Of a stretch of DNA of 64,000 nt, positions 1-64,000 are shown in pieces. A program made the translations under genes and the position numbers. The DNA comes from Flavobacteriia bacterium (GTDB lineage: Bacteria; Bacteroidota; Bacteroidia; Flavobacteriales_D; Crocinitomicaceae). The stretch's first letter is position 1. Each line of letters starts with the position of its first letter. Where the stretch lies: positions 2,980-66,979 of the forward strand of contig JBAWZN010000006.1 of NCBI GenBank assembly GCA_037143015.1. The letters are read 5' to 3'. Under the pieces are notes generated by a model. That model was not told the DNA's origin, made no database searches, and saw only the letters and a list, made by a program, of their open reading frames with translations.

Positions 1-353
1 CTGCAATTTTTAAGCAAAACCCTAATACTTCCTTCACGGATGGAATAAGTCCCGAAAAAGCGAAATATATTCAAAATACTTCGTTTACGATTGTGGATCA
101 AAACATGACGCGCTATTTGTTGAATCGAAACATGGTTAATGTGAAGTCTTCAAGTAAGGACGGGAAATATAAAGCAGAATGTTCTGCTAATTTCCCAAAA
201 GCGAAAAGTATTGTGTGGAATTTTGGAGATGGGAAAACATCGAATTTATTTCAAACAGAGCATTTTTATACAAAAACGGGAACATACACGATAACAATTA
301 CCATTCAAGATGCTTGTGGTGAACGTGTTATAAAGAAAAAGGTGATTTACTAA
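1..353 (+). CDS. 3' end of a larger PKD-domain protein (5' end outside window)
   Basis: Frame 3 is open from base 3 to the TAA at 351-353, so the ATG at 93 is internal. The C-terminal WNFGDGKTS...HFYTKTGTYTITITIQDACG is a canonical PKD-domain signature. Confidence 0.6.
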   Translation, partial: AIFKQNPNTSFTDGISPEKAKYIQNTSFTIVDQNMTRYLLNRNMVNVKSSSKDGKYKAECSANFPKAKSIVWNFGDGKTSNLFQTEHFYTKTGTYTITITIQDACGERVIKKKVIY

Positions 354-354
354 G

Positions 355-1473
355 TTAATCGAATATAAAAAAGAGTCGATTAGTCAGTTTCTTTAACGGA
401 ATCAAAATAAAACTTAAAGCAGCACGTATTTGATCGAGAAAGTAGACGAATACGACGAAAGTCAGGACAAACGTAAAGGTATAAGATACAATTTGGTACG
501 CATTCAAACGTTCATGAAAATAATGCGTCAAACCTCTTCCCGTTAGACTTCCATATAATACAATCATGTGAATGATGTAAATGCTCAAGGTATTTTGTCC
601 GATTTTTAAAAACAGATTCGGCTTTTTAATCCTAAGTACATATGTTTCCAGCCCTAGTAAAATGCTGAGCACCATAAACACCATTCCAAGTTTTTCAAAC
701 AACCAATCCATGCGGTACAGATTGCTTTGTTGATAAATCGAAATATCCCCAAGCAGTAATAAGAACTTCTTACTTAATGTATAAAGTACAAACCCAATCA
801 TGAATCCACTTAGGATGAATTTTGGTGATTTTACGTTTTCCTTGAATTGAAATAAAATCACACCAATCATCGCGCCGAACATCGTATAACCCATATGGGG
901 TGTCAATGGGAATAAGGAATGCTTACCGTGAAAGATGTTTTGAATGAACATCGGTGCTTTCGCCGGCCAGTAGTGTCCTTCCGGAAGCAAGCCAAAGTAC
1001 AAATAGCTGATAAAAAGTAAAACACCTGCTGTTGCATAATACATCCACAATGGAATTACCTTAATCCATCGAGAGATTCCGTATAAACTGATGATGGTTA
1101 AAATTCCAACACCAATACACTGTAAAACGTGAAACGCGTAATATTGAAGTAAATAGCCCCAAAACAATAATTCGACAACGCGTTTCAATCCCTTACGTAC
1201 ACGCATGTTACTCCAAAATGCTGTTTTATCGTTTCCTAGCAGTAAATACGTAAAAACGATTCCTGTTACCGTTAGGAAGACGGGGGAAGTAAATCCACGG
1301 ATAAATTTCCAATAGTAATAAATGTTGTTGGACTCATCGCGTAAATCAAGTGCCAATGAATCATGAACAAAATGTCCCTCGAGCATTAATAAAATCGCGA
1401 TTGAACGTGCGATATCTATGAAATATAAGCGCTGCTTCGGTTGATTTAATTCTGGAATAATAGCTTGACTCAT
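355..1473 (-). CDS. DUF1624 / heparan-alpha-glucosaminide N-acetyltransferase-like polytopic membrane protein (paralog 2)
   Basis: 372-aa multi-TM ORF. The N-terminal YFIDIARSIAILLMLEGHFVH motif and HVLQCIGVGILTIISL are typical of this acyltransferase-3-related family. It has a 4-bp ATGA overlap with the upstream paralog. Confidence 0.6.
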   Translation of the reverse strand: MSQAIIPELNQPKQRLYFIDIARSIAILLMLEGHFVHDSLALDLRDESNNIYYYWKFIRGFTSPVFLTVTGIVFTYLLLGNDKTAFWSNMRVRKGLKRVVELLFWGYLLQYYAFHVLQCIGVGILTIISLYGISRWIKVIPLWMYYATAGVLLFISYLYFGLLPEGHYWPAKAPMFIQNIFHGKHSLFPLTPHMGYTMFGAMIGVILFQFKENVKSPKFILSGFMIGFVLYTLSKKFLLLLGDISIYQQSNLYRMDWLFEKLGMVFMVLSILLGLETYVLRIKKPNLFLKIGQNTLSIYIIHMIVLYGSLTGRGLTHYFHERLNAYQIVSYTFTFVLTFVVFVYFLDQIRAALSFILIPLKKLTNRLFFIFD

Positions 1474-2615
1474 AGTTCAGATTTCGTGCGCAAGTTACGA
1501 AAGAATGCCTTAATTAAAGGCAAATATTTTACGAGATACGCGAATAACACAAGGAACAACAAGGCTCCTATGGTGGAAGAAAAGCCTGAAAGTTTCGATT
1601 GAATGAGGTCCCGAAGGCTATATCCGACCAATGCGCCATAGAGTAAAATGGCATGTGCGACATATACAAAGAAGGTGTTTTGTCCCATCCCGAGAAATAT
1701 CGGACTTTTCGCTATACGCCATTCACTGAACGGAATGAAAACCGTAAATAAAAGAAACACGAATCCAAGGCGATCGAAATACCATAGGTTTTGTGGATGC
1801 GCCGACAGTTGGTATTGAGGTGTGAGCCGCGATAGAAAGGTAAACAACCAACCAAGGACAAATGCCCCTAATGATAAGAGAAGCGTATACTTCATCAGTC
1901 GTTTTTTATCCTCCTGCAACTGAAAAAACGCAATAAGCGATCCAAAAAATGCACCAAAAAACACATAACCCATCCAAGGGAAAATGGAAAATTCCGTTTC
2001 TGGACCTTGAATCATGTTTTGAATAAATTCAGGAAAGTGTGGGGGAAGATAGGCGTCCGTTGAACGAACAAAAAAGGTCCCGATGAAAAGGGTAAGCCCA
2101 ATGCTGAGATACATCCAATGAAATGGAATTCTCAGTTTGATGGCAAGGTAGGTGAGGGAAATTAAACTTAAAATCCCAACGCCAATACACTGTAGGACAT
2201 GGAACGTGAAAAAATGTGGATTGACATGTCCTTGAAAATAGTATCCTATGTATTTAAAATTGATTTGAAGGGCATAACCAATAAGTAGCAACATCAATCC
2301 GCGTTTCACTCCTTTTTTCACGCGTTTCAATTCCCAAAATCGGATGTCGACGCTATTTTTTAATTGCAGATGCAACAGGTAACTGAACACGGTTCCTGAA
2401 ATGGTGAAGAACAATGGAGCGGTTAATCCCCGCATAAATCCCCAAGAATTGAATAAGAGGTTGCTTGAATGTCCATGCTTGAAAATCTCCGCCATATAGA
2501 CGTCATAATCGGCATAACTCATGGAAATGAAATGTCCCTGTAACATCATGCAAATCGCCACACTTCTTCCGAAATCGATGAATTGAACCCTAGATTGCCG
2601 TTTGATTTCTTCCAT
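1470..2615 (-). CDS. DUF1624 / acyltransferase-3-related polytopic membrane protein (paralog 1)
   Basis: 381 aa, clearly paralogous to 355-1473 (VQFIDFGRSVAICMMLQGHFIS; HVLQCIGVGILSLISL). Its ATG directly abuts the stop of the upstream PorE-like gene (TAAATG on the minus strand at 2613-2618). Confidence 0.6.
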   Translation of the reverse strand: MEEIKRQSRVQFIDFGRSVAICMMLQGHFISMSYADYDVYMAEIFKHGHSSNLLFNSWGFMRGLTAPLFFTISGTVFSYLLHLQLKNSVDIRFWELKRVKKGVKRGLMLLLIGYALQINFKYIGYYFQGHVNPHFFTFHVLQCIGVGILSLISLTYLAIKLRIPFHWMYLSIGLTLFIGTFFVRSTDAYLPPHFPEFIQNMIQGPETEFSIFPWMGYVFFGAFFGSLIAFFQLQEDKKRLMKYTLLLSLGAFVLGWLFTFLSRLTPQYQLSAHPQNLWYFDRLGFVFLLFTVFIPFSEWRIAKSPIFLGMGQNTFFVYVAHAILLYGALVGYSLRDLIQSKLSGFSSTIGALLFLVLFAYLVKYLPLIKAFFRNLRTKSEL

Positions 2616-4550
2616 TTATTGTCCTATAATGCGTAATTCAATGATTTCGATGCGGCGTTCTTGCGAGGCTGCCTTGGAGTAAACAGAATTCTTCTGATCA
2701 TAGTAATCGTCACTCGTTTCTTTATTTGCTTTGAACTCTCCCATAGGAACTTCGATGAATTCCAATGCCGGATTTTCGCCAATCATGTATGCGCCAAAGC
2801 GACCTTGCTGCACTTCTTCAAAATAATTCTTCAAAGATTGGATGCGTCGCTTCGTCAGGTGAACATTGTAATCTGTTTTTGCAAGCGGACTGGCAAATCC
2901 TTGCACTAGCAACTGAACCCGATTCCCTTTTTGTAGCTCAAACCAAACTTGATTGGTGAATTTCTCCAAATCCAGTTTGCCTTTTTGAACCTCTTCCTCG
3001 AAAAATAACTGCAACAATGCTGCCGATTGCCTTGCCTGTGCGGAATCACGCTGCAATGCTACTTTGGTCTTATAGTTGTCGAATTGTGCCTCGTATTTTT
3101 GATAAGACTCTACGTAACTTAAATTGGTAAAATCAGATGTTGTATTGGCATCAGGCTGGTCGTTTTCAAAGTACAAACGAATGGGCAATTTTACCACTTC
3201 ATAGGGCAAGGAGGCAACAACCTGTGTCCCAACTTTAATCGGCTTACTTCTTGGAATCTCAGCCATGTAAATGTCACTGCAACACGTTGGATTTTTCGCA
3301 TACAAACTTCCTAAACGATTGGACGAAACAAAAGTCGAGTCACCAGATTGAAAGTAGTATTGATCTGCAGCAGGACTGTTTAGCGGTATTCCAACGTTGA
3401 TGGGTGCTCCAAACTTTCCATTTCTAAATTCTGAAAAAAAGACATCTTGTCCGCCAAATCCTTGGTGCCAACTGGAGGAAAAATACAGTCGGTTTTCAAT
3501 GGTGTCGAACCAAGGACAAATATCATGATCGAGGGAGTTAATACCTGAGATGTTTTCAACAGTCGTCGGATTCCCGTTCTGATCCAATTTTGTATACCAA
3601 ATGTCCATTCCGCCTTTTGTCCCCGAGCGGTTCGATGCAAAAAAAAGTACCGGTTCTTTATTAAAAATCGAAAAATGCGGCATGGTTGTATTGACTCCCG
3701 CTTGATTCACCAATTGATTCAAGGAATCGAGCGAACGCCATTTTCCATCAGTTCCTTTTTGACTAAATACGATGGCACAGGTGTAATTGAAATCTTTGTC
3801 CGAACAAACGCTGTAGAAAAATCGCCCATCCCCCGAAAAACTTCCATTTCCAATGCTTTTTCCTGGTGGAATCAAGTCCTGAAGTTTTTGGGCACTGTCT
3901 TTTTCTTTTGCCATGTTCACTTCATAAAGTGCTGTGTGGTAATGCGGTGAATAAACCTCCTGAATTTCTTCATTCATAGAGTCTGCTTTTAATGAGGAGA
4001 AATACAGCAATCCATCATTTATCGTATGTCCAAATTCGGCATCATACGAATTGATGTTTTCTCCTAAAGCATCTATTTGAATCCCTAAATCTGGTCCAAT
4101 CTTCAACTGTTTCAAGGCCCAGTTCGTTGATTCAACTTCCTGCGCGGCCTTTTTGTAGCGGTAAGTAGATTTGTCTTCGGAAGCCGCTTTTTTAGCAGTT
4201 TTAAAATGCTCCAAGGCTTCTTTGTACTTTCCGTTTTGTTTTTGCATCAAGGCGTAATTCAAGAGTGCATCCGGATATCGTTCACCATCTTCATCCTTTG
4301 TATAAACCGTTGCATAATATTTTTCAGCTTGAACATAATCCTTGTAAGCCTTATTGGTTTCGGCAATTTTCCACACTAGATCAAGGTTCTCGGGATCAAG
4401 AACGAGTGCCTGCTGGTAGTAATCCAAGGCATAATAATAATCACCTTTTTGGTATTGTTGATCGGCGAAGGTCAGAATATCCTTCAGCTTGGCTTGACCA
4501 AACGACAAATACGGAAGAAGTATAAAACCAATTAAATAAAATCTGGACAT
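2616..4550 (-). CDS. PorE-like T9SS-associated protein (TPR + TolB/WD40-like beta-propeller + OmpA_C peptidoglycan-binding domain)
   Basis: 644 aa with a signal peptide. TPR-like helices (YYYALDYYQQALVLDP, YKEALEHFKTAKK). TolB-type propeller repeats (FFASNRSGTKGGMDIWY, YFSSSWHQGFGGQDVFF). C-terminal OmpA-like domain (VQGFASPLAKTDYNVHLTKRRIQSL...ERRIEI). The domain order matches P. gingivalis PorE. Confidence 0.7.
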   Translation of the reverse strand: MSRFYLIGFILLPYLSFGQAKLKDILTFADQQYQKGDYYYALDYYQQALVLDPENLDLVWKIAETNKAYKDYVQAEKYYATVYTKDEDGERYPDALLNYALMQKQNGKYKEALEHFKTAKKAASEDKSTYRYKKAAQEVESTNWALKQLKIGPDLGIQIDALGENINSYDAEFGHTINDGLLYFSSLKADSMNEEIQEVYSPHYHTALYEVNMAKEKDSAQKLQDLIPPGKSIGNGSFSGDGRFFYSVCSDKDFNYTCAIVFSQKGTDGKWRSLDSLNQLVNQAGVNTTMPHFSIFNKEPVLFFASNRSGTKGGMDIWYTKLDQNGNPTTVENISGINSLDHDICPWFDTIENRLYFSSSWHQGFGGQDVFFSEFRNGKFGAPINVGIPLNSPAADQYYFQSGDSTFVSSNRLGSLYAKNPTCCSDIYMAEIPRSKPIKVGTQVVASLPYEVVKLPIRLYFENDQPDANTTSDFTNLSYVESYQKYEAQFDNYKTKVALQRDSAQARQSAALLQLFFEEEVQKGKLDLEKFTNQVWFELQKGNRVQLLVQGFASPLAKTDYNVHLTKRRIQSLKNYFEEVQQGRFGAYMIGENPALEFIEVPMGEFKANKETSDDYYDQKNSVYSKAASQERRIEIIELRIIGQ

Positions 4551-5515
4551 ACGCGATGAATGATTTGTTTTGGTTTAAAACGACTTATGACATATTTCAC
4601 GGCAATTTCGAATCCACCGCGTGCATTGCTGGCCGGAACGAGTTTAGAAAAATTGACGTCGTAACTCATCCCACAATACAAGGGTCCTTTTTCGTAAGCA
4701 ATGTGGACAGATACAGCATCTTTGTTCCTCCACCACAGTCCGCCGTAAAAGTTAACTTTATCCCGTTTCGAAAAGACATAACGCGCAAGTCCACCGAGCA
4801 TCAACTCATGGTATTTTCCTTGTTTGCTGTATTGAAGACTAGGAAAAATTGTCCATTCATCATTGAGGGTGTAACTCGCTTTGGTGAAAATGTTCCAACG
4901 AACATCCCTTAATACGACTTGGTTGTAGAAGCCCTGATTTGGACGGTTGAGGTTGAAAACGGAAATCCCAGAATGAAATGACCATCGATCGGAAAACTGC
5001 CAATCGTCTACTAGACCGAGTCCTAAGGAAAAATTCGTTTTGGAATCACTTTGAAAAGATTCATTGCTCGGCGCATTTGAATTAAAAATGTAACCGTTGT
5101 ATTGATTGTCAAAATACAATGCGGACCAGTTGATTTGTCGGTAATTCAATCCGAAGTTCAAGCCCGGACGAAAGGTATGACTAGGTAAAATAGCGATATT
5201 GATTGGTCGATTGATGTTCGCCTGACATTCAACGGTGCGCAATTTACCATCGCCCACTTGATCGTGAAAAGCCAACAATCCGACACCCCAGCCTTTGTAA
5301 CGCGTATCTGCTGAAAAGGAATTGGTACTGAAGGGAACGGTCACACTGCGCCATTGATTTCGGTAATTCGCAATGAAACGAAGGTCTTCTTGAAACGCGC
5401 CTGCATTTCCAGGATTCTGAAAAAGTGGATTGTCGTTGAATTGCGTCCAATGGATATCCTGACCATACATCATGGAATGAACGAGGAATAGAAATATGAA
5501 CGTTAGGGACTTCAT
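4532..5515 (-). CDS. PorP/SprF family type IX secretion outer-membrane protein
   Basis: 327 aa, signal peptide ending YGQ, then the family-typical IHWTQFNDNPLFQNPGNAG start and beta-strand-rich remainder. It overlaps the downstream PorE-like gene by 19 bp. Confidence 0.75.
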   Translation of the reverse strand: MKSLTFIFLFLVHSMMYGQDIHWTQFNDNPLFQNPGNAGAFQEDLRFIANYRNQWRSVTVPFSTNSFSADTRYKGWGVGLLAFHDQVGDGKLRTVECQANINRPINIAILPSHTFRPGLNFGLNYRQINWSALYFDNQYNGYIFNSNAPSNESFQSDSKTNFSLGLGLVDDWQFSDRWSFHSGISVFNLNRPNQGFYNQVVLRDVRWNIFTKASYTLNDEWTIFPSLQYSKQGKYHELMLGGLARYVFSKRDKVNFYGGLWWRNKDAVSVHIAYEKGPLYCGMSYDVNFSKLVPASNARGGFEIAVKYVISRFKPKQIIHRVCPDFI

Positions 5516-5560
5516 TGCAAATTGGCTCTACGAATATACAAAATTTGCAACGCTAATCCA

Positions 5561-6247
5561 TTACGGATTGGTTAAGGAAACGGGTATGATTTTCCCATTC
5601 AAATAGCGCTGTGCATTCAAAGAGAAATCGGTAATGAATTCCGCCATTTGTGTTGGATTCAGTGGTGCTTGGTATCCAGGAAATGCTTGTTCTAACATTT
5701 CTGTTTGAACCGCACCCAAGCAAAGGCAGTTCATTTTGATGTTCGTCTCTTTGTATTCTTCGGCAAACAACTCTGTAAAAGAACAAAGTGCTGCTTTTGA
5801 AGTAGAATAGGCCGCTAATCCTGCGAACTTCATACTTCCTTGAAATCCACCCATGGAACTAATGTTAACGATGTGTGCACCTGCAGGATTCATCTTAGGC
5901 AGCAAACATTGAATGCTTTCCATCACGCCAATCACATTTATTTGATAGGAAGTACTGATGTCAGCATGTGTTAACTCAGGGAACGGTTTGTTTACTAAAA
6001 ATCCAGCATTTTCGATGAGGACATCGATCTGAGCTAACTGACCCATGATTAGCGCAAATTGTTCGTGCACATTTTCACTTAAGTCCAAGGAGAAACAATG
6101 CACATTTTCTTGATGGAAAGTAGCTTCCATGCGTTCGATGTTTCGCGCAAAAGCATAGACCTGATGTTCGGGATTCTGCGCATACCTTCTCACGAGTTCA
6201 GCCCCAATTCCGCGACTTGCGCCAATGACAAAAATGTGCTTACTCAT
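5561..6247 (-). CDS. SDR-family short-chain dehydrogenase/reductase
   Basis: Glycine-rich NAD(P) motif VIGASRGIGAEL, IENAG, catalytic YSTSK. The ATG at 6247 overlaps the TAA of the upstream gene (ATGAGTAA), so the TTG at 6259 in the ORF track is less likely. Confidence 0.8.
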   Translation of the reverse strand: MSKHIFVIGASRGIGAELVRRYAQNPEHQVYAFARNIERMEATFHQENVHCFSLDLSENVHEQFALIMGQLAQIDVLIENAGFLVNKPFPELTHADISTSYQINVIGVMESIQCLLPKMNPAGAHIVNISSMGGFQGSMKFAGLAAYSTSKAALCSFTELFAEEYKETNIKMNCLCLGAVQTEMLEQAFPGYQAPLNPTQMAEFITDFSLNAQRYLNGKIIPVSLTNP

Positions 6248-7313
6248 CGAAACTAACAATTAGTTCGTCACTCGTTGGAAACGCTTGACACGTTAAAATG
6301 TATCCTTGGTTTACTTCGTCATCCGTCAAAGAGAAATTGGAACGCATTTTTGCTGACCCCTTCAATACTTTCGCTCGGCAAGAGCAACAAACACCACCGC
6401 GACAAGAGTACGGAGCATCTAAGCCATTTTTTTCTGCTAAGTCAAGTACACTGTGTTGTTCTCCTTTCATGGTGAATGACGCCGTTTCTCCGTCAATCAT
6501 CACCTTCACTTTGCTTTCTCCCGAAAACGCAACCGTTTCAACAGGTGCGGTGGATTCAAGCGCTGTAAATAGCTCAATATGAATTTTATCTTTCGCTACG
6601 CCAAAGAAGGCCAAACACTCTTGCATTTCTTGAACGAGTCCGGTAGGTCCACAGATGTAAAAAGCATCCGCTTGCAACAAGCTCAAATTCGCTTTGAGTT
6701 TTTCTGTGAAGCTATCTTTTGTGATTCTTCCAGATGTATATCCTTCGCGTTCTTCTTGACTTAAAAAATGAGTGCAATGAACGTTCGATAAGGATCCTAG
6801 TTCAGATTCGAAAAGAATGGAGTCCTTTTGTTTACTTCCGTAAAATAGGTGCATTTGCGCAGCGCTGGACAAATGTTTAGCCATAGACAAAATTGGCGTA
6901 ATTCCACTTCCGGCAGCGATGCAGACGATGTTTTTTGCACTCGGACTCAACTTAAAGTTTCCTTCAGGTTTAGAAATCCAAATGGGGAAATCTGTCGTTT
7001 TTTGATTGTTCAGGAAGTTCGATACTAGTCCTTTATCGATGCGTTTTACACCAACTGCTAATGGTTCAGAAGGACCACTGCAAATGGAGTAGGAGCGACG
7101 TTCCTTTTTCTCGTTGACAATAACTTCAAGGTTAATGTATTGTCCTGGAACGAAAGTAAATTCATTTTGAAGATTAGCTGGAAGTTGAAAAGAAACCTGA
7201 ACGGAATCTGAATTCAAATGCTTCACCTCTTGAATGGCAACTTCGTGGAATCCACGGCTCACATTTTCAGTAGCCGGCTTTTCACTTTTTTTAAATCGGT
7301 CAAATAATCCCAT
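6240..7313 (-). CDS. PaaE-like oxygenase reductase, second tandem paralog (FNR-type FAD/NAD domains + C-terminal plant-type 2Fe-2S)
   Basis: RRSYSICS flavin motif, GSGITP NAD motif, C-terminal CRGGVCCSCRAKV...LTCQ ferredoxin cluster. It starts 5 nt after the stop of the upstream paralog. Confidence 0.75.
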   Translation of the reverse strand: MGLFDRFKKSEKPATENVSRGFHEVAIQEVKHLNSDSVQVSFQLPANLQNEFTFVPGQYINLEVIVNEKKERRSYSICSGPSEPLAVGVKRIDKGLVSNFLNNQKTTDFPIWISKPEGNFKLSPSAKNIVCIAAGSGITPILSMAKHLSSAAQMHLFYGSKQKDSILFESELGSLSNVHCTHFLSQEEREGYTSGRITKDSFTEKLKANLSLLQADAFYICGPTGLVQEMQECLAFFGVAKDKIHIELFTALESTAPVETVAFSGESKVKVMIDGETASFTMKGEQHSVLDLAEKNGLDAPYSCRGGVCCSCRAKVLKGSAKMRSNFSLTDDEVNQGYILTCQAFPTSDELIVSFDE

Positions 7314-7318
7314 AATGG

Positions 7319-8389
7319 TTAGTCGTCAAATGATACAAGCACTTCCTCACTCGTTGGGTGTGCTTGACAAGTTAAAATATATCCAGCTTCTACTTCTTCT
7401 GGCGTAAGTGCATAGTTTAAGTCCATGCTAACTGTTCCTTTTAGAACTTTCGCTTTACACGTGCAACAAACACCGCCTTTACAGGCGTATGGAACGTCTG
7501 AGCCCGCTTTGTACGCAGCATCCAAAATGGTCATACCTGTTGAATCTAACGGGAATTCTACGGCATCATCGTCCATGATGACCGTAACGACAGAAGAAAC
7601 ATTTTCACGTATTTCTGTATTTTTCTTCGCTGCCGTTTTCGTTGCGCCAGAGTGAAATAATTCAAAGTGAATGCTTTTTTCTGGAAGTCCTTTTTGAAGC
7701 ATGGCAGCTTTGACATCCAAAATCATTTGTTCTGGACCACAAATGAACACATCGTCTATTTGTTCATTCTGCAAAAATGCCTTATGTAAATCCAAGCATT
7801 TTTGCTCGTCAATTCGTCCCTTTTGAATCGCATTTCCAATATTTTCCCTAGAAAAAAGATGTACTAGGCAAAAGCGATCTAAATATTCATTTTTGAGGTT
7901 TTCCAGTTCTTCGCGGAAAATCACTTCGGAAAATCCTTGATTACCGTAAAACATGGTCACCTGACTATTTGGTTCTTCTCGCAGAATAGATTTTGTAATG
8001 GAAAATATCGGTGTGACTCCACTTCCAGCGGCAAATAGCACATAAGATTTCTCATGATCAGGGTTGGTTTCCAATTTGAAATTCCCCATTGGATTCATGA
8101 CATCTAAAAAGTCGCCTTCTTTTAGTTCGTGAAGTGCGAATGTGGAAAAAACACCATTTTCTACTTGTTTAATCGCAACACGCCATTCATGATCGGATGG
8201 AGCTGAGCAAAGAGAGTAAGAACGGCGAACGTCTTCTCCTTGAATTATACTTCTCAAGGTTAGGTATTGTCCGGATAAATATTGGTAATCGTCTTGTAAT
8301 TCTCGGGGCAAATCAAAACTGATGGAAACACAGCTTTTGGTCTCTTTGCGTATGTTTTTTATCTGAAGAGAATGAAATTTTGGCGTCAT
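7319..8389 (-). CDS. paaE: Phenylacetyl-CoA epoxidase reductase subunit PaaE-like
   Basis: 356 aa. RRSYSLCS, GSGVTPIFS, C-terminal CKGGVCCTCKAKV...LTCQAHP. Divergent from paaABCD. Confidence 0.8.
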   Translation of the reverse strand: MTPKFHSLQIKNIRKETKSCVSISFDLPRELQDDYQYLSGQYLTLRSIIQGEDVRRSYSLCSAPSDHEWRVAIKQVENGVFSTFALHELKEGDFLDVMNPMGNFKLETNPDHEKSYVLFAAGSGVTPIFSITKSILREEPNSQVTMFYGNQGFSEVIFREELENLKNEYLDRFCLVHLFSRENIGNAIQKGRIDEQKCLDLHKAFLQNEQIDDVFICGPEQMILDVKAAMLQKGLPEKSIHFELFHSGATKTAAKKNTEIRENVSSVVTVIMDDDAVEFPLDSTGMTILDAAYKAGSDVPYACKGGVCCTCKAKVLKGTVSMDLNYALTPEEVEAGYILTCQAHPTSEEVLVSFDD

Positions 8390-8413
8390 TCAAGTTTAAA
8401 TTTAAATTGAAGT

Positions 8414-8421
8414 CAAATTTA
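8414..8421 (-). promoter_or_regulatory. Candidate Bacteroidota -7 promoter box (TAAATTTG) for the paaE operon
   Basis: Plus-strand CAAATTTA is TAAATTTG on the minus strand, matching TAnnTTTG. It lies 25 nt upstream of the paaE ATG at 8389. Confidence 0.3.
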
Positions 8422-8442
8422 CACAATACTTAAGTATTTTGT
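8421..8442. promoter_or_regulatory. 22-bp near-perfect palindrome (candidate operator) in the divergent paa promoter region
   Basis: ACACAATACTTAAGTATTTTGT. The central 14 bp AATACTTAAGTATT are perfectly self-complementary and 21 of 22 positions pair overall. It abuts the candidate paaE -7 box. Confidence 0.35.
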
Positions 8443-8498
8443 CTGTTTTAAGGAACAATGTTCTGCGATATTTGTTTAAAGTAAATATTGATATTTCG

Positions 8499-8506
8499 TA
8501 TATTTG
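8499..8506 (+). promoter_or_regulatory. Candidate -7 promoter box (TATATTTG) for paaABCD
   Basis: Matches TAnnTTTG, 17 nt upstream of the paaA ATG at 8524. Confidence 0.35.
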
Positions 8507-8523
8507 TCAAAAGCAGTAAGAAC

Positions 8524-9471
8524 ATGAAAACAATGGATTTACAAGAATTAGAAAAGCGTTTCCAAGAAAAGATTGATAAAGAAATTAAAATCGAACCAAA
8601 CGACTGGATGCCAGATGAATACCGTAAAACGTTGATTCGTCAGATTTCGCAACATGCGCATTCTGAAATTGTCGGAATGCTTCCTGAGGGGAATTGGATT
8701 ACAAGAGCTCCAAACTTACGTCGTAAAGCGGTGTTGTTAGCAAAAGTGCAAGATGAGGCCGGACACGGACTTTATTTATACAGTTCTGTAGAGACTTTAG
8801 GTGCTGACCGCGAAGATACAATCGATGATTTACATTCGGGTAAAGCCAAGTATTCTTCTATTTTTAATTATCCTGCTGTTACTTGGGCGGACATTGGCAC
8901 CATCGGTTGGTTAGTTGATGGCGCTGCCATTATGAATCAAGTGGCTTTGTGTCGTTGTTCATACGGTCCTTACGCTCGTGGTATGGTGAAAATCTGTAAA
9001 GAAGAATCGTTTCACCAACGACAAGGATTTGAGAGTTTAGTTACATTGTGTAATGGAACACCGACGCAAAAAGCCATGGCTCAAGATGCAATGAACCGTT
9101 TCTGGTGGCCAGCCTTAATGATGTTCGGACCAAGTGATGATGAATCACCGAACTCTGCTCAATCCATGAAATGGAGAATCAAACGTTTCACCAATGATGA
9201 GCTTCGTCAAAGTTTTGTTGATGCGACTGTTCCGCAAGCAGAAATTCTTGGATTAACGATTCCAGATCCAAATCTAAAATGGAACGAAGAAACAGGTCAT
9301 TATGATTTTAGTCCAATTAATTGGGATGAATTCTGGCAAGTGGTGAATGGAAATGGACCTTGCAACAAGGAACGAATTGATGCACGTAAGAAAGCGAAAG
9401 AAGAAGGTATGTGGGTGCGTGAAGCCGCAATGGCATACGCAGAGAAGCGTGCATTGAAAAAAACAGCATAA
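8524..9471 (+). CDS. paaA: 1,2-phenylacetyl-CoA epoxidase catalytic subunit A
   Basis: Di-iron carboxylate motifs ([11 protein letters not shown]; [10 protein letters not shown]) and overall PaaA-like sequence. ATG at 8524 is preferred over the TTG at 8488. Confidence 0.9.
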
Positions 9472-9491
9472 TAACACGATATTTAGAAACT

Positions 9492-9779
9492 ATGTCAAAC
9501 AGAGATTGGCCCCTTTGGGAGGTGTTTATCCGCAGTAAACAAGGATTAAACCACAAACACGTTGGTAGCTTGCGCGCAGCTGATGCAACAATGGCATTAG
9601 CAAACGCCCGAGATGTGTACACGCGTAGATCTGAGGGAATCAGTATTTGGGTCATTGAATCGAATAATGTTCACGCTTCAGATCCTACCGAAGCTGACTC
9701 TTTGTTCGAGCCATCAGATACAAAAGTTTACCGTCATCCTACGTTTTATGATGTTCCCGACGGTATAAAACACATGTAA
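9492..9779 (+). CDS. paaB: 1,2-phenylacetyl-CoA epoxidase subunit B
   Basis: 95 aa; WPLWEVFIRSKQGLNHKHVGSL...DVYTRR is the conserved PaaB core. Confidence 0.9.
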   Translation: MSNRDWPLWEVFIRSKQGLNHKHVGSLRAADATMALANARDVYTRRSEGISIWVIESNNVHASDPTEADSLFEPSDTKVYRHPTFYDVPDGIKHM

Positions 9780-9780
9780 G

Positions 9781-10536
9781 ATGAAGAATGAAGCTTTGTA
9801 TAATTACGTTCTTCGTTTAGGAGATGATAGTCTTATATTAGGACAACGTTTAGGTGAATGGTGTGGACATGGTCCAATTTTAGAGGAGGACATCGCGATG
9901 ACGAACATTTCATTGGACTTAATCGGACAAGCCATGAGTTTGTTGGATTATGTTGGTGAAATCGAAGGTCAAGGAAAAGACCACGACGCCCTAGCATTTT
10001 TACGTTTTGAAAACGAATACCGAAATGCATTGTTGGTGGAACAACCAAATGGCGATTTTGCGGATACCATGATGCGCCAATTTTTATTCGATGCGTTTAG
10101 AAAGCCTTTGTATGAAAAGTTGCTAGCCTCTACGGATGAACAAATTGCTGCAATTGCTGCAAAGTCCTTAAAGGAAACACGCTATCACTTGAAACATACA
10201 TCCGAATGGATCATCCGTCTTGGAGACGGAACGGATGAATCTCATCAACGTGCCCAAAAAGCCTTGGATTTATTGTGGCGTTATACGGATGAATTGTTTT
10301 TTGAAACAGAAGAAGATTTAGCATTGGTTGACGGAGGAATAGTGCCGGCAATGAAAGATATAAAAGCAGAATGGTCGAAAACAGTTTTAGCTGTCCTTGC
10401 TGAAGCCACGTTAATTATCCCTACAAATAATTGGCAATTTGAAGGTGGTAGAAGGGGAATACACTCTGAACATTTTGGTTATTTGTTGTCCGACTTACAA
10501 TACATGCAACGAGCATATCCAAATATGAAATGGTAA
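9781..10536 (+). CDS. paaC: 1,2-phenylacetyl-CoA epoxidase subunit C
   Basis: 251 aa ferritin-like helical protein in the paaA-B-C-D order (LGDDSLILGQRLGEWCGHGP, ETRYHLKHTSEWI). Confidence 0.85.
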   Translation: MKNEALYNYVLRLGDDSLILGQRLGEWCGHGPILEEDIAMTNISLDLIGQAMSLLDYVGEIEGQGKDHDALAFLRFENEYRNALLVEQPNGDFADTMMRQFLFDAFRKPLYEKLLASTDEQIAAIAAKSLKETRYHLKHTSEWIIRLGDGTDESHQRAQKALDLLWRYTDELFFETEEDLALVDGGIVPAMKDIKAEWSKTVLAVLAEATLIIPTNNWQFEGGRRGIHSEHFGYLLSDLQYMQRAYPNMKW

Positions 10537-11012
10537 GTAAAGAATCTATTCTTTCATTACTAGATGAGGTATGTGACCCGGAAATTCCGGTCCTTTCGCT
10601 AGCTGATCTCGGTGTTTTACGTGGAGTTGAGTACGTGAATAGCGAATGGCATATTATTATAACTCCAACGTATAGCGGTTGTCCAGCTATGAAAACCATG
10701 GAGGACGATATTCTTCAAAAGTTAAAAGAACACGGCATTCAGGCAAAAGTTGATCTGGTTTTATCTCCAGCTTGGACAACAGACTGGCTTTCAGAGTCAG
10801 GTCGTGAAAAACTTCTCTCTTTTGGCATCGCGCCTCCTGAAGATGAAGTAGATAAAAGCGTGCTATTTGCCGCTCCAACGGTTGTTCCTTGTCCCAAATG
10901 TGGCTCTCGTGAAACAAAAATGGTCAGTCAATTTGGGAGCACAGCGTGCAAAGCACATTACCAATGCCTCTCATGCTTAGAGCCTTACGATTACTTTAAA
11001 TGCTTGAAATAA
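10530..11012 (+). CDS. paaD: Phenylacetate-CoA oxygenase subunit PaaD (PaaJ)
   Basis: VCDPEIPVLSLADLGVLR (MIP18/DUF59-like) plus a C-terminal Cys-rich ribbon CPKCGS...CKAHYQCLSC. It overlaps the paaC stop by 7 bp. Confidence 0.85.
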   Translation: MVSKESILSLLDEVCDPEIPVLSLADLGVLRGVEYVNSEWHIIITPTYSGCPAMKTMEDDILQKLKEHGIQAKVDLVLSPAWTTDWLSESGREKLLSFGIAPPEDEVDKSVLFAAPTVVPCPKCGSRETKMVSQFGSTACKAHYQCLSCLEPYDYFKCLK

Positions 11013-11028
11013 TTCAAGCATTTTTTTT
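11001..11028 (+). terminator. Rho-independent terminator after paaD
   Basis: TGCTTGAA-ATAA-TTCAAGCA hairpin (8-bp stem, paaD stop codon in the loop) followed by T8. Confidence 0.7.
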
Positions 11029-11040
11029 ATTTTACTACTA

Positions 11041-11056
11041 TGTATTGCATAATACA
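11041..11056. promoter_or_regulatory. Inverted repeat TGTATT-N4-AATACA upstream of padR (candidate autoregulatory operator)
   Basis: Perfect 6-bp arms. It lies about 13 nt upstream of a TAnnTTTG-type box (TATCTTTG, 11069-11076), which is 17 nt before the padR ATG. Confidence 0.3.
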
Positions 11057-11092
11057 AAGTAAAACATATATCTTTGTATAAAATATTTCCAA

Positions 11093-11419
11093 ATGAACGT
11101 TGAAAATACACAGTCACAGATGCGCAAAGGAATACTCGAGTATTGCATATTGAGCATTTTGGACAAAAAGGAGGCATATCCCTCCGAAATCTTGGAAAGA
11201 CTGGACTTGGCACAATTGAAAGTGGTAGAGGGAACGATTTATCCCTTGTTGACGCGCTTGAAAAACATGCAATTATTGGAATACCGCTGGGCGGAGTCAA
11301 CTTCAGGTCCACCAAGAAAATATTACACGATTACAGAAGAAGGAAAAGCATTTTTAAGCGAATTAGAACGCACATGGACGGAACTGCAACAAGCGGTGAG
11401 TCACATTACAACTTTATAA
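11093..11419 (+). CDS. PadR-family transcriptional regulator
   Basis: 108 aa; MRKGILEYCILSIL...YPSEILERL...GTIYPLLTRLKNMQLLEYRW is the PadR winged-helix signature. Confidence 0.85.
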   Translation: MNVENTQSQMRKGILEYCILSILDKKEAYPSEILERLDLAQLKVVEGTIYPLLTRLKNMQLLEYRWAESTSGPPRKYYTITEEGKAFLSELERTWTELQQAVSHITTL

Positions 11420-11429
11420 AACACAGATT

Positions 11430-12944
11430 ATGAACAAAACAGTTTCCATTCATTTACAAGGAGTTCCTTTTATTTTTGAGGAACAAGCGTATGATCGTTT
11501 GAATGCCTATTTGCAACAGTTAAAGCAAGTTCTTCAAAAGGAAGAGGGGAGTGATGAGATTCTACAGGACATTGAATTACGCATGGTTGAATTAATTCAG
11601 CAGCAATTAACCCCTTTTAAACAAGTGGTTGAGCTCGTTGTGATTGAGCAAATCATGGAGAAATTGGGACGGCCGGAGGATTTTTCCGATGACACCGCGA
11701 CGGCGAGCGAAACAACGTCCACAGTTCACGATGATTTGGTGGAAAAACGCTTATTCAGGGATGGAGATAGAGCGCTGATTGGCGGTGTTTGCGCTGGTGT
11801 TGCTGCCTACTTCAATGTGGATGTTATCATTATTCGTGCGATTTACGTCTTTACCTTTTTAACTTTTGGCATCGGATTTCTACTTTATATTGTGCTTTGG
11901 GCCATTATTCCACTTGCGAAAACAAGTAGCGATAAATTACGCATGAAGGGTCAGCATGTCAACATAGAAAACATGAAAACGGAGCTGGGAGATGCAGCCA
12001 ACCGCATCAAAAAGGGAGCGAAGGAATTAAAAGCGAATTCTGGAGTTCAATCAACCGTTGGGGGCGTACTTCGTGTCATTTCTGTAATCATAGGGATTTG
12101 GGCTTTGCTCTTTGGGACAGGTATTTTTGTCTTTGCCATTATTTTCTTCTTTGTTAATCCGGACATCATTCCAGCACAATTCAACGGACGATTCATGTCC
12201 TTCCAGGATTTCGGCGGATTGTTGTTTGAGTCCTCTTCCCACGAGTCCTGTTTCTATCTAGGAATCGCCTTGATTGCTATCGCTATTGTCGCACTAAGTT
12301 ACTTGTTCGGTATTCGACTCATCACGCAATTCAAAGCAACCTATTTAAAATTATTGATCGGCATTTTTGCTGTTACACTGGTAATTGGAGTGGTTCTGGT
12401 TTCATTTGGAGGAGTTCAAATTGGACGTTCAATGGCCATTTACGGGGAAGTGGAAAAAGAAATTGCGCTTATTCCTGGGAATGAATTGAACATTGAGAAA
12501 AAATCCATTGAAGGACAAATGATCGATGGATTTAAAATAAAAAGCAATGGCGATGAGGGAATCATTACCATTAAAAATGGACGTGTGTACCTTCGAGGAA
12601 TTGAGTTGGTGTATTCACAGTCGAGTGATTCATTGTTCCACCTCAAACAGGTAAATGACGCACAAGCTCGCACACATGAGTCCGCACTGAAAAAGGCGAG
12701 AAACATTCGCTGCAATTACCAAGTCAGTTCGAACAAAATAACTTTAGAAACGATGTATTCTTTTCCAACAAAGGATAAATTCCGTGATCAAAATGTGAAG
12801 TTCATGATTGCTGTGCCAATGGGCGGAAAGATCTTCTACGAGAAACAACAGGTCTATCCAAACATGATAGAAGAAAGCGACTCTCCAAACGAAACGTACC
12901 AACATGGATACATTTCAAGTGATGGTGAATATTCTAAATGGTAA
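11430..12944 (+). CDS. PspC-domain membrane protein
   Basis: PspC motif LFRDGDRALIGGVCAGVAAYFNVDVIIIRAIYV followed by several TM segments and a C-terminal extracytoplasmic domain. The pairing downstream of PadR is common in Bacteroidota. Confidence 0.75.
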   Translation: MNKTVSIHLQGVPFIFEEQAYDRLNAYLQQLKQVLQKEEGSDEILQDIELRMVELIQQQLTPFKQVVELVVIEQIMEKLGRPEDFSDDTATASETTSTVHDDLVEKRLFRDGDRALIGGVCAGVAAYFNVDVIIIRAIYVFTFLTFGIGFLLYIVLWAIIPLAKTSSDKLRMKGQHVNIENMKTELGDAANRIKKGAKELKANSGVQSTVGGVLRVISVIIGIWALLFGTGIFVFAIIFFFVNPDIIPAQFNGRFMSFQDFGGLLFESSSHESCFYLGIALIAIAIVALSYLFGIRLITQFKATYLKLLIGIFAVTLVIGVVLVSFGGVQIGRSMAIYGEVEKEIALIPGNELNIEKKSIEGQMIDGFKIKSNGDEGIITIKNGRVYLRGIELVYSQSSDSLFHLKQVNDAQARTHESALKKARNIRCNYQVSSNKITLETMYSFPTKDKFRDQNVKFMIAVPMGGKIFYEKQQVYPNMIEESDSPNETYQHGYISSDGEYSKW

Positions 12945-12945
12945 T

Positions 12946-15420
12946 TTAAAGTTTGATTTTGCTAATGATTCTTCCAGCATCTAACCAATAGATAAGTTTG
13001 AATGACAAACTATTTACAGGTCCGTTTGCAAGTGTATTTTGCAAATTAGACCAATAGCTTTCTTGTACTTGTTTGTCTGAACTGAAGATAGAATTCTTCC
13101 AAACGATATTGAACTCGCTACTTGGCTGGAATACCCAACGGTATTGGAAGTCGATCGTGAATGCGTTGAAATTGATGTTATAGGCGGATTCACCTTGACT
13201 GTTTAATCCAGCATAAGAGCTAACAGGGTCTATTAATCCTTGTTCGTTTAATTGTCCAAAATAATGGTAATTTATGGTTGAACGGTAATGTCTTAAACGG
13301 AAGGTAATTCCCATGCGGTTGGTGAGAATGTAATCCAAGGAAACAAATTGCGTGGTATTGATGCGATCACGGTTCCCGAAAATAATTCCTGATGGCAAGT
13401 TTGCCGGCTCATCAAATGGAACGGCATATCCCTCGCTATTTTGCTCGAAATCTTGGCTCCAGTTGTAGGTCATGAAAATGTAATCTGTAAAGCGAATTCG
13501 TGGACTAAAGTAATAGCCATATTCTTTCCAGTTCCCACGTTGAACAATGTTGTAATTTAATCCAGCGTCCAAGGCTAAACGTTTCTGATAGTTGGAAGAT
13601 ACCCACCAACTGAAATTATACGTTTTTGGACGAAGAAAATAAGCGCCCCAAATCCTAGGTTCAAAATAGTCGTAATTTTTAGTCAGGGTATTGTTGTTTC
13701 CAAACCCAGTAGCATTAAAGGACTTTGATACCAACACGAATCCTAAATTGGAATATGTTCCAACATAGTTATTTGGAGCATATAAACGCATGCTGGAAAT
13801 AGAACCGTTTACGATGATTTTCGTTAATTGCTTCGATTTTGGTTTGAAATTGCGGTAAGCACCCGATGCTTCGATAATGCGTTTATTGTTGTTGTAATTG
13901 AATCCAAGGTCATTTGGGTCGTACTTATCCGATTCTTCTAAATACCCAACACCGTAAATCCAGGTCCCGCGTTGCTTTCGCAAATTCAAATTGTAATTAT
14001 ATCCAACGTTTGAAGTCAGTCCCCTTTGCACCGAAACAGTTGTCTTTCCGTTGATATTGAACTTGTTGTTTTTTGTGTTTGCGTTAAAATTTAATCCACT
14101 CACATTGGCATCATAGAATTCACCGGATCGAAGAACACTTGTATTAGTAAATGTGACGGAACTATTGTTTTTCAAGTTTTGATCTAATATGAAAACATTG
14201 TAATTCGTGAGCGGTGAAATCATGACTTGTCGTTCCATACCACTATCGTAATTGACTGCAGTTCCGTATTGCGGTGCATTCACCGCGTTAAAGACTCCAA
14301 TTCCCAGTCCATTTTTCATGCGTCCAGAGAATTTTGTGGCGTTATATAATTTGGATGCAAGCGGGACATTTTTCAAATATTCATTCGGATTCAACATCGT
14401 TGTAATCACTTTTCTCGGTGCTTGGATACCAATGCGTCGACTGTAAAAGAGTCCAGCCTTGTTAAAAAGTTCCGTTCCCTCTGTAAAAAACTGTCTATTT
14501 TCATTGAATTGCACTTCAAATGGACTCAAATTCAAGATTTGTTGATCAAAAACAACTTGACCAAAATCAGGCACTAAAGTCAAATCCAGCGTGAATGCTT
14601 CGTTCACACCATATTTAATGTCCATTCCACCATTAAACGAACGTGTCCACCCGAAGGTACCGTCGCCTTTCGGTATGCGATCGAGGTAAGATGAAACATA
14701 CGGCATTAGCGCTAGTCTTAAAGGCGGTTGAATGCCGGAAATTCCAACAACATCGCCATTTTCAATTAAGAAGTTTTCTAAATCAGGATTGACCTTTACC
14801 CAAGTGGATTCCTCGCGGTATCGGGAAATGTCACGTGAGAAATTGACGCCCCAACTTTGAATGTCCTTTTTTGGAAAACGAATGGCGCTGTATGGGATGC
14901 GTATTTCGACTATCCATGAGTTCTCCGTTATGGAAACGGCGCTGTACCAAGCCAAGTTTAATTCACCAATGTAATTGCTTCCCGTGATTTTCGCGTCAAT
15001 TTGAACACCTCGACTGGTGACTCCAAAGTAAAATCCATTTTGATCGTCGTTGTAAGTGTCCAAATACACTTGAAAAACATCCAAATTTGGATTGTAATCG
15101 TCGCGAAGCGAGAGGACATTTGAAATGGAATCGGGATCATCGTAGCAAATGGCACTGATGTACAAGGCATCATTGTTATACACCATTCGAACTTCGGTTT
15201 TTTTTCTGGCTGGATTTCCTGGATACGGTTTTAATTGGGTGAAAGAATGAACTGCGGATGCAGTTTGCCATGCTTTTTCTTTCAATTGTCCATCTACGTG
15301 CATTTCTTCTTCAATTCGAAGCGCCTCTATTTTTGCCTTGGATTCAGCAGACTGCTGTCCAAAGATCGATATAAAAGGGATGAGAGTGAAAAGGAAAAAG
15401 CGAAGTTTCATGCGCTGCAA
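12946..15420 (-). CDS. DUF5916 / carbohydrate-binding family 9-like outer-membrane protein
   Basis: 824 aa with a signal peptide. N-terminal CBM9/DOMON-like segment (MHVDGQLKEKAWQTA...MVYNNDALYISAICYDD) followed by a long beta-rich region. Confidence 0.55.
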   Translation of the reverse strand: MQRMKLRFFLFTLIPFISIFGQQSAESKAKIEALRIEEEMHVDGQLKEKAWQTASAVHSFTQLKPYPGNPARKKTEVRMVYNNDALYISAICYDDPDSISNVLSLRDDYNPNLDVFQVYLDTYNDDQNGFYFGVTSRGVQIDAKITGSNYIGELNLAWYSAVSITENSWIVEIRIPYSAIRFPKKDIQSWGVNFSRDISRYREESTWVKVNPDLENFLIENGDVVGISGIQPPLRLALMPYVSSYLDRIPKGDGTFGWTRSFNGGMDIKYGVNEAFTLDLTLVPDFGQVVFDQQILNLSPFEVQFNENRQFFTEGTELFNKAGLFYSRRIGIQAPRKVITTMLNPNEYLKNVPLASKLYNATKFSGRMKNGLGIGVFNAVNAPQYGTAVNYDSGMERQVMISPLTNYNVFILDQNLKNNSSVTFTNTSVLRSGEFYDANVSGLNFNANTKNNKFNINGKTTVSVQRGLTSNVGYNYNLNLRKQRGTWIYGVGYLEESDKYDPNDLGFNYNNNKRIIEASGAYRNFKPKSKQLTKIIVNGSISSMRLYAPNNYVGTYSNLGFVLVSKSFNATGFGNNNTLTKNYDYFEPRIWGAYFLRPKTYNFSWWVSSNYQKRLALDAGLNYNIVQRGNWKEYGYYFSPRIRFTDYIFMTYNWSQDFEQNSEGYAVPFDEPANLPSGIIFGNRDRINTTQFVSLDYILTNRMGITFRLRHYRSTINYHYFGQLNEQGLIDPVSSYAGLNSQGESAYNINFNAFTIDFQYRWVFQPSSEFNIVWKNSIFSSDKQVQESYWSNLQNTLANGPVNSLSFKLIYWLDAGRIISKIKL

Positions 15421-15435
15421 AAATACTGTATTTTT

Positions 15436-16128
15436 TTATTTCCCCATGCGCGCAACGACATGCAAACACTCTTCATGGCGTTCATAAGTTGCCCAAATTT
15501 TATAGTCCTTTTTGAAGCTGTATAAAATCGAAGCGCTTAATTGTTGGAGGTATTGCGTTTCAGAAGCTGTAAGTGGACGAATACTCGAAAATCGGGAAAA
15601 AGAAAAGTCAAAACTGTTGCCATTTAAATGTGGACTTTTTCGTACAGCCGTTCGGTTATGTCGGACCAATTTCGATACCGTGTAGTGTGTACGCGTCATG
15701 GACGTTACCAATAACTTTGTTCCAGCTAAGGGTGTGTTTATAAGGGAATCTTGAAATGCTAATCCAATTTCAGTTAGGATTTTCTCTGCATACGGGGTTA
15801 GTGCTGCATAGGAATAATTGAAGGTATCTAAAACAAATCCGTTGTTTGCGGTGATCAGTTTTAATTTCCCGGCACGAATCATTCGTTGAATTCCCTTTTT
15901 GTCAGCAGACGGTTTAACGCCTTGTTTCACCGAGCGGTCCATGTATTCACAAAGTCGATTATTTAACTTAAGCGTAAGATCTTCCCCCTCAAATTTCGCG
16001 CAATCGAAAACAGGAATTGTTTTTGCTTTTGAGTAACGGTTCATCTGTTCGGAATCTTTCGGATTTAATAAACCGAATCCAACCAGGACAAAACTCAGTG
16101 TTAAAAGACAAAAAGAAAATAATTTCAT
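15436..16128 (-). CDS. LAS-superfamily (VanY/M15-like, DUF5715-type) peptidase-like protein
   Basis: 230 aa with a signal anchor. SPHLNGNSFD matches the SxHxxGxAxD metal-binding motif of D,D-/L,D-peptidases. ECLH lies near the C-terminus. Confidence 0.4.
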   Translation of the reverse strand: MKLFSFCLLTLSFVLVGFGLLNPKDSEQMNRYSKAKTIPVFDCAKFEGEDLTLKLNNRLCEYMDRSVKQGVKPSADKKGIQRMIRAGKLKLITANNGFVLDTFNYSYAALTPYAEKILTEIGLAFQDSLINTPLAGTKLLVTSMTRTHYTVSKLVRHNRTAVRKSPHLNGNSFDFSFSRFSSIRPLTASETQYLQQLSASILYSFKKDYKIWATYERHEECLHVVARMGK

Positions 16129-16190
16129 GTAACTACAAAATTAAAATAATCTACAAGCTGAGAATGAAAATGCTTCCTTAACTTTGTCCC

Positions 16191-16454
16191 GTGAGTGTAT
16201 TTGATAATTTAAGGGCTCAATTAGATCAACTCGATTGGCCCAATGTGTACTTGTTTAAGTTTATTGTCCCGAGTGACAATGAGCACATGGCTTTGGTAAG
16301 CGCTTTGTTCGATGAAAATGCGGACATCACCTATCATCAGTCTGGTAAAGGTAATTATGTGAGTGTGAGTGTGAAAGAAGTCATGCTTTCCGTAGATTCC
16401 ATTATTGAAATCTACGAAAAAGCTGCTCAAATTAAAGGGGTAATTTCGTTATAA
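16191..16454 (+). CDS. DUF493 (YbeD-like) small protein
   Basis: 87 aa, GTG start. WPNVYLFKFIVPSDNE and the size fit the DUF493 family. Confidence 0.5.
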   Translation: MSVFDNLRAQLDQLDWPNVYLFKFIVPSDNEHMALVSALFDENADITYHQSGKGNYVSVSVKEVMLSVDSIIEIYEKAAQIKGVISL

Positions 16455-16822
16455 TGGAAATGTTAATTGAATTTTTGGTAGCTACATTAGTCATTTTGAT
16501 TGCAATCATTGCATACCGATTTTTGTTAAGGTATTTGTCTAAAGGCGGTGTGGATCAAGCGCTGTATTGTGAATTATATTCCCTTGATATCGAACCTGCG
16601 TCTGGAGAAGTAAGTTTTTACTTTGTTTGTCCAAAGACCATTCATGTTACTTTTCACATTTGGAAAGCGGATGAGGTAGTCTTGCAGTTGACAGATAAGG
16701 AATACGAACAAGGAGGACACTTACTCAAATTTCAAACATCCGAACTGCCAAATGGTACCTATTATTTTGGAATTGAAACGAGTACACAAAAAACTCAAAA
16801 GAGATTTACCATCCAGAATTAG
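16454..16822 (+). CDS. Hypothetical membrane-anchored protein
   Basis: 122 aa with an N-terminal TM helix and a beta-rich C-terminal part (GTYYFGIETS). The start overlaps the previous stop (TAATG). No family recognised. Confidence 0.35.
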   Translation: MEMLIEFLVATLVILIAIIAYRFLLRYLSKGGVDQALYCELYSLDIEPASGEVSFYFVCPKTIHVTFHIWKADEVVLQLTDKEYEQGGHLLKFQTSELPNGTYYFGIETSTQKTQKRFTIQN

Positions 16823-17514
16823 GATTCGCTTTTTGGTTTCTTTACTTTGATGCGTGTGCGGTGACGTGAGATTTTATATTTCGACTTTTCAAAATCACTT
16901 TTGTAACCATCTGTTTTCGGAATTCGGTAGGTAAGTCCAACACTGTACTGCATGTAGTCTGAACTTTTGAACAAATCCGTTAAGCCCAATTTCAGTGTCC
17001 CTTGAATTTGTAAACCAAGATTACTGCTCATCCAAAAGGTGCTTCCGACGGTGAAATTCGCTGTTGGCGAAAGCGATTTTGCTGTATTGCGTTTGTCAGA
17101 TGTTCTCAATGTCGCGCCAACTCCGGTGCCAATATATGGATCTACAATTCCTCTTCCGAGTTGTTTGTAAAATGAATATTTCAGTGAGAAATCTGTAGAA
17201 ATCATACTACCAGTAATTCCCAAAGAGTCGTTTACAAGCTTACTCGGATCGTACTTTTGAAATCCGATTGCTCCGTCGGCACTCCAACCATTGTAAATAT
17301 ACTTATCAACGAAAATACGCGTTGGATACGGTGCACTGTGAAAATCAGATGCGGAAAAAGGATTTAATTCATAGCCATCGTCGTCTGTCAACAACCATGA
17401 AGCACCAAATTGCCAAGCATAATTGTCTTGATTCGTTATTTTCTTTGTCGGTTGAGCGATGCTATTTCCGAAAAAACAAAGAAAGAGGAGGAAGGAGATG
17501 GTGCTAATTTTCAT
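16819..17514 (-). CDS. Putative small outer-membrane beta-barrel protein
   Basis: 231 aa with a signal peptide, alternating aromatic/Gly beta-strand pattern, and a basic C-terminal tail. Confidence 0.45.
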   Translation of the reverse strand: MKISTISFLLFLCFFGNSIAQPTKKITNQDNYAWQFGASWLLTDDDGYELNPFSASDFHSAPYPTRIFVDKYIYNGWSADGAIGFQKYDPSKLVNDSLGITGSMISTDFSLKYSFYKQLGRGIVDPYIGTGVGATLRTSDKRNTAKSLSPTANFTVGSTFWMSSNLGLQIQGTLKLGLTDLFKSSDYMQYSVGLTYRIPKTDGYKSDFEKSKYKISRHRTRIKVKKPKSES

Positions 17515-17637
17515 TTTTTGTTGTTGCTATAACAAAAGTAGTTAAAATTTAAAGCGAAAAACTTTTGATGAAATCCTTCAATTGACAAGCAATTGTGCAT
17601 TTCTCATTCAAGTAGAATGCCTAATTTTGAATGGGAA

Positions 17638-18066
17638 ATGGGAAAGCTGAAAAAATACGATTTGGTACTAGAAGATGAAACAACATTGGAAGTATACGGT
17701 GTTTCATCCGCTTTTGCTGATTACCGCTTGGCTTGGGAGTTAAATCAATGTTTAGATGTCAACCTGACTAAGTCGAACGAGGTATACGAACTTCGTCCAA
17801 ATAAAGCAAAAGAAATTGCTTCATTTCGGTATTTTTCCTTCTTTGACGAGGAGTATTTAACTCGTTATTATTTGATAAAAAATAAACAAGAACAGGGTGT
17901 TTTTCATCCCGAACGACCAATGATTGATTATTTTCTTGTGTTACGAGAGAATTTCACTTTCGAAAAAGAAGTGCTGATGCTGAAATTAAGAAAAATCAAT
18001 GGAATCGTAGCGGTGTTTGATTTCCCAGGTGAAGAATTTGATATGATTGCCTATTTAACAAGTTAA
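17638..18066 (+). CDS. IPExxxVDY-family protein
   Basis: HPERPMIDYFLV matches the family motif, and the position immediately upstream of pyk is conserved. The start at 17638 is chosen because a TAATTTTG -7 box sits at 17622-17629; the TTG at 17593 and ATG at 17617 are alternatives. Confidence 0.5.
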   Translation: MGKLKKYDLVLEDETTLEVYGVSSAFADYRLAWELNQCLDVNLTKSNEVYELRPNKAKEIASFRYFSFFDEEYLTRYYLIKNKQEQGVFHPERPMIDYFLVLRENFTFEKEVLMLKLRKINGIVAVFDFPGEEFDMIAYLTS

Positions 18067-18067
18067 T

Positions 18068-19486
18068 ATGAAAAAAACGAAAATAGTTGCCACGATGGGG
18101 CCTTCTTCTTTGAAAAGAGAAGTATTGAAAAATATGATGTTGGAAGGACTCAATGTCTGCCGCTTGAATTTCTCTCACGGTTCTTATGACGACCATGCGG
18201 GAGCTGTTGAGTTAATTCGATCGTTGAATGAAGAACTTGGATTAAATGTGGCCATTCTTGCGGATTTACAAGGTCCAAAAATTCGTACCAACGAAATGGA
18301 AAACAATGGTGTTCCTCTAGAAAATGGTCAGGAAATCCTACTTGTCGTGGAAAAAGTACTTGGAAATGCGGAGCGTTTTTCCATCAACTACACCATGTTG
18401 CCTCGTGAGGTAAAACAAGGTGAGCGCATTCTATTGGATGATGGTAAAATTGTTTTAGAAGTTATTGAAACAGATGGCCATTCCTCCATTCGCTGTGACA
18501 TTATTCAAGGTGGAATTCTCTGCTCTAAAAAGGGTGTGAATTTCCCTAACACGAAAATTTCCATGCCTTCTTTAACAGAAAAGGATATTGCTGATTTGGA
18601 ATTTGCCTTAGACCTGAATGTAGATTGGATTGGTCTGTCCTTTGTTCGCACACAAGAGGATATCGTCGATTTGAAGGCACGTATTGCGGCTAAAAATCAC
18701 CATGCGAAAGTCATTGCGAAAATTGAAAAACCCGAAGCTTTGGAGAACATCGATCGCATCATTGAAGAAAGTGATGGACTGATGGTTGCCAGAGGTGATT
18801 TAGGAGTGGAAGTTCCTTATCAAACGGTTCCTTCTATTCAGAAAATGTTGATTTCTAAGTGTGTTTCTTTCGCCAAACCAGTGATTGTCGCTACACAAAT
18901 GATGGAATCTATGATGTCTAATTTGACTCCAAGTCGTGCGGAAGTGAATGACGTAGCGAATGCCGTACTAGATGGAGCGGATGCGGTTATGTTGTCCGGT
19001 GAAACTTCCGTCGGAACTTATCCAGTACAGGTGGTTCAAACAATGGCAAACATCATCAAAGAGATGGAAAAACACAGCGCCATGTACAATAAAGAGGAAT
19101 TACCAGTAAAAAACAGCGAACGCTTTATTTCCGATTCGATTTGTTTCAATGCCTGCCGTTTGTCCCAACGTGTTGAAGCGGATGCCATTATCACGATGTC
19201 TTTTTCTGGATATACTGCTTACAAAATTGCTTCCCAGCGTCCAAATAGTCAAATTTATGTCTTCACGAGCAACCGAAGTATTTTGACTCAATTGAACTTA
19301 TTATGGGGTGTAAGGGCATTCTACTATGACAAACTCATTTCTACTGACCATACGATTGCGGACATTAAATACTTTATGAAGTCCGAAGGACACCTGAAAT
19401 TAGGAGACTTGGTCATTAATATTGCTTCGATTCCATTAGAAGACCTCGGCGCATCGAACATGTTGAAATTAAGTTACGTCGATTAA
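18068..19486 (+). CDS. pyk: Pyruvate kinase
   Basis: 472 aa; KIVATMGPSS, RLNFSHG, MVARGDLGVE, ATQMMESM motifs. Confidence 0.95.
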   Translation: MKKTKIVATMGPSSLKREVLKNMMLEGLNVCRLNFSHGSYDDHAGAVELIRSLNEELGLNVAILADLQGPKIRTNEMENNGVPLENGQEILLVVEKVLGNAERFSINYTMLPREVKQGERILLDDGKIVLEVIETDGHSSIRCDIIQGGILCSKKGVNFPNTKISMPSLTEKDIADLEFALDLNVDWIGLSFVRTQEDIVDLKARIAAKNHHAKVIAKIEKPEALENIDRIIEESDGLMVARGDLGVEVPYQTVPSIQKMLISKCVSFAKPVIVATQMMESMMSNLTPSRAEVNDVANAVLDGADAVMLSGETSVGTYPVQVVQTMANIIKEMEKHSAMYNKEELPVKNSERFISDSICFNACRLSQRVEADAIITMSFSGYTAYKIASQRPNSQIYVFTSNRSILTQLNLLWGVRAFYYDKLISTDHTIADIKYFMKSEGHLKLGDLVINIASIPLEDLGASNMLKLSYVD

Positions 19487-19541
19487 TTTTCTGTCGGCCA
19501 TCTCAAAAAATATCCTTAACTTAAAGTAAAGAACAAGTGAG

Positions 19542-21263
19542 ATGGAAAAAAAATGGGTGTTTCATGCAGAAGTTGATGAGGAAAAAGTTCAGTTTTTAGC
19601 GGGAAAATTAAATGTTGAACCGTTTGTTGGTAGACTGTTAGTCCAGCGTGGACTAGAAACAGAGGCTGAAGCACGCGCGTTTTTTCGTCCTAGTTTAGAT
19701 GATTTGCATGATCCTTTTCTCATGAAGGATATGGATCGTGCGGTGAATCGAATCAATAACGCCATTAAAAAACAAGAGGGAATTCTGCTTTTTGGTGATT
19801 ACGATGTGGACGGAACGACAGCTGTTGCCCTGATGTACGAGCAATTGAAAAGGTTTCATTCCAATTTACATTATTACATTCCTGATCGGTACAAAGAAGG
19901 ATACGGCTTGAGCCAACAAGGAATTGATTACGCGCAATCAGAGAATTGTTCCTTGATTATTACCCTGGATTGCGGAATAAAGTCGAATCAGTTGGTAGAG
20001 GATGCAAAAAAACAAGGCATTGATTTCATTATTTGCGACCACCATCAACCAGGTGCAATATTACCCGATGGAATTGTACTCGATCCAAAAAGAATCGATT
20101 GCCCATATCCGTTTAAAGAACTTTCAGGTTGCGGTGTTGGATTTAAACTGATGCAGGCGCTGTATATTGATCATGGCTTTTCGTTGGATGATCTTTTTGA
20201 AAGTCTTGACTTACTTGCTCTAAGTATTGGCGCTGACATTGTCGATGTGACAGGCGAAAATCGTATTCTTTGTCACCATGGACTCATTCAATTGAATCAA
20301 CATCCGAGAAAAGCGTTTGAGGAATTATTAACCTTAGCGGGAAAAAAGCTCCCACTCAGTTTAACAGATGTCGTTTTTGTCATTGCACCTAGGGTAAATG
20401 CCGCGGGGAGAATCCGAAGTGGTAAAACAGCAGTGGATTGGATGTTGTCATCCAACGACCAAGAAATAAAACAGTTGGCGCAGGAAATTCACGATGACAA
20501 TACCTTGAGACGTACCATTGATCAGTCAATAACGGAAGAAGCACTCTTGCAAATTTCGAACGATAAGGATCATTCCAAGCACTGTACGAACCTCGTTTTT
20601 CAGCATGATTGGCACAAAGGAGTGGTGGGAATTGTTGCTTCACGCATCATTGAATCGCATTATCGTCCAACGATTGTGTTAACGGAATCAAATGGACAAT
20701 TAACGGGCTCTGCACGAAGCGTAGGATCGATTAACCTCTATGAGGTGCTGGAGTCCTGTAAGGAACACTTGACACAGTTTGGTGGACATCATTATGCAGC
20801 AGGATTAACGATGCCGAAAGAAAACTTAAATGCTTTTCGTTTAGCTTTTGATCAGGAAGTCAAACAACGATTAAATGGCGCGGCGTTGGAAGCCCTGCAG
20901 GTCATTGATTTAAACATTGAATTGAATGATATTCAAACGGTTTGGAATGGAAAGCTACCGCGAATCAAAAAGATTTTAGATGCCTTTGAACCATTTGGTC
21001 CTGGAAACATGAAGCCTGTTTTTTGTACAAAGGAATTGTATGCCACGGATGCACGCATTTTGAAGGAGAAACATTTGAAACTACGCGTCGTTCAAAAGGA
21101 TTCCAAACTGGCTTTTGACGCCATTGGATTTAATTTAGCAGAAAAGGAGGCATTCACGTTGAAAGGGATGTCCTTTGAAATGGCTTACACGCTTGAAACA
21201 AATGAATTCAATGGAAAAACGAATTTGCAATTCAATATGAAGGACATTCGTGCCATTGAATGA
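19542..21263 (+). CDS. recJ: Single-stranded-DNA-specific exonuclease RecJ
   Basis: DHH motifs (FGDYDVDGTT, ITLDCG, ICDHHQP) and DHHA1 (GGHHYAAG). Confidence 0.95.
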   Translation: MEKKWVFHAEVDEEKVQFLAGKLNVEPFVGRLLVQRGLETEAEARAFFRPSLDDLHDPFLMKDMDRAVNRINNAIKKQEGILLFGDYDVDGTTAVALMYEQLKRFHSNLHYYIPDRYKEGYGLSQQGIDYAQSENCSLIITLDCGIKSNQLVEDAKKQGIDFIICDHHQPGAILPDGIVLDPKRIDCPYPFKELSGCGVGFKLMQALYIDHGFSLDDLFESLDLLALSIGADIVDVTGENRILCHHGLIQLNQHPRKAFEELLTLAGKKLPLSLTDVVFVIAPRVNAAGRIRSGKTAVDWMLSSNDQEIKQLAQEIHDDNTLRRTIDQSITEEALLQISNDKDHSKHCTNLVFQHDWHKGVVGIVASRIIESHYRPTIVLTESNGQLTGSARSVGSINLYEVLESCKEHLTQFGGHHYAAGLTMPKENLNAFRLAFDQEVKQRLNGAALEALQVIDLNIELNDIQTVWNGKLPRIKKILDAFEPFGPGNMKPVFCTKELYATDARILKEKHLKLRVVQKDSKLAFDAIGFNLAEKEAFTLKGMSFEMAYTLETNEFNGKTNLQFNMKDIRAIE

Positions 21264-21288
21264 CGATTTTCACGTAAATTTGAAAACG

Positions 21289-21870
21289 ATGTTTACAGGA
21301 ATTATAGAAGAAATAGGATTGGTGACGGAGATTCGTCAAGATGGGGGAAATGTACATTTTACCATACAATCCAACTTAAGCAATGAATTGAAAATCGATC
21401 AGAGTGTTGCACACAATGGTTGTTGTTTAACGGTTGTCGGATTAAGTCCGGACCACCATGTTGTCACAGCGATTCACGAGACCTTGCAGAAAACAAATCT
21501 CGGTCGTTGGACAGTTGGGTCAAAAATCAATTTGGAGCGCTGTATGAGCCTAAATGGACGCCTCGATGGACACATCGTTCAAGGACATGTGGATGGATTA
21601 GCACGTTGCGTTGAAATCACGGATGAAAATGGCAGCTGGCGTTATCGTTTTGACTATCAATCGGAATTCGTTACTGTTGAAAAAGGTTCCATTACGATCA
21701 ATGGCACAAGTTTAACGGTCGTTGATTCGGAGGATCAATCATTTGCGGTCTGCATAATTCCATATACATACGAGCACACCAATTTCCACACCTTAGCTGT
21801 AGGCGATGAGGTTAACTTGGAATTCGATATTATTGGAAAATACGTTGCTCGTTTGATGAGCAAGGGATAA
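21289..21870 (+). CDS. ribE: Riboflavin synthase
   Basis: MFTGIIEEIG start and two lumazine-binding repeats (NGCCLTV; NGTSLTV). ATG at 21289 is preferred over the upstream in-frame start that overlaps recJ. Confidence 0.9.
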   Translation: MFTGIIEEIGLVTEIRQDGGNVHFTIQSNLSNELKIDQSVAHNGCCLTVVGLSPDHHVVTAIHETLQKTNLGRWTVGSKINLERCMSLNGRLDGHIVQGHVDGLARCVEITDENGSWRYRFDYQSEFVTVEKGSITINGTSLTVVDSEDQSFAVCIIPYTYEHTNFHTLAVGDEVNLEFDIIGKYVARLMSKG

Positions 21871-21907
21871 ATTTCATCTATTGAGTTAAAAGGAATTGAA
21901 ACAACAT

Positions 21908-22045
21908 AAAAAAGGCGGATGAGTAATCATCCGCCTTTCGTTTATGTTCAATGTTCTTATTTAATTCCTAACGCTGTTTTAGCTGTCGCATCGTTTGGAT
22001 CGATTTGCAAAATGATTTCGTAGAACGATTTCGTTTTAGCCAAAT
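21908..22045. repeat. Copy A of a 138-bp diverged direct repeat (terminator hairpin + 3' end of the TPR gene)
   Basis: Aligns colinearly with 22750-22887 at roughly 85 percent identity by hand count. The hairpin stems are identical and the loops differ (GTAA vs TCAC). Confidence 0.85.
21914..21943 (+). terminator. Bidirectional-looking intrinsic terminator after ribE (inside repeat copy A)
   Basis: GGCGGATGA-GTAA-TCATCCGCC (9-bp stem) followed by TTTCGTTT and preceded by A6. Confidence 0.7.
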
Positions 22046-22046
22046 G
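21957..22046 (-). pseudogene. Orphan C-terminal fragment (about 29 codons + stop) of the TPR protein gene
   Basis: The minus-strand translation ...LAKTKSFYEIILQIDPNDATAKTALGIK* parallels the true C-terminus of the 22799-24403 product, ...LAKAKSFYEIIYQIEPNDPTAKTALGIK*. No upstream coding continuation. Confidence 0.75.
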
Positions 22047-22076
22047 CTAGTTAGATATCAGTTCCAAAACTTCATT

Positions 22077-22601
22077 TTATAATTTCTCCAGCTTAACCCA
22101 ACCTTTGAGATTTTCATAAACAGCTGTTGGATTACCATTTCCGCCAGCTTGATACTTTACTCTTCCACCAACGCTTCCATTGCCAATAATTCCCCCATTT
22201 ATGGTGTCAAATTTCAAATTTGTGAATCGAATGGAATCGAAGTTATCACTATAATAAAATGCTAAAGTATTGAAGAAGACAAGTCCATTCATTCTGTTGT
22301 TAATATATTTCAAATCGCAATATTCCGGATAGTTAGCTGCATTAAAATTGGAATCTAAGCCATTAGAAGTAATCATATTAAAGGTGGAGTCTGTTATTTT
22401 AATTAACCTCGCGAAGTTACCCTCAATGTGCAAATACCCTCCGGCATTGGGACCATTAATGGTATCAATGGTTCCATCGTCAAGTGTAAATTTAATTCTG
22501 TAATCCCCTTCAATTGATAGGTTTTTTTCAAAAGAGGTTGTTTTACTTTTTGTACATGAAAAAAAAGTAAAAAGACTAAAAATCAAAATTAAATTTTTCA
22601 T
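22077..22601 (-). CDS. Hypothetical lipoprotein (cassette between the two repeat copies)
   Basis: MKNLILIFSLFTFFSC lipobox-type signal peptide from the ATG at 22601 (the ORF-track start at 22652 is upstream and in frame). Gly/Asn-rich beta-type sequence with no family recognised. The upstream region is very AT-rich. Confidence 0.5.
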   Translation of the reverse strand: MKNLILIFSLFTFFSCTKSKTTSFEKNLSIEGDYRIKFTLDDGTIDTINGPNAGGYLHIEGNFARLIKITDSTFNMITSNGLDSNFNAANYPEYCDLKYINNRMNGLVFFNTLAFYYSDNFDSIRFTNLKFDTINGGIIGNGSVGGRVKYQAGGNGNPTAVYENLKGWVKLEKL

Positions 22602-22747
22602 ATTATGGTTTTTTAAATTTTCTATTTCTTGTAGGTTGATTTTGTTGATCAATTAGATTATTCGTTGTAAAAGAAAAGTGAATATTTTATCTTGCTCATA
22701 ATTGAAGTAAATATATTAAAAATAAATTATTATGGAAAAAGTATAAC

Positions 22748-22777
22748 AAAAAAAAGGCGGATGATCACTCATCCGCC
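22748..22777 (-). terminator. Intrinsic terminator after the TPR gene
   Basis: GGCGGATGA-TCAC-TCATCCGCC hairpin at 22756-22777. On the minus strand it is followed by a T8 run (plus-strand A8). Confidence 0.7.
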
Positions 22778-22887
22778 TTTCGTTTATGTTCAATGTTCCT
22801 ATTTAATACCCAACGCTGTTTTCGCTGTTGGGTCGTTTGGCTCAATTTGATAAATGATTTCGTAAAAAGATTTTGCTTTCGCCAAAT
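22750..22887. repeat. Copy B of the 138-bp direct repeat (functional 3' end + terminator of the TPR gene)
   Basis: See copy A. This copy is contiguous with the intact 534-aa ORF. Confidence 0.85.
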
Positions 22888-24403
22888 CTTTCGCCGCTGA
22901 TTTCGCGTAATAGTCACACAAGTAACGACAAGCTTCTAATACCAATGGTTTATTAGATGGCAAACTTCTTTCCTCAGGCTTCACTAACTCAACGATTTTT
23001 TCATAGTAAGGCTGTGCTGCCCAACGCTCATTCGCTGAATCCAATTTGTAATTACAACGCGCTCTCCATAAGTACCCTGGAGTGTAGCTTGGAGATAAGA
23101 TAAGTACTCTTGCGAATGCTGAATCTGCCAATGCGTAATCTTTTGGACCATTATAAATTGCTTTTCCAAGTTCATATTCTTCCGCTGAAGTTAATGCAAC
23201 CAATTGCGAACGTTTCGTATAAAGTTCAATCGATTTGTCGAATTTTTTCGCTTTGAAGTACATTTTTGCCACTTCACTGGTCAATTCTTTTGCAGCAATT
23301 TCATTCACCGCAATCGCTTTCTCGTATTCAATTAAACCTAAGGAATCCATCCCTGCTTTCATGAGTAGCGCTCCTTTTGTTTTGTAGTCCATGTAGTTAA
23401 TCATGTTTGCTGGAACCAATGCGAAGAAACGAGCGGAAGCATCTAATCCATTTTTAACAGAAGTACTATCTGTGTTACATTCTAAGTAGGAGAATGCCAA
23501 CATACGCTCTGTGTAAAAATTAGAGAAGTTCATAGCGTTTAACGTATTCACCTCTGTGATTGCTTCACAGTATTCTTTTGCATTGAAAAGAGCAGTAGTA
23601 TACAAGTAACGCGCTTCCAAATTGTTATTGAGTTTCAAGTATTTTTGCCAATCTTCAATTGCCGCTTTTTTCTTTCCGAAACGCATGTTTAACTCAGCAT
23701 TCGCACGGTAAGCAGGAGCATAAGTAGAGTCAATAAGTTTCGCTTCTTTGTATTTTTGATTCGCTAATTCTTGGTTTTGTGCAGCGCGGTAAATATTTGC
23801 TACTCGCACCACACCACGCGGAGATTTTGGATTGATATCCAAAACAGCCAAATAAGATTTGATTGCTAAACTAGCGTTATCTGGTGTTTTTGCATAAAGT
23901 GCATCACCTTTCAACAATAGGTTGTCCTCGTTTTTAGGATCCTTAATGATTGCTTCTTCTAAAAGTAACAAGGCTTGATCGTAATCTTTCACGTCAGACT
24001 TAATGAAAATTTTCGCCATTCCACGAATTACTTCTGCACGTTTCAATTTGTCTTTCTTTGTCAAGGCAAGTGCTTTGTCGAACTCTACTTTAGCTTCTGT
24101 TTTTTTTCCATCGATCCAAAGTACGCGTCCTGCAGCTACAAATGGCAATGCGCGAAGTTTATCCACTTCAAAACTTTTGTTCCACATGATTTTCGCAGAA
24201 TCAACCAGTCCTTTGTCAAAATAACAGTCACCGTAGTAAAAGTATAGTTCACCATTCATTGGATCAGCTTTCACCAATGCAGAAAAATCTTTAATTGCAT
24301 CAGCATAGCGCTCGTTATCCGTTTTGTAAATGGCATCTTTCAAGGTTTGACCAAAAGTTAAACTACTCAAAAATGCTGCTCCGATTAAAAATAAGGTTTT
24401 CAT
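22799..24403 (-). CDS. Tetratricopeptide-repeat protein (secreted)
   Basis: 534 aa with a signal peptide and many TPR-like helix pairs (GELYFYYGDCYFDKG, AIKSYLAVLDINPKSP). A candidate -7 box TAATTTTG lies at 24439-24446 on the minus strand. Confidence 0.75.
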   Translation of the reverse strand: MKTLFLIGAAFLSSLTFGQTLKDAIYKTDNERYADAIKDFSALVKADPMNGELYFYYGDCYFDKGLVDSAKIMWNKSFEVDKLRALPFVAAGRVLWIDGKKTEAKVEFDKALALTKKDKLKRAEVIRGMAKIFIKSDVKDYDQALLLLEEAIIKDPKNEDNLLLKGDALYAKTPDNASLAIKSYLAVLDINPKSPRGVVRVANIYRAAQNQELANQKYKEAKLIDSTYAPAYRANAELNMRFGKKKAAIEDWQKYLKLNNNLEARYLYTTALFNAKEYCEAITEVNTLNAMNFSNFYTERMLAFSYLECNTDSTSVKNGLDASARFFALVPANMINYMDYKTKGALLMKAGMDSLGLIEYEKAIAVNEIAAKELTSEVAKMYFKAKKFDKSIELYTKRSQLVALTSAEEYELGKAIYNGPKDYALADSAFARVLILSPSYTPGYLWRARCNYKLDSANERWAAQPYYEKIVELVKPEERSLPSNKPLVLEACRYLCDYYAKSAAKDLAKAKSFYEIIYQIEPNDPTAKTALGIK

Positions 24404-24499
24404 TTTGTTTGTTTTTTAATGCTAATCAATTTGCTTGCCAAAATTAACTTTGTTTTATGGTTTGACAAAAAAAAAGCTGTGATTAATGATATAGATTTA

Positions 24500-25420
24500 T
24501 TATTTCGGACTGATTTGAATGAGTCGAACCGGATTATTGGCCGGCACTAATTCGGATTTATGAATGATGATTTGTCCTTTTTCGCCCATCATAAAGTTAA
24601 CGAATCCAGAATTTAATCCGGATCGACTGCCTTTGTTAATCATCCATACATCGCGAATGAGGGGGTATTCTTTTGTATAAATGACACCGTTTATCGGTTT
24701 GAAGGATTCACTTTCCTCGGTGAGTTTCACTTCCATGACACGAATACCTTCCAAAAAGTTCAATACTTCAAAATCTTCTTGGTTGGAAATCCAATTTAAT
24801 CCAATGACACCAATGGCATTTTTATTCTTTTTTACATAATTAATGACTTCTTCATTCGATTTTGCAGCGAACACATTCGTTGCCAATTTTTTCGTTTGCA
24901 GCATGTCGGTGATGTAGTTGAAGTTCGCCGAGTTCATTTGGTCAAACACCACTGAAATGGATTGTTTGGATGTAGGCCAAACACTCGTTTTATCGGTTAA
25001 AAATTTTCTTAACCTGGCAATGCTAATGGTGGTATCCGTATTTTCAGGATTGACGATTAAAGCGACAGCGTCTAGTGCGATGCGGTCACTGCTCACTTCT
25101 ACGTTTTTACTTTTGAGGTATTTTTTTTCTGCTTTAGTGAAATCACGTGTGATGGTAATTGTTTTTACCTGTCCATCAAAAAAAGCTTGAATAATTTTAC
25201 CTTCCGGAAGATATTTCGCAGTGACATCAGCTTTTGGATTCAAACTTTCAAATGTGGAAATCGACGTTTCAAAAAGCGGTTTAAAGGACTCCTCCACATA
25301 TACAACTGCTTTTCCGCGTTGATGCGTTTCTTTAACATAGGCTAAAGGATTCTGAGGGGAGTCACAGGAAACAAGTGTTCCAAAAATTACTATTGAAAGA
25401 AAAAAAAGTTGTCTGTTCAT
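24500..25420 (-). CDS. PstS-like periplasmic-binding-protein-fold protein
   Basis: 306 aa, lipoprotein-like signal (VSC), type-2 PBP-like alternating pattern. It occupies the conserved position downstream of exbBDD-tonB in Bacteroidota. Confidence 0.6.
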   Translation of the reverse strand: MNRQLFFLSIVIFGTLVSCDSPQNPLAYVKETHQRGKAVVYVEESFKPLFETSISTFESLNPKADVTAKYLPEGKIIQAFFDGQVKTITITRDFTKAEKKYLKSKNVEVSSDRIALDAVALIVNPENTDTTISIARLRKFLTDKTSVWPTSKQSISVVFDQMNSANFNYITDMLQTKKLATNVFAAKSNEEVINYVKKNKNAIGVIGLNWISNQEDFEVLNFLEGIRVMEVKLTEESESFKPINGVIYTKEYPLIRDVWMINKGSRSGLNSGFVNFMMGEKGQIIIHKSELVPANNPVRLIQISPK

Positions 25421-25632
25421 GAATCTTGGTTTTGGTGCTTATCTTTTTTGAAATCATTGTAAATACGCGAAAATCGATAGCTAGCGTAAAGAACGAGCAC
25501 GACAATCGTTGTGATTCTTTTCCAACCATTTAGGAATGGTAAGATATCATTTAAAGCGAGCATTCCTGCAAATAAAACGGCCACGATTACAACGAGTCCA
25601 CCGGTAATACTTTGAATGATATTTGTTTTCAT
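25417..25632 (-). CDS. Small two-TM membrane protein
   Basis: About 71 aa from the ATG at 25632 with two hydrophobic helices. ATGA overlap with the downstream PBP-like gene. Confidence 0.4.
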   Translation of the reverse strand: MKTNIIQSITGGLVVIVAVLFAGMLALNDILPFLNGWKRITTIVVLVLYASYRFSRIYNDFKKDKHQNQDS

Positions 25633-25638
25633 ATTGAC

Positions 25639-25673
25639 AAAAAAAATCCCCAATCGAAAATTCTATTGGGGAT
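25639..25673 (-). terminator. Intrinsic terminator immediately after tonB (intra-cluster)
   Basis: ATCCCCAAT-N10-ATTGGGGAT (9-bp stem) followed on the minus strand by T8. It ends about 6 nt before the next ATG. Confidence 0.65.
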
Positions 25674-25692
25674 CTATAAATTAGGATTAATG

Positions 25693-26559
25693 CTATTGAG
25701 ATTCGAACTTAATCGGTAGTCGAACATACGTACGAACTTCACGGCCTGCATTCGATGCTGCTTTCCATTTCGGCATTTTCGATATGACACGTAGTGCTTC
25801 TTTATCACAAGCAGGACACTCATCTAATTTTGTTTCCACAACAGCGTTAGATACTGTTCCGTCCTTTTCCACAACAAAGCGAACAATGACACGTCCATTT
25901 ACGCCTAGTTCGGCTGCTTCCGCTGGAGGACGAATATTGTCATTGATAAATTCGTTTAATTTATCGTATCCACCATTAAATTCTGCTTCAACTTCTACCC
26001 ACGTTTCGATAGGTTCAACAACCGTTTGCGTAAGTGCTGGTCCACCAGTTGGTTCGTTCGTTGGCAATTCCCAACCTTCGTCACCACCTTCAATATTTTG
26101 ATCACCTGCACGGGTATTTTCTAATTCTGCTTGCGTTGGCAAAACGTCTGTTACAACATCATCCTCAATCACTGGCGGCAAGAAAGCCGTCATTTGCTCC
26201 AATTGTGGAGGTGGGGGAGGAGGAGGTGTTACCGGCGGCGGAACTTCATCTGCGGGCGGTTGTAACGTTAAGTTTTTACTGTTTTCCTTTGGAAGTTCAA
26301 TTTCTTCTTTCGGCAATCGTTTGATGAGTTCAGAAATTCCAAACGACAACGCTGCAAGAAGAACTAATCCAGCCATGATCATGACCATGCGCTTGTTGTA
26401 GCTGCTTCTTAGAACATAAGCTCCATAAGCTTTATTTCTGTGAGCAAAAACGACTTCATTTCTCGTGTTTGATGTTACTTGCTGCCATTTACGGGCAGTA
26501 AAATAGTCCAGGAGAGAAAATCCTGTAACTAAAGCAACGATGACATAGAGGACTTGCAT
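25693..26559 (-). CDS. tonB: Energy transducer TonB
   Basis: N-terminal TM anchor, Pro-rich spacer (PPVTPPPPPPPQ), C-terminal TonB domain (NGRVIVRFVVEKDGTVSN...YVRLPIKF). Confidence 0.85.
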   Translation of the reverse strand: MQVLYVIVALVTGFSLLDYFTARKWQQVTSNTRNEVVFAHRNKAYGAYVLRSSYNKRMVMIMAGLVLLAALSFGISELIKRLPKEEIELPKENSKNLTLQPPADEVPPPVTPPPPPPPQLEQMTAFLPPVIEDDVVTDVLPTQAELENTRAGDQNIEGGDEGWELPTNEPTGGPALTQTVVEPIETWVEVEAEFNGGYDKLNEFINDNIRPPAEAAELGVNGRVIVRFVVEKDGTVSNAVVETKLDECPACDKEALRVISKMPKWKAASNAGREVRTYVRLPIKFESQ

Positions 26560-26564
26560 ACGAA

Positions 26565-27212
26565 TTATTTTTTAAGTTTTTCTTTCATCAACTGCAGTTC
26601 TCCTGGTGTAATGTCAACTGGTGCAATTACGCCGATTTCTGCAATCTTTAACTCATCCACAAGATCAATGAAATTCTTACACAACGCTTCGTCATCTGTT
26701 TTGATCAGTACTTTCAGTGCTTCTCTCTCAACTCTGAGTCCGTCTAGCTTTTTAAGGTAAGTACTATCATTAAGTTGATTGCGTTTTAGTTTTTCATCAA
26801 GACCTTGCTTTTTAACTAAAACGTAATTATTTAACTTTCCTAACAGTTTTCTAATACCTTTTTCTCCAGTACCAAAATCAACCTCTTTTAATTCGGTTAT
26901 GGAACCATCTTTATCACGGTGATCTTTGTTGTAATATTCACCTTGGTAATAGAAAATACGGTCCTCTGAAAGTAAGAATGTAATCCCGTTATTCATTTTA
27001 GGACCTTTCTGTTCAGTCTTCGGATCTACCTTAGCTGGATATGCTAATGGTAACATTTTAGGTTTACTAAAAGTGGATGTAAGGACGAAAAACGTCAAGA
27101 GTAAGAAAGCCAAGTCAACCATGGGTGTCATGTCTACTCGAGTCGAGCTTTTCTTTGCTCTTTTCTTGCCTTTGCCGTGGCCACCGCCACCGCCTTCTGC
27201 GATTTCTGCCAT
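26565..27212 (-). CDS. exbD: Biopolymer transport protein ExbD/TolR
   Basis: VDMTPMVDLAFLLLTFFVL signature TM region. Confidence 0.85.
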   Translation of the reverse strand: MAEIAEGGGGGHGKGKKRAKKSSTRVDMTPMVDLAFLLLTFFVLTSTFSKPKMLPLAYPAKVDPKTEQKGPKMNNGITFLLSEDRIFYYQGEYYNKDHRDKDGSITELKEVDFGTGEKGIRKLLGKLNNYVLVKKQGLDEKLKRNQLNDSTYLKKLDGLRVEREALKVLIKTDDEALCKNFIDLVDELKIAEIGVIAPVDITPGELQLMKEKLKK

Positions 27213-27218
27213 GTCTGA

Positions 27219-27887
27219 TTAATTTATCGGAGCGAGCTCCGAAGAAGTTATGAAATTCAAGTTATTTAAGTTCAATTCCCTGAACACATTGATAACGTCT
27301 TCCGCTTTTTGGTATTTTGTTTTGGAGTCAACTCGTAAAATGAATTTCGGTTTGAAATCTTCCGGATCAGGACTTTCGCCTTTCAGTTTTGCTTCTTCAA
27401 ACGCTGTTTTAGCAGAGTTTAAAGCGGCAGATCCGGCGTAACTAATCCAGTCATATAATTCATTAGTTTTAGTTGAATCCACTTGAATACCTTTCGTTTG
27501 GAAGGTGATGCGGGCATCCGCACCTGTATCAATGTAAGAAGGTAATTCTTGCATAGTACAACCAAATGTTGACATGAACGTGAACTTTTCGATTTGCTCT
27601 TCAGAAAGGCTCATTTTATACTTACCCATTATGTTTGTAAGCATTTCACGTCTTGCTTCAGCTCCTGACAAGTTAAAGAACACACGTCCATCTTGGTCAA
27701 TAGTCACCATAATCACGTTTTCAGGAATAAATTTATCACTGATACTTGAAGGGGTATTAACCGTAACTGGTTCACTTGCGCGGAAAGAAGCGGCCAACAT
27801 AAAGAATGTAACAAGCAAGAATGCCAAGTCCACCATAGGCGTCATGTCTATAGAAGGAGAACTTTTAGGTATTTTTAATTTAGGCAT
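27219..27887 (-). CDS. exbD: Biopolymer transport protein ExbD/TolR (second copy)
   Basis: IDMTPMVDLAFLLVTFFML signature. Confidence 0.85.
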   Translation of the reverse strand: MPKLKIPKSSPSIDMTPMVDLAFLLVTFFMLAASFRASEPVTVNTPSSISDKFIPENVIMVTIDQDGRVFFNLSGAEARREMLTNIMGKYKMSLSEEQIEKFTFMSTFGCTMQELPSYIDTGADARITFQTKGIQVDSTKTNELYDWISYAGSAALNSAKTAFEEAKLKGESPDPEDFKPKFILRVDSKTKYQKAEDVINVFRELNLNNLNFITSSELAPIN

Positions 27888-27917
27888 TGCTTGTTCCTTT
27901 AAATGTTAGACCAACAA

Positions 27918-28721
27918 TTAATTTGTTGAGGAGAAGTCCTGAACAATTGTAAAGCTTGCTTCGTCGATGCTGTACGTCATTGTATCAATCTTCGTAGAGA
28001 AGAAGTTGTACAAGATGATCGCTAACGTTGACGCGGTAATACCGAATGCCGTGTTGATCAAGGCCTCAGAGATACCTGTTGCAAGAGCAGCTGTATCTGG
28101 CGAACCTTTAGACATCGCAGCAAATGAACGAATCATCCCTAGTACTGTTCCAATCAAACCAATTAAGGTTGCAACAGAAGCACTTGTAGAAAGAACGGCT
28201 AAGTTTTTAGAAAGCATTGGCAACTCTAAAGATGTAGCTTCTTCTAATTCCTTTTTCAAAGACTCTAATTTTTGTTCTTTCGTCAAGCTTGAATCACCGT
28301 TGATGTGCTCGTATTTCTCAAGTCCAGCACGTACAACATTAGCCAATGAACCTTTTTGTTTGTCACATTGTGCGATTGCTGCTTTGTAATCTTTTTTATC
28401 CATGTGACCTTTGATCGCCGCGATGAATTTGTCTGTATTTCCTTTACCATTTGCTAATAACAAAGTAACTAAACGCTCGATAGAGAAAATGATAATGATT
28501 AAGTTGATTGCAACTAGAATTGGTACGATGAATCCACCTTTGTAGATTACTCCGTATAGGTTGCCTTCCATTGGTTCACCTAAAGGATCGTTGTCAACGA
28601 AGTTACTTGGATCTCCAAAAACTTTACTGTAAATCAATGCTCCTGCTACTAATGCAATAGCAATAGCGAGAAACGAAACGATTGCTGAAAATCCTCCTGC
28701 CGTCTTTTTGTTTTTGTTCAT
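27918..28721 (-). CDS. exbB: MotA/TolQ/ExbB proton-channel protein
   Basis: 267 aa with three TM segments. The C-terminal LIGLIGTVLGMI...GISEALINTAFGI motif is typical of ExbB. Confidence 0.9.
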   Translation of the reverse strand: MNKNKKTAGGFSAIVSFLAIAIALVAGALIYSKVFGDPSNFVDNDPLGEPMEGNLYGVIYKGGFIVPILVAINLIIIIFSIERLVTLLLANGKGNTDKFIAAIKGHMDKKDYKAAIAQCDKQKGSLANVVRAGLEKYEHINGDSSLTKEQKLESLKKELEEATSLELPMLSKNLAVLSTSASVATLIGLIGTVLGMIRSFAAMSKGSPDTAALATGISEALINTAFGITASTLAIILYNFFSTKIDTMTYSIDEASFTIVQDFSSTN

Positions 28722-28767
28722 GATAAATAGATTTTAATGTTTCTAATTTTTTAAATTTTTCGAATGC

Positions 28768-28775
28768 CAAATATA
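28768..28775 (-). promoter_or_regulatory. Candidate -7 promoter box (TATATTTG) for exbB operon
   Basis: Plus-strand CAAATATA is TATATTTG on the minus strand, 47 nt upstream of the exbB ATG. Confidence 0.3.
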
Positions 28776-28965
28776 TAAAACTTTTGTTAGTTCCTAAACT
28801 AACTTAAGCGCAGAAAGTTTCGTTTCTCCGTCATTTTAATCATATTTAATACCTAATTCACTTAATATGATGCTAAAACGCGAATATTACATAAATCTAA
28901 CCGAAAAAACTTAACAGAATCTTAACCTTTCTAAAGTTTTTTTGACGGAAAATTGATGGCAAATA

Positions 28966-28994
28966 AAAAAGCCCAGACATAATTGTCAGGGCTT
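28966..28994 (-). terminator. Terminator downstream of tRNA-Cys
   Basis: AGCCCAGAC-ATAATT-GTCAGGGCT hairpin (one mismatch) flanked by an A-run and a T-run. On the minus strand it is followed by TTTTTAT. Confidence 0.6.
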
Positions 28995-29002
28995 TTTATC
29001 AG

Positions 29003-29073
29003 AGGTCTCAAGCAGATTCGAACTGCTGTAGACGGTTTTGCAGACCGGTGCCTAACCGCTCGGCCATGAGACC
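29003..29073 (-). tRNA. tRNA-Cys (GCA)
   Basis: The minus-strand sequence GGTCTCATGGCCGAGCGGTTAGGCACCGGTCTGCAAAACCGTCTACAGCAGTTCGAATCTGCTTGAGACCT folds as a cloverleaf. It has a 7-bp acceptor stem GGTCTCA/TGAGACC, T-arm AGCAG-TTCGAAT-CTGCT, anticodon loop CTGCAAA and discriminator U. CCA is not encoded. Confidence 0.85.
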
Positions 29074-29116
29074 ATCAGGGTTGCAAAAATATGAAAATTC
29101 TGTTAATTCGAGCAAA

Positions 29117-30670
29117 TTAATCCAATTTCATTATCTTTTTTGACAACAATTCATTGCCAATTTTAGCGGAAACATAGAAAATCCCGTTCGACACCTGGTT
29201 TCCTTGGTCATTGTTTCCGTCCCAATGTAAGTCTTGAATACCGTTGACATTAGTCAGTTTCCGAATCAATTCTCCAGATGAGGAGTATAGGTAAACTTGA
29301 TCATTAACACCAAGCACCTCCGGTAAGTGAATATCGCAACCTTTGTTGAATGGATTCGGGAATACTTGAATGGAACCGGACTCATTGGGTAGATACTCTT
29401 CAACACTTGCATTAACAAATTGATTTAAGTCATAGTTTTCATCACCGTTTTGATAAGGTAGGTAATGAAAGTAAACCAGAAACATTTCATCTGTTGTGTT
29501 AAATCCACTATATACGTTTTGAGGTGGATTGTTTGGGTTATTCAGATTGTTCAAGGTATTGTCGAACGTTGCTTCTCCCTTCAATTTGTATCCAGTTGGA
29601 ACTTTTTGCATGTGCTGGAAAAAATAAAAATCCTGCCACATGAAATCCCATTTAGGAACATTGATGAACGGAATGGTATCCAAGTTTTGCTTGTAAGCAT
29701 AAGCCTTAATGTTCTTTCCGATCAAATGCATATGGGGGAAAACAGAAAGGACGGAATAATTGGATGGTAGCCCTGTTCCGCTCGGGGGGAATTGTGCTGT
29801 TAAGTTTGTTTCCTGATTGGCGGGTAGTGTAAAGTTATTATCCGCTATGAGCGGTCCTGCGGAAATTTGCCGCACACCAGTTGTGCCTAAAGGATAAAAG
29901 TGAAAAATAACTTTTGTGCTATCAAACTCCCCATAACTTCCCATGGGATAATGCATAGTCAGGTAAATACTCGATCCTGGTCCAATGTCGATACCTAATT
30001 TAAGTGGATCTACCGATGGTAAGATCATTGGAGTTGCCCCTGGTGTAAATCCGGTGACTAATTTGGTGGAAGCGTTACTCGGACTCGCACAATTTCCATC
30101 GAGCGTATCCGTACTTTCTACACTTGTTGGGTCAACATAAACGAGCGCATGGTGCACGATTTCTCGGTTTCCTGGAATCACCTCTACAGCTTTAATGATT
30201 CTGTTTTGCGTCAAATTTGTTGGAATGGAAAAACACACATAGTCGTCATGCGAAAGGGCCTTACTCATATATGTTGGAATTTGAACAGTCAAATCCCCAT
30301 TTCCTAAATAGGAACTATTCGAATAAACGGGCGGAGGAGGAGTAGCGGCCGCATTTCCCTCCGGAAAACCAAGATCTAGCCACGTTAAAATGGTCAATTT
30401 CTCTGAAGCACTCAAAGAACGATTGTGTAAATATTGTTGGTAGTTATTATCCGGTGGCCATGGCGGCATTTCATTGGTGTTGATGCATTGGTATACCAGT
30501 GATGCCATTGGACTCACATCATTAAAGGTCATGAGCGAGCTTGGCGCAGCACCACCTGGATGATGGCATTTCGTACATTTATTGTAGAAAATTTGCGCGA
30601 CTTCACCACTCCATGTTTGGGCGAATGTATTGGTGCAAATGAATAAAAGTGTGAAAAATAAAATCCTCAT
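29117..30670 (-). CDS. Secreted CxxCH-motif / copper type II (PHM/DBH-like) monooxygenase-fold protein with T9SS C-terminal sorting domain
   Basis: Signal peptide, then CTKCH with a downstream EMPPWPP. PHM-like motifs follow: DDYVCFSIP...REIVHHALVY, LTMHYP, FPHMHLIGK, WDFMWQDFY, TDEMFLVYFHY. The C-terminal 80 aa (VFPNPFNKG...GIFYVSAKIGNELLSKKIMKLD) is a type-A T9SS CTD. Confidence 0.7.
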   Translation of the reverse strand: MRILFFTLLFICTNTFAQTWSGEVAQIFYNKCTKCHHPGGAAPSSLMTFNDVSPMASLVYQCINTNEMPPWPPDNNYQQYLHNRSLSASEKLTILTWLDLGFPEGNAAATPPPPVYSNSSYLGNGDLTVQIPTYMSKALSHDDYVCFSIPTNLTQNRIIKAVEVIPGNREIVHHALVYVDPTSVESTDTLDGNCASPSNASTKLVTGFTPGATPMILPSVDPLKLGIDIGPGSSIYLTMHYPMGSYGEFDSTKVIFHFYPLGTTGVRQISAGPLIADNNFTLPANQETNLTAQFPPSGTGLPSNYSVLSVFPHMHLIGKNIKAYAYKQNLDTIPFINVPKWDFMWQDFYFFQHMQKVPTGYKLKGEATFDNTLNNLNNPNNPPQNVYSGFNTTDEMFLVYFHYLPYQNGDENYDLNQFVNASVEEYLPNESGSIQVFPNPFNKGCDIHLPEVLGVNDQVYLYSSSGELIRKLTNVNGIQDLHWDGNNDQGNQVSNGIFYVSAKIGNELLSKKIMKLD

Positions 30671-30770
30671 GTGAAATCCAGTTTAGTTAAAAACCGAAAA
30701 GTGATTGAATAAATCACCTTGGTTATATCAAATATATTAAATTTAGTCGAACAAAACTTAATCCTTTCAA

Positions 30771-31652
30771 ATGAAACAACTTAGTCTCATCCTTCTCGTA
30801 ATGTCTCTTTTTCAGATACATCAACTTTTTTCTCAAGATAAACCTGCATATGTTATCTACACTGCCAATGGCAAAAAAACGACATTTGAAAAGCTTGTCG
30901 ATGCGAGTGAGAACAAGGAACTTGTCTTATTTGGTGAATTTCATGACAATCCAATTTCGCATTGGTTGCAACTGGAATTAACGAAAGAAATGTACGCGGA
31001 AGTTGGATCAAACTTACAATTGGGATTTGAAATGTTTGAGCAAGACCAACAAGAATTGTTGAGTCAATATTTGACGGGTAATTTAACGGCAAAACAGTTC
31101 AAAGATACGATGCGACTTTGGCCTAATTACGAGACGGATTATGCGCCAATCGTCGAATTTGCCAAAACCAATAAGTTGTTTTGTGTGGCATCAAATGTTC
31201 AGCGAAAATATGCTTCGCTGTTGTTTAAGAAGGGCAGAAAAGCATTAGATACCTTAAGTTGGACCATCAAAGCGCAAATGGCACCTATTGATTTCAAGGT
31301 AGACACGACGCTTTCTCAGTATCGAGAGGTTTTCACGATGGGTGGACATATGGGCGTAAATATGGGGATGAACATGGTGGAGTCGCAGGCGTTCAAGGAT
31401 GCAACGATGGCTCAATTTATTTTAGCGAATCCTGGAAGAAAAGAGGGAAGTGTTCATTTGCATTTTAACGGTGCTTTTCATTCTGATTTTCACCAAGGGA
31501 TACTTTGGTATGTGCAGCAAAAACAGCCGGATATTCGGGTCTTGACTATTTCAACTGTTACACAAGAGGATGTCCGCAAACTAGATAAAGAACACCTAGG
31601 ACGCGCAGATTTTATTATTTGCGTTCCGGAATCGATGACCCGAACACATTAA
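30771..31652 (+). CDS. ChaN-family (haem-binding, Tiki/DUF399-like) protein
   Basis: 293 aa with a signal peptide; LVLFGEFHDNPISHWLQLEL and a later GAFHSDF are typical of ChaN-like proteins. Confidence 0.6.
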   Translation: MKQLSLILLVMSLFQIHQLFSQDKPAYVIYTANGKKTTFEKLVDASENKELVLFGEFHDNPISHWLQLELTKEMYAEVGSNLQLGFEMFEQDQQELLSQYLTGNLTAKQFKDTMRLWPNYETDYAPIVEFAKTNKLFCVASNVQRKYASLLFKKGRKALDTLSWTIKAQMAPIDFKVDTTLSQYREVFTMGGHMGVNMGMNMVESQAFKDATMAQFILANPGRKEGSVHLHFNGAFHSDFHQGILWYVQQKQPDIRVLTISTVTQEDVRKLDKEHLGRADFIICVPESMTRTH

Positions 31653-32971
31653 TTCGTTTTCAGAATTGAAGTAACTTTTGAGGAGATTGTTCCTTGAATG
31701 GTTTGGGTTTCAATGTCGGCGTCGATCTCAATAAGCACATGTTCATCAATTGCTTTTCCATTGATTCGTGTGATGCTATATCCACGCTTGAGCACATGAA
31801 TCGGATCTAAAAACTGTACTTTTTCTTCTAGCCGATGAACTTTTTGTTCTTCTTTTTCCAAGAAAAAAAGCACTTGAGGTTTCAACCGCGTCTCTTGGTT
31901 TTCAATCGATTGTTGGTGTTTTGTTAATTGGCTTCTGCTTTGATGTTGTACTTGAAATTGTAGGGATAAAAAACGTTCTTTCGCATTTCTCACTCTTTTT
32001 TGAACAACTTGGATCAATCCATTTGCTTGTGCAACAAGTTTCTGATTTTTGATCGCAAGTAATCGTTCGCTTTCCAAAGATAGTTGTTTGGTCAATTGTT
32101 GAATGTCCAAATCAAATTCACGGAAAGTCAATACCAAGAACTCCGCTAATTTTGTCGGTGTAATGGCATTTCGAAAAGCGACCAATTCGGCTACTGTTAA
32201 ATTCGTGGAATGCCCAATTCCTGTCAGAACTGGAATAGGAAAGGAGGCAATAGCCTTACACAGGTCAAAATGATTGTAGCAAGTCATGCCAACTTCAGCT
32301 CCACCGCCGCGAACAATCACAACCACATCAAATTGGTCAATGGATTCTTCTATTTTTTTTAGTGCAGCACAAATGGAATTCACTGCTAAATCCCCTTGGA
32401 CGTATGCTTCGAAAAGCGAAGTTTCAAAGAAGTAATGGTAAGGATTTTCTTGTAGTACTTGGTAAAAATCAGAGAGTCCTTTACTTGAATCTCCAGAAAT
32501 GATGGCAATCCGTTTGGGTAAAAGCGGAAATTCTCTGGATTGATTGCGGTTGATGAGCTTTAAGGACTCCAACTTTTTCAATGTTTCCTCACGTTCTCGT
32601 TGCAATTCTCCGAGAGAATAGGAGGGATCGATGTCTAAAATTTGAAGGGTGAGTCCAAAAGTTGGATGATAATTGATCTTGACCAATAAAAGCAAGGTTT
32701 TCCCATCTTGTAATGGTTCCTTTACAACATTGATAAAGGCTTCGTTGATTCGTTCGAGTTGTTGTTTCCAAATTGTTCCCGTTATTTGTGCGACAATTTT
32801 CCCGTCATCTTTTTGAACGAGTTCAGGAAAAGCGTGTCCACTAGGATACCGATTCATCTTGTGCATTTCTGCTTTCACCCAATAATTGGTTGAATAGCGT
32901 TCTTCAATCGTCTTTTGGATGGACTGTACGACTTGTTTGAGCGAGAAGATTTGTTTTTCGGATTGACTCAT
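31649..32971 (-). CDS. xseA: Exodeoxyribonuclease VII large subunit
   Basis: 440 aa with an N-terminal OB-fold region (NYWVKAEM), the catalytic core VVIVRGGGA, and a long C-terminal coiled coil. Confidence 0.9.
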   Translation of the reverse strand: MSQSEKQIFSLKQVVQSIQKTIEERYSTNYWVKAEMHKMNRYPSGHAFPELVQKDDGKIVAQITGTIWKQQLERINEAFINVVKEPLQDGKTLLLLVKINYHPTFGLTLQILDIDPSYSLGELQREREETLKKLESLKLINRNQSREFPLLPKRIAIISGDSSKGLSDFYQVLQENPYHYFFETSLFEAYVQGDLAVNSICAALKKIEESIDQFDVVVIVRGGGAEVGMTCYNHFDLCKAIASFPIPVLTGIGHSTNLTVAELVAFRNAITPTKLAEFLVLTFREFDLDIQQLTKQLSLESERLLAIKNQKLVAQANGLIQVVQKRVRNAKERFLSLQFQVQHQSRSQLTKHQQSIENQETRLKPQVLFFLEKEEQKVHRLEEKVQFLDPIHVLKRGYSITRINGKAIDEHVLIEIDADIETQTIQGTISSKVTSILKTN

Positions 32972-33011
32972 GTTTAAGCTTGGAAATAAAGGTAGGAATA
33001 AATCCGGCTAT

Positions 33012-34085
33012 TTATTTCAAAGGAATGCCACGCGAGCTAACTGGACCTGTATTTTTACTTTTCTCCACGGTAATAACAAAGGTTGTTCCCACGCCAACTT
33101 GACTTTTAACTTGAATGGATTGACCGTGAGATTCGACAATGTGCTTTGCGATGGCGAGTCCGAGTCCAGAACCACCCTCATTTCTATTTCTACTTTTTTC
33201 CACACGGTAAAAGCGCTCAAATAAACGAGAGAGGTGGTGAGGCTCAATTCCGGGACCATTATCTTTAAACTCTAAAAGGAAGTGGTCGCTGATATCTAAA
33301 ACAGAAACAATGAGCGTTCCATTTTCCTTGCCGTATGAGATGGCATTTGAAATTAAGTTCGTGAACACTTGTCCTAACTTATTTCGGTCGGCTTGAACGT
33401 ATTTGGACGTGAAGGTTTTCTCAAAAAGTAACTGGTAATTTTTTTCTTTGGCGATGAGTTCAAAAGACTCGAAGGTCTCTTTCATTAATTCAATAATGTC
33501 AAAGGAACGAATTTCGAGACGCAGATTTTCCGTTTCCATTCGTGTAATTTGATCAAGGTCTTCAAGAATTCCGGTGATTCTTTCAGTTGATTTCGATGCT
33601 CGTTCCAAAAAAGCTCGATTTACATTGGGATCTTCTAGACCGCCATCAAGCAAGGTGAGTAAGTATCCTTGGATTGAGAAAACAGGGGTTTTTAATTCGT
33701 GGGCTAAATTTCCTAGAAATTCTTTTCGGAAGGCAGCTTGTTCTTTTAGTTTGGATATTTCAATGGTACTATTTTCTTTCCATTCTGCCACATTCTTTTC
33801 GGCATCTTCCATAAGGGAGTCAATCGATTTAGCGAAAGTGACATTCTCCGGTTGTTTAATCTGAATAGATCGGTAGATAAGGGAAAGTCGGTATTGTATA
33901 AATCCTTTTAATAGGAAATAAAAAACGAGGTAAGCAAAGATTCCCGATAAAACGGGTATGGCAATGATGAGGTTTTTGCTCAAGGGGAGAATGCTATTAT
34001 GAACAAGTAGTGTCATCATGAAGTTGATAAGCATAAAAGCTAAACTTCCATAAAAAATTAGTACGCTTGGTCTTGCTGTTTTCAT
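33012..34085 (-). CDS. Sensor histidine kinase (two TM helices, very short external loop)
   Basis: H-box FLGNLAHELKTPV; N/G boxes NLISNAISY, DNGPGI, GGSGLGLAI. The N-terminal two TM helices are separated by only about 10-15 residues. Confidence 0.9.
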   Translation of the reverse strand: MKTARPSVLIFYGSLAFMLINFMMTLLVHNSILPLSKNLIIAIPVLSGIFAYLVFYFLLKGFIQYRLSLIYRSIQIKQPENVTFAKSIDSLMEDAEKNVAEWKENSTIEISKLKEQAAFRKEFLGNLAHELKTPVFSIQGYLLTLLDGGLEDPNVNRAFLERASKSTERITGILEDLDQITRMETENLRLEIRSFDIIELMKETFESFELIAKEKNYQLLFEKTFTSKYVQADRNKLGQVFTNLISNAISYGKENGTLIVSVLDISDHFLLEFKDNGPGIEPHHLSRLFERFYRVEKSRNRNEGGSGLGLAIAKHIVESHGQSIQVKSQVGVGTTFVITVEKSKNTGPVSSRGIPLK

Positions 34086-34759
34086 TTATCCTTGAAGGTA
34101 TATCCGACACCTTTTATAGTGCGAATATAATCATCTCCAAGCTTTTCACGCAATTTTCTAATATGAACATCGATGGTTCTCTCTCCAACGATGGTTTCAT
34201 TACCCCAAACTACAGAAAGAATTTGATCTCTATTAAAGACCTTTCCGGGTCTGCTAGCAAGTAATTCGAGTAGTTCAAATTCCTTTTTAGGTAATGTTAA
34301 GGACTCACCGTTTACAACGACAAGAAATCTATCTCGGTCAATTTGAACAGCTGAATCTACTTGTTTTTCGGATGTTTTGGTTCTTCTGAGCAATGAATCA
34401 ATTTTACTCAACAGTAACCTTGGTCTTATTGGTTTATTGATGTAATCATCCGCTCCTGCTTCAAAGCCTGCAATTTGAGCGTAGTCCTCAGTGCGTGCGG
34501 TTAAAAAAGCAATAATGGGTTGGTTTAGATTTAAATCTTTGCGAATGATTTGACAGGTTTCAATCCCATCCATGACAGGCATCATGACATCTAACAAAAT
34601 CAGCGAAGGATTTATTTGCTGAACAATTCGTAAAGCTTCTTGTCCATTGGAAGCCACATATACTTTAAATCCCTCCTTACGGATATTATAGGAAAGGAAT
34701 TCCAGGATATCTGGTTCATCGTCAACGATTAAAATGGTATGTCCTTTCGCGTTTTCCAT
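34082..34759 (-). CDS. OmpR/PhoB-family response regulator
   Basis: Receiver domain (ILIVDDEPD, LDVMMPVMDG, TARTE) plus winged-helix output (LTLPKKEFELLELL, RTIDVHIRKLREKL). ATG at 34759 is preferred. 4-bp overlap with the kinase gene. Confidence 0.9.
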   Translation of the reverse strand: MENAKGHTILIVDDEPDILEFLSYNIRKEGFKVYVASNGQEALRIVQQINPSLILLDVMMPVMDGIETCQIIRKDLNLNQPIIAFLTARTEDYAQIAGFEAGADDYINKPIRPRLLLSKIDSLLRRTKTSEKQVDSAVQIDRDRFLVVVNGESLTLPKKEFELLELLASRPGKVFNRDQILSVVWGNETIVGERTIDVHIRKLREKLGDDYIRTIKGVGYTFKDK

Positions 34760-34809
34760 AGGGTTTAAAAAAAGGCTGCTAAACCGAAGTTTAGCAGCCA
34801 TAAGTGAGA

Positions 34810-37356
34810 CTATTTTTGAATCATCAATTTCTGATTCTCGGTGCCGTTTGCATTTGTCAAACGTACTGTGTAGAATCCTGAAGAAAGAGTTGTTACATCG
34901 AATGATACATTGTTAGCACCAATTTCAATAGATTGATTCTGCTCAATAACACGACCAGTTGCATCGATTAATTCGATTTGAATTAGGTCATTTGTGTTTT
35001 GATCAAACGCAACGTTTACTGTTTCGTTTGTTGGATTAGGGAAGATTGTCAAGTTTGAACTTGTAGCAATTTCATTTAATCCAACTGTTACATCAACTAA
35101 GAAGATTGTCGTGTCTGTACAGTTTCCGTTGATAGCAGTCAAAACAACTGTGTATGTTCCGTTCACAGCATATGCGTGAGCAGGTGTTGCAGCAGAAGAA
35201 TTTGTGAAGTCACCAAAATCCCAAGAGTAAGAAGTTGCTCCAGTAGATGTATTGGTAAATGTCGCAACATTTCCAGCTAATGTCATTGTTCCAGCAGCAG
35301 TTGGAGTTGCATTGAATGTTACTGTAATTGGAGCAGAAGCACCAACACCGTTACATGCATTTGCATTTGTTGTGACAACGTTTACGTTAGCAGTAGTTGC
35401 AGTAACGTCAATACTTTGTGTTGTTGCACCAGTTGACCATAAGTAGCTATCAGAAGTTGAAGCTGTGATTGTAACTACATCACCAGTACAAGCTTCAGTT
35501 GCTGTAGCATTGATCGTAGGAGCTGGAGCGTTAGAAACGTTCACTGTTGTAGCAGCAGAAGTTGAAGCACATCCGTTTACATCTGTTACTGTTACAGAGT
35601 AAGATCCAGAAGTTGTAACGGTAATCGTTGATGTAGTTGCTGTCGTTGACCAAACGTTTCCTGTAGTTGAACTAGAGGCCAATTCCACTGAACCACCTGT
35701 ACAGAACGTTGTTGCTCCGTTTGCCGTAATTGTTGGTATTGCAGGCAAAGCGTTTACAGTTACGGTAACCATTGTACGTGGACCTTCATAACCTAAAGCG
35801 TTTGTTTGAGACACATAGTAATTTGATGTACCTGTCGTGGTAGTTGAAGGCGTTGGAGCAGGTATACTTGTCCCACCTATTGCTGTTGTGAACCAGTTGA
35901 TTGTGCAATCTTGGTTTCCAGTTGCCGTTAATGCGGAAGCTGTTGCTCCTTGACATAGGTTAATTACTGCAGTGGTTGTGGGGGCAGGGATAGTTACTGG
36001 GTTTAATGAAGCATCAAGAAAAGAGATGTTTGACAAAGCACTTGAAGCAGTTACAGGACGGAAGTCTGGGCTCAAATACGTGTTATTCACACCGTAAGGA
36101 AGTGTTAAGATGTTTGCAGACGAAGATAATGAGTCATTATTATTTGTTCCAAACCAAGCTGCGATTGCGAACGTACTTCCCGTGTTTTTCTCAACAGAAT
36201 AATTCGTTAAATGACCCGCAACTAAGTTGTTTTTATATTTCAAAACACCATTATTTGCATTTCCTTCACATGCTGTTCCATCGATATGGATTCCACGAAG
36301 ACCATCCATGAAGATGCTATTGTAAATTTTTAATCCGGAATTGCGGCGGATACGTGCACCTCTTCTGTATCCAGAAGCAACTGTTGCTGCAGTATTTCCT
36401 CTTAATGGACCAACGTAAGTTACGTTAGAGAACATTGCAGATGTTTGAGGGCTATTTGCTGAACCGGCAGCATCGTTATCTGACTCAAATCCTTCTGATG
36501 TAGAAACTGTTGGATTATCAGCAATCAATGGATCACGAACAGATAGACAGTATTGCACCAAGCCAGAGAATCCATTATCCGTATCGAAATCATCATCTAA
36601 GTTACGGTAAGACACTAAGTGGCGACAATTAACAGTTCCACCAAACCACTCGTATGCATCATCATTTGAGAAAGAAACTTGAACGAAATCGATAGTTGTT
36701 GCACGTCCAACAGAGCCCATTGTCAACCCATTGATTTCTTTATTTGGTTGATAAACATACCCAGGGAATTCAATTCTCACATAACGAAGAATACCTGAGT
36801 TGTCATTTGCATCTGGATTAAGTCCTCCACCATATTGAGTATCAAACGTTGGCGCTAAACCCTCAATGTTTGCGATTCCTCCAGCATTGTTATTGGTTGA
36901 TTTACCCATGATAATGATACCACCCCAATCGCCCAAGGCACGTTGTCCAACAGGTTGATTTGAAGTAAATACAATTGGGTTCGTTACTGTTCCATCAGCA
37001 ATTAATTTAGAACCTTGAGTAATAAATAATCCAGATCCAGCTGTGTTTTTGTCACCCATGACAACTGTTCCCGGTTGAATAGTTAAAGTTGCTCCGTTTT
37101 TAACGTAAATTTGACCTTGTAACAAATAGACATTGTTCGAGGTCCAAGTGGTGTTTGTAGTGATGGCAGCGGTAACCGTTATGTTCGAACTTTGGTAAAC
37201 CGTATTTTGCGGGTCCCAGTTTGTCCATGTATCGGTCCATTGTGCTGTAGGAGCTGGAGCGAATGCTCCTCTGTAATTAGTCGGCTGAAAGAAGCTCTGA
37301 CCAAAAGCGATAAGACTTACACAGAAGCTTAACGCGGTAAACGTAAATTTTTTCAT
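34810..37356 (-). CDS. T9SS-sorted multidomain cell-surface protein (unassigned N-terminal domain + Ig-like repeats + PKD + CTD)
   Basis: 848 aa with a signal peptide. About 440-aa N-terminal domain (GATLTIQPGTVVMG..., GDWGGIIIMG) with no family recognised. Cys-paired Thr/Ala-rich Ig-like repeats. PKD domain (YSWDFGDFTNSS...NGTYTVVLTAINGNC). Type-A CTD (LTIFPNPTNETVNV...GFYTVRLTNANGTENQKLMIQK). Confidence 0.7.
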   Translation of the reverse strand: MKKFTFTALSFCVSLIAFGQSFFQPTNYRGAFAPAPTAQWTDTWTNWDPQNTVYQSSNITVTAAITTNTTWTSNNVYLLQGQIYVKNGATLTIQPGTVVMGDKNTAGSGLFITQGSKLIADGTVTNPIVFTSNQPVGQRALGDWGGIIIMGKSTNNNAGGIANIEGLAPTFDTQYGGGLNPDANDNSGILRYVRIEFPGYVYQPNKEINGLTMGSVGRATTIDFVQVSFSNDDAYEWFGGTVNCRHLVSYRNLDDDFDTDNGFSGLVQYCLSVRDPLIADNPTVSTSEGFESDNDAAGSANSPQTSAMFSNVTYVGPLRGNTAATVASGYRRGARIRRNSGLKIYNSIFMDGLRGIHIDGTACEGNANNGVLKYKNNLVAGHLTNYSVEKNTGSTFAIAAWFGTNNNDSLSSSANILTLPYGVNNTYLSPDFRPVTASSALSNISFLDASLNPVTIPAPTTTAVINLCQGATASALTATGNQDCTINWFTTAIGGTSIPAPTPSTTTTGTSNYYVSQTNALGYEGPRTMVTVTVNALPAIPTITANGATTFCTGGSVELASSSTTGNVWSTTATTSTITVTTSGSYSVTVTDVNGCASTSAATTVNVSNAPAPTINATATEACTGDVVTITASTSDSYLWSTGATTQSIDVTATTANVNVVTTNANACNGVGASAPITVTFNATPTAAGTMTLAGNVATFTNTSTGATSYSWDFGDFTNSSAATPAHAYAVNGTYTVVLTAINGNCTDTTIFLVDVTVGLNEIATSSNLTIFPNPTNETVNVAFDQNTNDLIQIELIDATGRVIEQNQSIEIGANNVSFDVTTLSSGFYTVRLTNANGTENQKLMIQK

Positions 37357-37492
37357 TTTTCTTAATTTTTTTTATGCAAGACAAAGTTCTGCCTTTGATT
37401 TAGACTCAATGTTAGCATAATCCTATGTTAATACTAACTAATCGTTAAGAAAATATGAATATATGAAGGTAATGAAAAGGGAATGTTAAGGA

Positions 37493-40456
37493 TTAAAATT
37501 TGTAGGTAAGTGAAAAACTGATCGTTCTACCAAATTTTGTATTCCAAATTAAGTCATCTTGGTTTTTATCGAAGCGATTTTGTCCACTTGATTCCCCTGT
37601 AAATAAGTAATTTCCAATTTTTTGAAATGCATTCACTTCTGGAGTAGAATTGAAATTATTTTGATAAAAAATCAAGCGTTGAGCTAAAATATTTTGACAA
37701 TTTAATTTCAAATCCAGTTTACCTTCATTAAATGATTTAGCAATTTGAAAATCTAGGAAAGTTCTGCTTTTCTCCCAAATATCTGGCTGCAATACACTTC
37801 CTAAAATGTACATTCTAGATCCAACGCGGTTTACATTCAAAGCTAACGTAAAATTATTCAAAGTCTTATAGATGACCCCACAATTCAAGACATACGGGGA
37901 TTGTCCTTGAAGTGGACGAGAGTCATAAGGGGTTCCAATATTTTGAGATACATCAACAACAGAATGAATGAAACCAAGATTGGAGAAAAATTCAAATTGA
38001 TTCCAATTTGAGGCAGTATCCAATTTAAGTAAAGCACCAATATTAGACTTGATTTCGAACTCTAGTCCATAATTTGTCGCGTTTGGAACATTTTTGTAAG
38101 AAATCTCATTCAAAACATCTGGACGTGTAATTTGCTCGATTGGATTTACAAAGTACTTGTAAAATGTCCCTATTGAGATAAGTTGTCCTTTACCAGGATA
38201 GAACTCATAGCGTACATCTACATTAGTGATTTTAGCTCTTTTTAGGGAATCGTTTCCAGAAAGAACGAATTGTGTATTAAAGTCGTAAAATGCAAATGGT
38301 GCTAATTCTCGGTATTCCGGTCTATTTAAGGTTTGAGATGCACTTACTCGCAGGACTTTTTGCAAGTTGAAGTTGTGAATGAAATTTAAGGAAGGAAGCA
38401 CATCTAAATTATGCATATGAACAGCCAAAGGTGATTTGTCTGCGCGTCTTGCATCTAAGTTTTGAGTAAAGTCTTCTAAACGTGCACCATAAAGGATTTT
38501 GTTTTTTCCAAATAGTTGCATTATCGAAATATATCCCGCATATAATTGAGAATTGGCAGTATAGGAATCAGAAGCTTTTGTACCATCCGAAAGTTTAAAT
38601 CCACCCACACCCGGAGATAGAAGTCCCATGTTTTGAATCTGAAAAATGGAATCTTCAGGTAAATAAAGCAGGTTTGTATTGAAATTCGTTGACCCTCCAA
38701 CAGCACCATATTTGGTATAGCCTAATTGACGTGCTTGGAAATCGCGGTTTCTTAATTGAACGAAAATACCTGTTTTAAATTCCAGTTTTGGTTTTTTCTC
38801 TTGTTTGGTTGAATCTTGATGGTAAATTTCTTTGGTGAAATTCACTTTGAAACTAGACATATTTTCTTTGTTATTTGAAAAAAACATGTTACCACCATAA
38901 TCAGGTCCGACATTTGTTTGGGAAATATTTGCAACATACATGGTGTCATGGTAATCTGGACTACTTGGATCATTCACATATTTCATGCGAGAATATATGT
39001 TTCTGCGCAAGTTTGGAATACTACGTTGAATGTTACTTAATCCCAACATCCAATCAATTTTCATTTTGCCATCCTTATCAATGGCATGCTGCCCATTAAG
39101 CTGGGATGAGAAGATTTGGTTGATTGTCATCCAATTGGCATTGGAACGAAGCAATGAAGGATTCAAGTCTAATGGATTAATTTCCCCAGTTCGATTAATA
39201 ATGCGATTATCGGTGTTAATCGTATAAAGATTTTTAAAACTCAAACTGTTTTTAGCATTCAACTTTAAGGACAAATTCAACATAGAACCTGTTAGTAATT
39301 GTGTTGAATACACTTTATCAAAAAACTGATTCTCAATTTGTGAGGTCCCAGATCCTCCTGAATTATCTGTAAAAGATTTACGAGTCGTTTCGTTATAGTT
39401 GTTGCTTTTGTTGTAGGACAGGGAACCAATAAATCCAAATTCTTTTTTATTCTTAAATTCTTTTCGATACCCACCGGCGTATTGAAGACTAAAGTTCGGC
39501 ATAAAAGTAGCATCACTTAACTTCCAATTTGATTGAAATGATTTCGCTAAAGCTGCTTGGTCGCTCATTAAGGATGGGAAATCTAATACGGATGGAATTG
39601 AAGAGGGCATAGCTCTTGACCCGTCATCAAGTCCAAGCCAATCTAACTTGCCTTCTTTAGCATATTTTCGGTCTTTAAAAGTTGTAATGGTATTATATCC
39701 TCCGGAAATTGAAATGGATTGAAAATTCTCAACAGGAATATTTTTTGTTTTAATTTGGATAATTCCACCGGCAAATTCTCCAGGTAGGTCAGCTGATGCT
39801 GTTTTTACAATAGCCAGATTCTCCAACATATTTACTGGAAAAATGTCGAAAGCAAAAGCTTTTCTGTCAGATTCAGAAGACGGAAGCGGAGCATCATTTA
39901 AATAGGCCGCATTGTAACGGTCGTTCAATCCTCGAATAATGGCGAACTTATTGTCTTGGATACTCGCACCACTTATTTTTTTTAACGCATCTCCAACTGT
40001 TTTATCCGGACTTCTCTGAATAAGTTGTGCTGGAATAATGTCCATCATGACATTGCTCTTATATTGCATTTGAGTGGTACCTATGTTAGACTCTGTATTT
40101 ACCTTGGTTTTAATGATAACCTCTTGTTTTGTAGATACGTTGTAAATCAAACTGGCATTAATTATTGTATTTCCTTTTGCCTTTACTACCACATCGGACA
40201 TTTCCATTTTTTGATAACCACCTGAGCTGAATAGTAAAGTATATGTCCCTGGAATTAAATCACGAATCACGTAATCCCCATTCAAATCTGTGAATGCACC
40301 CTTGGAAGCCCCAATAACCGTTATTTTTGCATCCAAAATCGCTTCATTTGTTCCATCAGATGTGATTTTCCCGGAAATAACCCCGGTTTGAGCAAGAGAA
40401 ATAAGTTGAATAGAACTGAAAATTACTAAGGAAAAAAAGCGGAAAAAGTTCTTCAT
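37493..40456 (-). CDS. TonB-dependent receptor with N-terminal carboxypeptidase-regulatory-like domain
   Basis: 987 aa. CarboxypepD_reg-like start (GVISGKITS...GTYTLLFSSGGYQ), plug motifs (DALKKISGASIQDNKFAIIRGLNDRYN), long beta-barrel, terminal aromatic residue (LTYKF). Confidence 0.85.
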   Translation of the reverse strand: MKNFFRFFSLVIFSSIQLISLAQTGVISGKITSDGTNEAILDAKITVIGASKGAFTDLNGDYVIRDLIPGTYTLLFSSGGYQKMEMSDVVVKAKGNTIINASLIYNVSTKQEVIIKTKVNTESNIGTTQMQYKSNVMMDIIPAQLIQRSPDKTVGDALKKISGASIQDNKFAIIRGLNDRYNAAYLNDAPLPSSESDRKAFAFDIFPVNMLENLAIVKTASADLPGEFAGGIIQIKTKNIPVENFQSISISGGYNTITTFKDRKYAKEGKLDWLGLDDGSRAMPSSIPSVLDFPSLMSDQAALAKSFQSNWKLSDATFMPNFSLQYAGGYRKEFKNKKEFGFIGSLSYNKSNNYNETTRKSFTDNSGGSGTSQIENQFFDKVYSTQLLTGSMLNLSLKLNAKNSLSFKNLYTINTDNRIINRTGEINPLDLNPSLLRSNANWMTINQIFSSQLNGQHAIDKDGKMKIDWMLGLSNIQRSIPNLRRNIYSRMKYVNDPSSPDYHDTMYVANISQTNVGPDYGGNMFFSNNKENMSSFKVNFTKEIYHQDSTKQEKKPKLEFKTGIFVQLRNRDFQARQLGYTKYGAVGGSTNFNTNLLYLPEDSIFQIQNMGLLSPGVGGFKLSDGTKASDSYTANSQLYAGYISIMQLFGKNKILYGARLEDFTQNLDARRADKSPLAVHMHNLDVLPSLNFIHNFNLQKVLRVSASQTLNRPEYRELAPFAFYDFNTQFVLSGNDSLKRAKITNVDVRYEFYPGKGQLISIGTFYKYFVNPIEQITRPDVLNEISYKNVPNATNYGLEFEIKSNIGALLKLDTASNWNQFEFFSNLGFIHSVVDVSQNIGTPYDSRPLQGQSPYVLNCGVIYKTLNNFTLALNVNRVGSRMYILGSVLQPDIWEKSRTFLDFQIAKSFNEGKLDLKLNCQNILAQRLIFYQNNFNSTPEVNAFQKIGNYLFTGESSGQNRFDKNQDDLIWNTKFGRTISFSLTYKF

Positions 40457-40551
40457 AAAATGGTGTTAATTCACTTTGCAAAGGAACGCCGACATTTTAA
40501 TACGAAAATTAATCAAAAGTTAAGGTTATGTTAATAGAATAAGTATTTAGA

Positions 40552-40568
40552 TTAACATATTCTTAACA
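40552..40568 (-). promoter_or_regulatory. Direct repeat TGTTAA-N5-TGTTAA (11-bp period) upstream of the TonB-dependent receptor gene
   Basis: The minus strand reads CATGTTAAGAATATGTTAATC about 95-110 nt upstream of the ATG at 40456. The spacing resembles OmpR/PhoB-type tandem half-sites. The AT-rich context makes a chance match possible. Confidence 0.2.
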
Positions 40569-40572
40569 TGAT

Positions 40573-40598
40573 AAATGGAGGACAATTGCCCTCCATTT
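40573..40598 (-). terminator. Hairpin downstream of the OmpA/TSP3 gene (weak terminator)
   Basis: AAATGGAGG-N8-CCTCCATTT (9-bp stem), with only a short TTTAT tract after it on the minus strand. Confidence 0.4.
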
Positions 40599-40622
40599 AT
40601 CTTCCATCCTTGTATGTTTTGT

Positions 40623-43190
40623 TTAGTCGAACACCACTTTCATTTCCACACGTCTGTTTTTCTGACGTCCTTCCGGTGTCTCATTTGATGCGATTGGTTT
40701 TGTTTCACCGTAATATTGAATGACGAAACGTGTTGCATCGATTCCTTGTGAAACAAGATAGACCTTCACCGCTTCTGCACGTTTTTTAGAAAGAAGCATA
40801 TTAGCGGTATCGTCACCTTGATTATCTGTGTGTCCGGTAATTTCGAGTTTCCACGTTGGTTTTTTCTTCAACACTTCGGCTAATTCGCCTAAAGAAACTT
40901 TCGATCCATCTAAAATAACATCTTTCGCTACTTCGAATTCTAAGTTGTCGAATGCTGTTTTTAATACTTCAATAACGGCTTGTTCAATCACTGGACACCC
41001 TTTGTTTGATTTAGGACCTGGTGTATTCGGACAATCATCATCTTTATCTAGTAGTCCGTCTTTATCGCTGTCTTTATACGGACAACCTTTGTTGGCTGCC
41101 GGTCCAGCTAAGGTCGGACAATCATCGTCTTTATCTAAGATTCCATCGTTGTCACCGTCTTTGTATGGACAACCACGATTTTCTTGAGGGCCAGCGACAT
41201 CTGGACATTCATCGATGAAGTCATAAACGCCATCGGCATCTTTGTCCGGACAACCTTTGTTTTCTTTTGGACCAGCATTATCTGGGCACGCATCTTCTGC
41301 ATCTTGGACGCTATCGCCATCACGATCTGGACATCCTTTGAGTGCGAGTAATCCAGCAACGGTCGGACAAGCGTCCTCTGAATCAATGATTTTATCACCG
41401 TCTGTATCTGGGCATCCTTTGTATTCTTTTAATCCGGCAACATCTGGACAGGCATCTTTTTTGTCGATGATTTTATCACCATCTTTATCGGGACAGCCAT
41501 TGAATTCTTTAGTTCCTGCTTCGTTAATACAGTCATCATCAGAATCTGGAATGCCATCATTGTCCGTATCTGGGCAACCTTTGAATGCCCATGTTCCAGG
41601 AACATCCTTGCATTCATCTTTTCGATTAGAAACTTTGTCGTTGTCCTTGTCTTTTACTCGGTGATAAAGGATTGGAAAACGTGCACCAGCATAAAGTTCA
41701 ATTCCGCTCACTTTATTTTTTGCCAAGAGGGTTTTCATATCGGTAATTCCTAAAATGACTGGACCGATTCGCGTTGCTAAACCATATTTCATTCCACTGT
41801 ATTGATTCATCGAAATCGGCATGTATACACCGAAGTAAGGACTATCAAAACTTGGTGTAATGGAAAACTGATTTGCCGTTTTCACTTTGGAGTCCTTCCC
41901 TTTTGGAATCACATTCACCATGGAAGTAGCATTGATGTAAAATCCTTTCCAAATCTGGTAATCGAATTGAAAACTTACCGCAGTTGGTGTGCGCATTCTG
42001 AAAGTTTGAGATGGGTCTTGAAGCGAAACCCATTCTTTGTTTCCAGCATTAGAAGATTGTTGGATTAAACTGTCAATTATCCCGTCAAATCCTTCTAGGC
42101 TAGTCGCCGTATTAAAGGTTTGTAGGTTAAATAAATTCGAGGTGTTTACGGCAAAATTACGGCTTAATCCACCTTTTGTGAATTTCATGCTTCCCATATC
42201 TACAATGGATAATCCTGCACGTAGTTTGTACTTATTTTCATCTCGTCGCCATAAATTGGTTTCGCCGTCCATGTCGTATTTGAACTTTGCATATTTTGGA
42301 CGCCATTCGTATACAGCTCCGATATCTAGGCCAAAACCTAATTTCGACGATGGGTCAATTAGGTTTGCCAAACTTGGGTTTTGTCCAGCTATTCCATCAT
42401 TAATGATTCCATTGATGTTGTTGGAATAACCGTAATCAAACGTACCTGTCAAGTATTGGGAAGTATCCTCATTGACCAAATTATAGGAGAAGTCATCCGT
42501 GTAAACATAAGCTGCTGCATGTCCGAGCAACGCTTTTGGTGCGATGCCAATTTTTAAGAAATGTTCTTTGTTATCGATTAACACTTGAGAATAGTTGAAT
42601 CCAACTTCCGTCCAAGTCATGTAATTTACGTTGAATAATTGTTCATTGTAAACGGCGTTCCATAAACTGGGGTGCTCTAATCCGTCCTCTGCTAAAACGG
42701 CCAACTTTGGATCCATGTTGTCCACATTGACAATCGTTCTGTTTCTAACATTAAATCCAATTGCCGTTTTTTCATTGACATGAAACATTGTATTTAACAG
42801 GTCCACTTGGAAGTTGATGTTCGCCCCAAGTGTTTTTATGGAGGTTTCATCGTAGTTATGAACGACAAAACGATCAATAAAGCTAGAATCTGGTTGCGAC
42901 CAAGCATTAAATATATTTTGATCACCAAATGATTTATACCAGCCATATCCTTTTCCTCCTTGAGCGTTACGCATGGCATTTGCGTCAAAATACCCAAAGT
43001 TTTGATAAACATTCATGTTTGCTCCAAAAAGGAGCATGTCAAATTTGTAACGTCCATCGACAAAACTTGCTGGATTCACTTGGTTACCAATGACGCCAGC
43101 ATAGTTGCTCGATCCAAGTCCGAGGTAACTTTGCGCGTGAAATTTTGCTTGAACAGCAAAAAGGGAGAGACAGATGAGTAGTTTTTTCAT
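40623..43190 (-). CDS. OmpA-family outer-membrane protein with large N-terminal barrel-like domain and thrombospondin type-3 Ca-binding repeats
   Basis: 855 aa with a signal peptide. About 510-aa beta-rich N-terminal region. About 8 repeats of GCPDxDxDGxxDxxDxCP. C-terminal OmpA domain (ITGHTDNQGDDTANMLLSKKRAEAV...NRRVEMKV). Confidence 0.8.
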   Translation of the reverse strand: MKKLLICLSLFAVQAKFHAQSYLGLGSSNYAGVIGNQVNPASFVDGRYKFDMLLFGANMNVYQNFGYFDANAMRNAQGGKGYGWYKSFGDQNIFNAWSQPDSSFIDRFVVHNYDETSIKTLGANINFQVDLLNTMFHVNEKTAIGFNVRNRTIVNVDNMDPKLAVLAEDGLEHPSLWNAVYNEQLFNVNYMTWTEVGFNYSQVLIDNKEHFLKIGIAPKALLGHAAAYVYTDDFSYNLVNEDTSQYLTGTFDYGYSNNINGIINDGIAGQNPSLANLIDPSSKLGFGLDIGAVYEWRPKYAKFKYDMDGETNLWRRDENKYKLRAGLSIVDMGSMKFTKGGLSRNFAVNTSNLFNLQTFNTATSLEGFDGIIDSLIQQSSNAGNKEWVSLQDPSQTFRMRTPTAVSFQFDYQIWKGFYINATSMVNVIPKGKDSKVKTANQFSITPSFDSPYFGVYMPISMNQYSGMKYGLATRIGPVILGITDMKTLLAKNKVSGIELYAGARFPILYHRVKDKDNDKVSNRKDECKDVPGTWAFKGCPDTDNDGIPDSDDDCINEAGTKEFNGCPDKDGDKIIDKKDACPDVAGLKEYKGCPDTDGDKIIDSEDACPTVAGLLALKGCPDRDGDSVQDAEDACPDNAGPKENKGCPDKDADGVYDFIDECPDVAGPQENRGCPYKDGDNDGILDKDDDCPTLAGPAANKGCPYKDSDKDGLLDKDDDCPNTPGPKSNKGCPVIEQAVIEVLKTAFDNLEFEVAKDVILDGSKVSLGELAEVLKKKPTWKLEITGHTDNQGDDTANMLLSKKRAEAVKVYLVSQGIDATRFVIQYYGETKPIASNETPEGRQKNRRVEMKVVFD

Positions 43191-43193
43191 AGT

Positions 43194-45362
43194 TTATTGC
43201 TTGGTATATTGGATGAGGTAGGAACCTAAATACGTTGTGATGGAGTAGGCGTTTGTCCCGAAAGGACTCACTTGTACTTTTATTTCACCATGGCGTTCAT
43301 TTTGGTCACTAGCGCGTCCGAGTTGGTCAAATATATATAATTCATTTTCAAGGGCATCAAGAATACAAAGAATTGGCGTCCCATTTTTTGATTTTTGGAT
43401 ACTTAAAGCGCTAATTTCTTGCGCAGGAATGGTTTTTTCCCAAATGATTTTTCCGTTTTGATAAGCGTATAGTTCTTTTCCCCTGGAAAAAACAAATGTT
43501 AACTCCTTGTTTAACAGATAAGACCCGAGCAGTTTAACGTTGCTTTTCGTAGAAAATTGTGTGGTCTTGCCATTTTTGATCATCGTTACGCTGGAATTTC
43601 GAATGGAAGTTGGAATTAAATCTATTCCTGTATTGATGAGGCAATAAGTACTATCTATATTCAACTTGCTCAGCGTTTTACGTTTCTCTAAGTCAATCGT
43701 GTAGTACATTGTTGAAGTGAGTATGCCGAGTAAGGGTTTTTTCCCTTGTGTGGTCGCGGCAATTTGTTTAATGGTTCCGTTCACTTGGAAAGGTTTGATG
43801 ACTGTCCCTTTATCGTTCAGTAACTGTATACTTTTATCGGTATTCGCCACGACAAATTCCATTTTGTTCTTAGCGAAATAGGAGCTTGGAGTAATGTCGT
43901 TTTGTGAGGTCATGCGAGAAACAAGACGTCCGGTTTTATCGAAGAGTTGGGTTTCTGTTGCGAATTGAACTGAAACATAAGCCTGACCTATATCAATAAG
44001 TTGCATGGAAAGCACCTCTTGAGGACATGGTTTCTCCCATTTTTTTAATCCGTTAATGTAGCCAACCAAGGTGTGATTTTCGGTCAGTGCAATGACATTT
44101 CCTCTTTCCGGAAATGCCGCAAAGTCAATTACACGCACACCAGGATTCATGACAAAGTAATCCTTGATTTTCTGATTTTCTTTGCGGTCCACGACATCAA
44201 TCAATTGGCAACTCGTTTCCACCAACTTTTTCCCATAAACGCTAATGGACTGTTGCTTCGATTTGGATACTTGTCGAAAAGCTACTTTTTTCGGTAGGTT
44301 GCCATAAACGGTAGCTGTTCTTTTTTCATCTTGAGAAAGTGTATTTGAAAGTTCTGCTTCTGAAATGACGTAATCCAAGAATTCTTTGGAAGTAGAAACG
44401 ACAGCGAATCCATCTATTAAGGCAATATGCAACGAAGGATTCTGTGAACTCCTGTCGTTGTATTCCTCCATGATTTTTGCAAAACGCAGGTGCTTGTATT
44501 CGGCACTTAGTTCATCCGAACCTTCTATTTGAAGGTGTTCGTTTAATATATCGATAGGACTGTAATCTTCTTGGTAATCAAATATAGCCGCACAGTGCTT
44601 GTCTTTTGTCACAAATACGACTCCACTAGAAATCATTTGTTTTGAAAACACCGAATGCGCAAAAACGGGGTCCACTTTTGCTAAATAGGAACGTTCATAA
44701 AAGGAATAACTTTCGATAGTAGACGGGACAACCGGTGCGAAAATTCGACGGTCATCTAATTCCTTGATGGTATTCTTGCTGATAGCGCTCTTGGTGTACG
44801 TATAAATTCGTCCTTTTTTTAGGTAAATGTCGCTCACACGTCCCCCATTTTTTTCAGCAGATAGAAGAACACGACTGAGGCTTGCTTTTGTATCTACTCG
44901 GAACGATTGTTCATTCGCTTCACCAAGTTCACCTTCGTAAATTAATAATTGATTTCCTTTAAAAATACCATGTAGTTTTCCATATTCGAATGAGTTTAAC
45001 TTTCCTAGTTCAAACGGAAATAAGCCATTTTGAAAGAGTTCTTGAATTTCCTTCTTTGACCATGAGCTTCTTTTTTCCAATAAGAACAGCACGTTTTTTG
45101 AACTAAAAAAATAGGAGCAGGGTTCATGAACACGTATGGACAAGGAAGAGTAGAGTGCTTGATTCAGCGACAATGTTTGAATTCCATGATCATTCCAGTT
45201 CACTTCATTGGGCTGATGGATTGCCCAAATTGATCCATCGGCAACTTGAAAATAAGCTCTGAAATTATGGGTGTTTTCTTTTTGTAGTAAGTCGTAAGAC
45301 ACAAAACTTATCCAAGTAATCAAGAACATGCCTAATATGGCAAGAAGCAACCGTTTCATCAT
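43194..45362 (-). CDS. Hypothetical N-terminally membrane-anchored protein with probable beta-propeller C-terminal half
   Basis: 722 aa with a single N-terminal TM helix. The C-terminal half has repetitive beta-strand blocks. It ends 3 nt before the OmpA/TSP3 start. No family recognised. Confidence 0.45.
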   Translation of the reverse strand: MMKRLLLAILGMFLITWISFVSYDLLQKENTHNFRAYFQVADGSIWAIHQPNEVNWNDHGIQTLSLNQALYSSLSIRVHEPCSYFFSSKNVLFLLEKRSSWSKKEIQELFQNGLFPFELGKLNSFEYGKLHGIFKGNQLLIYEGELGEANEQSFRVDTKASLSRVLLSAEKNGGRVSDIYLKKGRIYTYTKSAISKNTIKELDDRRIFAPVVPSTIESYSFYERSYLAKVDPVFAHSVFSKQMISSGVVFVTKDKHCAAIFDYQEDYSPIDILNEHLQIEGSDELSAEYKHLRFAKIMEEYNDRSSQNPSLHIALIDGFAVVSTSKEFLDYVISEAELSNTLSQDEKRTATVYGNLPKKVAFRQVSKSKQQSISVYGKKLVETSCQLIDVVDRKENQKIKDYFVMNPGVRVIDFAAFPERGNVIALTENHTLVGYINGLKKWEKPCPQEVLSMQLIDIGQAYVSVQFATETQLFDKTGRLVSRMTSQNDITPSSYFAKNKMEFVVANTDKSIQLLNDKGTVIKPFQVNGTIKQIAATTQGKKPLLGILTSTMYYTIDLEKRKTLSKLNIDSTYCLINTGIDLIPTSIRNSSVTMIKNGKTTQFSTKSNVKLLGSYLLNKELTFVFSRGKELYAYQNGKIIWEKTIPAQEISALSIQKSKNGTPILCILDALENELYIFDQLGRASDQNERHGEIKVQVSPFGTNAYSITTYLGSYLIQYTKQ

Positions 45363-45440
45363 TTCACGTATTTATTCAAAAATACCTTGAAATCGTCGTT
45401 CGTAGAATGTCTGCAGCGATTTAAATTAACAAGGAAATGT

Positions 45441-46061
45441 TTACTCGAATAAATCAAGTTGACTTTTATCTGCGAGCAAGCGAAAAGTCATGCGGTGATG
45501 AGGACTAGGGCCGTATTTTTCGATGGCTGAACGGTGTTCAATTGTTGGATATCCCTTGTTTTTTTTCCATTGGTAAACGGGAAAATCACCATGTAATTCC
45601 TCCATGATTTCATCCCTTTTTGTTTTGGCTAAAATCGATGCGGCTGCAATGGATTGGTATTTCGCATCTCCTTTGATGATACAGGCATGAGGAATGTTTG
45701 GATATGCTCTGAAGCGATTCCCATCGATGAGCAAAAATTCCGGTTTATGGGTCAATTGGTCTACCGCACGATGCATTGCGAGAAAACTAGCATTTAGAAT
45801 ATTGATTTCGTCAATTTCTCCGTGAGAAACGATTCCGATGGCGTAGGCAATGGCTTCACTCATAATCTGATCACGGAGCAGCAGTCTATTTTTCTCGTTA
45901 ATTTGCTTTGAGTCGTTGAGTGCCGCAATGGGTTTAGTGGGGTCTAGAATAACGGCAGCGGCCACTACGGGACCACTTAAACAGCCACGACCTGCTTCAT
46001 CGCAACCTGCTTCCATGCGTCCGAGTTCAAAGTATGCTAATAAATTTGCCATTGGATTCAA
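45441..46061 (-). CDS. rnhB: Ribonuclease HII
   Basis: [15 protein letters not shown] and DSKQ...[10 protein letters not shown] motifs. Confidence 0.9.
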
Positions 46062-46112
46062 AATTGCAAAATATTTTGTAGATTAGCACATACGATATTA
46101 AACCATCTCGCT

Positions 46113-46484
46113 ATGAAACATGTGCTTTTTGGAATCCTTTTCTTTTTGACGGGTTCAATTTCTTTTGGTCAAACAACCAACACGGCTAGTTGTCCCTCTT
46201 CTAAAAACTTGAAATCAGGTGTTGCTTCAGGGAAAATCGAGGTTACCTTGCCGAATCAATTGAGTCCAGAAGATGTAGCGAGTTTTGCAAAGTATTACGA
46301 ACCGTTTTTCTTTGTTGACTTTAATTCAAAAAATCACGTGGCAACATTTCAGATGGTGACCAATACACCTGAATCACGTCGTGTAATCCTACGTTTTTTA
46401 TCTGCTAATCAAATTCAATCAGTGTTGGTTGATGGAAAATCATACCAATTACAAGATTTCTATCAAAATTTCCTTGAAAAATGA
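46113..46484 (+). CDS. Hypothetical secreted protein
   Basis: 123 aa with a signal peptide. No family recognised. 4-bp overlap with the next gene. Confidence 0.4.
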   Translation: MKHVLFGILFFLTGSISFGQTTNTASCPSSKNLKSGVASGKIEVTLPNQLSPEDVASFAKYYEPFFFVDFNSKNHVATFQMVTNTPESRRVILRFLSANQIQSVLVDGKSYQLQDFYQNFLEK

Positions 46485-46963
46485 GAACTTTTTTCGCGTG
46501 CATGGTAAGCATTGGATTCATTCTACAAAGTTGTGGCTCCGAAAAGGAGGCATTTAAACAATACGGTCCAACAAAGGTAGATAGTGTTCAAGCTATTTCA
46601 ATGGATGACATGGTGAAACAATTCAACCAAAATCCGCAGCAAGATACCTTTACCTTTTATGCTCCAATCGTGAATGTTTGTCAGAGCGCAGGATGTTGGG
46701 TGAATGTGAGAAAGTCAGATAATGACCTGCTTCGTATTCGCTTCAAAGATCATTTTGGTATTCCACCAAAAACGGAAACTGGCAATGTTGCTTACTTTCA
46801 TGGAACAGCCTATTACGATACGATTTCTGTTCAACTTCAGAAACATTTTCTAGAAGATGGGAATGCACCTCAATCGGAAATTGATAAGATTGTAGCTCCA
46901 AAAATTGAAATGAATTTTCTGGCAGATGGAGTTCTCATTCCTACTTCTTCAAAACAAAAATAA
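46481..46963 (+). CDS. DUF4920-like lipoprotein
   Basis: 160 aa with a lipobox (LQSC). The CQSAGCWVNV motif and size resemble DUF4920 proteins. Confidence 0.45.
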   Translation: MRTFFACMVSIGFILQSCGSEKEAFKQYGPTKVDSVQAISMDDMVKQFNQNPQQDTFTFYAPIVNVCQSAGCWVNVRKSDNDLLRIRFKDHFGIPPKTETGNVAYFHGTAYYDTISVQLQKHFLEDGNAPQSEIDKIVAPKIEMNFLADGVLIPTSSKQK

Positions 46964-47082
46964 CGGTAGTTATCGAAAAGAGATGGACAAGTATTTCTAT
47001 CCACAAGTATATGGATAAGATTTTTGCGTCTATTTAGCTTGGGATTGTTACCATTCCCAATGAATACTTTCCTTATCCTTTT

Positions 47083-47652
47083 CTATCTAAAATCATAGAT
47101 TCCTTTCGGAGTAATGCACATGTGAACTGCGATATCGTTCGGATCAATGTCGTCTATCGGCATAAATTCGTCGAACAAGTGAAGCCCTATAAATATACAT
47201 TCAGGCTTACAGCGAGCGAGTAAGCGATCATAGAAACCTTTGCCATAGCCAACTCGAAATCCTTTGTCGTTAAGACCCAATAGCGGCACAAAAACGTAGT
47301 CTAATAACGCTGTTTGGATTTCCTTCCCAGTAGTAGGTTCTGGAATACCAAAGCTGTTCAATGTCAATTGGCTTTCACCTTCATAAAGGTACAAGCGCAT
47401 ACTGAGATCTGAAAAATTGGATGTAGCTACAACGGGGTTTCCTCCTTGGTGCATGATGTCTTCCAATAAACCAAATGTATTGAATTCCTTTTGACGCTCA
47501 ATAGGTAAAAAGAGGCTAACGTATTTTTCCTTAAATGAAAAAGAATCCCTCACAAGTGCTTGGACTTGTGAAGAGATTCTTTCTATATCGTTTGGACTGA
47601 GTCCGGATCTTTTTTGTTTATAAAAGGATCTGATTTCCGATTTGAGCATCAA
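47083..47652 (-). CDS. 5-formyltetrahydrofolate cyclo-ligase
   Basis: 189 aa; GYGKGFYDRLL motif and overall MTHFS-like layout. Confidence 0.8.
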   Translation of the reverse strand: MMLKSEIRSFYKQKRSGLSPNDIERISSQVQALVRDSFSFKEKYVSLFLPIERQKEFNTFGLLEDIMHQGGNPVVATSNFSDLSMRLYLYEGESQLTLNSFGIPEPTTGKEIQTALLDYVFVPLLGLNDKGFRVGYGKGFYDRLLARCKPECIFIGLHLFDEFMPIDDIDPNDIAVHMCITPKGIYDFR

Positions 47653-47670
47653 AAAATCAATAAAGTGTAA

Positions 47671-49902
47671 TTACAGACGTAATCTTAATTCATTTAGTTT
47701 ACGGTTGTCAACTACTTCAGCTGTTTTTCTTAATGCCCCAATAACTTGACCTTGGAATGAACCTTTCAAGGTTTTCGTCATTTCATCACGTTCAACTTTA
47801 AATGAAGTACTTGCTGGCGCTTTCGTTGTTTTCATGATTTGAACCATGTACACACCGCTTTTACCTTTTAAAGGCAAGGTACGTTTGCCATCTTTCATGA
47901 CAGAAGAGAATAGCATACCAATGATTTCTGGTTCGTATCCAACGTTTGCGATTTGTGGATTAGCAAAGGTAATCTCAGCTGTTTGAACCATTAAGTTAGA
48001 TTTTTTAGCTACAGATTTCAATGAATTTCCTTTGGACATTTGGTTCATGAATCTTTTTGCTTTTTTCTCAATAATGAGCTCTCTTTCCATTTCGGCTTTC
48101 ACATTTTCAAATGTTGGCTCTCCTTCTTCCTTAATGGAACTAACCATTCCGATAATGTACTTGTCTTTATCCTTGATTGGGTAGGTAGTCAATGATCCAA
48201 CTTCAACACCTTCGCTATACGCTAACTCAAGAATTTTGTCAGAAGCCATTGAAGTGGCAAAACCGTAAGTTTTAGGTGCTTTGTCCTCTAACATAATCGA
48301 ACGAGCAACATAGTTTGCTTGACGCACGATTGTATCAAACAAGCTTACTTTTTTCAACAAGTCTGAAGTTTTACCAATTTTTCTATCCAATTTATAAAGG
48401 ATATTATTGATTTCACTTTCTTTATTGCTGATGGTTTCCTCTGAAGCCTTAAACTGTTTTGAAATGGATGCCAATACTGGAAATTTGGAAGCATCTCTTT
48501 CCATCACTTCCACAATGTGAAAACCAAATTCTGTTTTCACTACTCCAAACTTGTTCAATGGAGCTGTAGCACAATAAGAACCGAATTCTGCAACCTTATC
48601 ACCTTCAAGGAAATTATCAATAACTCCGCCTGCTTTTTTGGATTGTGTATCATCTGAGAATTTATCTGATAGTGCAACAAAGTTATCCTTGTTAATCACT
48701 TTCAATAAGCTGTCTGCAGTTTTGCGTTTTGCGTCAATTACTTTTGCGTCTTTCGATCCACCAGTTGACAACAAAATGTGACGTGCTTTCAAACGTGACG
48801 GTGTAAAGCCAATTACTTTAGAAATCACCATATTTTCTTTCATGGCATATGGACCTACCACTTGACCAATTGCAGCTAATTTGAAAATCGTATCGTAAGA
48901 AATAGGATACGTTTGGTATTGATTTGATTTTGGATTTCCTTCTGGAACAGCAGTTGAACGTTTGTTGTTGAAATAAACTTTCACGTCACTATTTCGCAAC
49001 ACGTACAATGAGTCATTTGTAGAAGTAATAAATCCAGCTTTCAATTCATTTAGCGTTGAATTCATTTTATTCGTATCAGCTTTTGATGGAGCAACAACTA
49101 CATCAAATACTTTTACCTCGCGAGAAGAAGAACGAATCGCATATTTTTTATCCGCTTTGTGCTCATCATAGTAAGCTTGTAATTCGCTTTCCGAAACCTT
49201 AATATTTGCATCTGCGATGTCTGTGTAAGGACGGAAAACAAACGATATAGATTTCGTCTCTTTCGCTGAGTAATATTTATCTTCCGCTTCTAGGTTTGTC
49301 ACGTAAGCCGCTTGATCAAGAATGCCAAAGTATTTCTCGCGTTTTCTTGTATCCATGTAGTATTGCTTTGTTCCATTCCATTGTTGAACAGCTTGTGGTT
49401 CTTTGCTCGTTTTTAACTTCGTTAGCGTTGACTGAAGTTTTTTTCTTCCTTCCACCATCGATTGAGGAGAAACAACACCTGTTAGTGAATCAATAAAAAA
49501 TTGATTTAAGTCCTGAATAATATTGAATCCATCCGTTGCCAATAAATACGCGTTTAATTCACGTTCTGAAACTGAAATCCCCAACGCTTCGTACTCTTTA
49601 TTTAGAATGGTTGAATCCACTAAATAGTTCCAGCTATTGTCATTCGCAGATTCCATGTCAGCATCTGTGAACTCTTTGTTGTTCTGCATCGCTTGGTTTC
49701 TTCCTTGCTCCTGAAATTTGGCACTTGCAACCGTATACTCTTTCGGGTCAACTTTTTCCCCGTAAACAGTCCCAATCCCATATTGACCTTCATTTATTCC
49801 CAACATTTGTTGGTAATCTGATAAGATAAATGTTGCTAATGCAAGTCCTACAACTCCAACAAGTAATCCCGATTTCGAACGTATTTTCCCGATAATTGCC
49901 AT
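47671..49902 (-). CDS. ppiD: PpiD-like periplasmic chaperone / peptidyl-prolyl isomerase
   Basis: N-terminal anchor MAIIGKIRSKSGLLVGVVGLALATFILSD (SurA_N-type), and an internal parvulin domain (KARHILL...FGFHIVEV). Confidence 0.8.
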   Translation of the reverse strand: MAIIGKIRSKSGLLVGVVGLALATFILSDYQQMLGINEGQYGIGTVYGEKVDPKEYTVASAKFQEQGRNQAMQNNKEFTDADMESANDNSWNYLVDSTILNKEYEALGISVSERELNAYLLATDGFNIIQDLNQFFIDSLTGVVSPQSMVEGRKKLQSTLTKLKTSKEPQAVQQWNGTKQYYMDTRKREKYFGILDQAAYVTNLEAEDKYYSAKETKSISFVFRPYTDIADANIKVSESELQAYYDEHKADKKYAIRSSSREVKVFDVVVAPSKADTNKMNSTLNELKAGFITSTNDSLYVLRNSDVKVYFNNKRSTAVPEGNPKSNQYQTYPISYDTIFKLAAIGQVVGPYAMKENMVISKVIGFTPSRLKARHILLSTGGSKDAKVIDAKRKTADSLLKVINKDNFVALSDKFSDDTQSKKAGGVIDNFLEGDKVAEFGSYCATAPLNKFGVVKTEFGFHIVEVMERDASKFPVLASISKQFKASEETISNKESEINNILYKLDRKIGKTSDLLKKVSLFDTIVRQANYVARSIMLEDKAPKTYGFATSMASDKILELAYSEGVEVGSLTTYPIKDKDKYIIGMVSSIKEEGEPTFENVKAEMERELIIEKKAKRFMNQMSKGNSLKSVAKKSNLMVQTAEITFANPQIANVGYEPEIIGMLFSSVMKDGKRTLPLKGKSGVYMVQIMKTTKAPASTSFKVERDEMTKTLKGSFQGQVIGALRKTAEVVDNRKLNELRLRL

Positions 49903-49961
49903 TTCACTAAATTTTAAGACTGCGAATATAGCAAGAAATGATGAAAATTACTACTATTTCG

Positions 49962-49989
49962 AATAAAAAAGGAGGCTTATTTGCCTCCT
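49962..49989 (-). terminator. Intrinsic terminator after the giant repeat-protein gene
   Basis: AGGAGGC-TTATTT-GCCTCCT hairpin with the stop codon in the loop, followed on the minus strand by TTTTTTATT. Confidence 0.6.
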
Positions 49990-52900
49990 CCTTTTTGTGT
50001 TGTTTCACCTTTCGGTTTGGTTGGATTTGTTTCATTTTGTGGACTCTGCTGTCCAGTTGAAGGTTTATTTCCACCACCTGTTGTAGGTGTTTCCTTTGTC
50101 GAAGAAGGAGTTGTTGGACTTGCTGTGGGTTTCGCCGATGGTGCCGGAGTAGAAGTGGTTGGTTTCACCGGCGGCGGCGGAGTGGGTGCAACGGTTGGTT
50201 TCACAGGCGTAGGAGCCGCCGTGGGTTTAACAGGTGTTGGAGTTACAGTCGGCTTCACTGTTGCAGGGGCTGGTTTTGCTGGAATTGTCGGCGCTTGTCC
50301 TGATTGTTGTCCATTCGTCTTATTTTGCGTCGGCTGATTCTGCTGCATCATTCCATCGGAATTGCCTGATCCGCCGTTTGGACTTCCATCATCAAAGGTG
50401 ATGAGATATGATTTCGAATCCGAACCACAAGAACTAGTCGCTGTTAAAATAACTTCGTTATTACCTGGTGTAAGTGTCAAATTTGCACTGATTGTGCCAT
50501 TCAAGTTGATGAAATTTGTCAGGTAGGCCCCATTAAACATCAACTGAATAGCTGTACTTGGCGCATAGTTCGTCACCGTTGCTGTATAATTGAGGTTCGT
50601 TGAATTCGTTGTGCTTCCAGAACTCGGATCCGTTGTTACATTCACTAAAGGTGGAATGCAACTTTGGTAACGAATCGTGCGTGATTGAGTAGATGTTCCA
50701 CATGCATTCGTTGCAGTTAACACAATTTCATTCACTCCTTCTGGCAAGGTTATTGTCGAGGTGAAATTGTTGTTGACTAAGTTGAAATTAGAGACCAGAC
50801 TTCCTGCAACTGTCAGGCTAATCCCTTGGGTATTCGGCATGTTTATAATCGTTGCTTGAAAAGGAAAAACCGGACTATTTACCCCATAAAATAAATTCAA
50901 TGGATTTTGAATGCTCACAACGGGTGGTATGCATTGATTAAAGGTAATACTCGTTGTTTGACTATCCGTCCCACAACTATTTACCGCTGATAGTACAATC
51001 TGATTTAAGCCATTGGTTAAGGTTAATACGGCTGAAATCTGACCATTGGTGAAACTAGCATTTGGAATGATGTTGCCATTCAAAGTCAAGTTGATCCCTT
51101 GTCCATTTCCAATGTTTTGAACAGTTCCAGTGAAATTGTAACTCGCATTGGTTACCGATGTGTTGGATGTAATTGGATTGCTAATATTCACGACTGGAGC
51201 AAGACATTCTTCAAATTTGATGTAAACCGTTTTCGTATCGGTGCCGCATGCATTGTTTACTGTTACTTTTATTTCATTGTTCCCGTTCGAAAGATTCACA
51301 TTCGCTGAAATGTTTCCGTTTAACAAGTTGAAATTCGATACGTTCGTTCCATTCACACTTAAACTAATTTGTGGAAGTGTTGCATTTTGGACATTCGCTG
51401 TAAAGGCATAATTGCTTGAACTCACCGTGATACTGTTGCTAGATGGATTACTGATGTTAACCACTGGTGGGACACATGGATTATATGCCACATTAACGGT
51501 TTTACTTTCTGAACCACATGCACCGTTCGCGCTCAAGACAATGCTGTTGTTTCCTGTTGATAACGGAATAGTCGCGGAAACAAGTCCAGTAGTTGGGTTG
51601 AATTGAACGTTGCTTACTGGTACTCCATTCACCGTTAAACTCAAACCTTGTGCATTCGTCATGTTTTGTACAGACGCAGCGAAAGAAATGGAATTACTGG
51701 TTGCGGTGTAGTTAGTACCGCTTGGATTGTTTATCGTTACAACGGGTGCAACACACGGCTCGTAGCGAATCACACGGCTTTGCGCATCGTTTCCACAATT
51801 ATTCGTTGCAGAAAGGGAAATGGTATTCATCCCGTTCGATAAAGTAATGTTCGCAGTTACTTGTCCATTCGTGTAGTTGAATGCACTAATTGGAGATCCG
51901 TTTAAGGTCAACAAAATCCCTTGTACCGAACTCATGTTTGTTACATTCGCTGCAAAGGTGATGACTGGATTCGAAACACCATAATTGGTGTTTAATGGAT
52001 TGGTAATGGTCACTTGAGGAGCAGTACAAGCTTGGTAATTGATGGTTGCCGTTTTAGAATCTGTTCCACACGCATTCACTGCTGAAAGGACAAAAGTGTT
52101 TATTCCGGCATTCAAGTTGACATTTGCGCTGATCACTCCATTATTTAGGGTCGCATTTGAAACAGCCATTCCATTTAACTGCAATGAAATCCCTTGTAAA
52201 CTAGACATGTGTTGAACGTTTGCTTGGAATGTGTATGCAGCATTTGTGACAGAAAGATTGTTGCTCAGTGGATTCGATATTTGAACAATCGGAGCAATAC
52301 AATTTAGGTAATTCAACGTAAGTGATTTCATATCCGTGCCACATGCGTTCGTAGCGTTTATGACAAACGTGTTCATACCGGAAGCAAGGTTAACCGATGC
52401 GGATAGTTGTCCATTCGTGAACGTATAATTTGTAATGGATGAACCATTCAAACTCAACAAGAGACCCTGTGTTGTTGTGATGTTTTGAATAGCCGCAGTA
52501 AAGGTGTAGCCAGCTGTTGCAACCGTACCATTTACATTTGCTGGACTCGAAATAGTTACGACTGGTGCAGTACAATTGGTGTAGAAAATTGTGATTGTTT
52601 TAATATCAGTGCCACAAGCATTTGTCGCTTTTAAAACGATTGTGTTCAATCCATTTTGAAGATTGAGATTTGCGCTTACGGTTCCATTGTTGAAGCTGAA
52701 ATTTGAAAGGCTCGTTCCATTCAGACTAAGGAGAATTCCTTGAGAACTTGTCATGTTTTGAACGTTCGCTTGAAAAGCAAAACTTGCTGCATTCACAGAG
52801 GTTCCGCTGTTACTTGGATTCGTTATGGCAATTGTTGGCGCCGTACACGGAGTAAATTGAATATTCCAATTGTGTTGATCGGTTCCGCAATTGTTGCTAA

Positions 52901-55900
52901 CTGTTAAAACAAAGGAATTCACACCTGAAACAGGATTCACAGTTGCGCTGAATTGGCCATTCACCAAGGTAAAGGGACGTTGGATTCCATTTTGCGTAAA
53001 CACGGTATTTTGAGTAGTTGCGTTAGCAATTGTAGCTGTTAATGTTTGTGTGGCATTGGCAACAGAAACGACTGAGCTTACATTGTTTGAGAAGTTTGAA
53101 ATGGCAGGAGCGATACAATTATCGTAATTCACGGTAATCGTTTCCACATCAACACCACAGTCATTGCTGGCATTGAAGATAATGGTGTTTAAACCTGGAC
53201 TTAAAACCAGCGCTGCAGTTACCGCATTATTTCCGTTATTGAATGAAGTAGAAACACCATTTAATTTTAAACTCATGTTTAGAGACGTTGCACCAAGTAC
53301 GTTCGCGCTAAACGGGTAATTAGCATTGGTTACGGTAGTTCCCGATGCAATCGAGGAATTTAATTGAATGGTCGGTGGAATACATTGAACATAGTTTACC
53401 GTAAATGTTTCTGCATCGTTTCCACACGCATTGTTGACAGATAAAGTAATCGTGTTGATGCCATTCGTTAGGGTAATGTTTGCGTCAATGATGCCGTTGG
53501 CAAAAGTGAAGGGGATTTGTTGTCCGTTTTTGACCAACTGGATGTTTTGTGATTGAGCAATATTGGTTGCACTTGCTTTGAATCCAAGCGTTCCAAGATT
53601 TGTTGTCCCGCCTGTTGTAGTCGGTTGAATCAAGGTGATTTGAGGTGCGATGCAGTTGTTGTAATTAACCGTGATTGTTTTGGAATCACTTCCACAAGAA
53701 ACACTTGTAACTGTCACTACAAAGGTGTTCATACCAGGAATTAGCGTGGTTACGGCATTGATGATTCCAGCTGCTTGATTAAACGCGATCGGAGAGCCAT
53801 TTTGAGTCACCGTGATGGTTTGATTCGTTGGATTGTTCGTCGTAGATGTGCTACCTACTAAGGTAGAAGAAAGCGTGCTGGCAATTAAGTTATAAATGGA
53901 GGAATTCACTGTTCCACCCGCTGAAAGAACGGTTACGTTCGGTGTAATTCCTGTACAATTGATGTAATTAAATTGAATCGTTTCAACATCTGAACCACAG
54001 TTATTCGTTGCGGTAATCGTGATGCTGTTGTTTCCATTGACAGGATTCAATCCCAATTCGATTGCACCAGTTGTCGCATTAAACGTAAAATCCGATTGCT
54101 CGATTCCGTTCACAATGACTTTGATGTTTTGTTTTGTCGCAACGTTACTTACGATTGATTTCAAACGAATCGCATTCGCTGTTGCTGTAAGTGATTGATT
54201 TTGTAAGGGACTTTGAACTGAAATCGTTGGAGCATTACAATTTTGATAATTGATGGTCGTTAGTTCCACATCGTTTCCGCATCCATTGCTTACTTCTATG
54301 TTGAAGGTGTTTATTCCGGGACTAAGTGTTGTTGGAACTTGAATTTGTCCATTTGCCGACACCGTTACATTCGGTAAGGAAAGTCCATTTTGGAAAATTT
54401 TCAACTGAACATTTGCGAGGCTTCCTGTCAATGTTGCACTAATCGTGTAATTTGCGGAATTGGTTGTCGTTCCAGAAGCACTCGGATTTAATAACTGCAG
54501 GCTTACAGGGACACAATTGTCGTAATTGATGGTTGTGGTGTATGTATTCGTTCCGCAATCATTTGTAACGGTTAATTGAAGGGTGTTGACTCCCGGAACA
54601 AGAGTAATTGCACGCTGGATTAATCCATTAGCTTGGTTGTAGGTTGCTCCATTTAGCGCCATTCCATTCATCAACAATTTGATTCCATTGGCATTTACCG
54701 ATCCAAGTACAACCGCGCTAAAAGCAAAATCGTTTGTTTTTACCGTCATGTTTCCGCCGTTAGGATTCGTGAAAGTAGCGGTAGGAGTAACGCAATTTAA
54801 AAAATTAACGAAAACCGTTGCCGTTTCACTTCCGCAACTATTACTTGCTGTCAAGGAAAAGTTGTTTTGTCCTACATGCAATTGAACCAACGCACTCACA
54901 ACATTTGTTGAAGCATTGAAATCAAAAAGTACGGGTTGATTTTGGTCATTCAACAATGTTACACCATTCGAATTTAACAAGTTACTCACTTTAAATTCAA
55001 TGCGGTATTGATTATTAGTCACAGTTTTATTGTTTCCAGACGTCAAGGTCAACACGGGCTTTGGACAATTACTTGTCGAAGTGTAATTGTTGACATTGCT
55101 AGATGTATTTTCAGATGTATTTCCCCCTCGAGATTTAAAATTTATTCTTAGATAAGCGGAAGTGTAATGGTGCCAATCATTTTTCAAGCGTGGACTTTCC
55201 GAAATAAATCCATCAAATGAATCGCCTTTGGTGAAAGTCGTCTTGTGTTCGATGCCTAAGCTCGTTCTTTTCCCTACTTGATACCCTAGTCCAAAACCTA
55301 AACTGGGCATCCATTTTACTTTGTATTGATTATTAGAACCGCCATCCAGTCGCGTTTCATAAAGTCCATCTAACGTTGAAGGTAATTGTGGTCCAATTGG
55401 ACCAGCTTGTTGCAAAGCAGTGTAATCGTACAAGGAGCTAGAATCATTGGTATACAATAAATCACCATATGTTTGAGTCCAAGTCAAGCCAATTCCCCCA
55501 AAAACATAAGGGTCAATCCCTGTCTTTTCTCGAATTCCGTTCATGTGTAAAACGAGTTCTAAGGCAAGTCGACGAACATCGGTTTGGAAGTTGTTCACAT
55601 AGATGGAATTACTATCTATGTTGTAACTATCGAGTGGACCACCTTGATAATTTGATAGTGGAGTCACGCTCGTATCTTGTCCGACCCAAGTTCCAGTAAG
55701 GTAGCGTCCACGCAGGTCGAAACTTATTTTTTTACCGTAATTATAATTGTAGGAGCGACCAAGAATGAGTCCATAACCGGAACTATTGACATTTTTCACA
55801 TCAGTTGAATTCCAGGTAACACCGGCATTTAACCCAAAAAACCATTTAGAACTGATGTCGTAATTGATTCGTTGTGCTTGTGCAAATGAGATACTTAGTA

Positions 55901-55931
55901 AGAGTATGCTGAGAAAGTACAATTTTTTCAT
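49977..55931 (-). CDS. Giant (1984 aa) protein: N-terminal OM-beta-barrel-like region + 17 tandem two-Cys Ig-like repeats + Pro/Thr/Lys-rich tail
   Basis: Signal peptide MKKLYFLSILLLSISFAQAQ from the ATG at 55931. Residues to about 275 have a porin-like Gly/aromatic alternating pattern ending in YLRINF. Seventeen units of about 92 aa each start with C(I/T/V)(A/P)P and contain N(A/N/D)CG(T/S/N)D. The C-terminal 136 aa are low complexity. No T9SS CTD. Confidence 0.8.
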   Translation of the reverse strand: MKKLYFLSILLLSISFAQAQRINYDISSKWFFGLNAGVTWNSTDVKNVNSSGYGLILGRSYNYNYGKKISFDLRGRYLTGTWVGQDTSVTPLSNYQGGPLDSYNIDSNSIYVNNFQTDVRRLALELVLHMNGIREKTGIDPYVFGGIGLTWTQTYGDLLYTNDSSSLYDYTALQQAGPIGPQLPSTLDGLYETRLDGGSNNQYKVKWMPSLGFGLGYQVGKRTSLGIEHKTTFTKGDSFDGFISESPRLKNDWHHYTSAYLRINFKSRGGNTSENTSSNVNNYTSTSNCPKPVLTLTSGNNKTVTNNQYRIEFKVSNLLNSNGVTLLNDQNQPVLFDFNASTNVVSALVQLHVGQNNFSLTASNSCGSETATVFVNFLNCVTPTATFTNPNGGNMTVKTNDFAFSAVVLGSVNANGIKLLMNGMALNGATYNQANGLIQRAITLVPGVNTLQLTVTNDCGTNTYTTTINYDNCVPVSLQLLNPSASGTTTNSANYTISATLTGSLANVQLKIFQNGLSLPNVTVSANGQIQVPTTLSPGINTFNIEVSNGCGNDVELTTINYQNCNAPTISVQSPLQNQSLTATANAIRLKSIVSNVATKQNIKVIVNGIEQSDFTFNATTGAIELGLNPVNGNNSITITATNNCGSDVETIQFNYINCTGITPNVTVLSAGGTVNSSIYNLIASTLSSTLVGSTSTTNNPTNQTITVTQNGSPIAFNQAAGIINAVTTLIPGMNTFVVTVTSVSCGSDSKTITVNYNNCIAPQITLIQPTTTGGTTNLGTLGFKASATNIAQSQNIQLVKNGQQIPFTFANGIIDANITLTNGINTITLSVNNACGNDAETFTVNYVQCIPPTIQLNSSIASGTTVTNANYPFSANVLGATSLNMSLKLNGVSTSFNNGNNAVTAALVLSPGLNTIIFNASNDCGVDVETITVNYDNCIAPAISNFSNNVSSVVSVANATQTLTATIANATTQNTVFTQNGIQRPFTLVNGQFSATVNPVSGVNSFVLTVSNNCGTDQHNWNIQFTPCTAPTIAITNPSNSGTSVNAASFAFQANVQNMTSSQGILLSLNGTSLSNFSFNNGTVSANLNLQNGLNTIVLKATNACGTDIKTITIFYTNCTAPVVTISSPANVNGTVATAGYTFTAAIQNITTTQGLLLSLNGSSITNYTFTNGQLSASVNLASGMNTFVINATNACGTDMKSLTLNYLNCIAPIVQISNPLSNNLSVTNAAYTFQANVQHMSSLQGISLQLNGMAVSNATLNNGVISANVNLNAGINTFVLSAVNACGTDSKTATINYQACTAPQVTITNPLNTNYGVSNPVITFAANVTNMSSVQGILLTLNGSPISAFNYTNGQVTANITLSNGMNTISLSATNNCGNDAQSRVIRYEPCVAPVVTINNPSGTNYTATSNSISFAASVQNMTNAQGLSLTVNGVPVSNVQFNPTTGLVSATIPLSTGNNSIVLSANGACGSESKTVNVAYNPCVPPVVNISNPSSNSITVSSSNYAFTANVQNATLPQISLSVNGTNVSNFNLLNGNISANVNLSNGNNEIKVTVNNACGTDTKTVYIKFEECLAPVVNISNPITSNTSVTNASYNFTGTVQNIGNGQGINLTLNGNIIPNASFTNGQISAVLTLTNGLNQIVLSAVNSCGTDSQTTSITFNQCIPPVVSIQNPLNLFYGVNSPVFPFQATIINMPNTQGISLTVAGSLVSNFNLVNNNFTSTITLPEGVNEIVLTATNACGTSTQSRTIRYQSCIPPLVNVTTDPSSGSTTNSTNLNYTATVTNYAPSTAIQLMFNGAYLTNFINLNGTISANLTLTPGNNEVILTATSSCGSDSKSYLITFDDGSPNGGSGNSDGMMQQNQPTQNKTNGQQSGQAPTIPAKPAPATVKPTVTPTPVKPTAAPTPVKPTVAPTPPPPVKPTTSTPAPSAKPTASPTTPSSTKETPTTGGGNKPSTGQQSPQNETNPTKPKGETTQKGGGK
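50161..50277. repeat. Imperfect 27-nt tandem repeats encoding the KPT(V/A)xPTPV tail units
   Basis: GGTTTCAC-type unit starts at 50161, 50197, 50224 and 50251. The last three are spaced by exactly 27 nt. Confidence 0.55.
50388..55067. repeat. 17 x about 275-nt in-frame tandem domain repeats inside the giant gene
   Basis: Boundaries come from counting residues (first repeat Cys is ORF residue 296; the tail is the last 136 residues). Repeats 9-16 are the most alike. Confidence 0.75.
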
Positions 55932-56030
55932 AATCGGAATTTTTAGGTGCATTACCTATTTTCATGCCAAATTTCCGAAAAAAACGAAGAGAAAAAAAAT
56001 CAACAACTGAACTTGTTGAATCGTCAGGGG

Positions 56031-56918
56031 TTATTTGAAGTAGGTGAATTTTGTAAAGCGAAGAATCAGCAGGAAATTTGTGTCGACATCACGCTGAATC
56101 GTTGATCCTAGCAATTGTGTTTTTGTGTCAAAAACAATTTGAAGATCCTTTTGAAGTTGTCCGTATCTGAAATAGTGCACCTCGATTAAATTTCCAAATG
56201 GATCATAGCGGTATTTCCATTCTTGTTCTGCCAATTCATCGCGATCGTTAAAACGAGCTTTTGCCGCCAAAAGTCCGTGCTCGTCGTAGGAAAATTTTGT
56301 AACATGTTCAATGGAGCTCATGCGGTAATTCGTTTTCTTCTCAACCAGGTAACCATCTTTGTTAAAGAAGCTCACTTCATCCATGTAAGGGAGCTTATAC
56401 GAATTGTAGCGCAATTGTTCGCATTCATTTGGGCGCACAACATATTGAAAATACTCTGTATTAATCAAATTGGATTGAAGTACTTGATGACTTTGACTTT
56501 GATAGATTTCGCGATAAGTACTTTCGGATTGAAGTCTATTCAGGGAGTCGTAAACATATTTATAAGTAGTGAATCCGCCATTTTCTGTTTTCCGATGTTC
56601 AACAAGGAGGTTGCTGGCATTAAAGCAATATTGATGAAGCGTAGTATCTTTTTTTCGGTTGACGGTCCGAATATCTAAACTTTCGAGCAGCCGACCTTTT
56701 TCATCGAAACGGTAACGAAACCAATCAGAACTTTCCCGAATGACTTCTCCGGTTTTTTTAGTCGAGTAGTTTCCCTCTATGGATTTGATGTGATTGGATC
56801 GAATGACATCCGCATTGAAAAAGGGAGTTTCTGTAAACGCTTCTCCTTCTTGATTGAGAAGAATTTGCGAATGACAGAATAGTGGAAAAAGAATTAAAAA
56901 TCCAAACGCGATTTTCAC
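56031..56918 (-). CDS. Small secreted protein with YD/RHS-like repeat motifs
   Basis: 295 aa with a signal peptide. Repeated motifs YRFDEKGRLLES, YVYDSLNRLQSE, FSYDEHGLLAAK, YRYDPFGNLIEV resemble YD repeats. It starts 7 nt after the glyQS stop. Confidence 0.45.
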   Translation of the reverse strand: MKIAFGFLILFPLFCHSQILLNQEGEAFTETPFFNADVIRSNHIKSIEGNYSTKKTGEVIRESSDWFRYRFDEKGRLLESLDIRTVNRKKDTTLHQYCFNASNLLVEHRKTENGGFTTYKYVYDSLNRLQSESTYREIYQSQSHQVLQSNLINTEYFQYVVRPNECEQLRYNSYKLPYMDEVSFFNKDGYLVEKKTNYRMSSIEHVTKFSYDEHGLLAAKARFNDRDELAEQEWKYRYDPFGNLIEVHYFRYGQLQKDLQIVFDTKTQLLGSTIQRDVDTNFLLILRFTKFTYFK

Positions 56919-56925
56919 TCTTGCT

Positions 56926-58467
56926 TTATAAGGTGCTTAAAACACTTTTCCAGCTCGCTTTTTCGGCTAAAAGTCCTTCGATTTCTGAAATTCCAATGCG
57001 AATTTGTTCCATGGTATCACGATCACGAACGGTGACCATATCATCCGTCAAGGTCTGATGGTCAATGGTAATGGAGAATGGCGTTCCGATGGCATCTTGT
57101 CTGCGGTAACGTTTTCCAATGGAATCTTTTTCATCATATTGGATGGAATAGTCAAACAGAAGTTGCTTCATGATTTCACGTGCTTTTTCTGGAAGTCCAT
57201 CTTTTTTCACCAATGGCAAGACTGCGGCTTTGTATGGTGCGAGAACTGCTGGAATACGCAACACAACGCGTTCTGATCCATCTTCTAATTTCTCATTTTG
57301 ATAAGCTGCACTCAGAACAGACAAGAACATGCGGTCGAGTCCAACGGAGGTTTCCACCACGTATGGAACGTAGCTTTGATTTAATTCTGGATCAAAGAAC
57401 TGTAGTTTTTTGCCTGAAAACTGCTCATGTTGTTTTAAGTCGAAGTCGGTGCGGGAGTGAATACCTTCCAATTCCTTGAATCCCATTGGGAAATTGTATT
57501 CGATATCACATGCTGCATTTGCATAATGTGCCAATTTGATGTGATCGTGAAAGCGGTAAAGTTTTGCTCCAAGTCCAAGGTTTTTATGCCATTTTTCTCG
57601 TGCGTCTTTCCAATAGGCATACCATTTCATCTCTTCTCCAGGACGAACAAAGAATTGCATTTCCATTTGTTCAAATTCACGCATACGGAAAATGAATTGA
57701 CGCGCAACGATTTCGTTTCGGAATGCTTTCCCAATCTGTGCAATGCCAAATGGGATTTTCATTCTTCCTGATTTTTGAACGTTCAAGAAGTTGACAAATA
57801 TTCCTTGTGCCGTTTCTGGACGAAGGTAAATGGTTGATGCATCTCCTGCAACGGAACCAAGTTCTGTGGAGAACATTAAATTGAACTGACGGACATCTGT
57901 CCAGTTTTTGGAACCGGAAACGGGACAAACGATTTCTAGATCGACAATTAAGTTTCGAACGGCCTCTAAATCGTTGTTTTCCAATGCTTCGCGCATACGG
58001 TCTTCAATGGAAGTGATTTTCTCGGCGTTTCGAAGGACATTTGGATTCGTCGCACGGAATTGCGTTTCATCAAAGTCAGCACCAAAGCGGTTTTTTCCTT
58101 TTTCAACTTCCTTTTCTATTTTTTGACGAATTTTCTCCATGTGCTCTTCGAGCAACACATCCGCACGGTATCTTTTTTTGGAATCTTTGTTATCAATCAA
58201 GGGATCATTAAAAGCATCTACGTGTCCGGATGCTTTCCAAGTCGTTGGATGCATAAAGATGGATGCATCAATTCCTACAATGTTTTCGTGCATTTGAACC
58301 ATTGCCTTCCACCAGTACGTTTTGATGTTGTTTTTCAACTCTGAACCTAATTGTCCGTAGTCGTATGTGGCAGCTAGTCCGTCGTAAATTTCCGATGAAG
58401 GAAAAATAAATCCGTATTCTTTTGAATGCGAAATAATGTCCTTTAGTTTGTCTTGATTTTGATCCAT
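56926..58467 (-). CDS. glyQS: Glycine--tRNA ligase (homodimeric class II type)
   Basis: 513 aa; YGFIFPSSEIYDG start, class II motifs (FRNE, GIAQIGKAFRNE, VVETSVGLDR), C-terminal anticodon-binding domain. Confidence 0.95.
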   Translation of the reverse strand: MDQNQDKLKDIISHSKEYGFIFPSSEIYDGLAATYDYGQLGSELKNNIKTYWWKAMVQMHENIVGIDASIFMHPTTWKASGHVDAFNDPLIDNKDSKKRYRADVLLEEHMEKIRQKIEKEVEKGKNRFGADFDETQFRATNPNVLRNAEKITSIEDRMREALENNDLEAVRNLIVDLEIVCPVSGSKNWTDVRQFNLMFSTELGSVAGDASTIYLRPETAQGIFVNFLNVQKSGRMKIPFGIAQIGKAFRNEIVARQFIFRMREFEQMEMQFFVRPGEEMKWYAYWKDAREKWHKNLGLGAKLYRFHDHIKLAHYANAACDIEYNFPMGFKELEGIHSRTDFDLKQHEQFSGKKLQFFDPELNQSYVPYVVETSVGLDRMFLSVLSAAYQNEKLEDGSERVVLRIPAVLAPYKAAVLPLVKKDGLPEKAREIMKQLLFDYSIQYDEKDSIGKRYRRQDAIGTPFSITIDHQTLTDDMVTVRDRDTMEQIRIGISEIEGLLAEKASWKSVLSTL

Positions 58468-58567
58468 GTCACAAAGTTAGCCCTTCTAAAGATTTGAGCG
58501 CCAAAATCTGAAAACAATTTCAACAAGTCATTTTTGAAAGATTGTCGCGATTGTTTACTTTTACTCC

Positions 58568-59308
58568 ATGCGTTTATACCTTTCTAAATCCGAATTTATC
58601 GAAACGAGTGAAGCAATTGATTTATCAATGTCACTTCAAGCCTCAACAGAAAACGTCAGAGCTTGGTATGTTGATCCGCCTCGAATGGAGACAGTTCGAG
58701 CAAATGGATTCATCGGAAGTATCAAAGAAGGTGGAAGTGTGAATTTTCGTGATGTATTTTTCAATCCACACGGACACGGGACACATACGGAATGTTGTGG
58801 ACACATTACGCAGGAAGTGTACGCGGTAAATGATGTTTTAAAGGAGTTTTTCTATCGGGCAACATTGATAACGGTAGATCCTGTTCAACTTGAAAATGGT
58901 GATTTTGTTGTTCAAGCGGCTCAAATCGCCCCATTTTTAAATAAGGACTTCAGTGAAGCGCTGCTCATTCGAACCTTGCCGAATAGTACAGATAAAAAAT
59001 CAATGAATTATTCTGGAACCAATCCGTGTTATTTGGACATTGAAATAGTGGACTTATTAAACGATTTTGGAGTAAAACATCTGTTGGTTGACCAACCATC
59101 TGTTGACCGCGAAGAGGATGGAGGGGCCTTGGCATTTCATCACGCATTTTGGAATGTGCCAGAAAAACCAAATTTTGAACGCACGATTACTGAATTAATC
59201 TATGTGCCGAATGACGTGGCTGATGGAAACTATATTCTTGAAATTCAACTTGCCGCATTTCACAACGATGCGAGTCCGAGTAGACCTGTTCTCTACAAAA
59301 TACAATAA
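58568..59308 (+). CDS. Putative cyclase / kynurenine (aryl)formamidase-family protein
   Basis: 246 aa. PHGHGTHTECCGH resembles the HxGTHxDxPxH metal motif of the cyclase family. No signal peptide. Confidence 0.7.
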   Translation: MRLYLSKSEFIETSEAIDLSMSLQASTENVRAWYVDPPRMETVRANGFIGSIKEGGSVNFRDVFFNPHGHGTHTECCGHITQEVYAVNDVLKEFFYRATLITVDPVQLENGDFVVQAAQIAPFLNKDFSEALLIRTLPNSTDKKSMNYSGTNPCYLDIEIVDLLNDFGVKHLLVDQPSVDREEDGGALAFHHAFWNVPEKPNFERTITELIYVPNDVADGNYILEIQLAAFHNDASPSRPVLYKIQ

Positions 59309-59310
59309 AA

Positions 59311-59328
59311 AAGGGCTTTTCAGCCCTT
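59311..59328. terminator. Hairpin after the cyclase gene (T-run only on the minus-strand side)
   Basis: AAGGGCT-TTTC-AGCCCTT. It is preceded by A5 on the plus strand (T5 after the hairpin when read on the minus strand). No T-run follows it on the plus strand. Confidence 0.5.
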
Positions 59329-59652
59329 CCTAGTAGTAGACAATAAAGTCTGAGTGGTACGATTTAAGCAATAAGGACAGGAGTTTCTTATATATATTCC
59401 CGAGGGACGTCGACAAAAACTATTAAACTCTTATCAAACTAGAAAATGAAACTGCCTCTCCAAGCAGCCTGTCAACTTCTATACATAAGAAAGATCCTGT
59501 TTCTCTCCTTATTTCATTTTAAAAATAACGAGGAAGTTTGGAACATGTATGTTCAAATGAATATCCTTCACCTCTAAATGAACATTGTGCCACTTTTTGT
59601 GAATATTTCAATTTGATCTTTAGAGAAATCGAAAGCAATTGTTTAACTGACA

Positions 59653-59682
59653 CAAAAAAAGACACATGATAGATGTGTCTTT
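59653..59682 (-). terminator. Intrinsic terminator after the YHYH gene
   Basis: AAAGACACAT-GATAG-ATGTGTCTTT (10-bp stem) followed on the minus strand by T5. Confidence 0.65.
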
Positions 59683-59704
59683 CTTAACTTTTATAAGTAG
59701 TTCT

Positions 59705-61063
59705 TTATGGAATAACAATTTTTTTCGATCCATTTTGTCCATTCACTTTGACGTAATAAATGCCTTTATATAAGGTATCTACATGGAAGTAAGCAATCGT
59801 ACTTCCTTGAACAATTTGTTGTGATTGGATGCGTTTTCCCAATGCGTCGTACAATTCAACGGTAAATGATTGATTTACCAACTCATTTACTTGAACCATG
59901 ATGATGTCATTACTTGGGTTTGGATACACTGTCCAGTCATTTTCTGATAATTCAGTGATTCCAGCAGATGACGTATAGTTTGTGACAGTCTCAGTGATAG
60001 AAGTCACTTTGGATGCTGTACGCACGCCATAAAACGTCGGGCCTACTACATAGGGATAAGCAGAATTCCATTCGCTATCTACTGTCGCAAAATAGCAATA
60101 GATTCCATTCGGATACTCTGGAGTCACGCAAACGCGTCCATTATGACTATCTAAATAATCTGCTTGTCCATTATGACTCACAAATTCATAATCTTCGCGG
60201 AAGTAACCTAACGGATAGGTTGTACTTACCACCGGACCATCCGGAACATCTGTTCCATCCGCCCAAACCGTGCGTGTGCTAATGTTACGTAACTGGTAAC
60301 CTGATTTTATACGCGTAATCCCACCTGTTCCATCGGCATTTTTATACCCATATGCTCCATAAATGGGAAATCCGTCATAGGCATATCCAATGATAGGCGA
60401 ATGTACCGTCGAGTCGATGACGTAAAGTCCATCGGCATCGTATAAGTCACACACATTTGAAATAACGGTTAAATCCAATTTAAACGCACTTGGATTTTGG
60501 TGGTGGTGGTAGTTACCCATTGCTGGATGTCCTTTGGAACAATCAAATCCTGCTTTTTCTGCAGGAATAGCATCACGGTTCCAAGACATGGCAGCCGTTG
60601 GTCCCCCAGGACACGGTGGATTTCCGGGTCCGCCGCAAAGCGCATTTGTAGTCGTATTCCATGCAACACCATCGCGGTAGTCAAATAAGGCTACTCCGTT
60701 TAAGAATATCCCAATGTTTCCACCTGATGTTGCTGTTGCCGTTCCGGTGTTTTGAGCTGGAATCAATGGCATTTTGAAAATCGCATTTTGACTCGTCGCC
60801 AAGGATGGATTACCATCCATAAATGGACCAGTGATATAGGATGGAACGCCTGTTGTGGAAACGTAAACCCAATTGTTTGAGTACTGAACCGTTTGAACAT
60901 TGGCTAACGTAGTTTCGTTGATTGGTGTTGAATTCCCTTGGACATAATGTCTTCCGGTAATACCTGTGGAGTTGATTAACCAATGTTCAATGGCTGGATT
61001 TAACTGTGCCATCGCTTGATTTCCAAAGCAAAGGAAAAGGATAAAGTGGATTGTTTTTTTCAT
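59705..61063 (-). CDS. YHYH-domain protein with T9SS C-terminal sorting domain
   Basis: 452 aa with a signal peptide. GHPAMGNYHHHQNPS (YHYH-type motif). C-terminal WTVYPNPSNDIIMVQV...GIYYVKVNGQNGSKKIVIP is a type-A CTD. Confidence 0.7.
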   Translation of the reverse strand: MKKTIHFILFLCFGNQAMAQLNPAIEHWLINSTGITGRHYVQGNSTPINETTLANVQTVQYSNNWVYVSTTGVPSYITGPFMDGNPSLATSQNAIFKMPLIPAQNTGTATATSGGNIGIFLNGVALFDYRDGVAWNTTTNALCGGPGNPPCPGGPTAAMSWNRDAIPAEKAGFDCSKGHPAMGNYHHHQNPSAFKLDLTVISNVCDLYDADGLYVIDSTVHSPIIGYAYDGFPIYGAYGYKNADGTGGITRIKSGYQLRNISTRTVWADGTDVPDGPVVSTTYPLGYFREDYEFVSHNGQADYLDSHNGRVCVTPEYPNGIYCYFATVDSEWNSAYPYVVGPTFYGVRTASKVTSITETVTNYTSSAGITELSENDWTVYPNPSNDIIMVQVNELVNQSFTVELYDALGKRIQSQQIVQGSTIAYFHVDTLYKGIYYVKVNGQNGSKKIVIP

Positions 61064-61084
61064 GGATCTTTTTAGGTTTAGACG

Positions 61085-62128
61085 TTAGTTCTTTTCAAAA
61101 CTTGCACTTCGCTCATTTTTAGGGTACTTGAAAAGGGGGTTAAATAGAAATGTTGGGTCACTCAGCGTTTTTAAAAAGGCGACTAGGTCTTTTTGTTCGC
61201 GGTCAGTCAATGGTCGATTTAAGGCGTTCAATTCTTTGCTTTTCAGGTTCACTGTAGCATGTAATTGGCTATAATGTGCAAGGACATCCTTTAAAAGTTT
61301 AAATCGGCCATCGTGCATATAAGGAAAACTAAATTCAATGTTTCGAAGGGTTGGAATTTTGAAAAGCAGTGAATCTTCATGACGATTGGTAATTCCCATG
61401 CGTCCATAGTCGGCTAACTTAGGATTCACCGAAAGTCCATTTGACTTGAATTCATGTCGTGTGAAAAGCGGTTCTTGGTGACAGGAAGCACAGTATTTTT
61501 CAAACAAGGCATAGCCTGCTTTTTCTTGTTCGTTGAAGACGGCTTCATGGGTTTTGACCTGATCGTATTTGGATTCCGCGGAAACAAGTCCGATGGTGAA
61601 ATTCGAAAGAGCCTTTAAAAGGAGGTCCGTGGTGATGATGCTATCCCCAAAAGCATGGTAAAAGCGTTTGCGGTAATAGGTAGAAGCGTTCAGTCGACTT
61701 AAAATTTCCTTTAGGGAATTATCCATTTCCTTGGCATGGGTGAGCGGATTGATGGCTTGCTTGTTTAATTGTCCGACACCACCATCCCAATGAAAGGATT
61801 TTTGCCACGCTAAATTGATCAGAACAGGTGAATTTCGTGTGCCAATTTCCCCATCGATTCCATGACTTAATGCGTGATCAATGTGGGTGAAGCCTGAATA
61901 CTGCAAATGGCAACTCGCACAGGAAATGGTGCTGTCTCGGGAGAGGTCAGGATCATAAAACAAGGTACGACCTAATTCAAATTTGTTTAAACTAATGGGA
62001 TTCGCTTCAAAGTCGTAAACGGGTTTCGGCCAGTGTTTAGGGTGGAAAAATGGGTGTCCGTTGTGCGTTGCACTGAAAATAAGCGCAACGAAAAGCAGCA
62101 ATCCGGATATGCGCAGCATGGACTTCAT
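61085..62128 (-). CDS. Di-haem cytochrome c peroxidase / MauG-family enzyme (MbnH-like)
   Basis: 347 aa with a signal peptide and two CxxCH motifs (CASCHLQ; CASCHQE). PTLRNIEFSFPYMHDG is typical of the CCP/MauG family. Confidence 0.8.
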   Translation of the reverse strand: MKSMLRISGLLLFVALIFSATHNGHPFFHPKHWPKPVYDFEANPISLNKFELGRTLFYDPDLSRDSTISCASCHLQYSGFTHIDHALSHGIDGEIGTRNSPVLINLAWQKSFHWDGGVGQLNKQAINPLTHAKEMDNSLKEILSRLNASTYYRKRFYHAFGDSIITTDLLLKALSNFTIGLVSAESKYDQVKTHEAVFNEQEKAGYALFEKYCASCHQEPLFTRHEFKSNGLSVNPKLADYGRMGITNRHEDSLLFKIPTLRNIEFSFPYMHDGRFKLLKDVLAHYSQLHATVNLKSKELNALNRPLTDREQKDLVAFLKTLSDPTFLFNPLFKYPKNERSASFEKN

Positions 62129-62775
62129 TTCGTGAAGAAATTACGTGCGATGAATTGACAATAGCTTTTCGCGAGTGGACTAGGAATCATGATGCGCTGG
62201 ACTTCTTCCAAATGAGCGACTTGTTCGAAGAAAGGTTTTATATCTAAAACGACTGTGTCTCCTTGAATTACTAGGGACATAGGAATCCTCGTTTCATGTG
62301 GTTTTCGGTATCCCCCCAAGTGAAATTCAAAGCTTTCATCCTCCAAAGGAATACGCGTGGATTTTCCGGTGCACTTGAATTGAATGTAACCGGAATTCCA
62401 TGCCCAGTACATTCCTTTTAGTGGATCCAAGTCGCCTTCAACGGATTCAGAAACGTGATAAGAACTATCCATGCCAAATTGAAAGGACATTGTTTCGTAT
62501 TCTTTGATGGGAAAATCAGTAAATAACGTTAAGGATTGTTCATTTGCCAAATCGATGAGGTGGGTTCCAAGTATATGATGTTGTCGGATTTGCTTTTGAA
62601 AGTGAAAATCGGACACATACATTTTCAATTCATCGAAGCGAATGGTATCTGTCCCTAGTTTGTACGCTTTTTCGAGTTGAAGGGCATCAGAACCCCACTG
62701 AAATTGCACATGTAATTGTCCATGAGCATGTTGGGCAAGAAAAAGAATGAGAAAAGTAAATTTCGCTCGTTTCAT
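62125..62775 (-). CDS. MbnP-family protein
   Basis: 216 aa with a signal peptide. LKMYVSDFHF and GMYWAWNSGYIQFKCTGK resemble conserved MbnP blocks. It has a 4-bp overlap with the MbnH-like gene, the canonical pairing. Confidence 0.6.
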   Translation of the reverse strand: MKRAKFTFLILFLAQHAHGQLHVQFQWGSDALQLEKAYKLGTDTIRFDELKMYVSDFHFQKQIRQHHILGTHLIDLANEQSLTLFTDFPIKEYETMSFQFGMDSSYHVSESVEGDLDPLKGMYWAWNSGYIQFKCTGKSTRIPLEDESFEFHLGGYRKPHETRIPMSLVIQGDTVVLDIKPFFEQVAHLEEVQRIMIPSPLAKSYCQFIARNFFTK

Positions 62776-63212
62776 GGTCTTGGACCCCGACCCGGTCGGT
62801 CGCTTTGTTCAATCATGCGGTGGACCACCTCTGCCAGTTTCTTTGCTTGTTGCGCATTGCAATGAGCTTTTACTCGAGTAAAGTGCTCGAAAGTACAGGC
62901 ATCAATTTTGGTTTGCAGCGCACCAATTTTTTGATAAAGCGCTTTGTTTTGAACCCCAGCATTTTTATCCAACTTGATTTGCGAGCGAAGTGTTTTTTGC
63001 TCCTCCAATAAGTCTCCTTTTTCAGCGAAATGTTGTTTAAACTCTGCATCAACCCATTCAGCTTCCTTTCCCTTCATTTTCAGAACGACACTTAACTTAG
63101 GTGGGTGGGGTGGATGTCCAGCATTTCTGCCTTTCATGAACTGCACCAAAATAATGGCATTCATGACAATTAGAATACCTAATAGAACATACAAAAGTCG
63201 GTTAGTTTTCAT
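62772..63212 (-). CDS. Spy/CpxP-like (periplasmic heavy-metal-sensor type) helical protein with N-terminal anchor
   Basis: 146 aa with one TM helix, a GHPPHPP His/Pro patch, and then a helical Lys/Gln-rich region. This is the usual third gene of Bacteroidota ECF triads. Confidence 0.45.
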   Translation of the reverse strand: MKTNRLLYVLLGILIVMNAIILVQFMKGRNAGHPPHPPKLSVVLKMKGKEAEWVDAEFKQHFAEKGDLLEEQKTLRSQIKLDKNAGVQNKALYQKIGALQTKIDACTFEHFTRVKAHCNAQQAKKLAEVVHRMIEQSDRPGRGPRP

Positions 63213-63218
63213 CGTTTG

Positions 63219-63461
63219 TTATATGGAAAGATTAAAGCCAAAATTAGCATATTGTGTTTCAAGTAGTTCTTCCTCCGTTAATTTTTCTTGTCGAACACTT
63301 AAATAGCTGAGGTTCACCACTACACATACGATGGTTGCAACAGCGAAGATTGTATTTCTTCTCTTCAATTTTTTCGCATGCATAGGTGCTTGTATGAGTT
63401 TGTCATGCAGCGTGTTTGAAACCTCTAGTTTTTGCTTGTGAAATGGATGTTCGTTCATCAT
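63219..63461 (-). CDS. Small single-TM protein (candidate anti-sigma factor)
   Basis: 80 aa with a central TM helix IFAVATIVCVVVNLSYL, positioned directly downstream of the ECF sigma gene. Confidence 0.35.
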   Translation of the reverse strand: MMNEHPFHKQKLEVSNTLHDKLIQAPMHAKKLKRRNTIFAVATIVCVVVNLSYLSVRQEKLTEEELLETQYANFGFNLSI

Positions 63462-63497
63462 ATTGTTTTAGATGTTATCATATTGAAAATCTTGCAG

Positions 63498-64000
63498 TTA
63501 AATCCAATTATTTTTCACGGACTCTTCTAATTGTCGTTTTAATTGTTGTTTTGCCCTGAAAATCAGTGATTCTATGGCGGATAAAGAAAGGTTCATTGAT
63601 TCGCTTATTTCTTTATAGCTGAACTCTTCCATGTGATGTAAGGTATAGGCAATGCGTTGATTTTCTGGCAAATGTTGTACGGCAGTCAAAAATGCCTTTG
63701 TTCGTTCTTTTTCCATCAATACTTGCGCTGGATTTTTTTCTAAATCTATTGTATGATCCATAAAATCCGTATCGATTCGTTGGTGAATGCCGAATCTTTT
63801 TTTTCGCTTCGCTTTTCGAATGTATTCCAAGCATTTGTTCAAGGTGATGCGATGTATCCATGTCGATAATTTCGCGTCCCCTTTGAATTTATGGATGGAC
63901 TGATAAATGGTGATAAAGACGTCTTGCGTGGCATCCTCAGCTTCTTCTTTGTTTTGTAGAATGTACCAACACATATTTAATACCTTTTTCTCATAGGTAA
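63498..64000 (-). CDS. ECF-type RNA polymerase sigma-70 factor (5' end outside window)
   Basis: Region 2 (EDATQDVFITIYQSIHKFKGDAKLSTWIHRITLN) and region 4 (ENQRIAYTLHHMEEFSYKEISESMNLSLSAIESLIFRAKQQL). The frame stays open upstream of the ATG at 63974 (...TYEKKVLN) to the window edge. Confidence 0.85.
   Translation of the reverse strand, partial: TYEKKVLNMCWYILQNKEEAEDATQDVFITIYQSIHKFKGDAKLSTWIHRITLNKCLEYIRKAKRKKRFGIHQRIDTDFMDHTIDLEKNPAQVLMEKERTKAFLTAVQHLPENQRIAYTLHHMEEFSYKEISESMNLSLSAIESLIFRAKQQLKRQLEESVKNNWI

Follow-up and report, generated by a model that had tools for sequence, protein, structure and literature searches.

Gene and domain organization

The gene lies on the minus strand at positions 49977-55931 of the window, the 64,000-nucleotide stretch of DNA that was analysed, and its product has 1984 aa. 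The surrounding ORF (49977..55952, minus strand) gives 1991 aa from its first ATG; alignment of homologues set the true start, MKKLYF, at 55931, in agreement with the original prediction. The encoded order is a signal peptide, a barrel of ~245 aa, a disordered hinge, 17 two-cysteine Ig-like repeats and a 136-aa Pro/Thr/Lys tail, and the gene is closed by a terminator. The product is an envelope protein of freshwater Crocinitomicaceae in which a small OmpA-like outer-membrane barrel is joined to 17 Ig-like domains and a basic, Pro-rich tail. It is among the largest proteins of the Crocinitomicaceae, which are abundant freshwater Bacteroidota. A profile search of all PDB sequences returned no relative of it.

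Signal peptide, barrel and hinge

A signal peptide had been noted at the N-terminus, and a Sec signal peptide is present at aa 1-19 (MKKLYFLSILLLSISFAQA; 55875..55931, minus strand), followed by Gln20, which like Met1 is invariant in the family alignments. Judging from the AQA/Q motif and the Bacteroidota 'Q-rule' for signal-peptide cleavage, the protein is probably cleaved between MKKLYFLSILLLSISFAQA and Gln20.

The following ~245 mature residues (aa 20-265; 55137..55874, minus strand) form an 8-stranded outer-membrane β-barrel of the OmpA/OmpX type according to AlphaFold2, Foldseek and Pfam, which bears out the barrel-like module proposed earlier. AlphaFold2 placed the strands at residues 29-42, 50-61, 69-90, 111-130, 139-156, 204-219, 223-233 and 253-264, with three long loops (L2-L4) and short turns. 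The best Foldseek matches were to the transmembrane domain of OmpA (9fzd/9fzc, target TM 0.68-0.72), and the further top matches, NspA, Ail, OmpW, PagL and OmpX, are all 8-stranded barrels. Searched alone against Pfam at E<=10, the barrel matched only OMP_b-brl, with 28.0 bits against a cut-off of 28.7. The sole NCBIfam match to this region was the T9SS protein PorG, likewise a small 8-stranded Bacteroidota barrel. At 21.8 bits versus an equivalog cut-off of 130 the match reflects generic barrel similarity, and PorG differs in being a stand-alone barrel of ~210 aa with no C-terminal extension. Barrel identity was 84% among 11 orthologues. A catalytic, PagL-like barrel was considered and rejected since the conserved residues E125, H129, E228 and K230 alternate with lipid-facing leucines; from this alternation in the sequence the four residues may form a salt-bridge network in the lumen, as in OmpA.

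The barrel is followed by a disordered polar hinge at aa 266-288 (KSRGGNTSENTSSNVNNYTSTSN; 55068..55136, minus strand), in which residues 269-287 had a pLDDT <50 in the AlphaFold2 model. Its sequence is unconserved among relatives, being Pro-rich or strongly acidic in some, and its length varies little: in most members repeat 1 begins near residues 286-296.

The Ig-like repeats

The repeat region (aa 289-1848; 50388..55067, minus strand) consists of 17 tandem Ig-like β-sandwiches, the number given by the original prediction and recovered both from the cysteines and with a repeat HMM. There are exactly 34 cysteines, whose spacings alternate between 75-87 and 14 residues, so that each of the 17 units (89-101 aa) has one Cys at its start and one in an N-x-C-G-x-D motif. 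AlphaFold2 modelled units 9-11 with a pLDDT of 91, and the best PDB match of the model was titin I67-I69 (TM 0.55). The Ig geometry suggests that the two cysteines of each unit form an intradomain disulfide. The repeat family could not be named when it was first noticed; the only Pfam families matched by the repeats in the protein and its relatives were Cadherin-like, Glucodextran_B and Big_7. The repeats are Ig-like sandwiches of a generic kind.

We estimate that an extended, titin-like chain of 17 units would be ~70 nm long, plus the tail. Repeat number varies from 3 to 24 across the family, and close species differ by deletions of units. A recent expansion of the repeats was rejected on the grounds that Tandem Repeats Finder (TRF) found nothing at the DNA level and that the units are only 19-56% identical.

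The composition of the Ig region is unusual, with 4.6% DEKR and 39.4% NTS. Within the same window and related loci, charged residues made up 10-16% of nine T9SS-secreted proteins and 20-32% of about fourteen periplasm-facing ones; the median for the Ig region across the family was 8.6%. By composition the Ig chain looks extracellular, its share of charged residues being below even that of the local T9SS cargo. The Bacteroidota O-glycosylation motif D-[ST]-[AILVMT] has zero sites in the protein, a result that is uninformative.

The tail, the C-terminus and the terminator

The low-complexity tail noted earlier was confirmed by its composition: the 136 residues are 21% P, 19% T and 10% K and end in KGGGK. 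The part before this ending (aa 1849-1979; 49995..50387, minus strand) has a net charge of about +9, and no Pfam match to the tail was found. Relatives have tails that are either Pro/Lys/Thr-rich or Glu/Lys/Ala-rich, with a net positive charge in 132 of 193 members; in 111 of 133 representatives the final 10 residues carry a net positive charge as well.

Orthologue comparison revealed that the extreme C-terminus, K-G-G-G-K (49980..49994, minus strand), is far better conserved than the remainder of the tail (96% versus 51% identity among close orthologues). A GGG[KR] ending was present in 47 of 60 complete orthologues, and of these 60, 30 end in K, 21 in R and 9 in some other residue. Together with the stop codon, the final codons also form the hairpin of an intrinsic terminator, followed by a U-run (49965..49994, minus strand). 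Folding gave the hairpin -17.4 kcal/mol (z = -5.4), and the orthologues show covariation (GGC..GCC versus GGT..ACC), so the gene does have its own terminator, as had been claimed. We considered whether KGGGK is kept merely as a terminator stem. This was ruled out by the variety of synonymous Gly codons (GGT, GGC, GGG) with which the motif is kept and by hairpin-free loci that keep it. The K-G-G-G-[K/R] C-terminus is conserved at the protein level, which is a new finding.

Family distribution and gene neighbourhood

Relatives are encoded in at least 311 species-level genomes, and 384 clusters at 50% identity matched at E<1e-30. Full-length relatives were drawn from a representative library and from genome loci; matches in the protein database were fragments of at most 491 aa only. 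The architecture recurs far beyond chance: the combination of a barrel with many Ig domains is no one-off, it is the norm of a large Crocinitomicaceae family. In the sources the family is named 'hypothetical', 'large repetitive' or 'Ig-like domain-containing', and a literature search for the barrel plus poly-Ig architecture found no description. The family is widespread and unstudied.

The downstream neighbour (47671..49902, minus strand) encodes a 743-aa PpiD-like chaperone, recognized by Pfam matches to SurA_N_2 and Rotamase, that combines SurA_N and parvulin domains with a membrane anchor at its N-terminus. This gene was immediately downstream in all 57 loci for which downstream DNA was available, and also in locus L086. 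Its adjacency throughout one large clade is a new finding. In L002 and in two distant members, L088 and L089, the two genes are not neighbours. An operon with PpiD is weakened as an explanation by the strong terminator and by the loss of adjacency in distant members; the PpiD-like gene is a separate transcription unit despite the conserved synteny. In a sister clade, CHU_C and PorP_SprF genes are found divergently upstream.

Searches for secretion signals

The absence of a T9SS signal, also part of the original prediction, withstood every search. Pfam and NCBIfam detected no T9SS C-terminal domain in the protein or in 29 diverse relatives, and the protein matched no sorting domain of type A (Por_Secre_tail), B (CHU_C) or C (ChiA-type). 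The same searches did detect sorting domains, such as Por_Secre_tail, in neighbouring genes of the window. A phmmer search of 193 members with local T9SS C-terminal domains also gave no match, so that a diverged T9SS domain in homologues was rejected as well.

Further searches were equally negative. Pfam IAT_beta (PF11924) did not match the barrel even at E<=10, which leaves the OMP_b-brl score given above as the outcome of the barrel-model comparison that had been suggested for inverse autotransporters. LysM, Big_1 and lectin domains had no Pfam match in the protein or its relatives. OmpA_C (PF00691) was absent from the protein, from the 29 relatives and, with a local OmpA_C query, from the 193 members. 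The protein has no RTX or Hemolysin-type Pfam match. It also lacks a lipobox, and beyond the tail there is no strand that would allow the chain to be an insertion in a loop.

Placement and function of the chain

Our preferred reading, to which we assign a probability of roughly 45%, is that the protein is a long tether or scaffold resembling titin, anchored in the outer membrane and docked through its basic tail to the cell wall or inner envelope. After Sec export and cleavage of the signal peptide, the 8-stranded barrel would insert in the outer membrane purely as an anchor, and the flexible hinge would exit strand 8 on the periplasmic face. Attached to the hinge would be 17 Ig-like domains, each stapled by a disulfide and strung together as in titin, and then a cationic Pro/Thr/Lys spacer terminating in K-G-G-G-K. 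The chain might serve as an extensible tether or scaffold suspended beneath the outer membrane, with the basic tail and conserved C-terminus docking, non-covalently or by lysine cross-linking, on an anionic inner-envelope partner, for which peptidoglycan, the inner-membrane surface or a protein are candidates.

The topology rule for even-stranded barrels points to a periplasmic location. In OmpA, NspA, Ail, OmpW and OmpX both termini are periplasmic, and by the OmpA topology the chain should leave the barrel on the periplasmic side. To this extent the barrel-anchored, periplasm-spanning ruler of the original prediction fits. The chain is not a ruler, since repeat number is so variable in the family and an extended chain of 17 units would far exceed the width of the periplasm. 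The 17 Cys pairs are compatible with folding and remaining in the periplasm, where long disulfide loops, once formed, block autotransporter-type threading. The hinge has little resemblance to a segment constrained by crossing the membrane, and its Pro-rich versions resemble the OmpA hinge. TonB and TolA have periplasm-spanning spacers rich in Pro/Lys or Glu/Lys/Ala, and the similar tail compositions of the family may, by analogy, be counted for the tether. We also counted for it the net-positive tails with their conserved K-G-G-G-[KR] end and the adjoining gene for a PpiD-like periplasmic chaperone in a large clade. The lack of a T9SS C-terminal domain, OmpA_C, IAT_beta or RTX signal in the protein and its relatives was counted for a periplasmic chain. 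Bacteroidota lack Tol-Pal and Lpp-type tethers (PMC12204202). Several observations count against the tether. The Ig region (4.6% charged, 39% N+T+S) looks extracellular, a chain extended to the estimated ~70 nm would be far longer than the periplasm is wide, and variation in repeat number is more typical of surface fibres. The protein lacks a peptidoglycan-binding domain. Its gene ends in a terminator of its own, and in distant members the PpiD-like gene is no longer its neighbour.

Some of these same observations favour a surface fibre or adhesin, with the barrel as anchor and the Ig chain and tail displayed outside the cell independently of both T9SS and classical type V. We regard this as possible, if unlikely. 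In composition the Ig region differs strongly from periplasmic proteins and goes past even the T9SS cargo. The chain is predicted to have an extended form like that of titin, and its repeat number is plastic. Pro/Thr linkers are common in extracellular enzymes, and the near-constant length of the hinge is also in keeping with such a fibre. The Helicobacter Hop adhesins ('type Vf-like') have an 8-stranded barrel alongside a large extracellular, non-barrel domain; in Hop proteins this domain is inserted between strand 1 and strands 2-8, whereas the present extension comes after strand 8, with no segment beyond the tail that could lead back into the barrel. One candidate route would couple the protein to the Bacteroidota BAM complex, which has a large extracellular dome; another would place the hinge at the interface with a second outer-membrane protein. 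The Bacteroidota BAM is mostly extracellular and has been proposed to assemble complexes of barrels and surface proteins (PMC12578637). Against a surface fibre, an 8-stranded barrel has no wide lumen to pass a segment, the hinge is unconserved and can be highly acidic, and 17 long-range Cys pairs would hinder threading of an unfolded chain. No lipobox, T9SS domain or post-tail strand offers another way out. To our knowledge, there is no solved even-stranded barrel with a terminus outside the cell unless a segment traverses a wide lumen. The more specific proposal of a new surface display independent of T9SS and type V, perhaps via the BAM dome and with K-G-G-G-[KR] as a new terminal signal, is doubtful.

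The order of barrel before Ig-like repeats, together with Sec export and the missing T9SS signal, recalls the inverse autotransporters (type Ve; intimin, invasin), in which an N-terminal barrel secretes a C-terminal Ig passenger through its own pore. That reading, one of the two offered by the original prediction, was rejected on strand count, fold matches and Pfam, and we consider it extremely improbable. Inverse autotransporters have a 12-stranded IAT_beta barrel, Big_1 repeats, a lectin-like tip and often a periplasmic LysM domain, none of which was found here. They also have a conserved linker in the barrel lumen; the hinge of the present protein is disordered in the AlphaFold2 model and unconserved among relatives. 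The barrel has 8 strands, its structural matches are OmpA-like, and among the 50 Foldseek matches listed there was no intimin or invasin and the autotransporter barrels were of the conventional type only, with low TM. The empty PDB profile search also speaks against it. Further arguments against type V threading are the variability of the hinge, its high charge in some relatives and the spacing of 75-87 residues within each cysteine pair. It is also very improbable that the protein is a T9SS cargo with a divergent C-terminal signal (the tail plus K-G-G-G-[KR]), exported folded via SprA while still joined to the barrel it carries. In favour of this, the window contains genes for T9SS cargo and PorP/SprF, the sister clade has such genes upstream, the composition resembles cargo, and the extreme C-terminus is strongly conserved. 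Against this, the low-complexity tail matches no sorting-domain model of type A, B or C, and a chain fixed to the barrel at its periplasmic end would leave a polar hinge crossing the membrane. All T9SS signals known to us are folded β-sandwich domains of 70-100 aa.

Comparison with known systems

How the outer membrane is attached to the wall in Bacteroidota is an open question (PMC12204202). A tether composed of an OmpA-type anchor, an extensible poly-Ig chain and a basic tail for docking would be of a type new to the cell envelope. Were the chain extracellular instead, the protein would violate the topology rule for small barrels and represent a new route of display.

Several known systems resemble the protein in part. 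Titin (I-band), SiiE, LapA and MpIBP share tandem Ig domains joined by short linkers into an extended, beads-on-a-string arrangement. Titin is a cytoplasmic protein of eukaryotes, and SiiE, LapA and MpIBP are T1SS substrates with RTX repeats and a C-terminal T1SS signal and without a Sec signal peptide, in contrast to the Sec signal peptide and fused barrel found here. The similarities to the Pro/Lys-rich or Glu/Lys/Ala-rich TonB/TolA spacers and to Lpp, which is held in the outer membrane by its N-terminus and presents a basic C-terminal residue to the wall, are analogies only, and unlike Lpp the protein has neither a lipid anchor nor a coiled coil. In Lpp-type tethers an invariant C-terminal Lys is cross-linked to mDAP by an L,D-transpeptidase; such a cross-link cannot be general in this family, since as many as 21 of the 60 orthologues end in R and 30 in K. 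OmpA shares the N-terminal 8-stranded barrel with termini that are periplasmic by topology, the flexible hinge and the presence of a C-terminal part. Here the OmpA_C peptidoglycan-binding domain is replaced by the 17 Ig-like domains and the basic low-complexity tail, and the protein has no detectable sequence relation to any PDB chain. The window also encodes an OmpA-family protein with TSP_3 and OmpA_C, at 40623-43190.

Architecture of the giant protein

From its first ATG, the minus-strand ORF at 49977..55952 gives 1991 aa, and alignment with homologues set the start at MKKLYF (55931), for a product of 1984 aa encoded at 49977-55931. A Sec-type signal peptide ends in AQA|Q, and Gln20 is invariant in the family alignments. 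Exactly 34 cysteines, with spacings alternating between 75-87 and 14 residues, mark out 17 units, 89-101 aa in length, that each carry a cysteine at the start and another in an N-x-C-G-x-D turn. The 136-aa tail (21% Pro, 19% Thr, 10% Lys) lacks any core of aromatic or aliphatic residues and finishes with KGGGK. The gene has its own terminator, a hairpin (49965-49994, minus strand; -17.4 kcal/mol, z = -5.4) followed by a U-run. Pfam and NCBIfam searches found no T9SS sorting domain in the protein, although they did detect Por_Secre_tail in genes elsewhere in the window. Since the ORF, cysteine pattern, tail, terminator and T9SS searches agree with it, the original prediction, which had named these features and the signal peptide from the sequence alone, was accurate; the feature is real, with an unusual architecture.

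The N-terminal module fell just below the threshold of the Pfam family OMP_b-brl (28.0 versus 28.7 bits). NCBIfam returned only a weak match to PorG (21.8 bits, where the cut-off is 130), and profile searching turned up no relatives among all PDB sequences. An AlphaFold2 model of residues 1-387, built with 23 homologues (mean pLDDT 78.8), contained eight strands (29-42, 50-61, 69-90, 111-130, 139-156, 204-219, 223-233 and 253-264), with long loops L2, L3 and L4 on one side and short turns opposite, followed by a disordered hinge (269-287) and an Ig-like domain. The best Foldseek matches in the PDB were the OmpA transmembrane domain (target TM 0.68-0.72), NspA, Ail, OmpW, PagL and OmpX, all of them 8-stranded outer-membrane barrels. 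The conventional 12-stranded autotransporter barrels EstA, EspP, AIDA-I and NalP ranked lower with low TM, and neither intimin nor invasin was among the 50 PDB matches listed. Judged by the predicted strand count and these matches, the module is indeed a barrel and belongs to the small OmpA/OmpX class.

In an AlphaFold2 model of units 9-11 (pLDDT 91) every unit was a beta-sandwich; the Pfam families of the repeats (Cadherin-like, Glucodextran_B and Big_7) are generic Ig-like ones. The N-x-C-G-x-D motif forms the turn joining the last two strands of a unit in the model, and the first cysteine lies just ahead of strand A. The equivalent sites of Ig and FN3 folds are both at one end of the domain. 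Because of this, and because a full strand separates the second cysteine from the first cysteine of the following unit, intradomain pairing would be the only geometrically plausible option. The best PDB matches of the modeled units were titin I-band poly-Ig fragments (I67-I69, TM 0.55), which indicates that the repeats would form an extended chain of the beads-on-a-string kind; allowing about 4 nm for each domain, we estimate a length of roughly 70 nm for the 17 units. Pairwise unit identity is 19-56%, units 9-16 are a younger block, and no tandem repeat was found in the gene at the DNA level.

Distribution and variation of the family

The family is large and uncharacterized, and sources give its members no name more specific than 'hypothetical protein', 'large repetitive protein' and 'Ig-like domain-containing protein'. 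When 1.84 billion representative proteins were searched with a profile, 921 matched at E<=0.001, of which 384 did so at E<1e-30; almost all have a length of 700-2900 aa and an N-terminal barrel. Relatives are encoded by at least 311 species-level genomes in a genome scan, and the best 80 of these consist entirely of MAGs of freshwater Crocinitomicaceae or Flavobacteriales. A repeat HMM counted 3 to 24 units per member (median 12), and between close orthologues the order of the units is maintained, the differences being deletions of internal units. The range of repeat numbers excludes a fixed-length 'ruler', so that the barrel-anchored periplasmic ruler originally envisaged is retained in altered form, as a possible tether of OmpA topology. 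A T9SS C-terminal domain, OmpA_C and IAT_beta were each found in 0 of 29 diverse members, and phmmer with local query domains agreed. Tails are Pro/Thr/Lys-rich in some lineages and Glu/Lys/Ala-rich or Gly-rich elsewhere, with a net positive charge in 132 of 193 members.

The extreme C-terminus is better conserved than the tail that carries it. In a set of 60 complete orthologues, a G-G-G-[K/R] terminus occurs in 47, a Gly-rich end in 55 and Lys at position -5 in 43; across 11 orthologues with 17 repeats each, identity is 96% over the last five residues, compared with 51% in the remaining tail and 84% in the barrel. The stop codon lies in the loop of the terminator hairpin, and in many lineages GGA GGA GGC AAA TAA forms its 5' arm and loop, so that the same bases double as peptide end and RNA hairpin. 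Orthologue 3' ends (loci L003-L078) show a compensatory change in the stem (GGC..GCC versus GGT..ACC). The GGG[K/R] peptide motif is nevertheless kept with GGT, GGC and GGG codons and at hairpin-less loci, so the K-G-G-G-[K/R] end is selected at the protein level. We know of no sorting signal that it matches.

Several further arrangements were seen among relatives. In a sister clade, a stand-alone 265-aa barrel paralogue directly precedes a full-length member, giving a barrel gene and then a barrel-plus-repeats gene (locus L084, 6001-6798 and 7052-10126; L085; proteins P0027 and P0184-P0187). In L001, L002, L084 and L086, divergently oriented CHU_C and PorP_SprF genes are found upstream. The C-terminal parts of members in L047, L062, L065, L080, L081 and L084 (about 9500-10126 in the last) contain a short Cys/His-rich module, I-C-H-Y-P-P-G-N..Q-T-L-E-I-P-L-S-A-W-P-A-H-Q-A-H-G-D..C-P, sometimes in several copies, which precedes or takes the place of the Pro-rich tail and may be a metal-binding mini-domain. 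It is missing from the window protein.

Location of the Ig-like chain

In the giant protein an OmpA-type anchor is joined to a poly-Ig chain that ends in a basic tail, and our best, still tentative, reading is a tether or scaffold of OmpA topology (probability about 45%). The barrel would anchor the protein in the outer membrane, the extensible chain would lie under that membrane, and the cationic spacer with its K-G-G-G-[K/R] end might dock on peptidoglycan, the inner-membrane surface or a protein. Such a tether would have a plausible niche, since Tol-Pal and Lpp-type tethers are absent from Bacteroidota (PMC12204202). The hinge is disordered and variable, and those of relatives are either Pro-rich, like that of OmpA, or strongly acidic.

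To our knowledge, every solved even-stranded barrel has both termini in the periplasm unless a segment threads a wide lumen, and the lumen of an 8-stranded barrel is too narrow for this. This speaks for the periplasmic side; display of the chain on the cell surface, by a route that would be neither T9SS nor classical type V, is less likely than the tether but a serious rival. The variable, at times strongly acidic hinge and the likeness of the tails to TonB/TolA spacers also favor the periplasm, as do the 17 cysteine pairs, whose spacing of 75-87 residues does not suit the passage of an unfolded chain in the manner of autotransporters, which are known to be limited in this respect. Composition points the other way: only 4.6% of residues in the Ig region are charged (family median 8.6%) and 39% are N+T+S, and in a small sample from the window and related loci, T9SS cargo (n=9) has 10-16% charged residues and periplasm-facing proteins (n about 14) have 20-32%, without overlap. 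The chain is also far longer than the periplasm is wide, its repeat number is plastic, and a phylum-specific mechanism is conceivable given that the BAM complex of Bacteroidota is for the most part extracellular (PMC12578637). This conflict is real, and we rank the topology rule above the compositional correlation because the latter comes from a small sample. Were the chain on the surface, the significance of the finding would rise sharply.

Two more specific export routes fare worse. The organism uses the T9SS, as judged from cargo genes with Por_Secre_tail (a PKD/Ig_7 protein at 34810-37356 and a YHYH protein at 59705-61063) and a PorP/SprF gene (4532-5515), all on the minus strand; a copper monooxygenase with a FlgD_ig-like C-terminus (29117-30670, minus strand) is a likely third cargo, and the three proteins have 10-14% charged residues. 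That the giant protein is itself T9SS cargo with an unrecognized signal is very improbable, no sorting domain having been found in it or in 29 diverse relatives. A true inverse autotransporter, offered originally beside the ruler, is scarcely credible: the eight strands, the OmpA-class matches and the absence of IAT_beta rule the protein out as a member of that family.

Genomic context

Upstream of the giant gene are a glycine-tRNA ligase gene and, directly adjacent, a gene for a 295-aa YD/RHS-repeat protein (56031-56918, minus strand; signal peptide, GTG start) whose position is the same across 39 related loci. Between the latter gene and the giant gene is a small hairpin followed by a T-run (about 55991-56018); with terminators on both sides, the giant gene looks monocistronic. 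Directly downstream is a 743-aa PpiD-like chaperone gene (47671-49902, minus strand) whose product has an N-terminal membrane anchor, SurA_N and a parvulin domain. The PpiD-like gene is immediately downstream in all 57 loci with downstream DNA, persists where the upstream genes and the gene beyond it vary, and is also adjacent in a sister clade (47% barrel identity, L086); the adjacency is absent in the distant members L088 and L089 and in L002. The link is one of conserved synteny, with an operon unproven.

The window also encodes the organism's conventional wall tether, an 855-aa protein that combines thrombospondin type 3 repeats with an OmpA peptidoglycan-binding domain at its C-terminus (40623-43190, minus strand), which, in contrast to the giant protein, has 25% charged residues. 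Four small minus-strand ORFs at 25693-28721 encode proteins of 215-288 aa with membrane-protein-like N-termini, one of them very basic (33% charged), and might be a candidate ExbB/ExbD/TonB-type cluster.

Follow-up and report, generated by a model that had tools for sequence, protein, structure and literature searches.

Gene content of the locus

The window (the whole 64,000-nt stretch of DNA analysed) carries a cassette of six genes on the minus strand (Table 1), all of which were re-found by an ORF check at the coordinates given in an earlier note, with the same junctions (three gaps, of 36, 6, and 21 nt, and two overlaps of 4 bp). The sigma factor ORF is likewise where that note had placed it (63498 to at least 63974) but is not complete, since it reads without an in-frame stop up to base 64000 and the true gene is longer: in the public copy of the contig it encodes 189 aa and starts ~90 nt past the window end. 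The operon start therefore lies outside the window, and with it the sigma start codon, the first promoter, and its motif. On the public contig a GNAT gene and sprA, a gene of the T9SS translocon, precede the sigma gene. The intrinsic terminator described for the other end is present on the minus strand, reading AAAGACACAT-CTATC-ATGTGTCTTT followed by TTTTTTG, and relatives have a hairpin and T-run at the equivalent place with changed stem sequences.

Table 1. Features of the cassette, in window coordinates and in order of transcription.
Feature	Position	Strand	Basis or detail
ECF sigma factor gene, 3' part (167 of 189 codons)	63498..64000	-	Sigma70_r2, r4_2, TIGR02937
Promoter-like motif P2, CAAGATTTTCAATATGATAACATCTA	63469..63494	-	Between the sigma and anti-sigma genes; ATG of the 80-aa gene follows after 8 nt
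80-aa single-pass membrane protein, putative CnrY-like anti-sigma	63219..63461	-	Position and architecture
146-aa membrane-anchored periplasmic helical protein, CnrX/NccX-Spy-CpxP superfamily, proposed (metal) sensor	62772..63212	-	Homologue profile
MbnP-like periplasmic protein, 216 aa	62125..62775	-	PF20243, AF2 fold match
MbnH-like di-haem MauG-type enzyme, 347 aa	61085..62128	-	CCP_MauG, TIGR04039, alignment to 6E1C
Promoter-like motif P3, CAAGTTTTGAAAAGAACTAACGTCTA	61079..61104	-	Overlaps MbnH stop codon, 15 nt before YHYH ATG
YHYH protein with T9SS type A CTD, 452 aa	59705..61063	-	PF14240, PF18962, TIGR04183
YHYH signal peptide	aa 1-19		AMA/Q
YHYH domain	aa 96-332 (60068-60778)	-	
T9SS type A CTD of the YHYH protein	aa 379-451 (59711-59929)	-	
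Intrinsic terminator, cassette end	59653..59682	-	10-bp stem, 5-nt loop, T-run read directly

In HMM scans the sigma factor matched Sigma70_r2 (8.7e-15), r4_2 (3.3e-17) and TIGR02937 (88.6 bits, cutoff 42.9), which bears out its designation as an ECF sigma; the full-length 189-aa protein was read in loci L001 and L002, which are the source genome. The product of the second gene, with ~37 aa on the cytoplasmic side, one TM helix, and ~25 aa in the periplasm, matched no family in Pfam/NCBIfam HMM scans. An ORF of 71-103 aa lies between the sigma and sensor genes in 59 of 60 triad loci, with a clear central hydrophobic helix in 55 of those 59, and an anti-sigma role is putatively assigned from position and architecture.

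The third gene product has no Pfam/NCBIfam match at E <= 0.1 in a direct HMM scan, PF13801 included, and its likeness to Spy/CpxP is therefore invisible to such a scan. A profile of 61 homologues matched NccX (4clv) over its full length with an E value of 1.8e-6, Spy with 3.8e-6, and CnrX with 2e-4, and 33 and 17 of these homologues matched PF13801 and LTXXQ, respectively. The 64 operon-linked orthologues share H36 in 54 cases, P38, H61, and F111 in 63 each, and C118 in 56, while H110, the only position aligning with a CnrX ligand (H119), is His in 36. The superfamily named in the earlier note (Spy/CpxP) is thus recovered by way of the homologue profile, but not the chaperone that it had set beside MbnP/MbnH: the protein is probably better read as a membrane-anchored periplasmic sensor of the CnrX/NccX kind than as a Spy/CpxP chaperone, and the first three gene products together look like a sensor triad of the CnrH/CnrY/CnrX type.

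The next two genes encode the MbnP/MbnH-like pair. The former protein, with a signal peptide ending AHG/Q, matched PF20243 (5.3e-31) and scored 29 bits against the NCBIfam equivalog, far under its 140-bit cutoff. Its AF2 model (pLDDT 85.7) had MbnP (7L6G) as sole match in the PDB (E 1e-5, probability 1.0, TM 0.52-0.58); by sequence, neither 7L6G nor its His/Met copper ligands could be aligned. The motif GMYWAWNSGY (WxW) is invariant, as are M122 and H152, in 32 sequences of 30-91% identity. The MbnH-like protein has a signal peptide, two CxxCH motifs, and Tyr286 at the axial-ligand position; it matched CCP_MauG (8.3e-50) and TIGR04039 (197.7 bits, far under the 363-bit cutoff) and an alignment to MbnH (6E1C) covers its full length, though it is slightly less good than that to true peroxidases. 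Y286 aligns with the Tyr of 6E1C and with the Met of the CCPs 3o5c and 1iqc; all 76 orthologues have this Tyr and the two CxxCH motifs. Both assignments of the earlier note were upheld by these matches, the first also by the fold and the second by the MauG-type Tyr haem ligand.

The last gene product combines, as had been claimed, a YHYH domain (PF14240, 4e-57) with a type A CTD (Por_Secre_tail PF18962, 4e-13; TIGR04183, 6.6e-13 and 48.4 bits, cutoff 23). Residues W161, D174, H179, Y185, H186, H188, H221, D230, and D305 are invariant in orthologues. The predicted structure is poor (pLDDT 46), so that a metal site and activity are putative and drawn from the conserved residues together with the published prediction of YHYH domains as Zn hydrolases (PMC7824862).

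Conservation and inheritance of the cassette

Across Bacteroidota, MbnH is the next gene after MbnP in 75 of 76 loci, YHYH comes next after MbnH in 64 of 72, and upstream lie the sensor in 61-62 of 76 (by HMM) and the sigma factor in 57 of 71; overall, the triad is upstream in ~80% of loci and ~20% are without it. Loci picked by YHYH similarity alone all had MbnP-MbnH upstream (4/4). Carriers belong to Crocinitomicaceae, other Flavobacteriales, Saprospiraceae, Chitinophagales, Cytophagales, and Sphingobacteriales, and finding the same gene order in dozens of species-level genomes of several orders puts the arrangement far beyond chance. Median identity is 67% for YHYH, 58% for MbnH, 36% for MbnP, and 25% for the sensor, making YHYH the most constrained gene of the cassette. 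Flanking genes are housekeeping genes that vary from family to family, and the cassette accordingly ends at the sigma and YHYH genes. Within Crocinitomicaceae, sprA, the GNAT gene, the cassette, an sRNA, a cyclase gene, and glyS form one syntenic region. When the slot in close relatives was anchored on this neighbouring sRNA, 16 loci proved to have the YHYH end of the cassette there and 17 an empty slot, and all occupied slots that reach far enough upstream show the full cassette; the whole cassette is gained or lost as a single block in these relatives.

The neighbourhood search proposed in the earlier note thus found YHYH with MbnP/MbnH and the ECF triad across Bacteroidota, and the six-gene composition under ECF control is supported. 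The HMM matches and the order kept in relatives leave it standing at two points where it could have failed, the MbnP and YHYH assignments and the conservation of gene order. The functional core is MbnP-MbnH-YHYH, and the locus is read here, at roughly even odds (about 0.5), as a two-part accessory cassette of Bacteroidota consisting of a regulatory triad and an MbnP/MbnH/YHYH output. No paper naming 'YHYH' together with 'MbnP' was found in the literature searched, and the cassette provides a first testable link to a function for this orphan family.

An ECF-type promoter motif

Three genes of the cassette, those for sigma, anti-sigma, and YHYH, are each preceded by a sigmaE-like motif (GCAAGTT-N16-TCTA); the motif and its three positions are new here. 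The pattern CAAGWWT-N13-CRTCWA has exactly two matches in the 64-kb window (P2 and P3), both inside the cluster, where 0.07 would be expected, and P2 recurs in relatives at the equivalent site. The strict pattern gave 27 matches in 2.1 Mb vs ~0.9 in shuffled sequence, all on the operon strand and 26 of them located 7-24 nt ahead of the start of a sigma, anti-sigma, or YHYH gene, and a PWM gave 65 matches vs 3-10 in shuffles; in an independent locus set, 5 of 6 matches were at the expected positions. The motif, seen solely in the Crocinitomicaceae-like clade, stands ahead of YHYH in 17 loci and is wholly intergenic in some (L040, L055, and L067). Its place directly before the YHYH gene indicates that this gene probably has its own ECF promoter, and its place before the sigma gene implies autoregulation. 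Of the single operon proposed in the earlier note, ECF control is retained, while the motif at three sites makes one simple transcription unit improbable.

Proposed function and alternative explanations

The triad would most likely follow the CnrH/CnrY/CnrX scheme. A signal in the periplasm (most probably a metal ion, with copper as the most plausible one) would bind His36, His61, and Cys118 of the sensor and alter its contact with the anti-sigma, and the sigma factor so released would read the promoters before its own gene and the anti-sigma and YHYH genes. MbnH, as a His/Tyr-ligated di-haem enzyme, would, with H2O2, oxidise a Trp in the WxW motif of MbnP, a protein of the periplasm, to kynurenine and so create a copper site, as in the known pair, in which MbnH turns a Trp of MbnP into kynurenine, with Cu binding (PMC11951088). 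The YHYH protein would enter the periplasm by Sec and fold there, its invariant His/Asp cluster may gain metal with the help or buffering of MbnP, and the T9SS would carry it out to the surface or into the medium as the payload of the system, a metalloenzyme or metal-binding protein. The copper link is inferred from homology; none of CopA/B/C/D, Sco, PCuAC, multicopper oxidase, or TonB transporter genes adjoins the cluster at any locus examined. In this reading, a metal-sensor-type sigma switch would stand ahead of a pair that matures a copper protein and of the secreted, highly conserved YHYH protein.

The conservation of YHYH also bears on an unlikely alternative, in which YHYH itself is the substrate of MbnH and acquires a protein-derived cofactor (oxidised Trp/Tyr) in the periplasm, with MbnP as a second substrate or adaptor. 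MbnH and YHYH are adjacent in most loci and are the two most conserved genes, YHYH has the invariant W161 and many invariant Tyr/His, and T9SS cargo crosses the periplasm, the home of MbnH. In some relatives, moreover, a T9SS-exported MbnP, fused to a T9SS CTD, has its own MbnH, so that MbnH partners can be T9SS cargo. Analogues are MauG acting on pre-methylamine dehydrogenase, and SACCP/MopE and CorB/CorA, where the modified partner is at the surface or secreted. Such surface or secreted kynurenine proteins are known to be paired with a MauG-like enzyme (PMC3621798). However, the WxW motif is absent from YHYH, and a WxW MbnP stands between the regulators and MbnH in 75/76 loci; as it is always there, the canonical substrate is present and suffices to explain MbnH. 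We consider it equally doubtful that the locus is an envelope or oxidative stress module instead of a metal module, its triad sensing misfolding or peroxide stress, the 146-aa protein being a Spy-like chaperone, MbnH mainly removing H2O2, and YHYH being a hydrolase, secreted to remodel the surface or acquire nutrients and linked to the rest by co-regulation only. The near-equal profile scores for Spy and NccX, the missing PF13801 match of the window protein, the slightly better alignment of MbnH to true peroxidases, the H2O2 reactivity ascribed to MbnH in work cited in PMC11951088 and PMC11892367, the prediction of phage-tail YHYH domains as hydrolases (PMC7824862), and the lack of nearby copper genes would all fit. 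Yet the 146-aa protein is membrane-anchored like CnrX/NccX, whereas Spy and CpxP are soluble, and it keeps its His/His/Cys set; MbnH is always paired with a WxW MbnP, and its Tyr ligand in place of Met (76/76 orthologues) is the signature of MauG/MbnH and not of a peroxidase.

Less probable again is a defence against excess copper, in which the sensor would detect surplus periplasmic copper, kynurenine-bearing MbnP would buffer it, and YHYH would carry it out through the T9SS. Metal excess is what triggers CnrX-type systems (PMC6851896), the outputs are proteins of metal-binding type and not importers, YHYH has a strong ECF-type promoter-like motif of its own, and the cassette is accessory, some close relatives having it and others not, a pattern often seen for resistance determinants. 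Against this, no efflux pump is linked, and the YHYH domain is so extremely conserved throughout that an enzyme or specific binder is suggested, not a sink. Exporting one 45-kDa protein per metal ion would also be costly, and we know of no precedent for such stoichiometric export. Mere synteny of genes that share no function, for which the syntenic region of Crocinitomicaceae would speak, is very improbable, given that the six genes remain adjacent even in families that share none of the flanking genes, are gained and lost as a block, and have a promoter motif in common.

Comparison with known systems

Among the systems closest to the cassette is MbnP/MbnH of Methylosinus trichosporium OB3b (7L6G, 6E1C), where a WxW periplasmic partner likewise lies beside a MauG-type di-haem enzyme. 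The window MbnP is predicted to have the same fold but is much shorter (216 vs ~290 aa) and ~14% identical to 7L6G by structural alignment, whereas its MbnH aligns in full to that of OB3b with Tyr at the haem-ligand position in both; the two window proteins fall under the NCBIfam equivalog cutoffs. Unlike in OB3b, the methanobactin operon and TonB-dependent transporter are absent, and the pair is preceded by an ECF triad and followed by a T9SS-exported YHYH protein. In MopE/SACCP of Methylococcus capsulatus and CorA/CorB of Methylomicrobium album, a MauG-like di-haem enzyme is encoded with its partner, as here, and MopE and CorA are surface-associated or secreted proteins with kynurenine-based copper binding and copper-responsive expression (PMC3621798, PMC11951088). 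The window YHYH protein has no detectable similarity to MopE or CorA, and the cassette differs in using T9SS export and in having a separate periplasmic MbnP, with copper binding by YHYH putative.

For the triad, CnrYXH/NccYXH of Cupriavidus (ECF291) offers the combination proposed here of an ECF sigma, a small single-pass anti-sigma, and an anchored periplasmic four-helix sensor of the PF13801 family (mechanism in PMC6851896). The gene order differs from cnrYXH and is that of ECF281 and ECF290, in whose context the ECF gene is followed by an anti-sigma gene and a PF13801 protein at +2 (PMC7826278); the window has sigma, a small TM protein at +1, and the sensor at +2, and is likened to these groups by gene order. 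The CnrX ligands His42/His46/Glu63/His119/Met123 are not kept, the window sensor having His36, His61, Cys118, and, in part of the orthologues, His110, and where CnrYXH controls an RND efflux pump, the window triad precedes MbnP/MbnH/YHYH. Finally, the YHYH domains of phage tail and baseplate proteins belong to the same PF14240 and have a conserved His triad and Asp predicted to bind metal (PMC7824862). Unlike these, the window protein is stand-alone, secreted, equipped with a T9SS CTD, and tied to MbnP/MbnH, with hydrolase activity putative in both settings.

Gene content and family assignments

The six open reading frames of the cassette lie on the minus strand with the coordinates and junctions described in the earlier note (gaps of 36, 6 and 21 nt and two 4-bp overlaps), and the terminator placed there after the last gene was found again as a hairpin followed by a T-run on the same strand. 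In order of transcription, they encode an ECF sigma factor, an 80-aa transmembrane protein (putative anti-sigma factor), a 146-aa putative sensor, MbnP, MbnH and a YHYH protein. The sigma factor gene is present but not complete within the window, being open in frame up to base 64000; on the identical contig in public data it starts about 90 nt past the window end and encodes 189 aa. Upstream of it stand a GNAT acetyltransferase gene and sprA, a T9SS translocon gene, an adjacency which was rejected as a functional link because it reflects family-level synteny only. HMM search confirmed the ECF assignment (Sigma70_r2, 8.7e-15; Sigma70_r4_2, 3.3e-17), and the protein scores above the ECF superfamily model TIGR02937 (88.6 bits, cutoff 42.9). 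It possesses regions 2 and 4 only, is co-encoded with a membrane regulator and is preceded by a promoter-like motif, as expected for ECF (group 4) factors, and we infer that its gene is autoregulated.

Features of the cassette and its surroundings (window coordinates unless a locus is named; L001 is the public locus from the same genome as the window; P1, P2 and P3 are ECF-type promoter-like motifs)
Feature	Position	Strand	Remark
Cyclase-family gene	58568-59308	+	PF04199 (kynurenine formamidase family); convergent on the cassette
Non-coding element, ~214 nt	~59302-59515 (L001 11549-11760)	-	between YHYH terminator and cyclase gene
Hairpin and T-run	59308-59331		3' end of the non-coding element
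ATATTCA(Y) repeats and TAnnTTTA box	~59520-59630	-	just upstream of the non-coding element
Terminator	59653-59682	-	hairpin and T-run
Cassette	59705-64000	-	
YHYH codon 20 (Gln)	61004-61006		AMA/Q
P3 motif	61079-61104	-	overlaps MbnH stop, 15 nt before YHYH ATG
MbnP codon 20 (Gln)	62716-62718		AHG/Q
P2 motif	63469-63494	-	sigma/anti-sigma gap
P1 motif	outside window; L001 6964-6989		before sigma gene

The 216-aa product, previously named MbnP-like, matches PF20243 (108.4 bits, cutoff 27, E 5.3e-31) over residues 20-186, and falls below the NCBIfam equivalog TIGR04052 (MbnP_like_WxW; 29 bits, cutoff 140), to which only the WxW region (88-155) was aligned. The WxW motif corresponds to W124-A-W126 within GMYWAWNSGY and is invariant in 32 homologues of 30-91% identity, as are M122 and H152, candidate copper ligands on sequence grounds. 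An AF2 model (pLDDT 85.7, pTM 0.80, with the WxW loop itself at low confidence) retrieved 7L6G chains only in a Foldseek search of the PDB (E 1e-5 to 2e-4, probability 1.0, TMq 0.52-0.58), the best other match having E > 1. Given the Pfam match, the equivalog score under the cutoff and a model matching 7L6G alone, the protein is a short, distant subfamily member of the MbnP fold family and not the equivalog. Since 7L6G could not be aligned to it by phmmer or profile, even at E <= 10, the copper ligands were not placed on that structure.

The di-haem CCP/MauG-like assignment of the 347-aa protein held (PF03150, CCP_MauG, 8.3e-50). Both of its CxxCH haem motifs read CASCH and are invariant in 76 orthologues, and the alignment to MbnH 6E1C spans the whole protein. 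Tyr286, likewise invariant in the 76 orthologues, is aligned to the Tyr of 6E1C (DIYS) and to the Met of the CCPs 3o5c and 1iqc. We take this position, from MauG and CCP structures, to be the distal ligand of the six-coordinate haem, the His/Tyr pair being the MauG-type signature. The protein fell short of TIGR04039, the NCBIfam model of MbnH (197.7 bits, cutoff 362.85), which is nevertheless its top NCBIfam match.

For the 452-aa protein, both parts of the original description, a YHYH domain and a type A T9SS sorting domain, were borne out by PF14240 (193.7 bits, cutoff 25, E 4e-57) and TIGR04183 (48.4 bits, cutoff 23), PF18962 being the Pfam counterpart of the latter. Invariant residues of the YHYH domain are H179, H186, H188, H221, D174, D230 and D305. 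The protein has a Sec signal peptide, read from the sequence, together with the type A C-terminal domain (CTD), sprA is encoded on the same contig, and it is thus a predicted type A cargo of the T9SS. Its AF2 model, computed from an alignment of 45 sequences of 61-92% identity, reached a pLDDT of 46 and a pTM of 0.35, and sequence and profile searches of the PDB matched the CTD only, retrieving no solved relative of the YHYH domain. In both MbnP and YHYH, the Gln at codon 20 is conserved in the alignment and is the predicted first mature residue, in line with the Bacteroidota Q-rule, by which exported proteins carry an N-terminal pyroglutamate.

The putative regulatory triad

No family match was obtained for the 80-aa protein in Pfam or NCBIfam; it contains a single central hydrophobic helix. 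A small ORF of 71-103 aa occupies the place between the sigma and sensor genes in 59 of 60 loci, and in 55 its product has a clear central hydrophobic helix.

Direct HMM scanning of the 146-aa protein gave no match at E <= 0.1 in Pfam, including PF13801 and LTXXQ, or in NCBIfam. An exhaustive search yielded 209 relatives, and a profile built on 61 of them matched NccX 4clv (E 1.8e-6, positions 2-143 against residues 2-147), Spy 3oeo (E 3.8e-6) and CnrX entries (E 2e-4 for 3zg1, to 9e-3); among the same 61 homologues, 33 match PF13801 (Metal_resist) and 17 match LTXXQ. As read from the sequence, the N-terminus is hydrophobic and devoid of a cleavage site, i.e. a membrane anchor, a feature shared with NccX and CnrX but not with Spy or CpxP. 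In 64 operon-linked orthologues, H36, P38, H61, F111 and C118 are each kept in 54-63 sequences. The CnrX ligands His42, His46, Glu63, His119 and Met123 are not retained as a set, the only residue aligned to one of them (His119) being H110, which is His in 36 of the 64 orthologues; the conserved set of this protein is instead H36, H61 and C118. The 146-aa protein is therefore not a CnrX orthologue and, judged from these residues, at best a CnrX-type sensor in function.

The order of these three genes is that of ECF281 and ECF290, in which a small membrane protein is encoded at +1 and a PF13801-type protein at +2 from the sigma factor (PMC7826278), and parallels CnrH/CnrY/CnrX, in which a small anti-sigma factor lets go of the sigma factor once the periplasmic sensor has bound metal (PMC6851896). 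Owing to this layout, we read the three upstream genes as a regulatory part and not as a chaperone. Of the Spy/CpxP-like label given previously to the 146-aa protein, the superfamily likeness thus persists, with a profile-level match to Spy, while the role of a chaperone acting beside MbnP and MbnH is made improbable by the anchor and the triad layout.

Promoter-like motifs

A bipartite motif was found just upstream of the sigma genes in many loci. Its strict pattern, CAAGWWT-N12-NCAWCWA, has 27 matches in 2.13 Mb searched on both strands, against 0-3 (mean 0.9) in shuffled sequences. All 27 lie on the operon strand, and 26 are located 7-24 nt before start codons, namely those of sigma (15), anti-sigma (4) and YHYH (7) genes. 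A weight matrix gave 65 matches against 3-10 in shuffles, of which, by the labels of the script, 32 precede sigma, 8 anti-sigma and 17 YHYH genes; counted by loci, the motif stands before the sigma gene in 32-35. With a slightly relaxed pattern, the 64-kb window contains exactly two matches, P2 and P3, against 0.07 expected, and five of six motif matches in independent metagenome loci are at the expected positions. In several loci the YHYH-proximal motif is fully intergenic and hence does not simply reflect the MbnH coding sequence. Written as GCAAGTT-N16-TCTA, it is similar to the Escherichia coli sigmaE consensus GGAACTT-N16-TCAAA. Matches were confined to the Crocinitomicaceae-like clade, and the sigma factors of more remote carriers probably recognise sequences that have diverged. 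The simplest reading of the motif positions is autoregulation combined with a separate ECF promoter for YHYH, so that the six-gene operon proposed in the earlier note retains its ECF control, indicated by the motif, and would be amended by a promoter of YHYH's own.

Conservation and inheritance of the cassette

With the MbnP profile, a scan of GTDB genomes, one for each species, recovered at least 586 relatives. Gene order was counted on the 80 best loci, which belong to Crocinitomicaceae, other Flavobacteriales, Saprospiraceae, Chitinophagales, Cytophagales and Sphingobacteriales. Among these best 80 of at least 586, MbnP is followed by MbnH in 75 of 76 loci and MbnH by YHYH in 64 of 72, the sensor gene lies directly upstream in 61-62 of 76 (by HMM), and a sigma gene is found upstream in 57 of 71, which shows that gene order is kept in relatives across several Bacteroidota orders. 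Where the triad is lacking, the upstream genes are unrelated, and those downstream of the cassette are unrelated housekeeping genes, so that the sigma and YHYH genes mark its edges. Loci picked by YHYH similarity alone had MbnP-MbnH upstream in four of four cases, with 2.6 kb of small genes inserted in one of them. In the 28 most distant loci, the median identity to the window proteins is 67% for YHYH, 58% for MbnH, 44% for sigma, 36% for MbnP and 25% for the sensor. Having the highest value, YHYH is the most constrained gene of the cassette and its likely payload.

Inheritance was followed through the downstream non-coding element, a search for which in metagenome contigs returned 43 loci, all with the cyclase and glyS genes adjoining it. 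Directly upstream of the element, YHYH was found in 16 of the 43 loci, with the full cassette wherever the contig extends far enough, the GNAT gene in 17 (cassette absent) and an unrelated 500-aa gene in 2, the other 8 being uninformative. In close relatives, the six genes are therefore gained or lost as a single unit, and this presence or absence among close freshwater relatives points to a possible niche-specific trait.

Several departures from the common layout were recorded. In close relatives, the slot enclosed by the GNAT gene and the element is a variable region (loci L090-L132, L004/L005): L004 carries two unknown genes together with MbnP-MbnH-YHYH, whereas L099 and L108 carry those genes without the trio, their products being 373 aa long, with a twin-arginine-like signal (SRRRLLK), and 500 aa long, without a Pfam match. 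Two tandem YHYH paralogues follow MbnH in loci including L049 (9654-12940) and L050 (9790-12888), and an extra di-haem CCP/MauG gene follows YHYH in L061 (11106-12299). In L029, L032, L034, L035 and L046 (4086-5288 in L046), an inserted 400-aa ORF separates the sigma gene from the small membrane-protein gene; its end resembles by eye a T9SS sorting domain (LYPNPTKN...). L046 has two further insertions, ORFs of 235 aa and 431 aa (the latter beta-propeller-like), which separate the sensor gene from MbnP. In L057 (4659-6682), L060 and L066, the sigma gene is preceded by a second pair, an MbnP-like gene with its own MbnH-like gene, the MbnP-like protein (341 aa) being fused to a T9SS CTD and bearing the motif SMYWGWQAGY, with WGW for WAW.

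Downstream neighbours

The convergent cyclase gene was considered as a partner in kynurenine chemistry and rejected, as its product has no signal peptide and it lies on the opposite strand; moreover, it remains where the cassette is absent and is missing from the loci of other families. The non-coding element, rejected as a part of the cassette since it too remains where the cassette is absent, hardly varies between genomes whose proteins share only 55-90% identity. In its consensus fold, two inner hairpins with invariant loops are enclosed by a helix of about 25 bp, nine pairs of which show compensatory changes. Searching Rfam at E <= 1 gave two matches only (E 0.36 and 0.76), both far under gathering and neither credible, and no tRNA or tmRNA was found in it; the element is a candidate for an unknown Crocinitomicaceae sRNA. 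Just before it, a conserved ATATTCA(Y) repeat occurs three times at a spacing of about 21 nt, accompanied by a TAnnTTTA box; together these look like a promoter with repeated regulator-binding sites.

Proposed function and relation to known systems

In Methylosinus, MbnH oxidises a Trp of MbnP to kynurenine, giving a copper site (PMC11951088), and the sole published view of YHYH is that of a predicted metal-dependent hydrolase of phage tails (PMC7824862). In the mechanism that we propose, the CnrX-like protein would sense a signal in the periplasm, most plausibly copper, and release the sigma factor, which would transcribe the cassette and boost YHYH; MbnH would convert the WxW Trp of MbnP into kynurenine, creating a copper site; YHYH would fold in the periplasm, receiving its metal with the help of MbnP or buffered by it, and would then be taken out of the cell by the T9SS. 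From the signal onward, every one of these steps is one that we infer. Scanning of upstream and downstream genes, including in other families, found no copper-function genes beside the cluster at any locus examined. A bolder reading, to which we assign a probability of roughly one in four, is that YHYH may be an extracellular protein, either copper-dependent or bearing a Trp/Tyr cofactor, for which a dedicated MbnP/MbnH step would assemble the active site in the periplasm ahead of T9SS export; a CnrX-like sensor responding to periplasmic copper would control its production.

MbnP-CTD fusions with their own MbnH occur at YHYH-less loci, so partners of MbnH can be T9SS cargo; a variant in which YHYH itself is the direct substrate of MbnH is considered unlikely. 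The same genes could also form a module against envelope or peroxide stress, in which the 146-aa protein would be a Spy-like chaperone and MbnH a true peroxidase. Such a module is improbable in view of the membrane anchor of the 146-aa protein, the His/His/Cys set that it conserves and the Tyr ligand, invariant in MbnH. Copper-excess defence through sequestration and export seems quite improbable. That the adjacency is synteny alone is very hard to reconcile with an order kept across families, block inheritance and a common promoter motif.

Should the bolder reading, a dedicated MbnP/MbnH step that equips YHYH before export, be true, it would provide the first dedicated cofactor-loading pathway known for a T9SS cargo, and the YHYH domain, which occurs in bacteria, phage tails and diatoms, would receive its first functional assignment. 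PF14240 is a widespread orphan domain, and its block-inherited link to MbnP/MbnH yields a testable hypothesis, envelope copper or kynurenine chemistry, and raises the question of how cofactors are supplied to T9SS cargo. The short MbnP subfamily, present in at least 586 species-level Bacteroidota genomes, bears on the role of MbnP/MbnH outside methanobactin operons, and the CnrYXH signalling design would reach a phylum and an output new to it.

No description of this combination of parts, including a tight MbnP-MbnH-YHYH trio with its own putative ECF promoter, was found in the literature searched, nor any paper naming both "YHYH" and "MbnP", an earlier mention in bioinformatic papers on MbnP/MbnH being possible. 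The parts themselves are known, namely an ECF switch with a PF13801 sensor, the MbnP/MbnH pair and T9SS cargo, and the proposed pairing of MbnH with an exported protein has precedents in the methanotroph systems MopE/SACCP and CorA/CorB, in which the partner of a MauG-like enzyme is a copper protein that is secreted or located at the surface (PMC3621798).
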